Source: Alphaproteobacteria bacterium (GTDB lineage Bacteria; Pseudomonadota; Alphaproteobacteria; Micavibrionales; UBA2020). Taken from it: DNA of 24,057 nucleotides. Positions within the stretch are counted from its first letter, which is position 1, and each line of letters starts with the position of its first letter. The translations under genes and the position numbers were made by a program. This document shows, one piece after another, positions 1-24,057 of this stretch. Location of the stretch: the NCBI GenBank assembly GCA_023136145.1, contig JAGLRU010000415.1:1-24057 (forward strand). Direction: 5' to 3'. Below the pieces are notes generated by a model that was given only the letters and a program-made list of their open reading frames with translations, searched no databases and was not told where the DNA came from.

Positions 1-165
1 AGTGTGTTTCTCACGCTTTGTTAATAAAACGGGAATCGGTGCTTCTGGAGAAATTCGCTCAATTGAGCCATAAATAAATCTATCCATCATAACATCCCCG
101 ATGCACAGGACACGGGCATTCTGAAGGGTGCTTAAATCTTCAAAAAGTGTATATTTTTCAGACAT
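1..165 (-). CDS. hldE: ADP-heptose synthase HldE/RfaE kinase domain, 5' part (runs off window start; not in ORF track)
   Basis: Hand translation from ATG at 165: [55 protein letters not shown]. This matches the HldE N-terminal signature GDVMLD...RISPEAPVPV. RBS AGAGG lies 5 nt upstream. Confidence 0.9.
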
Positions 166-366
166 TTAAACCTCTTTTTTGGTGAAAAGTCACCATCACT
201 ATTCTTTTATCATGATTACATAAATTGTTGCAATGTAAAATTTATCCTATATTTTTTATAATTTTCATATTTTGTTAACTATTAAGCATAATAATAGTGT
301 TTAAAGTACGTTTCAAAGCAAAACTAAAGTCTAAAAAGACATAACAGTTAAGGAGTGCAGTAAGTT

Positions 367-1341
367 ATGTTTCGAAGCCTTGATTATAGCGGATCAGAAA
401 CAGCTCCGGTATCTGCATCAAGGAGCAGTTTTTTCAGAGCCTTTGCTCAAGCGGTTAGAAGCTGCAAGTTAGGCGATCTTCTGATTGCGAGCGAGCTTAT
501 CAAACCCTTACATCTTCGAACCGCTCTTCTCGAACAGGAAAAAACGAACGAGAAATTAGGAAAAATCCTGATCCGTCAGGGTTCTATTACGACAGTTCAG
601 TTATATCAGAAGCTTACCGAACAATGGTGCATCAAACTTTCCACCGCCGGAATTACTTTGCTTATGCAGACTGTGATTCCGTCTCCTAGCTTAGCGGAGG
701 AATTAAGCGCCAATATAAAGGATGTCACCGCCGTTCAGTTTATGATGGCTTCAACAACAGTTCCGTCTGCTAACAAATATGCTCATACGCCTCGGCAATA
801 CCCTGAACTTTTCGGTACACGGGAAATCCGTTCCGATGACATTAGTGCCTTCAGAAAATGGACAGAGATGATAGGACGCTTTGAGGATCAGATGAAAACG
901 CAGACGGTGTCTTCCCCTCGCGTTATGATGTGGAAGGCGCAAATTCAGGAGTTGAGAGATAAATCCAGACAGGAGCAGATCGAGGGCATCAATGATTTCC
1001 TCAACAAAGTTACCTATATCGAGGACATTGATAACTATAACAAGTCCGACTACTGGGCAACGCCGGGGGAATTCTTAAGCCGTGGAGGAGACTGTGAGGA
1101 TTTTGCGATTGCGAAATATGCCTCCTTACGCGCGCTAGGTTTTTCAACAGATCAGTTGCGTATCGCCGTTGTGCAGGACACATTCAAAAATGTGGCGCAC
1201 GCGATTCTGATTGTGTATTCCGATTCCGGCGACTTCGTGTTGGACAACCAAGACAGGAAGGTAGAGACCGTAGCCTCTGTCAAACGTTATCAGCCCATCT
1301 TCTCTATCAACAGCACAAGCTGGTGGCGACACCAAGCGTGA
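367..1341 (+). CDS. Transglutaminase-like cysteine peptidase (BTLCP/peptidase C93, LapG-like) with N-terminal MshEN-type motif pair
   Basis: The C-terminus has DYWATP, GDCEDFAIAKY (Cys), HAILIV (His) and VLDN (Asp). aa 34-86 form two 24-aa LGxxL(I)xxGxIxxxxLxxxLxxQ-like motifs separated by 5 aa. RBS AAGGAG upstream. Confidence 0.88.
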   Translation: MFRSLDYSGSETAPVSASRSSFFRAFAQAVRSCKLGDLLIASELIKPLHLRTALLEQEKTNEKLGKILIRQGSITTVQLYQKLTEQWCIKLSTAGITLLMQTVIPSPSLAEELSANIKDVTAVQFMMASTTVPSANKYAHTPRQYPELFGTREIRSDDISAFRKWTEMIGRFEDQMKTQTVSSPRVMMWKAQIQELRDKSRQEQIEGINDFLNKVTYIEDIDNYNKSDYWATPGEFLSRGGDCEDFAIAKYASLRALGFSTDQLRIAVVQDTFKNVAHAILIVYSDSGDFVLDNQDRKVETVASVKRYQPIFSINSTSWWRHQA

Positions 1342-1358
1342 TTTGTTATGGTTCCGCA

Positions 1359-1392
1359 CGTCTTATGATGAAAAGAAAGTCTCTATGACGGC
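1359..1392 (+). repeat. 34-bp CGTC...TGACG-bounded element, second copy at 9428-9461 (minus)
   Basis: CGTCTTATGATGAAAA-N11-TGACGGC occurs at both sites; 27/34 identical by hand alignment. Confidence 0.7.
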
Positions 1393-1400
1393 AGTTTTGA

Positions 1401-1430
1401 ACTACAGAGCGCGCAGAGAACACAGAAGAA
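1401..1430 (+). repeat. Degenerate 9-bp-period (A/G)CAGAG tandem remnant
   Basis: The sequence reads act-acagagcgc-gcagagaac-acagaagaa. Confidence 0.45.
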
Positions 1431-1462
1431 TGTGTTATCCCGACAAAAGTTAGAATCTCGTA

Positions 1463-2887
1463 CTATTCCACCCATGCCACGCGGAGAATATTGGTTGATC
1501 CGGGTGTCCCGAATGGAACACCGGCTGTAATGACGAGACGCTGGCCTTTTTGCGCAATGTTATGCTCCAACGAGATGCGGCAAGCTTTTTTGACCATATC
1601 GCTGAAACTCTCGACATCCTTGGTATGTACAGAATGCACGCCATAGGAAAGCTGTAGTCTCCGCGCCACAATCATGTTTTCTGTTAGACATAGGATAGGA
1701 ACCGAGGGACGTTCCCGCGCTGTGCGAAGTGTCGTCGAGCCTGATGTCGTGTAATTAACGATGGCAGCAGCCGACAGCGTCATGGCTACCCAGTAGGCCG
1801 CTGATGTGATTGCTTCCGGTGAGGTCTCTCCGGGATCGGGATGTTCCGCATCCATGATCTTGCGATAAATATGGTCTTTCTCCACATCTGCGGCGATCTT
1901 GTCCATGATTTCTACAGCTTCGATTGGATATTCTCCGGCGGCGGTTTCCGCTGAGAGCATCACGGCATCAGTGCCATCGTAAATTGCCGTTGCTACATCA
2001 GAGGCTTCTGCTCGTGTTGGTCTTGGGCTGGAAGTCATTGATTCCAGCATTTGTGTCGCGATAATTACCGGTTTGCCTGCCTTCCGGCAAACCCGCACAA
2101 TACGTTTCTGGACGCTTGGTACACTCTCTGCCGGAATTTCAACTCCCAGATCACCACGTGCCACCATCACTGCATCCGAAATATCGATGATTTCATCAAG
2201 GCTTTCGAGGGCGGAAGGCTTTTCTATTTTTACGATAATCTTTGCGCGGATACCGATAAGCGCACGAGCTTCCTCGACATCTTCAGGACGCTGCACAAAA
2301 GAAAGAGCGATCCAGTCCGCGCCCATATCGATCGCAGCTTCGAGGTCGATGCGGTCTTTATCAGTTAGGGACGATACTTTCAGAATCACGTTTGGCAGAT
2401 TGACTCCCTTGCGGTTCATCAGCTTTTTTCCAGCGATAACTTCAGTTTCGATGAAATCAGAGCCTTTCTTAATAACGCGCAAATGCACATTTCCGTCATC
2501 CAATAGAATGTCGGAGCCTTCTTGCAGGGCTTCCAGAATTTCAGGATGCGGCAGGTAGACTCGTCGTTCGTCTCCCGGCTCTGGATTTGAATCGAGAATG
2601 ATCCGCATCCCTTTTTTAATAGAAATTTCGCCGTTTTTAAAAGTGCCGAGGCGCAGTTTTGGCCCTTGCATATCTGCGAACACGCCGATAGGCCTGTTCC
2701 TCTCCTTTTCAATCTCTCGAATGATGGAGATGCGCTTCCGGTGATCCTCATGTGTGCCATGGCTGAAGTTCAGACGAAAGACATCCACGCCGGACTTAAA
2801 CAGATTGCCGATTATCTCCCGTGTTGAAGAAGCAGGTCCCAGTGTTGCGATGATTTTTGTCTTACGATAACGCTTCAATGAGGGCAT
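1463..2887 (-). CDS. pyk: Pyruvate kinase
   Basis: Motifs TKIIATLGPAS, RLNFSHG, DMQGPKLR, KIEKP, MVARGDLGVE, ATQMLESM, DAVMLSAETA and GSTN. RBS AAGGAG. Confidence 0.98.
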   Translation of the reverse strand: MPSLKRYRKTKIIATLGPASSTREIIGNLFKSGVDVFRLNFSHGTHEDHRKRISIIREIEKERNRPIGVFADMQGPKLRLGTFKNGEISIKKGMRIILDSNPEPGDERRVYLPHPEILEALQEGSDILLDDGNVHLRVIKKGSDFIETEVIAGKKLMNRKGVNLPNVILKVSSLTDKDRIDLEAAIDMGADWIALSFVQRPEDVEEARALIGIRAKIIVKIEKPSALESLDEIIDISDAVMVARGDLGVEIPAESVPSVQKRIVRVCRKAGKPVIIATQMLESMTSSPRPTRAEASDVATAIYDGTDAVMLSAETAAGEYPIEAVEIMDKIAADVEKDHIYRKIMDAEHPDPGETSPEAITSAAYWVAMTLSAAAIVNYTTSGSTTLRTARERPSVPILCLTENMIVARRLQLSYGVHSVHTKDVESFSDMVKKACRISLEHNIAQKGQRLVITAGVPFGTPGSTNILRVAWVE

Positions 2888-2927
2888 TTTTCATCTCCTT
2901 CATTTATATAACCATGTCTAAAGGTAG

Positions 2928-3335
2928 CTAATCTTTTTTTATCACATCTTTTTGCACTTTTTCTTGACGTATAAGTTTTTCGATTTGTTCGGCTTTATCA
3001 AAGCTATGATCAAGTTTAAATGTAACTTTCGGGGTGTAGCGGAGATTCATGCGGCTCGCAAGAGCACTCCTGAAAAATCCGGCGGCGCGGTTAAGGGCAT
3101 CAAGAAATGTGTCTGCATTTTTGCCTCCAAGGGGCATAACGAAAGCGGTGGCGTGCTTTAAGTCGCGACCTATTTCAACGGAGGTAACAGTAATCACGTT
3201 CGCATTCAGAAGTTCTGGATCATAAAAATGCTCACGTTGCAAGATTTCCGCGAGAAGATGGCGGACTTGTTCGGCAACGCGCAATTGTCGCTGTCCCGGA
3301 GGTGCTCGACCGTCATGGGGTATGGGTTTTTTCAT
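2928..3335 (-). CDS. rbfA: 30S ribosome-binding factor A
   Basis: Motifs RQLRVAEQVR, VTSVEI..DLKHAT.FV and LRYTPKVTFKLD; directly after infB. ATG at 3335 preferred over the TTG at 3350. Confidence 0.95.
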   Translation of the reverse strand: MKKPIPHDGRAPPGQRQLRVAEQVRHLLAEILQREHFYDPELLNANVITVTSVEIGRDLKHATAFVMPLGGKNADTFLDALNRAAGFFRSALASRMNLRYTPKVTFKLDHSFDKAEQIEKLIRQEKVQKDVIKKD

Positions 3336-3346
3336 GTTATATGCTG

Positions 3347-5884
3347 TCAATCCAGTTGACGTTCTGTAATTTCCATTTCGAAGGCTTCGATCATGTCACC
3401 TTCCTTGATGTCGTCATAATTGTCGAAAGCCATCCCACATTCGTATCCCTTTTGCACATCACGGACTTCGTCTTTGAAGCGTTTTAACGTTTTGAGAGTT
3501 CCCTCGTGGATGACTACATTATCGCGCAATAGTCGTACTTTGGAACCGCGCTTGACAACCCCCTCCGTGACGAAACATCCGGCGATCTTGCCGAGCTTGC
3601 TGACATTAAAAACTTTGCGAATTTCAGCATATCCGATAAATTTCTCCTTGATGGACGGAGAGAGCAGCCCGCTGAGAAGGGATTTTACTTCGTCGATGAC
3701 TTCATAAATGATGGAGTAATAACTTATCTGTACGCCATCCCGCTTTGCGAGATCACGCGCCTGAGGATTGGCGCGGACGTTAAATCCGATAACCAGTGCT
3801 TTGGATGCGTTCGCCAAAGTAACATCGGACTCCGTAATGGCACCAACGCCTGAATGCAGTATCTGCACGCGGACTTCCTTGTTGTCCTCCGTGAGCTTGT
3901 TGATAGCACTGACGATGGCTTCCACCGAACCATGTACGTCTCCCTTGATTACGACTGGCAGGTCTTTGGCTACGCCCGCCTGAATTTCACTAATCATCTG
4001 GTCAAGTGGACGAGCACACTTAGTCTTGATGACCAGAAGGTCACGCTTTTTTCTGGCTCGAAATTCAGCGATTCCTCTAGCTTTTGCTTCGTCCTCCACA
4101 ACTGCGAAATCATCTCCGGCTTCCGGTATTCCGTTTATTCCAAGAATTTCGATAGGTTGCCCCGGGAGTGCTTCTTTCACTTGCTGCCCTCGATCATTAA
4201 TGAGAGCACGAACGCGACCAGTTTCAGAGCCGACTACGAATATATCCCCTTGCTTGAGTGTTCCATTCTGGACAAGGATGGTAGCGATGGAGCCTTTACC
4301 TTGCTCCATGCGAGATTCGATTACGGAGCCAATGGCGGTACGATCCGGATTGGCACGGAGGTTTAGAATTTCTGATTGTAGCAGGATTGCCTCTTCCAGA
4401 TTATCAAGACCTTTTTTTGTTTTGGCCGAGACTTCGATACATTGGCAGTCGCCGCCCATCTGCTCAACTATGACTTCATGTTGCAAAAGCTCTTGACGAA
4501 CCTTGTCAGTATTTGCGCCCGACAGATCGCATTTGTTGATGGCGATTATCATCGGTTTTTTCGCAGCTTTGGTGTGACTGATGGCCTCGATTGTTTGCGG
4601 CATTACGCTATCGTCGGCAGCCACAACAAGAATGACAATATCAGTTACGTCGGCACCACGAGCTCGCATATCAGTAAAAGCAGAGTGACCTGGAGTGTCA
4701 ATAAAAGTAATTTGCTTGCCTGTTTTCGTCTGTATCTGATAAGCACCAATGTGCTGAGTGATGCCTCCAGATTCACGGGCAACGACGTTTGTTAGACGGA
4801 TAGCATCCAAGAGAGATGTCTTACCGTGATCAACGTGCCCCATAATCGTCACAACGGGCGGACGGCTCTTCAGGTTTTCCTCTTTGTCCTCGACACTATG
4901 TATACCAAGTTCAATATCGGATTCCATGACGCGCTTCACTGTGTGCCCGAATTCATGAACTATCAGTTCAGCAGTGTCGGCATCGATGGTCTGGTTGCCA
5001 GTAGCCATAATATCCAGAGCCATAAGCTTTTTCACGACATCCCCCACACGCTCGGTCATGCGGTTGGCAAGCTCCTGTACGGTAATCACTTCAGGAATTA
5101 CAACTTCGCGGAACTGCTTTACTTTTTCTTGCGTGAAAGCTGCCTGTTTTGCTCGCACTCGAGCGCGAGCGCGACGCTGTGCAGCCATACTTGGTGTGCG
5201 ACTCTCGCGTTCGCCGAAGCCATTATTAATGACCTGATGGACAGTTAGTTTGCTATTGCTTCTACGACGTGCTTCGTTTGTTCGGGAGCCAGGACGTTTT
5301 TTGAGAGCTCCATCTGCATCGTTTCCTGTATCCGCAATAGTGCGACCATAGAAATCAACTTTGCGACCTGTTGGCTTTTTGTCGGCTGGAGGAGCGATGA
5401 CGGTTGGGTTTGCTGCCGGTATATTTCGTGGAGAGGATTCTTCCTGACGGCGACGTTCTGTCTCGGTAGCTTCATTGATTTGCTTGAGCTTCGCAATTTC
5501 CTGTTCACGGAGACTTTCTGCGGAAGCGGTCTCATCAGCAGAGCCTTCCTCTTCTTCATGGCCTTTGACCACAATTTTAGTTTGGTAGAGGGGGGTCGAT
5601 GTCTCCTTTGAGGTTTGCTGAGCCTGTTGCAGAGCGCGAATGCGGGCTTCGCGTTCGGCTTCTGTTAGGTGCAAGTCATCGAATGCTTCTTCCGCACGAG
5701 ATTTCGCCGCCATTTTGGCATGGACACCACGCTTTTTCCTGATCTCCACGGCAATTGGCCTTGAAAATCTTCCCGTTGCTACGTTATTGCGTCCAGCACC
5801 TGCTCCCAGAGGAGACTTTAGGCTGAGCGTGCCTTTCCCGGACAGGCTCAGTTTCTTGCTGTCGTTATCGGTTTTGTCTGTCAT
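3347..5884 (-). CDS. infB: Translation initiation factor IF-2
   Basis: G-domain motifs [35 protein letters not shown] and NKCD; C-terminal GYECG. Confidence 0.99.
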
Positions 5885-5910
5885 CTGAGTGTTTTTACCT
5901 TCCGTGCTTC

Positions 5911-7449
5911 TTAACCGTTGCTAACGATTGTATTGTTGTCATCTATCTTGTCGTCATCTTGAAACCAGCTTGCTCGCGCAGCCATAATAATCTCGTTGGC
6001 TTGTGATTCGCTCAGTTTGTCATCGCCGACTAGCTCACGTAACTCATCACTGGCTAGGTCGCCTAGATCATCCATTTTCTTGATGTTTTTCTCTCCGAGG
6101 GAGAGGATCATATCTTGAGTCAGCCCCTTGACATCAGCCAACTCCTTGCTGATGCCAATTTCGGCGGCGCGTTTTTCAAAAGCTACTTTTTTGATTTTAA
6201 GAAAGCTGGCTGCACGATTTTTCAATTCCGTTGCAACGTCAATGTCGAAGCCCTCGATCCTGCCGAGTTCCTCGTTGGATGTTTCAACGATGTCTTCGAT
6301 GGAAGAAAAACCTTCGACGACCAGAAGGTGCGCAATTACTTCGTCCACATCCATTGCTTCGATGAAGAGTGCAGAACATGTTTTAAGTTCTGTCTGGCGG
6401 CGTTCGGATTCTTCGGCTTCGGTCATGATGTCGATGTTCCAGCCGGAAAGCTGTGTTGCCAGACGTACGTTCTGACCACGCCTTCCAATGGCAAGGCTTA
6501 ACTGGTCGTCTGGAACTACTACATCCAAACGGCGACTATCCTCATCCATTACAACTTTTGTAACTTCAGCTGGAGCAAGTGCGTTAACGACGAATGTCGC
6601 TGTATCCTGCGTCCACGGAATGATGTCGATTTTTTCGCCTTGTAGTTCGCCAACGACTGCCTGAACACGACTACCGCGCATTCCAACGCAGGCACCAACA
6701 GGATCGATTGATGAATCGTTCGAAATGACAGCAATTTTAGCACGGCTGCCCGGATCGCGAGCAACGGCCTTGATCTCAATAATGCCGTCATAAATTTCCG
6801 GCACTTCCTGCCTAAACAATTTCGCTAGAAAATCTGCATGTGTGCGGGACAGAAACACTTGCGGACCACGAGCTTCTTGGCGTACATCGTAGATATATGC
6901 GCGAACGCGTTCTCCGTTTTTGAAATGTTCGCGTGGCAAAGCATCGTTGCGACGGAGGAAAGCTTCGCCACGACCTAGATCGACGGTAACATTGCCGTAC
7001 TCAACACGCTTCACGGTGCCGCTGACGATCTCGCCGATGCGATCCTTGTATTCCTCGAACTGACGTTCTCGTTCAGCATCACGTACCTTTTGGAAGATGA
7101 CCTGTTTCGCGGTTTGTGCGGCGATGCGTCCGAAATCTAGCGGCGGAAGTTTGTCAATGATATGTTCACCGAGCTGAACGTCTGATTTTATTTTCTTTGC
7201 CTGCTTTAAAAGTATTTGCTGCGTTTCCAGCTCTGGCGTTTCGGGATTGAATTCCTCAACTACATTACGATATCGGAAAAGCGAGATTTCGCCCGTTGAG
7301 CGGTCGATCTGTGCGCGAATATCGTGGTCGTAGCCGTATTTGGAACACCCTGCCTTTTGTATGGCTTCTTCCATCGCAGAAACCACTATTTCGCGGTCGA
7401 TGTTTTTTTCACGTGCTACTGCGTCTGCAACTTGAATTAATTCCTGCAT
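5911..7449 (-). CDS. nusA: Transcription termination/antitermination factor NusA (with C-terminal acidic repeats)
   Basis: Motifs [39 protein letters not shown] and [14 protein letters not shown]. Confidence 0.99.
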
Positions 7450-7467
7450 TATATTTTTCCCATTTTC

Positions 7468-7965
7468 CTAATTAACCTTTTTCTGTGTTTGTTTCAGCAA
7501 ATCTTCTGTTAGTACCAGTTTCGCTTTCTCGATAAAAGAGAAGGGAATTTCCTTGTCGCCTTCTTCGGTAGAAATCATGATGCAATCATCCATTACGCCT
7601 TTCAGAAGCCCATTAAAACGCTTGCAATCCCCTATGGCGGGAGAGATCTCGATGCGTGCTTCCATGCCAGCGTAACGCTCAAAATCCTTTAAGCGAGTTA
7701 GCGGACGGTCAAGTCCCGGAGAGCCTACTTCGAGATAATAGGAAGAATTCTCAAGGACATTCTCAACGTCCAACACCGTAGAAATAGCCTGACTGAGCTT
7801 TCCACATTCATCGACCGTGATGGTGCCATCAGCGCGTTCCGCCATAATTTGTAAGGTAGGTCTTCCGCTGCCAGTCATTAAAATGCGCACGATCTCAAAC
7901 CCCATCGATTCAACGACGGGAGTGAGGATATGTTCTATTTTTTTAATCAGTGGCGTTTTGTTCAT
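7468..7965 (-). CDS. rimP: Ribosome maturation factor RimP
   Basis: Motifs LQIMAER, TVDEC..LS..IS.VLD and LEVGSPGLDRPL; first gene of the nusA-infB operon. Start placed at ATG 7965 because the longer ORF start overlaps the leader hairpin. Confidence 0.95.
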   Translation of the reverse strand: MNKTPLIKKIEHILTPVVESMGFEIVRILMTGSGRPTLQIMAERADGTITVDECGKLSQAISTVLDVENVLENSSYYLEVGSPGLDRPLTRLKDFERYAGMEARIEISPAIGDCKRFNGLLKGVMDDCIMISTEEGDKEIPFSFIEKAKLVLTEDLLKQTQKKVN

Positions 7966-7991
7966 TCCTGTACTCTTAATTTTCCCAAGAG

Positions 7992-8027
7992 AAAGGGCGG
8001 ACTCTAATTTATTAGAGTCCACCCTTT
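7992..8027 (-). promoter_or_regulatory. rimP leader hairpin / probable attenuator
   Basis: On the minus strand AAAGGGTGGACTCTAAT-AA-ATTAGAGTCCGCCCTTT forms a long stem (one G-U pair) followed by CTCTT. It lies between the promoter and the rimP start. Confidence 0.7.
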
Positions 8028-8053
8028 ATTGTCTATATCTGGGATTTGATGAA

Positions 8054-8083
8054 TTTATAGCATAAAAACTGATAATTCTGCAA
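8054..8083 (-). promoter_or_regulatory. sigma70-type promoter of the rimP operon
   Basis: TTGCAG-N18-TATAAA with an extended -10 TGn. Confidence 0.55.
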
Positions 8084-8127
8084 GAATTTTTTTGTTTTTA
8101 TTTACTTTCAAGGACTGTTCGTAAAAA

Positions 8128-8143
8128 TTAAGTCAATTTTAAC
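8128..8143 (+). promoter_or_regulatory. CtrA-binding box
   Basis: TTAA-GTCAATT-TTAAC is an exact TTAA-N7-TTAAC match, ending 44 nt before the DUF2336 ATG. Confidence 0.7.
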
Positions 8144-8187
8144 ATAACTTTTATACAATTGAATAAATCTTGATGAGGGATTTATAA

Positions 8188-9306
8188 ATGGGTGATAAAA
8201 ATAACAATCTGGAAGAACAGGCACTTGAGGTTAATATTTTGGACTCAAAACAGTTATTACAATACGCGCAAGATACAACGGAAATGGGCAAATTCCGGCT
8301 GGCGAATGCGGTTGCACAGTTTTTCGATGAAAAGAAGCTAAGCAAAGCGGAACAGGCTCTAACCAGTGAGATTATGCTCAACCTGATTCGTCAGGCTGAG
8401 ATTGATCTGCGGGAAGCACTTGCTGAAAGACTGTCAGTCCTTAGCAACGTCCCATCAGATGTTATTATATATCTCGCCAATGACACCATATCAGTTGCCA
8501 GACCTATTTTGCAGCACAGTCCTGTTTTAAGCGATGTTGACTTGATTTATATTATCGCATCGAAAGACGAAGATTATTGGGATTCTATCGCTAAACGCGA
8601 AAAGATTGGCTCCGTTGTCACGGATCGGTTGATCGACACCGGGAATCCAAAAACCATTCTCAGTCTGATCGATAACCAGCGTGTTGTACTGCAAAAAAAC
8701 TGCCTCAAAAAGCTGATTAAGGTTTCCTTGAAATCTGAAGAGTTGCAGGCATCGCTGCTACGCCGCCCGGAAATTGATGGTGATCTGGCAGTTGGTCTTT
8801 ACACATGTGCTTCACAGTACCTACGGAGAGAAATCACCGAACGGTTCAATCTGCCTATAGCGGTAATCGAAACCGCTCTGGAGTCTCTTGTCGAAGAACT
8901 AAGTCAGGAAGTAAAAGGATCGCGGAAGGTTACTCCTGAAATGATAGCGTTGGCCGGACGCTTCATGGAAAGGGACGAAATTTCTCCGGATCTTATGATT
9001 AAAACCCTCCGTCGTAGCCAGATTTCTTTCTTTATTGCTTTATTCGCCACGAAGATCAACTTTACGCCGGAAGCAGTCATGAAGCTGCTTCAGAAAGAGG
9101 AAGGAAAGTCTTTTGCGTTGGCCTGCCGGTCGATAGGGATGATGAAATCGGAGTTCGCCTCAATATTTCTTCTTAGTCGGGGGATCAGCACTGGCGACAG
9201 GATAGTCGATCAGCGTGCATTGGCTATGGCACTCAAATATTATGACACAATCAAGGAATTTGAAATCAAGCGCATTATGAAGTCTTTAGCGAAAAATCAG
9301 GAATGA
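8188..9306 (+). CDS. DUF2336 family protein
   Basis: All-helical 372-aa protein with R.ALAERL, LAND.I.VA.PIL..SP.L.D.DL, AKR..I...VTD.LI and LL.RP.I, typical of alphaproteobacterial DUF2336. Confidence 0.85.
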   Translation: MGDKNNNLEEQALEVNILDSKQLLQYAQDTTEMGKFRLANAVAQFFDEKKLSKAEQALTSEIMLNLIRQAEIDLREALAERLSVLSNVPSDVIIYLANDTISVARPILQHSPVLSDVDLIYIIASKDEDYWDSIAKREKIGSVVTDRLIDTGNPKTILSLIDNQRVVLQKNCLKKLIKVSLKSEELQASLLRRPEIDGDLAVGLYTCASQYLRREITERFNLPIAVIETALESLVEELSQEVKGSRKVTPEMIALAGRFMERDEISPDLMIKTLRRSQISFFIALFATKINFTPEAVMKLLQKEEGKSFALACRSIGMMKSEFASIFLLSRGISTGDRIVDQRALAMALKYYDTIKEFEIKRIMKSLAKNQE

Positions 9307-9387
9307 TTTAGTACTCTGTTAGACGTTATGGTCAGCCATAATTGGTTCGGAAATATAATCATTTGAAAAAATAACTATACCTTTTCC

Positions 9388-9519
9388 ATCACGCCGGACT
9401 TGTTCCGGCATCCATAAAGGCTGTCCAGCCGTCACTATGACCCTATTTTCATCATAAGACGCGCTTTTAGACCCCCGAACGAGTCGGGGGTGACAATGAG
9501 GGGGCGGCATGGCGTAAAG
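9388..9519. repeat. CGTC/RPE-like REP palindrome with nested 34-bp element and shared flank
   Basis: Left arm GCCGGA-CTTGT-TCCGGC (9393-9409) and right arm ACCCCCGA-ACGAG-TCGGGGGTGAC (9471-9494). The 9491-9519 flank resembles the flanks of the 21.9 kb and 23.5 kb repeats. Confidence 0.8.
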
Positions 9520-9588
9520 AAAATTCCTATCAATAAATTCAGGAACAACTATAAATTGCGCTTTTAAATTAGGGTTCAGAAATAATTG

Positions 9589-9617
9589 TTGACGCGACAT
9601 CATAAGTTATGTATAAA
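9589..9617 (+). promoter_or_regulatory. sigma70-type promoter upstream of the small protein and xerD
   Basis: TTGACG-N17-TATAAA. Confidence 0.65.
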
Positions 9618-9738
9618 CAAGAACTCAGGACATACTCAATTTTAGATAGTGAAAAGAAATTATGTCGGTTTTCTTTTCCTGCCTCTGGAATTACTCTAAA
9701 CTTCAGAGTGACATTTTGAAGCAAGGGAAATAAAAATT

Positions 9739-9891
9739 ATGATATCGAAACTACTTTCTTCACTTATTTTACTGGCATGTATAGCGTCTGCGGCAGGCTT
9801 TGTAGTTCTAGCGGTATGGGATGTACCCGTAGCGCAAAATATGGTTGAGAAACCAGTCGATGCCTCTACGCTTATGAAAAAGGAGTCCTGA
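9739..9891 (+). CDS. Small 50-aa single-pass membrane protein (not in ORF track)
   Basis: Hand translation: MISKLLSSLILLACIASAAGFVVLAVWDVPVAQNMVEKPVDASTLMKKES. RBS AAGGGA upstream; one hydrophobic helix followed by WDVP...VEKPV. Confidence 0.8.
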   Translation: MISKLLSSLILLACIASAAGFVVLAVWDVPVAQNMVEKPVDASTLMKKES

Positions 9892-10229
9892 TATTTGCTT
9901 CTAATCTATTTCGAAAGGTTTCCTTTATATCGTCTGCGCCGAATCAGTTTATTCCGAGTCGTTTTTGATAAATTGGATAATTTTGATAAATATACTTGAA
10001 AATCATTTTTTTTAGGTGTTTTTAAGTTAAGAGCGAACAAGGCAAGGATGTATATGAGAAAAACAATTGATTTCATGTGGTTAAGAAAGTTATTAAATTA
10101 TAAACTCAAAGACATGAAATATAAAAAATCGATTTTCACATATTAATCTTGCTTTTTTCGGTAGAATGCGATTTTATGACATCGTATGGTGATAAGGAAC
10201 TAGGGTTCAACAATAGGGAGAAAAAATTC

Positions 10230-11216
10230 ATGGCTCGTCCAGGTCGTCCAAGAATGCCAAAAGCACCGCTTCCAGGTACGGTTGAGGCATTTCTAGATAT
10301 GCTCATCGCTGAACGCGGTGCAGCTCTTAATACACGTCACGCTTATGAGCGTGATCTTGCAGATGTTTGCGCTTTCTTGAAAAAGCAAAGCAAGGACATC
10401 AACTCTGCTTCAACAGGTGATCTAAAAGCTTATCTCGCTGAGCTTGGAGAACGCGTGAATGTGAAAAGCAAGGGTGGTGGAAAAACGGCTGTGCGTACTA
10501 TTGCACGTCGTATTTCAGCGTTACGCCAGTTTTTCGGCTTTCTCGTTTCCGAAGGCACTCGTTCGGATGATCCGACATCTACCATCGAAAGTCCGAAGCA
10601 AACTCGCACTTTGCCAAAAATCTTGAGTGAAGACGAAGTCACTGTCCTGATCACGACAGCTCAAAAACAGGGTGGGCCTGAGAGCGTCCGTCTTGTGTCT
10701 CTGCTTGAGATACTCTATGCAACGGGTCTACGCGTTTCTGAACTGGTTGGCTTGCCTCTGGCATCCATCGGTCCAGAAGGTCGCTACCTGACGGTTGAAG
10801 GCAAAGGTGGTCGTGAACGCATGGCTCCTCTGTCCGAACCAGCTCAGAGAGCAATGAAAGCGTATATGGATGTCAGGACGAGATTCTTGATACCTGATCG
10901 TGTTGATGCGCAAAGCAAATGGTTGTTCCCGTCTCGTACGTCCGAGTCTGGGCATTTGACCCGTCAGCGATTCGCTCAACTTCTGAAAGAGCTGTCGCGC
11001 AATGCTGGGCTTGATCCCGGACGTGTCAGTCCGCACGTTCTGCGTCACGCTTTCGCAACCCACCTTTTGAGACATGGTGCGGATTTACGTTCCGTGCAAA
11101 AAATGCTTGGTCATGCTGATATTGCCACAACTCAGATATACACACAGGTTGTAGGCGATCAGATGAAAAGTGCCGTTGAAACCAAACATCCACTCTCTGT
11201 AATAAATGAGTCCTGA
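10230..11216 (+). CDS. xerD: Site-specific tyrosine recombinase XerD
   Basis: Motifs FLDML.AERG...NT..AY..DL, LYATGLRVSEL, GKGGRER, SPHVLRHAFATHLL and LGHADIATTQIYT. RBS AGGGAG before ATG 10230. Confidence 0.93.
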   Translation: MARPGRPRMPKAPLPGTVEAFLDMLIAERGAALNTRHAYERDLADVCAFLKKQSKDINSASTGDLKAYLAELGERVNVKSKGGGKTAVRTIARRISALRQFFGFLVSEGTRSDDPTSTIESPKQTRTLPKILSEDEVTVLITTAQKQGGPESVRLVSLLEILYATGLRVSELVGLPLASIGPEGRYLTVEGKGGRERMAPLSEPAQRAMKAYMDVRTRFLIPDRVDAQSKWLFPSRTSESGHLTRQRFAQLLKELSRNAGLDPGRVSPHVLRHAFATHLLRHGADLRSVQKMLGHADIATTQIYTQVVGDQMKSAVETKHPLSVINES

Positions 11217-11241
11217 TACGGTAACGAATAAACTTGAATAT

Positions 11242-11275
11242 AAAAGGGAGCCTTTGAAAAAAGGCTCCCTTTTTT
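11242..11275. terminator. Bidirectional intrinsic terminator between convergent xerD and tadC
   Basis: AAAAGGGAGCCTT-TGAAAA-AAGGCTCCCTTTTTT. Confidence 0.85.
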
Positions 11276-11311
11276 CTGTAAGCCACCTCTAAAAACCTAC
11301 TTTTACAACAA

Positions 11312-11335
11312 GATTCCGGCGAAAACTGGAATGAC
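11312..11335. repeat. Solo REP arm
   Basis: GATTCCGG-CGAAAA-CTGGAATGAC ends in the same GG(A/G)ATGAC terminus as the full elements. Confidence 0.6.
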
Positions 11336-11370
11336 GATATTAGAAAATTTTGGTGTTTTTAGATGTCACC

Positions 11371-12330
11371 TTAATGCTTAAAGCCTATAAATGCGGGGCC
11401 TAGGATAATTACAAACAAAGGGGGCAGGAAGAACAGGATCATCGGCACCGTCAACTTTGGAGGCAGAGATGCAGCCTTCTGCTCCGCCGCTGCCATACGC
11501 AACTCGCGCGTTTCATCAGCCAGAACCCGTATAGCTTTAGATATCGATGTTCCGTACTGCTCCGCCTGTAGCATGGCCGACGCAAAAGAACGCGCAGGCC
11601 CACTGCCAACGCGATTAGCAAACCCTTGAAACGCTCCCTTACGATCATTCAGCAACCCAAGTTCAGCACTCAAAATTCCCAATTCTTCCGCAAGTGTTTC
11701 GGAATGTTCCGAAATTGTCGTAGCAATCCTGTTAATGGCTGCCTCGATACCAATCCCGCCCTGCACGCAGATCAGCATCATATCGAGAGCATCAGGAAAA
11801 GAGAGAGAGATTTCCATCTGACGCTTATCAGCCATATTCTTGACCAAAATACGCGGCAAGAAAAATCCAATAACGACAAGCCCCAAAAGAATCAAGAGCA
11901 CGATGGAATGAGAAATCTCCCTATGAGAAAGTCCCATAAACAACGCCCCAAGTCCCACGAACACCAACGGCAGCACAATTCTCGATCCGAGATAAATCAA
12001 CGGTGCCTTCGAACCGCGTATCCCCGCTTGCAATAACTGATTGCGTGCAGTGATACTAGCCTTTCCCGCCAGAGACTGAAGCTTATAAAGCGACACTATA
12101 GCTTGAGCCGCCGTCATTTCCTTTTGCTTAACAACATCCTGTTTTTCAGCCTGTTCGCGTGCCAGCTCAAACAACGTGCGACGTTTCTTTTCGATGACAT
12201 CCTTGTAGCGTTCCTTCTTTTCCGAACGCGCAAGCAACGGCAAGGCAAACGCCACAAAGGAAACGGCTGCGGCAAGCGCACTTAAAATCACGATATAAAC
12301 GCCGGAATCCATATTTGTAAGGGTATCCAT
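11371..12330 (-). CDS. tadC: Tad pilus inner-membrane platform protein TadC
   Basis: Motifs FPDALDMMLICVQGG, Q.E.YGT.I..A.RV.A.E.R and AEQKAASLPPKLTVPMILFFLP. Confidence 0.93.
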   Translation of the reverse strand: MDTLTNMDSGVYIVILSALAAAVSFVAFALPLLARSEKKERYKDVIEKKRRTLFELAREQAEKQDVVKQKEMTAAQAIVSLYKLQSLAGKASITARNQLLQAGIRGSKAPLIYLGSRIVLPLVFVGLGALFMGLSHREISHSIVLLILLGLVVIGFFLPRILVKNMADKRQMEISLSFPDALDMMLICVQGGIGIEAAINRIATTISEHSETLAEELGILSAELGLLNDRKGAFQGFANRVGSGPARSFASAMLQAEQYGTSISKAIRVLADETRELRMAAAEQKAASLPPKLTVPMILFFLPPLFVIILGPAFIGFKH

Positions 12331-12334
12331 ACCT

Positions 12335-13315
12335 TCAAATCCTGAAATTTATCATTTGTCGCATCATCAGACATCCCAGAAACATCCAGAAAATCGCTCC
12401 GCCGAGAAAAACTTGCCCTTTCGGAACTATAAAAAGAATCCCGACATACTCAGGACGCGCCGCATAAAGCCCAAGAGTCACCAGAACCGGAAGCGCGCCA
12501 ATAATCGCTGCTGAAGACTTTGCCTCAGAAGACAGTGCCTGAACCTTTCTCCTAAGCCGAAACCTTGCCCGTATAACTGCGGAAAGATTGTACAATACCT
12601 CGCTAAGACTGCTCCCCGTCTCGCTCTGTATCTGTAATGCCGTCGCAAACATATGCACCTCTGGCAGAGGCATCCGCCTTGCAGTCATTTGCGCTGCCTC
12701 TCCCAACGGAATACCTACTTTTTGGTTTTCGTAGATACGTAGCATTTCATCCTTGAGGGGACCTTTATACTCGCGCGAAGTCATTGCTATCGCCTCCGAC
12801 ATCGGCATTCCAGCCTGCAACAACCGCGCCATTGCATCCAGCGCATCGGGGAATTCCTTTAGAAATTTCTTCTGCCTGCGCTTTATTTTCCACCCGATAA
12901 AAAGCTTCGGAAGTCCAAGAAAAGCAGTGAAAATCATAAAAATCTTGGCCGTCGGTGCCCAACTTGTCAATAAGAGCAGTCCACCGACAAACACTGCAAA
13001 TATAGCCGAATTAAGCCAGAAACGCGGTACGGACGTTTCAAATCCCGCCTGCTGTAGCAATTGAGAAAGAGACGTTTTATCTTTTTTCTTCCCCTGAGTT
13101 TCGTCACTGACTCCCTTCAGCTTTTTAGCAATGTCAGCGCGTTGCTTTGCAGCCGCTTTTTCAGCACTCCCGTCCTGAGAGCTTCCAGCTTTAGCGCGAC
13201 AAATCACGGAGCGATACCTTTCCAGTCGAGCCTGTCTCTTGCCTATGTAAACGCTGATAACGGCGGAAATAGAGAGAAAAACGATAATAACTCCGATGGT
13301 GATTGGCCAACTCAT
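12335..13315 (-). CDS. tadB: Tad pilus inner-membrane platform protein TadB
   Basis: Motifs FPDALD..ARLLQAG.P, IQ.ETG..LSEVL.NL..VIR.R and LSSEAKSSA.II..LP. Start placed at ATG 13315, right after the cpaF stop. Confidence 0.93.
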   Translation of the reverse strand: MSWPITIGVIIVFLSISAVISVYIGKRQARLERYRSVICRAKAGSSQDGSAEKAAAKQRADIAKKLKGVSDETQGKKKDKTSLSQLLQQAGFETSVPRFWLNSAIFAVFVGGLLLLTSWAPTAKIFMIFTAFLGLPKLFIGWKIKRRQKKFLKEFPDALDAMARLLQAGMPMSEAIAMTSREYKGPLKDEMLRIYENQKVGIPLGEAAQMTARRMPLPEVHMFATALQIQSETGSSLSEVLYNLSAVIRARFRLRRKVQALSSEAKSSAAIIGALPVLVTLGLYAARPEYVGILFIVPKGQVFLGGAIFWMFLGCLMMRQMINFRI

Positions 13316-13316
13316 T

Positions 13317-14885
13317 CTAGGTATATGCCTCCGACATTGCATCCAACAATTTATTCTCAAGCCCGTACTGGCGTGCGCGTTCAAAAAGGATTGGACGCAA
13401 GCCAGTGGATTTCTGACGACCTATGATGTGGCCATGTTCATCTTCGCCCTCGTATTCAAACCGAAAAAGATCCTGCATCGTGACAACCTCGCCTTCCATG
13501 CCGGTGATCTCGGTGACATGCGTAACCTTACGCGATCCGTCGCGCAGACGCTGCACCTGAATAATTACATTGACGGCAGAAGCTATCTGCTCACGCACTG
13601 CGGCGGTAGGAAGATTCAGTCCACCCATTGCAATCATGTTCTCAAGACGAGTCAGGGCTTCACGTGGGTTGTTAGAGTGGACGGTTCCCATTGATCCATC
13701 GTGCCCGGTATTCATCGCTTGCAACAAATCAAAAGCCTCCGGCCCCCGCACCTCACCAACGATAATTCGATCAGGTCGCATCCGAAGACAGTTCTTAATA
13801 AGATCGCGCATTTTAACTTCGCCAACTCCCTCAAGATTTGGCGGGCGTGTTTCAAGACGAACGACGTGCGGTTGTTGCAATTGAAGCTCACAAGCATCCT
13901 CGCAAGTGACAATACGCTCGCCAGAATCCATGTAGAAAGTAAGGCAGTTGAGCATTGTCGTCTTTCCCGAACCAGTACCGCCGGAGATAACAACATTAGC
14001 GCGACATGCACCGATAATCTTAATCATCTCCGCGCAAGCTGGAGTCATAGCATTGAATTCCATAAGCTTTTCAAGCGTTAGCTTTTCCTTGGCAAACTTA
14101 CGAATCGTCATAGTACAGCCGTCAACGGCGAGCGGTGGGATAATAACGTTGACACGCGATCCGTCCGGCAGTCGCGCATCGCATATAGGGCTTGATTCAT
14201 CCACCCTGCGACCAATCACACCAACAACGCGCTGACAGATGGTAAGCAAATGATGATTATCACGAAATTCAATGGTGGCGCGCTGAATCTTTCCGTTAGT
14301 CTCAATATAAACCGTTTTCGGGCCATTAATCATGATGTCGGCGATGCCTTCTTGCGCCAATAACTCTTCTAATGGACCGAAACCGAGCATATCATCCGCC
14401 GATTCCTTGGCAACCTGCGCCAGTTCAGCAGGAGTCACGTCCAGACCGCGAAACTGACCAATTTCCTGCACTGCAGAAAGTATCTCCGCGCGCGCTTCAT
14501 CAGCACCCATGCGAGACAACGATTTCAGATCAATCCCATCACGGAGATCCGTCCATATCCTCTTACGCGCCCGCTCCAGACGCGGGTTAGCCGCCACAGC
14601 AGCAGGCGGCGGCGGAGGAGGAGGTTTTGGTGATGTTAGTTTTGACGATGCAGATTTTTGCGATGCTGGTTTCGACGTTGCTGGTTTCGGCGAAGACTCG
14701 GCAGTCTTGGAATCCGCAACTGCCGATTTTGGAGGAGTCGCTTCCGCCGTAATCGATACTGAAGACTGATCAATCGCAGGCTTTTCAGGAGAAGACGCGA
14801 CCGACTTTTTTGGCGGTACTGACGACGCTGGCTTAGCCGCTGGTGATCCGCCTTGTGGTTTGTCTGTACGCTTGCCGAACATCAT
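13317..14885 (-). CDS. cpaF: Tad pilus assembly ATPase CpaF/TadA
   Basis: MFGKR N-terminus, Walker A GGTGSGKTT, EDACEL, RMRPDRIIVGEVRG and AMNTGHDGSMGTVH. Confidence 0.97.
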   Translation of the reverse strand: MMFGKRTDKPQGGSPAAKPASSVPPKKSVASSPEKPAIDQSSVSITAEATPPKSAVADSKTAESSPKPATSKPASQKSASSKLTSPKPPPPPPPAAVAANPRLERARKRIWTDLRDGIDLKSLSRMGADEARAEILSAVQEIGQFRGLDVTPAELAQVAKESADDMLGFGPLEELLAQEGIADIMINGPKTVYIETNGKIQRATIEFRDNHHLLTICQRVVGVIGRRVDESSPICDARLPDGSRVNVIIPPLAVDGCTMTIRKFAKEKLTLEKLMEFNAMTPACAEMIKIIGACRANVVISGGTGSGKTTMLNCLTFYMDSGERIVTCEDACELQLQQPHVVRLETRPPNLEGVGEVKMRDLIKNCLRMRPDRIIVGEVRGPEAFDLLQAMNTGHDGSMGTVHSNNPREALTRLENMIAMGGLNLPTAAVREQIASAVNVIIQVQRLRDGSRKVTHVTEITGMEGEVVTMQDLFRFEYEGEDEHGHIIGRQKSTGLRPILFERARQYGLENKLLDAMSEAYT

Positions 14886-14895
14886 TTAACTCCTG

Positions 14896-16134
14896 TTACT
14901 TACCAAGAGTTTTCTTGATAAAACTCATCAGAGTGTCTTTTTCACCTTTGTCCACGATGCCTTTGCATTCAATCGCAGAAGCTTTCTCTGCAATCTTCAT
15001 AAGAGGCTCCATGACGCATCCTGCATTCTTGTTCTGACCGACAGACTTGCCTGTAGCTTCACTGATGGCGAAAATCTTCGGCATATATGGAAGCGTTGCC
15101 GAAGGCTCTATCCCCAAACCAAGCGCATCTTTGATCTCACGAGCAGGAACTTCCTCAGAGGAAGTCATGCCCCGCATATTCACTACCAAATCGGTTTCTT
15201 TCAAATGCGCTTTCAACGTTTTTATCTCATTCAACAGCGTCCTCGCATTTCTGAGCGCAGACAGCGTGGGCGTTGTCACCATAACGATTCTAGCCGCACG
15301 TTCCATCAGCCTTTTCTGCACAGGCCGTGTGGCGTGGGAAAGATCAACTACAACCACTGGAAATTTCAGCATTACGCGGCTCACAAGCGTCTCGATATCG
15401 TCTGGATCGGAAGGATCCATCAAGATCGGCTCTCCGCCACAGACAAGCGCGAAAAGATACTCCGACACGGATTGATAGATGCGATTCATATCGTCATCCG
15501 TTCCCGCTCCACCAAGACGAACGGCCTCTATCAACGTCGTGGAAGGTTCAAGGCCATGAGCGATCCCGATGCTACCAACGCTACCAGCTACATCCATCAG
15601 CATGGTCTTCTGCTTCAAAGCTTCCGCGATGTTCCAAGCCAGAATTTGCGCCACAGATGTCGCACCAACGCCACCTTTACTGCCCATCACTGCAACAAGG
15701 CGACTGCCGGAAAGACCCCTTTTATCGATCAGCGTCCTAGCAATCACTTTAGCCATATCTTCTTCGGAAACAGGACGCACCAAATAATCTCTAACCCCCA
15801 TCCCGACAAGACTGCGATACAGATGAACATCGTTGCTCGGCCCGATAATTACCGCATCAGTACCCTCCGCACACACACTTGCAAGTCCGCCAAGCTGCTC
15901 GATAAAAGCCTCGCCGATGTCGTTAGTTTCGATGACAACCAGCTCTGGAGCAGCCGTCTCCCCGTAATGGTTGATCGCGGCATCAATCCCCGCACGCTCT
16001 ATCTTCATGCCAACCCGCGCAAACCGCCAGTCTTCCGTAAGCTTCTGCGCCAGAGCAGCAGTGCTCTCGTCAAGCAAATAGAAATCCACATGTGAAGGAG
16101 GTAACAATATGGAGGTTATATCTTCTCCACCCAT
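14896..16134 (-). CDS. cpaE: Pilus localisation protein CpaE/TadZ (receiver-like plus MinD/ParA-like domain)
   Basis: Motifs IGPSNDVHLYR.L...GV.DYL..P and deviant Walker A KGGVGAT; TAATG overlap with cpaD. Confidence 0.92.
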   Translation of the reverse strand: MGGEDITSILLPPSHVDFYLLDESTAALAQKLTEDWRFARVGMKIERAGIDAAINHYGETAAPELVVIETNDIGEAFIEQLGGLASVCAEGTDAVIIGPSNDVHLYRSLVGMGVRDYLVRPVSEEDMAKVIARTLIDKRGLSGSRLVAVMGSKGGVGATSVAQILAWNIAEALKQKTMLMDVAGSVGSIGIAHGLEPSTTLIEAVRLGGAGTDDDMNRIYQSVSEYLFALVCGGEPILMDPSDPDDIETLVSRVMLKFPVVVVDLSHATRPVQKRLMERAARIVMVTTPTLSALRNARTLLNEIKTLKAHLKETDLVVNMRGMTSSEEVPAREIKDALGLGIEPSATLPYMPKIFAISEATGKSVGQNKNAGCVMEPLMKIAEKASAIECKGIVDKGEKDTLMSFIKKTLGK

Positions 16135-16790
16135 TACTGAACACCAACCGAACTGGCTTGAAACCCCTGCATCGGCTTATTGGGTATTCCAGCCTTATAT
16201 TTTACAACGAAAGCACCAGTACGACTTGAATCATTGTCCTGCGCACCCGACTTGCCCATCAGATCGGATGGATCGGCGATCATCTGACTCAACGACATCT
16301 TCGTTTCACATCCGAACTTGTACTGCTCTATCGCTTCCATATTCTCAGCACCCTGATATCCTGTAATACGACCGCAACCATCAGGAGGCAAAGCCACTAA
16401 TGCCTGATAAGCCACCACTACCTTGTTGAGATACAGCTCATTCGCGACTGGAACCTTAACTACATGAATGTCTGAAACACCACGCTTACTAAGTGCTTTC
16501 TTATACGCAGCTCCATGTTTTGTAGCTATGCGTGAGCTATACACATCTCCAGAAAGCCATGGAACCGTCAGAGTGACAGCCCCTTTTCCGTTCCGCTTAA
16601 TATGATCGGCCAACACATCAACACGCGCCTGATCAACATGAGAGGAATCCAGCATTTCCGTGACTATCTGCTCTTTAAGTCTAACTTTCCCAGTCTGAAC
16701 CTGCGAAGGCAAAGATGCGTCACAGGCTGACAGGACGACTGCAACACTAAATATCAGCACGAGAGAAACCAGTCTATATGCTTGTTGCAT
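16134..16790 (-). CDS. cpaD: Pilus assembly lipoprotein CpaD
   Basis: Signal peptide with lipobox LSAC and C-terminal FGC.T...L..MIADPSDL. RBS AGGAG before ATG 16790. Confidence 0.85.
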   Translation of the reverse strand: MQQAYRLVSLVLIFSVAVVLSACDASLPSQVQTGKVRLKEQIVTEMLDSSHVDQARVDVLADHIKRNGKGAVTLTVPWLSGDVYSSRIATKHGAAYKKALSKRGVSDIHVVKVPVANELYLNKVVVAYQALVALPPDGCGRITGYQGAENMEAIEQYKFGCETKMSLSQMIADPSDLMGKSGAQDNDSSRTGAFVVKYKAGIPNKPMQGFQASSVGVQ

Positions 16791-16818
16791 GGTATAAGCT
16801 CCTTCTGTCCCTTTAGTC

Positions 16819-18243
16819 CTAGTCAATGATATAACCAAAACCAGCACCAAAGCTAGCTTTCTCAGATACACGATTACCGTATGTTTTTTTCAAATTCTCC
16901 ATGAAGCGTTGAGATAGCGGACTCATAGCCGTTACTTTTACTTTTTGCTCAGAGGGTTTCTTTTTCCCCTGAGAAGCAGTAGAAGCAACGACAAAAGGCT
17001 TATCTGCAACAACTACGGCCTCGGGTTCCGCATAAGGATCCACAAGATATGGTGTCACGATAATCACCAACTCCGATTCATTCCGCGAGAAAGATTTAGA
17101 CTTAAACAAATGCCCCAAAATCGGCAAATCCTCCAACCCGGGCATTCCGTTCAGGGCGTGCAACGTATCGGATTTGAGAAGCCCAGCAATCATAAGAGTG
17201 CCACCGCTACCCATTTCCACGGTGGTTTCGGCACGCCGAACTCTAAGTCCGTCAATCTGAACATCAACAAGAGTCACGCCGTTTGTGCTGTCTTTTTCAG
17301 ATACCTCTGTAGACATGTGCAGAGCAATGCGTTCTTTATTGAGAACAGTCGGCGTAAAGTTCAGAGATACTCCAAACTGTTTAAATTCGATAATGACGTT
17401 TCCAGTTGAATCCCTGCCTGTCGGAACTGGATATTCACCGCCAGCCAAAAACCCAGCCGTTTCGCCAGAAATCGCCGTCAGTGTAGGCTCTGCTAGAGTA
17501 TTAACCAAACCATTCTGTTCCAATGCCCTAATCGTAGCCGTCAGCGGCCCAAACTGCCCCTTCTTCCCCACAAGAAGCGCGCCGCTACCAAATGGAGTCA
17601 GAACGGCTCTGCCAACATCACCAGCGTTCATTATAAAGCCGTTTGTGCTTGCTGTTCTAAAATCCGTTTCAATACCGAAATCACGCAACACAGAACGCCT
17701 AGCTTCGATCACCTTAACTTTAAGCATTACCTGCTGCTTGCCTTTAACCGTCATCAAATCAACTAGAGTTTGCTCCTTATCGATCATAAACCTCGTCGCG
17801 AGGTCCCTCACCTGAGCAGATATCAACGGACTGGAAACAGTACCGCTCAGAACGATATTTTCTTTTACGGTTTTCGCAGCAATCTTCTCATCCGGAAAAA
17901 ATTCCTTCAACGTCTTCTGAAGGTTTTTGTCATCGACGCGCACATGAATCGTGATATTAGCAAGCTGATTTCCAACCTCATCATAAGCAAGCACATTAGT
18001 ATCACCAACCTTGCGCCCTACAATATAAAGACGGTCAGCTCTGAGCGTTCCAACATCGGCAATGGATGGATCGGCCACCAACACATCTGCCACAGCTCCT
18101 GCCAGATCGACAGTATCGGCCCTGCCCGATATCAACTGAACTGTTTTGTTGAAGCTCTTAGCACTATAAGCCACCATCGAAACGGAGACTCCAATCGAGA
18201 CCACTATCAACAGCAGTAAAACTTTTGAAAAAATGTGTTTCAT
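16819..18243 (-). CDS. cpaC: Tad secretin CpaC/RcpA
   Basis: Signal peptide, VADP.IADV N-domain, BON-like segment, QVML.V...E, LAEP.LTA.SGETA.FLAGGE.P and GLEDLPILG.LFKS..F...ESELVI.VTPYLV. Confidence 0.95.
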   Translation of the reverse strand: MKHIFSKVLLLLIVVSIGVSVSMVAYSAKSFNKTVQLISGRADTVDLAGAVADVLVADPSIADVGTLRADRLYIVGRKVGDTNVLAYDEVGNQLANITIHVRVDDKNLQKTLKEFFPDEKIAAKTVKENIVLSGTVSSPLISAQVRDLATRFMIDKEQTLVDLMTVKGKQQVMLKVKVIEARRSVLRDFGIETDFRTASTNGFIMNAGDVGRAVLTPFGSGALLVGKKGQFGPLTATIRALEQNGLVNTLAEPTLTAISGETAGFLAGGEYPVPTGRDSTGNVIIEFKQFGVSLNFTPTVLNKERIALHMSTEVSEKDSTNGVTLVDVQIDGLRVRRAETTVEMGSGGTLMIAGLLKSDTLHALNGMPGLEDLPILGHLFKSKSFSRNESELVIIVTPYLVDPYAEPEAVVVADKPFVVASTASQGKKKPSEQKVKVTAMSPLSQRFMENLKKTYGNRVSEKASFGAGFGYIID

Positions 18244-18258
18244 AGTATCACCCCTTTC

Positions 18259-19143
18259 TTAGGGCATTGTCGTAGAACGTACCGGCACGTTCGTCACGGA
18301 GGAACCGCTATAAACACGTACAGTATCGGAAGATACTTTCGATTTGTCCATGATGTCGTATATTTTCCTGATAACGAGACTTGTACTTACATCCGTCGTC
18401 AACGGCACATCCCTATCAGCTTTGGTATCCTGTTCGCCGAGTCGCCTGAGCGACAGGCTTATGTCACCCATCGTAGATGCCATCGCAAGAATCTGCGCAC
18501 CCTGTTTGCTAACCTCAATGGTTATAGTACGTGCCACCTTAGCTTCGCGACTGCCCTCCTTAGAATTTTGATCCACCGCCAAAACACGCACGTTGCTCAA
18601 GACCGTCTCGCTGGCATAACGCTGTATCGCATCGGAGGAATAATTTGCTACTTCCCCTTTCAGATTTATCTGATAGGTCAGAATTATATCCACATAATCG
18701 CTAGGAGAAACAAACCCACCAGCAGCTGTTTCCGCTTTTACTCGAATGCTCACAGCTCTCATGCCGGGGGCAATAGATGCTGATAAAAATTTACCGCTGC
18801 CTTTCGCATCAGAAACAACTGCCTGTGTCGTCACTGGTTCTCCAGACTCAAGAGTACGGCGCAAAGGTTTGTTATAAACTTTTAGTTTTTTTTCGTCGGT
18901 TTGATCTTTTCTTTTAATCAAGCCCTTGAATACAAGATCGTCCGGCATAAATGCCCAGTCCACATCCGTTTCTTTCAGAGTTTCACCAACCAGCAATGTT
19001 TTTTTCGTGACAAGAATTTCAGTACTTGCTACTGCCACACCACGATTCCTCGATTTAGGAGAGAGATTCATCTGCACCACCACTGCCACCACAACGGAGA
19101 TAACAATCGCTCCACCCATAACCATCAAAACGTTTTTTTTCAT
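18259..19143 (-). CDS. cpaB: Flp pilus assembly protein CpaB/RcpC
   Basis: N-terminal TM segment, SAF domain, GMRAVSI...A.GGFV.P.DYVDIILT and VL.NVRVLAVDQ. RBS GGGGA before ATG 19143. Confidence 0.93.
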   Translation of the reverse strand: MKKNVLMVMGGAIVISVVVAVVVQMNLSPKSRNRGVAVASTEILVTKKTLLVGETLKETDVDWAFMPDDLVFKGLIKRKDQTDEKKLKVYNKPLRRTLESGEPVTTQAVVSDAKGSGKFLSASIAPGMRAVSIRVKAETAAGGFVSPSDYVDIILTYQINLKGEVANYSSDAIQRYASETVLSNVRVLAVDQNSKEGSREAKVARTITIEVSKQGAQILAMASTMGDISLSLRRLGEQDTKADRDVPLTTDVSTSLVIRKIYDIMDKSKVSSDTVRVYSGSSVTNVPVRSTTMP

Positions 19144-19225
19144 GAAAATTCCCCAAACAAGCAACCCGACCCGTTCTTATACTGGCATAGAAATTTGATT
19201 TTGTAATAAAAAAGATTGAATGTTT

Positions 19226-19759
19226 CTAATGAATTATTTTAAGAACTTCATTTAACTGGCTACACGCAAATCCTGTATGGAAAAAAGCAGCCCAAAATCC
19301 GAAACTTATGGCAACACCATAAGGAAGCGCATTGCGCCCATCCTGAAGCTCCGCCACCCAACTTCCCGGCATTGGATTTTTGAAAGGTTTTTTTCTGAAA
19401 ATAACGAGAGCAATGAATCCGATAAATCCTCCAATAATCGCCATATAGAATATAAAAGGCATCAGTCCCTTTAGTCCTATCCAAAGCCCAAGCACCGTTC
19501 CAAGCTTAGAATCTCCTCCACCCATCATGCCAAAAACAAACATAACGTAACTAACCACAAACATAATTACCATCGCAACAAGATGCTGCCATAAAGCATT
19601 AAAAGATTCCGGCGACGCAAAATACGCAGGGAAAAAACAAAACAGAATCACTAGAGAATTAAAATTACGTATGTGCAATGACCTTACATCCGAGATGCAG
19701 CTCAAAAGAGTTACGATTAAAACAATAAAAACCATCGTCGGAGATATGATCGCCATCAC
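19226..19759 (-). CDS. cpaA: Flp prepilin peptidase CpaA/TadV (A24)
   Basis: Motifs SD.RSL.I.N, GGGDSKL and LPYGVAI; multi-TM protein. Confidence 0.92.
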   Translation of the reverse strand: MMAIISPTMVFIVLIVTLLSCISDVRSLHIRNFNSLVILFCFFPAYFASPESFNALWQHLVAMVIMFVVSYVMFVFGMMGGGDSKLGTVLGLWIGLKGLMPFIFYMAIIGGFIGFIALVIFRKKPFKNPMPGSWVAELQDGRNALPYGVAISFGFWAAFFHTGFACSQLNEVLKIIH

Positions 19760-19769
19760 GTCCTCAAGA

Positions 19770-19803
19770 AAGAACCCGCTCTTTTTTCAAGGAGCGGGTT
19801 CTT
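19770..19803 (-). terminator. Intrinsic terminator-like hairpin between flp and cpaA
   Basis: 12-bp stem AAGAACCCGCTC/GAGCGGGTTCTT, U-rich at the 3' side on the minus strand. Confidence 0.75.
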
Positions 19804-19840
19804 ACATGTATGCGCCAAAAAAATAAATGGCGACTTTGTA

Positions 19841-20032
19841 TTATTCCGCAGCAGCAGCTTGAAGTTGCGTATCTACGTTTGTAAACAATGCTACCAAATC
19901 GTCACCAACAGCGAAAACAACCACGGAAATAGCAACAGCAATACCCGCTGCAATCAGACCGTATTCAATAGCAGTTGCTCCATCATTGGAACGCATAAAC
20001 GCTTCTTTTTTAGCCCAAAGTTTTAACAGCAT
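19841..20032 (-). CDS. flp: Flp/PilA type IVb(c) pilin
   Basis: Cleavage motif DG|ATAIEYGLIAA with E at +5 followed by Y. RBS GGAGG before ATG 20032; 63 aa. Confidence 0.96.
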   Translation of the reverse strand: MLLKLWAKKEAFMRSNDGATAIEYGLIAAGIAVAISVVVFAVGDDLVALFTNVDTQLQAAAAE

Positions 20033-20115
20033 AGCTACCCTCCATTGTTTAATTAAAGTCACTTGCTAATAAAGTTAACTCATAGCCTTATACCTTTATC
20101 CTAACGCTATAGTGA

Positions 20116-20130
20116 TTAAAGTTCAGTAAA
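20116..20130 (-). promoter_or_regulatory. Possible CtrA box upstream of flp (1 mismatch)
   Basis: Minus strand TTTA-CTGAACT-TTAA. AT-rich context lowers specificity. Confidence 0.35.
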
Positions 20131-20258
20131 AAAAACATGTTTAAACAGTTAATTTTTGAATTTTTATGACTATTACTATAGTTTTCGCACTATTTATTTA
20201 CATACAAGTTTATCATATAAAAACAAAATAAAATTGATTGAAAAAATATCCGTTCAAC

Positions 20259-21038
20259 CTAAATTTTTTCTGAATCAATTTCCATCCCGTCATAAACAGG
20301 TCGAATGTTCGGAGGCAATTCGTCACAAAGCGTCTTGTAATCCATATTAGTGCCAAGATCAGTAATATATGTCATTTTCGGCTTCAAATGCTCCACCCAT
20401 TTTTTAACTTTCTGAATATTTGCATGAGTCAAAGTCTCCTCTTTATTATAGGAACCAGCATCAACGATCCAAATATCGATACCCTCCAGAACCTTCATTG
20501 ACCTATCATTTATATTCACAACATCCACACTGTATGCCACACGCCCGAACCGAAATCCGAGAGATGAGCAAGTCATGTGATCCTGCTCAAAACTTTCTAT
20601 ATCAATATCGCCGATACGGAATTTCTGGTAATTTTCAATATGCTTTTTTTTGAGAAACTCAAAGTAAAGGTCATCCCCCTTCGGCCTGAAAATATATGGG
20701 CATCGACGATCAATCTCTTCCAGAGTCTCAAAATTGCCGTAAACATTCATCAACTCATCGCCTTGGAGAGAAATAATTTTCAAATCATCAATGCCATTTA
20801 TATGGTCGGAATGTGCGTGACTGATAAGTACCCCATCCAGCTTCTTCAGGTTGAATCGATTTAATTGTGTGCGTAATTCCACCGTTGCATCCACAAGAAT
20901 ATTGGTTGTTTCCGACTGCACCAGAATGGATGAGCGCGTGCGATTATTTTTGGGATTATTCGGATCGCAATCTCCCCAAAAGCCTCCCGCCATCGGCGTT
21001 CCCATCGATGCACCGCAACCTAAAATCGTTATTTTCAT
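20259..21038 (-). CDS. MBL-fold metallo-hydrolase (PhnP/YycJ-like)
   Basis: Motifs ILGCGASMGTP, R.RSSILV and SHAHSDHINGIDD; ATGA overlap with tatD. Confidence 0.92.
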   Translation of the reverse strand: MKITILGCGASMGTPMAGGFWGDCDPNNPKNNRTRSSILVQSETTNILVDATVELRTQLNRFNLKKLDGVLISHAHSDHINGIDDLKIISLQGDELMNVYGNFETLEEIDRRCPYIFRPKGDDLYFEFLKKKHIENYQKFRIGDIDIESFEQDHMTCSSLGFRFGRVAYSVDVVNINDRSMKVLEGIDIWIVDAGSYNKEETLTHANIQKVKKWVEHLKPKMTYITDLGTNMDYKTLCDELPPNIRPVYDGMEIDSEKI

Positions 21039-21832
21039 GTGACATCACCGGACGGTTTTATCTTAGTAAATAGCTTAAAAAAGTTTTTGGTTGTTTGCTT
21101 TGCTACTTCCTCCGGCGAAACGCCCTTTAACTCCGCCACCATCTGCGCGGTATGCACTACAAAGGCTGGTTCATTCCGTTTTCCGCGATGTGGCAAAGGT
21201 GCAAGATAAGGCGAGTCTGTTTCCACCAGAATACGATCCAGCGGCACATATTTCACCACCTCACGCAACTCATCGGACTTTTTAAAAGTGATAATACCGG
21301 AAAAAGAAATATAAAAGCCAAGCGCGAGAGACTCCTCTGCCAGTTTCTGACTACTGCTAAAGCAATGCATTACGCCACGCACTTTCCCCTGCCCGACATC
21401 CCGCATCAGACGGAATGTATCATCCTCCGCCTCGCGGGTATGAACGATAAGCGGCAGATCAGTTTCCGCTGCTGCTTCTATATGCGTCGTAAAAGCCCTT
21501 TGCTGATCCTCAACTGGCGAATAATTGTAATGATAGTCAAGACCCACCTCCCCTATTCCAACCACCTTTGGATTTTTGGTGTAAGAAATAATATCCTTAA
21601 CAGTAATATTCTTTTCATTTGGTTCCGCTGCATGATGAGGATGCGTACCAACAGTACAGTGAACACACGGAAACTGCTCAGCAATAGCTACAACCTTATC
21701 AAATTCAGCAATGCGTGTGCAGATCGTTAACAAATGCCCGACACCCGCAGCTTTGGCACGAGAAACAATCTCCGCCGCTCCTTCATCCGCAAAATCCGAA
21801 AACTCAAGATGGCAATGGCTGTCTATAAGCAT
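21035..21832 (-). CDS. tatD: TatD family metal-dependent nuclease
   Basis: Motifs DSHCHL, GTHPH, GEVGLDY, HTREAE, HCFS and ETDSPYLAP. Confidence 0.96.
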   Translation of the reverse strand: MLIDSHCHLEFSDFADEGAAEIVSRAKAAGVGHLLTICTRIAEFDKVVAIAEQFPCVHCTVGTHPHHAAEPNEKNITVKDIISYTKNPKVVGIGEVGLDYHYNYSPVEDQQRAFTTHIEAAAETDLPLIVHTREAEDDTFRLMRDVGQGKVRGVMHCFSSSQKLAEESLALGFYISFSGIITFKKSDELREVVKYVPLDRILVETDSPYLAPLPHRGKRNEPAFVVHTAQMVAELKGVSPEEVAKQTTKNFFKLFTKIKPSGDVT

Positions 21833-21861
21833 TATCAAAAACCTTTCGTTTTAAAAAACGT

Positions 21862-21900
21862 CCTTATTCTAACCTTCTCCCGCCTGCAGGAGAAGGGACT
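21862..21900. repeat. Short palindrome of the 'CCCTCACCCTAACCCTCTCCCGC...GGGAGAGGG' intergenic type
   Basis: CCTTATTCTAA-CCTTCTCC-CGCCTGCA-GGAGAAGG-GAC with an 8-bp stem. Family assignment is from recall. Confidence 0.55.
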
Positions 21901-21930
21901 ATTTGGAATTGTTATTACAAATTCTTTACT

Positions 21931-22046
21931 GTCATACCCCCCACCAATGCCATTCCAACAAAGCGTGAAACGCGCCGAGGAATCTTTTTTAATAACCAGT
22001 TAAAGATCCCTCGTCGGCACAAAAAGTGCCTCACTCGGGATGACAA
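21931..22046. repeat. CGTC-type REP palindrome, copy 1
   Basis: Core 21945-22046 aligns with 23483-23584 at 96/102 nt. Terminal G(C/T)CATTCC...GGGATGAC, internal GCGT-GAA-ACGC, GAGGAATCT/AGATCCCTC and GGCAC-N-GTGCC stems. Confidence 0.92.
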
Positions 22047-22068
22047 TTTTTAGTTTTTCAACAAACCC

Positions 22069-23460
22069 CTAAAGCTTAAACCGCCGCCGTATTTGTAAAA
22101 TCCAGATAAACCAGATTATAGAACTTAAGAGTATATGGACAAAGCCAAGTATTTTTACTGTAACGCTGTTTGGAATAATTAACCTACTGTCACTAAAAGC
22201 CAATCCAAAAGGACCAAATGTATTTTTAAAAGCATAGAAAAGGTTTGTATACCCTCCCTCACAAACATCTTTTGCCCATCCCTGAATAGGAAGTGCAGCA
22301 ATTGCAGCACAATCACCCCTGTTAGATGCAGCATAAAATATTAAAAATAAATCCCCAAAGATGAATAACCAGAGAAAAGGGAGCCAAAGATTTCTGCCGT
22401 AGTTTGTTAGTTGTTTAAGACAGAAAGAAAATATAGTTTCAACCCCTTTTGGGCTGGATAGAATGTTTTGCCAGCCTTTCGGCAGTTCCGTGTTATAGCG
22501 GGACTCCAGTTCAAGAGCATGAAACATCTGTGCTTCATGATCAGATTCATTTTTCATCATAAACTGCTTTAACGTTCTATATGTAGAACATGCCCACAAC
22601 GATGATGTATCCAAAAAACTACAATCTTTCAAATACATGTCTGCATAGAACTTAGCTTCGAAAAATTCCGGTGCACCAAAGAATTCTGCTCTTTCAAATG
22701 AAGCAGAATCATTAAAAATTGCCTTTTTAAATGAAATATAATCATTAAAAGTTACTTCCTCAAATGAGACAAAATTGTTAAAAGTTGCCTTCTTAAATAA
22801 AACAATATTTTTAAAAATTGATCCTTTAAATGAGACATTATCGTTAAAAACAGTATTTGAAAAATCTATTCGAGGAACTCTCACATTATCACCAAATTCA
22901 CAATGGAGAAATAGTGCTGAATCAATAAATTCTATATTGCTGCAATCAAATCCTTCCGAAAATAAAGTGTGTTTACAAAAAATATCCCCTAAAACAAGAT
23001 TTTTTTCGAATTTACAATTAAAAATTTTGGAATCATCTATAAAAAGCTTATCAGAACCTCCAAATCGCAAAACTTTCAAATCTGTAATTTCACATTTTTT
23101 AAACCTCACGCTTAAAGGTTCTTTCCTTGAGTTTTCTATTACAAAACTTTTTATAGAGCAGTTTTTAAATTCTAAACTAATTTCACTAGCATAATCCCAG
23201 AATTTAATGTCTTCGAATATACGGAACAACAAAGAAAACAGCTTTAAACGTTTTTTAAAAACATATGTGTCTTCAAATAAAATATTTTCAAACTCAAAGG
23301 AAAAAGGAGTCTTTTCTTCATTTCCATGAAGTTTTCGAAATTCCAACTGATCGGAAATCAATTTATAAATCTCATCTGCTGTAATTTCTTTTAATACAGT
23401 CCCTTCTGGAATCCCTGCTGGAAACTTTTTTCGCTGCATCATATTAATCTTCCGTTCCAT
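22069..23460 (-). CDS. Pentapeptide-repeat protein with C-terminal membrane domain
   Basis: aa 200-284 hold about eight 11-aa FxxAxFxxxxx units. The C-terminus has YGR..W.P, two hydrophobic helices and a re-entrant-like segment. The gene is visibly AT-rich; the start may be 23442. Confidence 0.85.
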   Translation of the reverse strand: MERKINMMQRKKFPAGIPEGTVLKEITADEIYKLISDQLEFRKLHGNEEKTPFSFEFENILFEDTYVFKKRLKLFSLLFRIFEDIKFWDYASEISLEFKNCSIKSFVIENSRKEPLSVRFKKCEITDLKVLRFGGSDKLFIDDSKIFNCKFEKNLVLGDIFCKHTLFSEGFDCSNIEFIDSALFLHCEFGDNVRVPRIDFSNTVFNDNVSFKGSIFKNIVLFKKATFNNFVSFEEVTFNDYISFKKAIFNDSASFERAEFFGAPEFFEAKFYADMYLKDCSFLDTSSLWACSTYRTLKQFMMKNESDHEAQMFHALELESRYNTELPKGWQNILSSPKGVETIFSFCLKQLTNYGRNLWLPFLWLFIFGDLFLIFYAASNRGDCAAIAALPIQGWAKDVCEGGYTNLFYAFKNTFGPFGLAFSDSRLIIPNSVTVKILGFVHILLSSIIWFIWILQIRRRFKL

Positions 23461-23468
23461 GAAATACC

Positions 23469-23584
23469 GTCATGCCACTCCTCAATGTCATTCCGACAAA
23501 GCGTGAAACGCGCCGAGGAATCTTTCTAAATAACCAGTGAAAGATCCCTCGTCGGCACCAAAAGTGCCTCACTCGGGATGACAA
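23469..23584. repeat. CGTC-type REP palindrome, copy 2 (direct repeat of copy 1)
   Basis: GTCATTCCGACAAAGCGTGAAACGCGCCGAGGAATCT...AGATCCCTCGTCGGCACCAAAAGTGCCTCACTCGGGATGAC. Confidence 0.92.
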
Positions 23585-23598
23585 AGAGAAAAAAGCCA

Positions 23599-24057
23599 TC
23601 ACCCCCGCTCATCCACAACACGCGGGAAAACACCTTCCGGTTTTGGCAGCGGGGTTCCGGCTTTTAGCGCATAAGCTTCACCGATAAAGCTAAAGTCGCG
23701 TTCTTCTGCATTTACCGCCACCTGATCCAGAATTTTCTGCGCAGCATCGGGAGTAAACGGTTGAATAATAAGCCCCAGATTGCGAATAACTTCAGCCAGC
23801 ACATACAGCACCGTCGCCATACGATCAGGATTTGTTTTTTTAAGCTTCCACGGTGCCTGCGCGTCAATATAAAGATTTGCCGCGTGAGACACTGAAATAA
23901 ATTCCTCGATGGCGCGGCTAAACTGCATCTTTTCAAACTCCGACCGGACTGCTATCAACATCGCCTGCCCTGCCCTACCAAGCAACGCCTTGTCAGCATC
24001 TTCAAGAATGCCCGGCTGCGGCACTTTTGCATCGCAATTTTTGTTAATCATGGAAAG
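23599..24057 (-). CDS. metG: Methionyl-tRNA synthetase, 3' part (anticodon-binding domain; begins beyond window)
   Basis: LSMINKNC, AN.YID.QAPWKL, TVLYVLAEVIR, L.IQPFTP and LPKPEGVFPR; upstream of tatD. Confidence 0.95.
   Translation of the reverse strand, partial: LSMINKNCDAKVPQPGILEDADKALLGRAGQAMLIAVRSEFEKMQFSRAIEEFISVSHAANLYIDAQAPWKLKKTNPDRMATVLYVLAEVIRNLGLIIQPFTPDAAQKILDQVAVNAEERDFSFIGEAYALKAGTPLPKPEGVFPRVVDERG

Follow-up and report, generated by a model that had tools for sequence, protein, structure and literature searches.

The window analyzed in this work, a stretch of 24,057 nucleotides of alphaproteobacterial DNA, carries a gene for a protein in which a MshEN_N domain, predicted to bind c-di-GMP, is followed by a signal-peptide-like segment and by a LapG-like cysteine protease of the BTLCP type. 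On the basis of sequence comparison and of a structural model we propose, giving the idea a little less than an even chance, that this protein couples, within one chain, c-di-GMP in the cytoplasm to a cysteine protease of the LapG type in the periplasm, with control exerted at or before the step of export or cleavage. The architecture, which the first-pass annotation did not recognize as characterized, has no published description that we could find: the literature search returned neither a MshEN_N domain combined with a BTLCP nor a paper pairing MshEN with a transglutaminase-like domain, and a Peptidase_C93 architecture is not in Supplementary Table 4 of Wang 2016. The open reading frame, whose coordinates and peptide are those originally annotated, is composed of the following parts:

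350..355, + strand: Shine-Dalgarno-like AAGGAG, 11 nt upstream of the ATG at 367 (read from the sequence)
367..1341, + strand: whole gene, MshEN_N / signal-peptide-like / BTLCP protein, 324 aa (open reading frame; homologues)
427..465, + strand: aa 21-33, basic helix ahead of motif 1, with Ser-Phe-Phe-Arg and Arg/Lys31 (conservation, model)
466..624, + strand: aa 34-86, predicted MshEN_N c-di-GMP-binding domain, two 24-aa motifs and a 5-aa spacer (NF053729, PDB sequence matches, model)
493..495, + strand: Glu43 codon, in place of the motif-1 turn glycine, equivalent to VcMshE Gly18 (alignment)
625..696, + strand: aa 87-110, signal-peptide-like segment (sequence rules; unfused orthologues)
697..801, + strand: aa 111-145, acidic linker of variable length and low model confidence (model; relatives)
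802..1338, + strand: aa 146-324, BTLCP / Peptidase_C93 (LapG-like) protease domain (PF06035, Foldseek, phmmer, model)
1090..1101, + strand: Asp242-Cys243-Glu244-Asp245, catalytic Cys with the acidic residues of a LapG-type calcium-binding site (LapG alignment)
1198..1200, + strand: His278 codon, catalytic His (invariant; aligns with the AHMVL His of LapG)
1243..1245, + strand: Asp293 codon, catalytic Asp (invariant; aligns with the LD(S) Asp of LapG)

A scan for promoters and terminators gave signals no better than those of shuffled sequences. The genome is a cold-seep MAG; the sequence is present in only four DNA runs, all from cold seeps, and a search for RNA runs found none. The flanking genes, hldE, DUF4153 and pyruvate kinase, are conserved housekeeping neighbours and give no clue to function.

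The C-terminal domain matches PF06035 (Peptidase_C93) with an E value of 3.6e-23 (82.6 bits vs a gathering threshold of 27), and phmmer aligns it, with GDCED, His and Asp in correspondence, to the LapG structures 4U65_E (E 7e-24) and 4FGO (E 5e-22). Foldseek likewise pairs the modelled protease domain, whose pLDDT is about 90-98, with Legionella LapG 4FGO (E 7e-11). The intact Cys-His-Asp triad read at first pass is borne out by these alignments and by the invariance of Cys243, His278 and Asp293 in 36 relatives, where D242 and D245 are invariant as well and E244 is conserved in at least 90% of cases; D242-C243-E244-D245 aligns with GDCEDY/F in the LapG proteins of P. fluorescens and of L. pneumophila. 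The label "LapG-like" holds as to BTLCP membership and calcium motif, but not further: against NF045674, the NCBIfam LapG equivalog model, the protein scores 110.6 bits and does not reach the cut-off of 320, and is, by sequence, a BTLCP and not a LapG equivalog.

The hydrophobic segment at aa 87-110 begins one residue past the second MshEN_N motif and features Lys90, a short Ala-rich core with Gln101 inside, Pro105 at position -6 and a final Ser108-Leu-Ala110, where the family consensus is Ala-Arg-Ala. In 121 relatives, Ala is found at -3 in 107, at -1 in 120, and Pro105 is kept in 117; the net charge is +1.8 before the segment and -1.3 after it. We favor its reading as a signal peptide because the residues at -6 (Pro) and at -3 and -1 (Ala) hardly vary, the charge is positive-inside, and the hydrophobicity appears too weak for a stable anchor. 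Syntenic orthologues devoid of MshEN_N, found in one genome of the same genus (where the gene adjoins hldE) and in two families of the order, carry at this very place a plain N-terminal signal peptide of 25-35 aa, which in one of them ends in Ala-Arg-Ala, as the fusion consensus does; for many unfused alphaproteobacterial BTLCPs, the alignment begins at profile positions 91-97, within the segment. The protease domain would thus be exported to the periplasm via an internal segment, followed by a linker with pLDDT below 50 over aa 104-141, whose length in relatives varies from 8 to 90 residues, with a median of 28. Since the signal-peptide-like segment lies between them, the sensor should be cytoplasmic and the protease periplasmic, and c-di-GMP could not gate the active site directly, so that any control would have to be exerted through the membrane or at the level of export. 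The first-pass annotation of the fusion left this segment unmentioned; of the c-di-GMP-gated protease that it suggested, the single chain is retained, and gating would have to be indirect.

The segment might instead remain uncleaved as a permanent signal anchor, making the protein a type II inner-membrane protein, a reading that we hold rather doubtful. Binding of c-di-GMP to MshEN_N would then alter oligomerisation, helix position or partner binding, and through these the reach or activity of the tethered protease, and the protein would be a true one-component inside-out receptor-protease. In D. vulgaris, the BTLCP DvhG is anchored through a transmembrane helix at its N-terminus, with a long disordered linker (PMC13090378), which speaks for an anchor, as does the model, in which aa 76-103 form one continuous helix, even if model confidence at aa 97-110 falls below 50-55. 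W87, C88, K90, G95 and Q101 are conserved beyond what is usual in signal peptides, which hints at a specific role of the core, for example in helix packing or as a lasting anchor, and the median linker would keep a tethered protease off the outer membrane. An anchor is hard to reconcile, however, with a 19-residue Kyte-Doolittle maximum of only 1.17, with a Hessa-scale sum that comes to roughly +7 kcal/mol, with the near-invariant residues at -6, -3 and -1, and with the normal cleavable signal peptide of the unfused orthologues.

According to the export-level reading that we prefer, the N-terminal four-helix MshEN_N, in which all ligand-contacting positions are kept and whose last helix continues into the Sec-signal-like segment, would stay in the cytoplasm and bind c-di-GMP, the hydrophobic segment would carry the protease over the inner membrane, and signal peptidase I would probably cut after Ala110. 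Because cleavage would part the sensor from the protease, c-di-GMP would most likely act before or at cleavage, and may set the fate of the protease, either export and release or retention at the inner membrane; once released, the protease would clip a surface protein. By analogy with Lap logic, high c-di-GMP may be expected to favor retention of the protease, and low c-di-GMP its release.

Identification of the sensor module relies on NF053729, the NCBIfam model of a 53-position MshE-related c-di-GMP motif, which is matched end to end (model positions 1-53 of 53) by aa 34-86, with 48.4 bits vs a cut-off of 38 and an E value of 5.8e-13. The 24-5-24 spacing noticed in the first-pass annotation is thereby upheld, motif 1 corresponding to aa 34-57 and motif 2 to aa 63-86, separated by 5 residues. 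PF05157, the Pfam MshEN/T2SSE_N model, finds no match in the fusion protein at E <= 10; at the HMM level, the proposed architecture thus stands on NF053729 and Peptidase_C93, but not on PF05157. Only the MshEN_N half is present, the MshEN_C alpha/beta subdomain being absent, and Pfam-based architecture surveys miss putative effectors of this kind because PF05157 is blind to the short MshEN_N form. By sequence, aa 23-110 match 8PDK, the GSPII-B domain of Thermus PilF, with an E value of 6e-7, and 5HTL, MshE of V. cholerae, with one of 7e-4; the former, a c-di-GMP-binding domain of 6 nM affinity (PMC11731258), is the closest solved relative, with 45-47% identity across the domain. The structures superpose: the AF2 model, a prediction with pLDDT above 90 across aa 40-80, deviates from c-di-GMP-bound 5HTL and 8PDK by an rmsd of 0.5-0.9 Å over 53-55 columns. 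An ESM Atlas search with aa 20-112 gave no matches. When the genome, 2.1 Mb in all, was searched in six frames, MshEN sites were located only in the fusion and in one T2SSE-type ATPase (contig C332), with which BLASTP of the fused MshEN_N found nothing significant; the c-di-GMP network of the genome further comprises 7 GGDEF, 4 EAL and 1 PilZ.

The ligand-contact positions, Leu2, Gly3, Leu17, Leu21 and Gln24 (roles as in PMC5013675), are filled in both motifs. In a set of 121 sequences of about 50% overall identity, L35, G36, L50, L54, Q57, L64, G65, L83 and Q86 are kept in 116-121, and L79 in 109. Ahead of motif 1, where MshE carries basic residues too (PMC12943098), S21, F22 and R24 are conserved in 79-109 of the 121 sequences, and the model places a helix at 22-31. 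Binding of c-di-GMP by the fusion MshEN_N is inferred from these features. Two caveats had been attached to it from the outset. The first, that Lys in place of the motif Arg could weaken binding, is contradicted by the literature, nanomolar binders typically carrying Lys at motif position 1, the tightest known ones, PilF GSPII-B, Dg-PilB2 and Ct-PilB, having it at motif-1 position 1, and the K167R change weakening c-di-GMP binding by PilF about 25-fold (PMC11731258). The second concerned Glu at position 10 of motif 1 and is correct as to the residue: Glu43 is, by alignment, a lineage-specific deviation, relatives having Gly (91 of 121), Arg (12) or Ser (6). The position is, on the other hand, that of a turn glycine making no ligand contact (PMC5013675). 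Of the two turn glycines, equivalent to VcMshE G18 and G47, motif 2 keeps its own (Gly72) and motif 1 does not, so that the feature is present in the family, but not in this allele. A further deviation, Ser73 at motif-2 position 11, where the consensus is hydrophobic, explains why the protein fails the published relaxed regular expression while passing the HMM. With Glu43 and Ser73, binding by this allele could be poorer than that of the family consensus.

It is accordingly conceivable, if improbable, that the module is no longer a c-di-GMP sensor, at least in this allele, and serves as a cytoplasmic folding or targeting tag, a docking site for other machinery or an inert signal-peptide extension. 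Binding has been lost in some MshEN domains, such as that of XpsE (PMC5013675), and, besides the two deviations and the failed relaxed pattern, this strict tandem pattern is matched by only 51 of 199 family members. Yet the deviating positions are structural and not ligand contacts (PMC5013675), the contact residues are near-invariant across the order, the closest solved relative is a nanomolar binder, and NF053729 matches all of the 36 sampled members at E <= 0.001 (best E 8.7e-20).

About 1989 homologues of similar length align over 94-100% with the motif conserved, which supports the view that sensor and protease belong to one chain and that the N-terminus is translated, as the first-pass annotation had assumed. 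The fusion is a single-copy gene, near-universal in one Micavibrio-like alphaproteobacterial order, where it was detected in 148 of 151 genomes, including all 115 of high quality; in about 400 other Alphaproteobacteria searched, it was not seen full-length. An annotation artefact, in which translation starts downstream to give a plain secreted BTLCP and the 5' leader resembles the motif by chance, can be discounted almost entirely: apart from the general possibility, only the existence of unfused orthologues speaks for it, whereas the sole in-frame start between Met1 and the hydrophobic core, Met100, lies inside the core, and the N-terminal 110 residues, which include the HMM match, are kept as protein with 40-98% identity across the order. 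A downstream start, named at first pass as what would overturn the fusion, is therefore rejected on the conservation of the N-terminus among homologues.

The junction is not confined to this family. Of the 150 proteins that best match aa 20-112, about 50 are unrelated ones in which MshEN_N directly precedes a signal peptide or lipobox, with a recurrent layout: last MshEN_N motif, 0-8 residues, Lys/Arg, a hydrophobic run of 13-23 aa, and an AxA site or lipobox, followed by extracytoplasmic-type Peptidase_C39_2, fn3/Big_7 or beta-helix domains. A lipobox implies processing, and would thereby place regulation before cleavage. That MshEN_N placed directly ahead of signal peptides is a general device, a c-di-GMP-gated signal peptide, is a speculative extension, suggested by sequence and in our opinion on the unlikely side. 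Were it true, c-di-GMP would decide post-translationally on export and maturation of periplasmic or surface proteins, the gated cargo being a LapG-like protease here and elsewhere a peptidase of the C39-like type made as a lipoprotein, a surface protein with Ig/fn3 domains or an enzyme with a beta-helix; c-di-GMP would then act otherwise than by allosteric control of enzymes, by control of transcription or by sequestration of the LapD type. The recurring junction points to a class of c-di-GMP effectors that is broader and so far undescribed.

The window contains neither a lapD nor an adhesin gene, as initially reported and now confirmed by search; adhesin and T1SS genes are present elsewhere in the genome. 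A substrate of the Lap type is defined by an N-terminal retention module, a targeting helix and a [T/A/P]AAG site. An RTX protein encoded beside a T1SS, on contig C43, has a retention_LapA/FecR-like N-terminus below threshold (31-46 bits vs 50), the LapA retention-module HMM matching in its first half only and overlapping a FecR domain. DASAAG, at aa 96-101 of the same protein, resembles a LapG site, but close relatives have SP[AV]G and the di-alanine is not conserved. Some Micavibrio-type orthologues have a helix-ND-AA[A/G] site past their FecR-like domain; those of this genus do not. The RTX gene adjoins the T1SS in this genus, but not in a genome of family f3, and searches of genus g309 (0 of 9) and family f213 (0 of 3), both of which have the fusion, did not recover the protein. 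The RTX/T1SS adhesin locus is a candidate substrate only.

The LapD_MoxY_N domain was found neither in this genome nor in any of the 101 genomes of the order searched, the same search being positive in 48 of 201 genomes phylum-wide. To our knowledge, c-di-GMP control of adhesin-clipping BTLCPs always relies on a separate transmembrane receptor, LapD or DvhD, which in this order the fusion may replace. As a core single-copy gene of Micavibrio-like epibiotic predators having many cyclases and few known receptors, it is a good candidate switch between prey attachment and release. If the proposal is true, the joining of a high-affinity c-di-GMP receptor module to the protease through a signal-peptide-like segment would make this the shortest inside-out c-di-GMP pathway known, and would raise the question whether a second messenger can gate Sec export or signal-peptide cleavage.

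Among known systems, a MshEN_N domain on a normally extracytoplasmic peptidase is also found in MshEN_N-Peptidase_M23 (Acaryochloris NlpD; Wang et al. 2016, Supplementary Table 4), which belongs, however, to another peptidase clan, and is cyanobacterial and uncharacterized, with no signal peptide discussed. The MshE/PilB/PilF ATPases and NfrB, whose C-terminal MshEN region the family also weakly matches, share the 53-residue two-motif four-helix bundle, with 34-47% identity over the domain, but what their MshEN domain controls, a cytoplasmic ATPase or a membrane glycosyltransferase, is on its own side of the membrane, whereas in the fusion the output domain lies beyond the signal-peptide-like segment and MshEN_C is missing. 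DvhD/DvhG of D. vulgaris resembles the fusion in that its BTLCP, which is controlled by c-di-GMP and cleaves T1SS adhesins, has a membrane segment at its N-terminus and a disordered linker; it differs in that DvhD is a separate PAS/HD-GYP/dCache receptor and DvhG has no cytoplasmic sensor domain (PMC13090378). With LapD/LapG of P. fluorescens and L. pneumophila, finally, the fusion would share a calcium-dependent periplasmic BTLCP whose availability is set by cytoplasmic c-di-GMP, and it does share the catalytic triad and DCED motif of LapG, 4FGO and 4U65 being the best structural matches. LapD, in contrast, is a separate inner-membrane sensor with a degenerate GGDEF-EAL and a LapD/MoxY periplasmic domain, which captures soluble LapG, while here the putative sensor is a MshEN_N domain carried by the protease chain itself.

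The open reading frame at 367–1341 encodes a protein in which an MshEN_N motif, a signal-peptide-like segment (aa 87–110) and a BTLCP-type protease (aa ~146–324) follow one another. Its neighbours, judged from their translations and from the annotated context of relatives, are housekeeping genes:

1–165, minus strand: hldE-like kinase/adenylyltransferase gene, divergent from the fusion ORF
350–355, plus strand: AAGGAG before the fusion ORF
367–1341, plus strand: fusion ORF, 324 residues
1463–2887, minus strand: pyruvate kinase gene, convergent with the fusion ORF
1463–8022, minus strand: pyruvate kinase, then rbfA-, infB-, nusA- and rimP-like ORFs

The order hldE, protease gene, often DUF4153, pyruvate kinase is kept in relatives at about 50% protein identity. 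The source of the DNA is a cold-seep metagenome. A DUF2336 protein (8188–9306, plus strand) and a tyrosine recombinase (10149–11216, plus strand; Phage_integrase with a SAM-like N-terminal domain) separate the rimP-nusA-infB-rbfA block from a Tad/Flp-type pilus cluster (11371–19759, minus strand); ARAGORN found no tRNA gene anywhere in the window. The pilus cluster includes two T2SSF (TadB/C-like) proteins, a T2SSE ATPase, a 411-aa ORF, CpaD, a secretin, RcpC/CpaB and an A24 prepilin peptidase; in the ATPase, Pfam recognizes the T2SSE domain alone, and no MshEN domain was found.

The first-pass annotation had proposed an MshEN c-di-GMP motif at aa 34–86 and a LapG-like cysteine protease in the C-terminal half, and both assignments hold. 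The latter matches Peptidase_C93 (Pfam, E 3.6e-23) and LapG itself, both by fold (4FGO, Foldseek E 7e-11) and by sequence (4U65_E, 7e-24; 4FGO, 5e-22), with the GDCED motif and the catalytic His and Asp aligned to the LapG structures, as in a putatively active enzyme. Residues 34–86 match the full length of NF053729, an NCBIfam model of a 53-position MshE-related c-di-GMP motif (48.4 bits against a cut-off of 38, E 5.8e-13); since just two such sites, the fusion and one T2SSE-type ATPase, turned up when the entire 2.1 Mb genome was searched in all six frames, a chance match is excluded. The same residues weakly match NfrB, a glycosyltransferase activated by c-di-GMP, in its C-terminal MshEN part. 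Sequence searches with aa 23–110 found Thermus PilF, in its c-di-GMP-binding GSPII-B domain, at E 6e-7 to 9e-9, and MshE of V. cholerae (5HTL) at E 7e-4. An AF2 model built on 36 relatives (mean pLDDT 78, above 90 over aa 40–80) predicts helices at 35–41, 47–60, 64–71 and 76–103, and its 53-residue module superposes by Foldseek on ligand-bound 5HTL and 8PDK within 0.5–0.9 Å, at 34–47% identity.

Motif 2 ends at Gln86 and is followed by invariant Trp87, Cys88 and Lys90 and by an Ala-rich hydrophobic core; behind this come Pro105 (117 of 121 aligned sequences), Ala at small-residue position 108 (107 of 121), Ala110 (120 of 121) and acidic residues, net charge being +1.8 ahead of the core and -1.3 behind it. 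By its sequence the segment is organised like a Sec signal peptide, with n, h and c regions and a -3/-1 site, although its start lies at residue 87. A linker of 8–90 residues (median 28, pLDDT below 50) leads to the protease domain. The signal-peptide reading is supported by unfused proteins: orthologues of 241–271 aa in two families of the order carry an ordinary N-terminal signal peptide of 25–35 residues, ending in one case in Ala-Arg-Ala, as in the fusion consensus, and many unfused alphaproteobacterial BTLCPs align to the family profile only from positions 91–97, within the segment. A further orthologue of this kind, in the same-genus genome G440 (locus L102, G440:C13:13800-16200, 558–1283, minus strand), adjoins hldE, matching the arrangement in the window; its first ~96 residues are replaced by a plain signal peptide of 30 aa, making it a natural MshEN-less variant, and no MshEN remnant was found upstream of it. 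The two families with the short orthologues, f2 and f211 (loci L098–L101), are similar. Because the segment reads as a signal peptide lying between the two domains, the sensor should be in the cytoplasm and the protease in the periplasm.

The arrangement recurs in other proteins. A phmmer search with aa 20–112 against 1.84 billion representatives gave 704 matches, and among the best 150, which were inspected, only four belong to the BTLCP family. About 50 of the rest, which come from unrelated protein families (P0123, P0126, P0127, P0131, P0134 and ~45 others among P0121–P0269), carry 2–8 tandem MshEN_N motifs ending 0–8 residues ahead of a Lys/Arg, which is followed by a hydrophobic run of 13–23 residues and then by an AxA-type site or a lipobox (LTGC, LAGC, LASC). 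Their downstream domains are of extracytoplasmic type: papain-like Peptidase_C39_2, fn3 with Big_7, beta-helix/pectate-lyase-like and a ~160-residue domain. The lipobox, which implies cleavage by signal peptidase II, independently supports the window segment as a real export signal; as cleavage would part sensor from cargo, control by c-di-GMP would have to precede it. No published description of this class was found, and its existence suggests that the BTLCP fusion exemplifies a more widespread design.

The reading we tentatively prefer is that c-di-GMP on the cytoplasmic MshEN_N would decide between export of the protease, with release by signal peptidase, and its retention. The main rival, possible but rather unlikely, is an uncleaved anchor, with control via a membrane helix or oligomerisation as in the membrane-anchored DvhG of Desulfovibrio vulgaris. 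In its favour, the hydrophobic core is unusually conserved; the best 19-residue Kyte-Doolittle mean of the segment is just 1.17, less than stable membrane anchors usually have.

The ligand-contact positions of the MshEN_N module (L35, G36, L50, L54, Q57, L64, G65, L79, L83, Q86) are near-invariant, being conserved in 109–121 of 121 sequences whose overall identity is only about 50%, and c-di-GMP binding by the family is likely. Lys at motif-1 position 1, at first taken as a weakness, proves to be none: it occurs in nanomolar binders, PilF GSPII-B (~6 nM), D. geothermalis PilB2 (13.5 nM) and C. thermophilum PilB (53 nM), and K167R lowers the affinity of PilF ~25-fold (PMC11731258). At motif-2 position 1, relatives have Gln, Pro or Arg, and PilF has Leu. 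Residue 43, at motif-1 position 10, is Gly in 91 of the 121 sequences, Arg in 12 of them and Ser in 6; Glu occurs in the window protein and its 98%-identical relative. Gly10 is required for the helix 1-helix 2 turn and does not contact the ligand (PMC5013675). The window protein passes the NF053729 model, yet fails the published relaxed pattern because motif-2 position 11, hydrophobic in the consensus, is Ser. Binding by this allele is somewhat less sure than for the family; that MshEN_N is a non-binding relic seems improbable. NF053729 matches 36 of 36 diverse family members (top E 8.7e-20). A mis-called start codon is very improbable.

A word-index search retrieved 1989 homologues of comparable length; the top 120 each cover at least 85% of the query, and nearly all of these 93–100%. 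Named ones bear the sole label "transglutaminase-like cysteine peptidase". The contigs that carry a name belong to MAGs labelled Micavibrio (placed under Pseudobdellovibrionaceae in NCBI taxonomy), Rhodospirillales, Alphaproteobacteria, Bdellovibrionales or Pseudobdellovibrionaceae. The fusion is matched in 148 of all 151 genomes of the order (8 families) and in 115 of 115 high-quality ones, nearly always as a single, full-length copy. Among 400 genomes sampled evenly from the class, the BTLCP domain is common (178 genomes) and the full-length fusion was matched in only two, both of the order and from families where it is usual; in a third order genome, of family f2, the match begins at about position 105. 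These counts, together with the conserved synteny, mark the fusion as a core gene that one predator-like lineage has inherited vertically.

The genome carrying the window has 7 GGDEF and 4 EAL sites as turnover enzymes and, beside these, a small receptor repertoire of 1 PilZ and 2 MshEN sites. In a same-genus genome, locus L096 (G445:C8:74000-92000, 5501–17505) holds an RTX protein of 1181 aa whose N-terminus is BapA-prefix-like and FecR/retention-like. Its gene adjoins a TolC-like protein, an ABC exporter with a C39-like domain and an HlyD protein, as well as a CHASE2-adenylate/guanylate cyclase and a cNMP-binding EAL protein with the architecture of Bd1971, a cAMP-activated c-di-GMP phosphodiesterase (PMC6717892). 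All parts of the locus were found in the window's own genome, spread over contigs C43, C408, C22, C420 and C202. The locus could form a circuit running from cAMP through c-di-GMP to an adhesin, and be a candidate substrate locus for the protease. The RTX protein is weakly linked as candidate substrate: its retention-module match is below threshold and overlaps the FecR domain, its di-alanine site lacks conservation, T1SS adjacency is not general, and some clades carrying the fusion gave no match to the protein.

Among the MshEN partners listed by Wang et al. 2016 (ATPases, glycosyltransferases, REC, HD-GYP, CheA, CheX, cyclases, kinases and Peptidase_M23) Peptidase_C93 does not appear; the Pfam MshEN model gives no match to the short form present here, which would explain an absence of the fusion from architecture surveys. 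In the literature searched, we found no published account naming MshEN together with a transglutaminase-like protein nor, among the top-ranked papers on MshEN or BTLCP, one naming these two together; the papers on MshEN with LapG, or with signal peptides, treat these topics separately. The two domains are already known, as is the principle of BTLCP control by c-di-GMP. The LapD periplasmic domain was found neither in the window's own genome nor in any of 101 genomes of the order, while the identical search finds it in 48 of 201 across the phylum; the fusion would thus occupy the place of LapD, and Lap logic would predict that high c-di-GMP holds the protease back.

Follow-up and report, generated by a model that had tools for sequence, protein, structure and literature searches.

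A variable AT-rich gene between two direct copies of a CGTC/TGTC-tagged hairpin dimer at the metG–tatD junction of a cold-seep alphaproteobacterium

In the window, by which we mean the whole stretch of 24,057 nt analysed here (Alphaproteobacteria bacterium, Micavibrionales; UBA2020, from a cold seep; GCA_023136145.1, contig JAGLRU010000415.1), a single gene lies between metG and tatD and is bracketed by two direct copies of a hairpin repeat. Sequence comparison of this junction with that of relatives supported the view that the repeat marks the edges of a gene gain or loss. The initial annotation had gone further and read the repeats as cassette ends with integron-like behaviour; the repeat-delimited indel stood, whereas integron-like capture was not supported, as no recombinase, cassette array or second cargo was found and the breakpoints lay off the repeats. 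We consider it probable, though well short of certain, that the locus corresponds to the NTS–gene–NTS and minimal-mobile-element loci of Neisseria and is turned over by homologous recombination with the repeat dimers participating. The cargo is a lineage-specific, fast-varying accessory gene in a hairpin-filled spacer of a normally gapless metG|tatD junction, and the two repeats are local duplicates of one CGTC/TGTC-tagged hairpin heterodimer. The junction has the following parts.

23599..24057, minus strand: 3' end of metG (anticodon-binding domain; Pfam Anticodon_3/Anticodon_1 and junction comparison)
23585..23598, minus strand: left outer flank, T-rich, 14 nt from the metG stop to the upstream repeat (alignment)
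23465..23584, minus strand: REP_up, the upstream repeat copy (repeat comparison, RNA fold), with a 40-nt TGTCAT-tagged hairpin unit (23543-23582), a 20-nt spacer and an inverted 36-nt unit (23487-23522)
23465-23486, minus strand: 22-nt 'leader' of REP_up with a second CGTCAT pseudo-tag
22069..23460, minus strand: cargo gene, the single enclosed ORF, 463 codons (ORF; Pfam PF13576)
22687..22851, minus strand: five tandem 33-nt units in the cargo gene (repeat comparison, allele comparison)
22047..22068, minus strand: 22-nt spacer from the cargo stop codon to the downstream repeat
21927..22046, minus strand: REP_dn, the downstream repeat copy, with the architecture and orientation of REP_up (40-nt unit 22005-22044, 36-nt unit 21949-21984, leader 21927-21948)
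21839..21926, minus strand: right outer flank, with a conserved segment (AACAATTCCAAATAG), a small hairpin repeat 'E' and the tatD ribosome-binding region
21872-21896, minus strand: hairpin repeat 'E' within the right outer flank, separate from the dimers, with a CCTTCTCC stem
21035..21832, minus strand: tatD (TatD-family hydrolase; Pfam PF01026, E 1e-89)
20259-21038, minus strand: MBL-fold hydrolase gene, after tatD (Pfam PF12706)

The two direct repeats (21927-22046 and 23465-23584, 120 nt, 1538 nt from start to start) were 90% identical, and most of the 12 mismatches between REP_dn and REP_up fell within the leader. Their 102-nt cores (21945-22046 and 23483-23584) had been described as direct copies with 6 mismatches, each 22 nt from a gene end, and this was confirmed (94% identity; ORF stop at 22069 and first ATG at 23460). 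Each repeat was a heterodimer of two inverted TGTCAT-tagged hairpins with the tags facing outward; all four units opened with TGTCAT, except for one GCCAT in REP_dn, and the leaders carried CGTCAT/TGTCAT pseudo-tags. The sequence shared by the two copies ran 3 nt past the outer CGTCAT pseudo-tag at one end and ~1 nt past the TGTCAT tag of the 40-nt unit at the other. Over three assemblies the flanking copies were 90-100% alike, whereas other genomic copies reached at most 74% over 120 nt, indicating that they are local duplicates and not a chance pair. From position alone, ~1 gene per genome should be bracketed by chance (49 hairpin loci in 2.1 Mb). The same ~25-nt leader with a pseudo-tag was also seen at window 9491-9519, where it precedes a different repeat body, and this made uncertain the idea that leader and pseudo-tag are the remnant of an older small dimer.

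The source genome (44.9% GC, 2.1 Mb) is a bin of 455 contigs with a median length of 3.3 kb, in which contigs often end at repeats, and the base composition of the cargo deviates, all of which would fit a foreign AT-rich contig joined into the metG–tatD block through repeats shared within a fragmented metagenome-assembled genome. However, two further sequences with metG and tatD flanks show the same order of parts, a 60-kb scaffold and a 2-kb contig of a different sample; the scaffold is identical in sequence to the window, perhaps from the same population, and so does not count as independent support. In sequencing run X1, in which the locus was best represented, word depth was level (~21-43) over metG, cargo and tatD, and zero-mismatch unitigs covered most of the region. 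A diverged cargo likewise follows metG in another lineage (L046). The arrangement is not a misassembly, and an artefact of this kind is extremely improbable.

The initial annotation had called the enclosed gene more AT-rich than its neighbours, and the cargo indeed had a GC content of 32.2% and a GC3 of 0.27, compared with 0.43-0.52 for the neighbours and 0.38-0.52 over the twelve other ORFs of the window. It spans 463 codons; the start called on scaffold L096, the ATG at 23442, would give 457. The product matched Pfam PF13576 (E 1.3e-18), and on the AlphaFold model (pLDDT 72) it is predicted to be a pentapeptide-repeat β-helix protein with an N-terminal helix and a helical C-terminal membrane domain. 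Hydropathy analysis placed two strongly hydrophobic segments in the C-terminal domain (residues 357-380 and 427-458), and a feature search (Atlas) gave leads only, to an Ion_trans_2-like membrane domain. An exact look-up of the protein returned no record. The tandem 33-nt units correspond to the 11-residue period of the pentapeptide region, where alleles differed by one unit and dN/dS was ~1. Cargo homologues were 13-22 GC points below their own flanks at all six other loci, and they occupied different places, such as after guaA or beside atpH, in keeping with a foreign origin of the cargo; no such hairpins accompanied the more distant homologues at other loci.

The repeat-bracketed unit contained neither a transposase nor an integrase gene, as had been stated before. 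The only tyrosine recombinase of the window, 11 kb away at 10149-11216, was of the XerD type, scoring 339 bits with PRK00283 (above the cut-off) and 120 bits with an integron-integrase model whose cut-off is 265. An Rfam search of 19000-24057 (E up to 1) gave nothing relevant, and a promoter and terminator scan of 21500-24057 stayed at chance level, with no signal for expression of the cargo on its own. The gene is co-oriented with the metG operon and may be expressed by read-through from it.

We then compared the junction among relatives. The metG–tatD–MBL block, regarded from the outset as commonly contiguous, was so in nearly all of 40 relatives, and in ~30 relatives metG and tatD lay 0-8 nt apart with no repeat. 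An empty site with a single repeat had been predicted, and one was found in a sister lineage from the same sediments (L093/L094), which carried exactly one small hairpin dimer. On both sides the L093 dimer adjoins homologues of the outer flanks that enclose the present two copies: the 14 nt at 23585..23598 are the positional homologue of the sequence on its left, and the right outer flank was ~85% identical to the sequence on its right. The edge of the gene indel fell right at the tag of the L093 dimer. In L046, which shares this small dimer, the dimer precedes a cargo of 50% identity whose 5' leader is homologous. The further prediction of a different cargo was borne out in the closest sampled species (G001), where an Asp/Glu racemase gene occupies the junction, though without repeats. 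Three runs containing the occupied allele also yielded the empty one, as a joint 21913>23609 with 84 intervening letters. The dimer borders the site in both states, as flank–dimer–flank in the empty one and flank–dimer–gene–dimer–flank in the occupied one. Recombination of the direct dimers with each other may also delete the gene and leave a single dimer.

The hairpins of the empty allele were small (24 nt) and differed in type from the 36/40-nt units here, indicating at least one round of repeat replacement between the alleles. As to gain versus loss, the empty lineage and the small-dimer occupied lineage were the closest pair by distance (91% versus 86%), which would favour loss, but the metG overlap was no longer than 126 nt and its informative sites split 3:3. 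No excised circle junction and no same-lineage empty site was found in the assembled contigs, which drop rare forms. Nor did we find a second context for the repeat–gene–repeat unit, or further repeat–gene units on the 24-kb window or on 12.8 kb of the 60-kb scaffold. The metG protein ended in ..VVDERG in the present genome, in ..VVDE in the sister lineages and in ..DE(x)AKTA in the rest of the genus. That the insertion had cut metG short was rejected, as alignment with L093 and L046 showed the short ..VVDE end to be common to the whole sub-lineage; the present genome has merely lost the TAG stop.

Allele comparison pointed to recombination across the locus. One allele (L044) was 100% identical to the present genome over the metG 3' end, REP_up and the first ~40 nt of the cargo, and 64-85% identical from there on. 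Another (L043) equalled L044 over codons 61-300 and the present genome over codons 361-490; this mosaic may have arisen in assembly, as a chimera of two alleles that occur together. Between the two cargo allele types dS was 0.33, compared with a 1.4% difference in the metG flank, and the cargo comprises old, mosaic alleles within nearly identical flanks. Gene conversion between the two flanking repeats was shown, the downstream copy of L044 being 97% of the 'upstream type' compared with 90% in the present genome. The breakpoints of allele recombination lay inside the cargo gene and beyond the downstream repeat and not at the repeats, so allele exchange can be explained without the repeats. The blocks of mosaic identity are compatible with homologous recombination in the flanks. 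Most probably, alleles are swapped among co-occurring lineages by ordinary homologous recombination through the conserved metG, tatD and repeat flanks, as in the Neisseria minimal mobile element. ComEC and DprA are encoded in the genome, although their presence is no proof of competence.

As judged by sequence features, the repeats belong to the described class of CGTC-tagged REPs and Ssn-related motifs (SRMs), not to the RAYT-type REPs. Processing by RAYT (HUH) enzymes, as originally envisaged, was abandoned since the tags are (C/T)GTC and not GTAG, and the associated gene is of the GIY-YIG type. As in SRMs, an unpaired (C/T)GTC tag is followed by a stem starting with AT, and the units form inverted pairs with outward tags and a 20-nt spacer (20-100 nt in SRMs), a layout also present at at least 12 other loci. 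The published degenerate SRM search pattern (a short hairpin with an 8-9-bp stem and a 4-5-nt loop) matched nowhere in the window, the units being longer variants of 36 and 40 nt; in L093 and L046 it matched unit 1 of the small dimers, and it gave ~12 canonical copies elsewhere in the genome (20 matches versus 9-12 in shuffled sequence). A generic tagged-hairpin finder proved too noisy (184 matches versus ~80 in shuffles) and strict patterns were used, with which 60 half-units at 49 loci were found in the genome and none in shuffles. Among the 41 genomes searched, the family was present in only this genome and its closest relative, and a scan of the genome collection with the 40-nt unit pattern likewise hit the closest relative only. 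Pattern scans of JGI metagenomes for the 40-nt unit and the tatD leader returned nothing.

The CGTC-tagged REPs (families CGTC-1 to -4; Di Nocera, De Gregorio & Rocco 2013, PMC3733652) share with the present repeats the CGTC/TGTC tag, AT-starting stems, heterodimers with 20-100-nt spacers, a position downstream of co-directional genes and a host range mostly within the Alphaproteobacteria, and the small hairpins of the sister lineages resemble CGTC-1. In contrast, the 36/40-nt units exceed the 8-9-bp stems and 4-5-nt loops that define these families, and the leader with its pseudo-tag is an additional element. CGTC-type REPs lie mainly between co-directional ORFs and many are thought to be RNA elements (Di Nocera 2013, PMC3733652), which lends some weight to a somewhat unlikely alternative, namely that the repeats are passengers with no role in gain or loss. 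The cargo would then have entered by an unrelated route, such as illegitimate recombination by a resident dimer, and an active repeat family would later have colonised, or been copied into, the two new spacers; if the repeats act at all, they would do so as RNA hairpins that set how stable the metG, cargo and tatD messages are, or how well they are translated, relative to one another. Both copies are indeed predicted to fold strongly as RNA (REP_up -54.4 kcal/mol, z -5.4; REP_dn -48.3 kcal/mol, z -3.6). The dimers are host-like in GC and the cargo is not; the locus gathers repeats in general, its spacers also carrying the unrelated repeat E and degenerate tag remnants; the leader at 9491-9519 suggests that new repeats land beside old tags; and one bracketed gene per genome is about what position predicts. 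Yet the two copies are nearest to each other by a wide margin, share heterodimer order and orientation and have undergone conversion, and a passenger origin needs an extra coincidence to account for a one-dimer empty allele that retains the two outer flanks and has its indel edge at the tag. A more general idea, that the hairpin repeats mark foreign islands, was dropped because hairpin loci were not significantly associated with AT-rich DNA genome-wide (median minimum flank GC 0.400 versus 0.408, p 0.15).

A RAYT or GIY-YIG gene had been anticipated beside other copies of the repeat, and the only other copy of the 40-nt unit adjoins a GIY-YIG gene of 94 residues (C357:1503-1787; PF01541, E 6.2e-17, residues 4-76). 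The protein consists of this single domain, as do the ~90-100-residue members of the Ssn family (cd10448). Its gene is inserted between cobS and cobT and framed by hairpin units at 1344-1492 and 1795-1820. A second GIY-YIG copy with a dimer was present at C149 and a broken one at C100, and across the order perfect GTCAT-tagged hairpins occurred within 250 nt at 16 of the 30 loci of homologous GIY-YIG genes. An NCBIfam search with the C357 protein gave a weak sub-threshold match only, and a PDB search no match; we regard the GIY-YIG genes of this genome as candidate Ssn-like genes. Small GIY-YIG (Ssn) nucleases bind and cut SRM hairpins as single-stranded DNA (Chenal et al. 2025, PMC11893778), and such cutting may modulate recombination at the hairpins here, an effect that has been shown for NTS–gene–NTS DNA in Neisseria.

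A stronger role for the nuclease is conceivable, in which the dimers would be att-like ends and the Ssn GIY-YIG nuclease would excise and integrate promoterless genes downstream of resident promoters. The single dimer of the empty site, the two dimers in direct order of the occupied site and the different cargo in G001 agree with such an active cassette system, as does a co-oriented cargo for which neither a promoter nor a terminator was detected. Moreover, the module ends within a few nucleotides of the tags, and SsnA reportedly cleaves a few nucleotides upstream of its own motif; the hairpin–gene–hairpin layout of the nuclease gene was itself likened to an insertion sequence by its discoverers. 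Against this, Ssn is a nuclease for which strand-transfer activity is not known, and the XerD-type enzyme is the sole recombinase in the window, which holds no integron integrase. The G001 cargo and the distant cargo homologues have no such repeats, and no array, circle junction or second repeat–gene–repeat context was found. The genome-wide list of bracketed genes that was called for yielded no second cargo: besides the cargo, only the nuclease gene itself and a 100-codon ORF at C346 were hairpin-framed in the assembly, and these repeats frame a single cargo family. We therefore judge an active cassette system to be quite unlikely, and it is just as improbable that SRM-class dimers and a GIY-YIG nuclease form a gene-mobilising system in which cuts outside the outward tags release or admit a dimer-plus-gene module at operon junctions with no integrase or transposase. 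Integron cassettes (attC, IntI, Pc) resemble the locus in that a cargo with no detected promoter is co-oriented with an upstream promoter-bearing operon and bounded by imperfect palindromes able to fold in single-stranded DNA, but IntI, attI, a cassette array and any sign of site-specific recombination are all absent at metG–tatD and in the window. REP/BIME–REPIN elements with RAYT (HUH) enzymes also form inverted dimers of short extragenic palindromes, with the cognate enzyme gene framed by its own repeats; here, however, a GTAG tag is lacking, no RAYT gene was encountered, and the associated enzyme, a GIY-YIG nuclease, works without a covalent DNA intermediate.

The favoured reading, turnover by homologous recombination with the dimers taking part, draws on two systems of Neisseria. 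In the first, NTS/dRS3 and SRMs with SsnA (PMC11893778), the (C/T)GTCAT tag is likewise oriented, hairpins come in inverted pairs and flank the gene of a small single-domain GIY-YIG protein in their own genome, and in NTS–gene–NTS they enclose a variable gene for a membrane protein, with a diversity far above that of the neighbouring genes. The units here differ in being longer and bipartite (36 and 40 nt), outside the published degenerate pattern; the host, an uncultured alphaproteobacterium of cold seeps, has only ~50 repeat loci, and nuclease activity and competence are putative here. The metG–tatD locus adds an empty allele with one dimer. The second system is the minimal mobile element (Saunders & Snyder 2002; Snyder et al. 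2007; PMC3082526), whose definition, as quoted in PMC3082526, describes the present junction: a conserved pair, metG and tatD, holds alternative whole-gene cassettes or nothing, the contents being a pentapeptide gene (two allele types of 68-78% identity and a 50% variant), a racemase, a dimer only, or abutting genes. Mosaic flanks likewise point to homologous recombination. Minimal mobile elements concern strains of one cultured species, whereas our alleles come from closely related species or lineages in metagenomes, and transfer by transformation is putative.

Taken together, these results do not demonstrate a new mechanism at the metG–tatD locus, but a single set of cold-seep sediments has yielded a natural series of alleles, comprising one-dimer empty, two-dimer occupied, diverged-cargo, different-cargo and abutting forms. 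Across these forms the repeat coincides with the borders of an indel the size of a gene, and the membrane-protein gene that it encloses varies far more than the sequence on either side. This agrees with the statistical inference made for genes next to dRS3/NTS in meningococci, and it carries the pattern over to an alphaproteobacterial group of free-living or predatory type. Thus the locus bears on the role of Ssn nucleases and hairpin repeats outside Neisseria, and on the older question of whether CGTC-type REPs share in gene gain and loss.

The window spans an entire contig (C352), the longest of a metagenome bin from cold-seep sediment (2.1 Mb in 455 contigs, 44.9% GC). Two direct repeats of 120 nt with 90% identity enclose a single ORF, hereafter the cargo gene, and the two direct 102-nt cores that the initial annotation had placed around this gene were borne out (94% identity). 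The features of the window are as follows.

9380–9520, cluster of hairpin repeats, downstream of a DUF2336 gene
11371–19759, complete-looking Tad/Flp pilus cluster (prepilin peptidase, CpaB/RcpC, secretin, CpaD, ATPase and two TadB/C-like genes), downstream of the MBL gene
downstream of the cargo gene, same orientation, tatD and an MBL-fold hydrolase gene
21872–21896, element E, a separate small hairpin repeat
21927–22046, downstream repeat, tatD side
22069–23460 (−), cargo gene
23465–23584, upstream repeat, metG side
23599–24057, same orientation as the cargo gene, metG, upstream of the cargo gene

Gene calling on related contigs placed a Flp pilin gene between the genes for the MBL hydrolase and the peptidase. 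As had been proposed, the cargo gene is AT-rich (32% GC, with a GC3 of 0.27 compared with 0.38–0.52 in twelve other ORFs of the window) and the unit holds neither a transposase nor an integrase gene; the sole tyrosine recombinase gene of the window, of the XerD type, lies 11 kb away. A 60-kb scaffold and a 2-kb contig from another sample show the parts in the same order, between metG and tatD flanks; the scaffold possibly represents the same population, since its sequence is identical. Assembler word depth was even over metG, the cargo gene and tatD in the run that covers the locus best. The metG–repeat–cargo–repeat–tatD arrangement is real, and a misassembly of the locus is very unlikely, close to negligible.

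Each repeat is a heterodimer in which a 20-nt spacer separates a 40-nt hairpin unit from an inverted 36-nt unit, followed by a 22-nt leader that bears an additional CGTCAT pseudo-tag. The hairpin units start with TGTCAT (or a one-base variant) and end with GAGGRATC, and their tags point outward in both dimers. RNA folding gave −54 and −48 kcal/mol for the two copies (z of −5.4 and −3.6). Strict patterns found 60 half-units of this family in 49 loci genome-wide and none in shuffles, and among the 41 related genomes searched the family was restricted to this genome and the closest sampled species (G001). The 36/40-nt units do not fit the degenerate search pattern published for SRMs (Ssn-related motifs), which did match roughly a dozen canonical copies at other sites in the genome, together with the small hairpins of the sister lineages. 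Within the cluster at 9380–9520, a TGTCAC-type unit follows a ~25-nt leader with a G(T/C)CAT(A/G)CC pseudo-tag, the same leader that accompanies both metG–tatD copies; the leader either belongs to the mobile unit or marks a place where such units preferentially land. Element E, a CCTTCTCC stem with AATAG in front, is not related to the tagged hairpins, and further copies occur at C307:3125–3157, C337:1056–1081 and C267:10585–10608. Element E also moves, since L046, a sister lineage, has a copy carrying a nested insertion on the opposite side of the hairpin dimer, directly after the metG stop.

The only other 40-nt unit in the genome abuts a GIY-YIG gene. This gene, of 94 residues and resembling the small GIY-YIG ssDNA nuclease family Ssn, is framed by TGTCAT hairpin units and inserted between cobS and cobT (C357:1340–1825, locus L003); gene and units together make up the genome's nuclease-plus-repeat module. 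A near-identical second copy begins contig C149 with a dimer behind it, and a third, on C100, is broken by a TAG stop. Across the order, perfect GTCAT-tagged hairpins lie within 250 nt of homologous small GIY-YIG genes at 16 of 30 loci. The broken copy (C100:200–2100, locus L098) lies directly downstream of guaA, with an array of hairpin modules behind it. Two 85-nt direct repeats there (547–632 and 879–963) have AT-rich non-coding DNA between them, and two orphan ORFs of 31–36% GC come next. At C346:1449–1806 (locus L097), between genes for a TPR protein and an SMC/RecF/RecN-family ATPase, two canonical inverted CGTCAT hairpins form an exact frame around a 100-codon ORF of 38% GC with no Pfam match, which could represent either a nuclease gene that has diverged or a further framed cargo.

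CGTC-tagged REPs were defined mostly in Alphaproteobacteria, often as dimers with 20–100-nt spacers, and their enzyme was not known at that time (Di Nocera et al. 2013, PMC3733652). NTS hairpins in Neisseria, and SRMs generally, flank genes of Ssn, which binds these hairpins only as ssDNA and cuts a few nucleotides upstream; the NTS repeats of meningococci are concentrated around membrane-protein genes and reduce the replacement of NTS-flanked DNA via transformation (Chenal et al. 2025, PMC11893778). By tag, dimer layout and nuclease association, the metG–tatD repeats belong to this CGTC-tagged REP/SRM class, although their 36/40-nt units are longer than those of the defined families. The initial annotation had pointed out that REPs can be processed by HUH (RAYT) enzymes; the metG–tatD repeats are not RAYT-type REPs.

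We then compared the metG–tatD site among relatives. In ~30 genomes of the genus, family and order, the metG stop and tatD start are 0–8 nt apart or overlap, with no repeat. A different cargo had been predicted in relatives, and G001 carries a 230-codon Asp/Glu racemase gene at this site (L006:2306–2998), without hairpins and itself patchy in distribution; a 44%-identical homologue lies elsewhere in our genome (C306). Contigs of the same cold-seep study provided three sister lineages, whose metG 3′ ends are 86–91% identical to ours or to one another.

Order of parts between metG and tatD in the sister lineages
L093/L094, empty: metG stop, T-rich flank, one small-hairpin (24-nt) dimer, conserved AACAATTCCAAATAG segment, element E, tatD
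L046, occupied: same small dimer as L093/L094, leader homologous to the cargo 5′ leader, 50%-identical cargo
L095: AT-rich non-coding DNA, decayed unit, element E, tatD

The left flank of L093/L094 aligns with that left of the upstream repeat, and the right flank is ~85% identical to that right of the downstream repeat. Thus the empty site reads flank–dimer–flank and the occupied site flank–dimer–gene–dimer–flank, and the one-repeat empty site expected in relatives was found, with homologous outer flanks. Three runs in which the occupied allele is present also yielded the empty allele, seen as a joint 21913>23609 across 84 intervening letters. In L046, the indel edge falls directly after the tag of the second hairpin; its downstream side is not visible because a remnant of an IS3-family transposase C-terminus (L046:1555–1791, reverse strand) begins ~30 nt past the stop of the cargo homologue. 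This remnant occupies the expected place of the downstream dimer. The edge of the cargo presence/absence difference lies at the dimer. The empty state may be ancestral or a deletion: by distance, L093 groups with L046, as would fit loss better, but informative sites split 3:3 over 126 nt. The initial annotation had read the repeats as integron-like cassette ends. The empty/occupied geometry and the repeat ends do suggest such capture at the hairpin dimers, the shared sequence stopping 1–3 nt beyond the outer tags, at the position expected for an Ssn cut; however, no recombinase, array or second cargo was found, and the G001 cargo has no repeats, so that this reading is improbable.

The cargo protein matches Pentapeptide_3 (E 1e-18). 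Its predicted model (pLDDT 72) has an N-terminal helix, a β-helix to ~residue 290 and a helical C-terminal domain, which holds two strongly hydrophobic segments and is the best-conserved part of the family. A feature search suggests, as a lead only, that this membrane domain is akin to that of pentapeptide/Ion_trans_2 proteins. Homologues are patchy (6 of 41 related genomes, this one counted) and occupy other loci, such as 3 nt after guaA in G035 or next to atpH in L045. Their GC is 13–22 points lower than that of the flanks at each of the six other loci examined. Two loci of genome G002 (L039 and L041) contain distant (~25–30% identical) pentapeptide/membrane homologues that have inverted GTCATTGCGAGCGTAGCGTGGCAATC hairpin pairs next to or within them.

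Other alleles of the occupied site vary inside the frame. Compared with our genome, L044 is 98.6–100% identical over the metG 3′ end, the upstream repeat and the first ~40 nt of the gene, 64–85% identical beyond, and then 92–97% identical across the downstream repeat into tatD. L043 matches L044 over codons 61–300 and our genome over codons 361–490; it represents a recombinant or else a chimera assembled from two alleles that occur together. The two allele types differ by a dS of 0.33 and a dN of 0.17, with a dN/dS of ~1 and a length difference of one 33-nt unit in the pentapeptide region. Such divergence inside near-identical flanks indicates that the alleles are much older than the flanks around them, and therefore argues for exchange by homologous recombination. 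The breakpoints lie inside the cargo gene and beyond the downstream repeat, not at the repeats. The two flanking copies evolve in concert: upstream-type bases occur in the downstream copy of L044, which is 97% identical to its upstream counterpart, compared with 90% in our genome, and other genomic copies are at most 74% like the flanking ones.

It is credible, if rather unlikely, that the repeats are passive, having colonised two new spacers and mattering only as RNA hairpins, since the locus accumulates several repeat kinds. The best-supported reading, which we consider probable, is that of an accessory locus resembling a minimal mobile element, by the definition quoted in PMC3082526, with the NTS-gene-NTS architecture seen in Neisseria. 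In this reading, the hairpin dimers form part of the homology framing the cargo gene and recombine with each other. By analogy, we infer a role for the Ssn nuclease, which could cut ssDNA at the outward tags, e.g. at replication forks or on DNA entering the cell. Already published are the repeat class, the nuclease that goes with it, the gene-framing layout and the association with variable membrane-protein genes; what is new is the host group, the longer variants of the units and an allele series that places the indel edge at the dimer.
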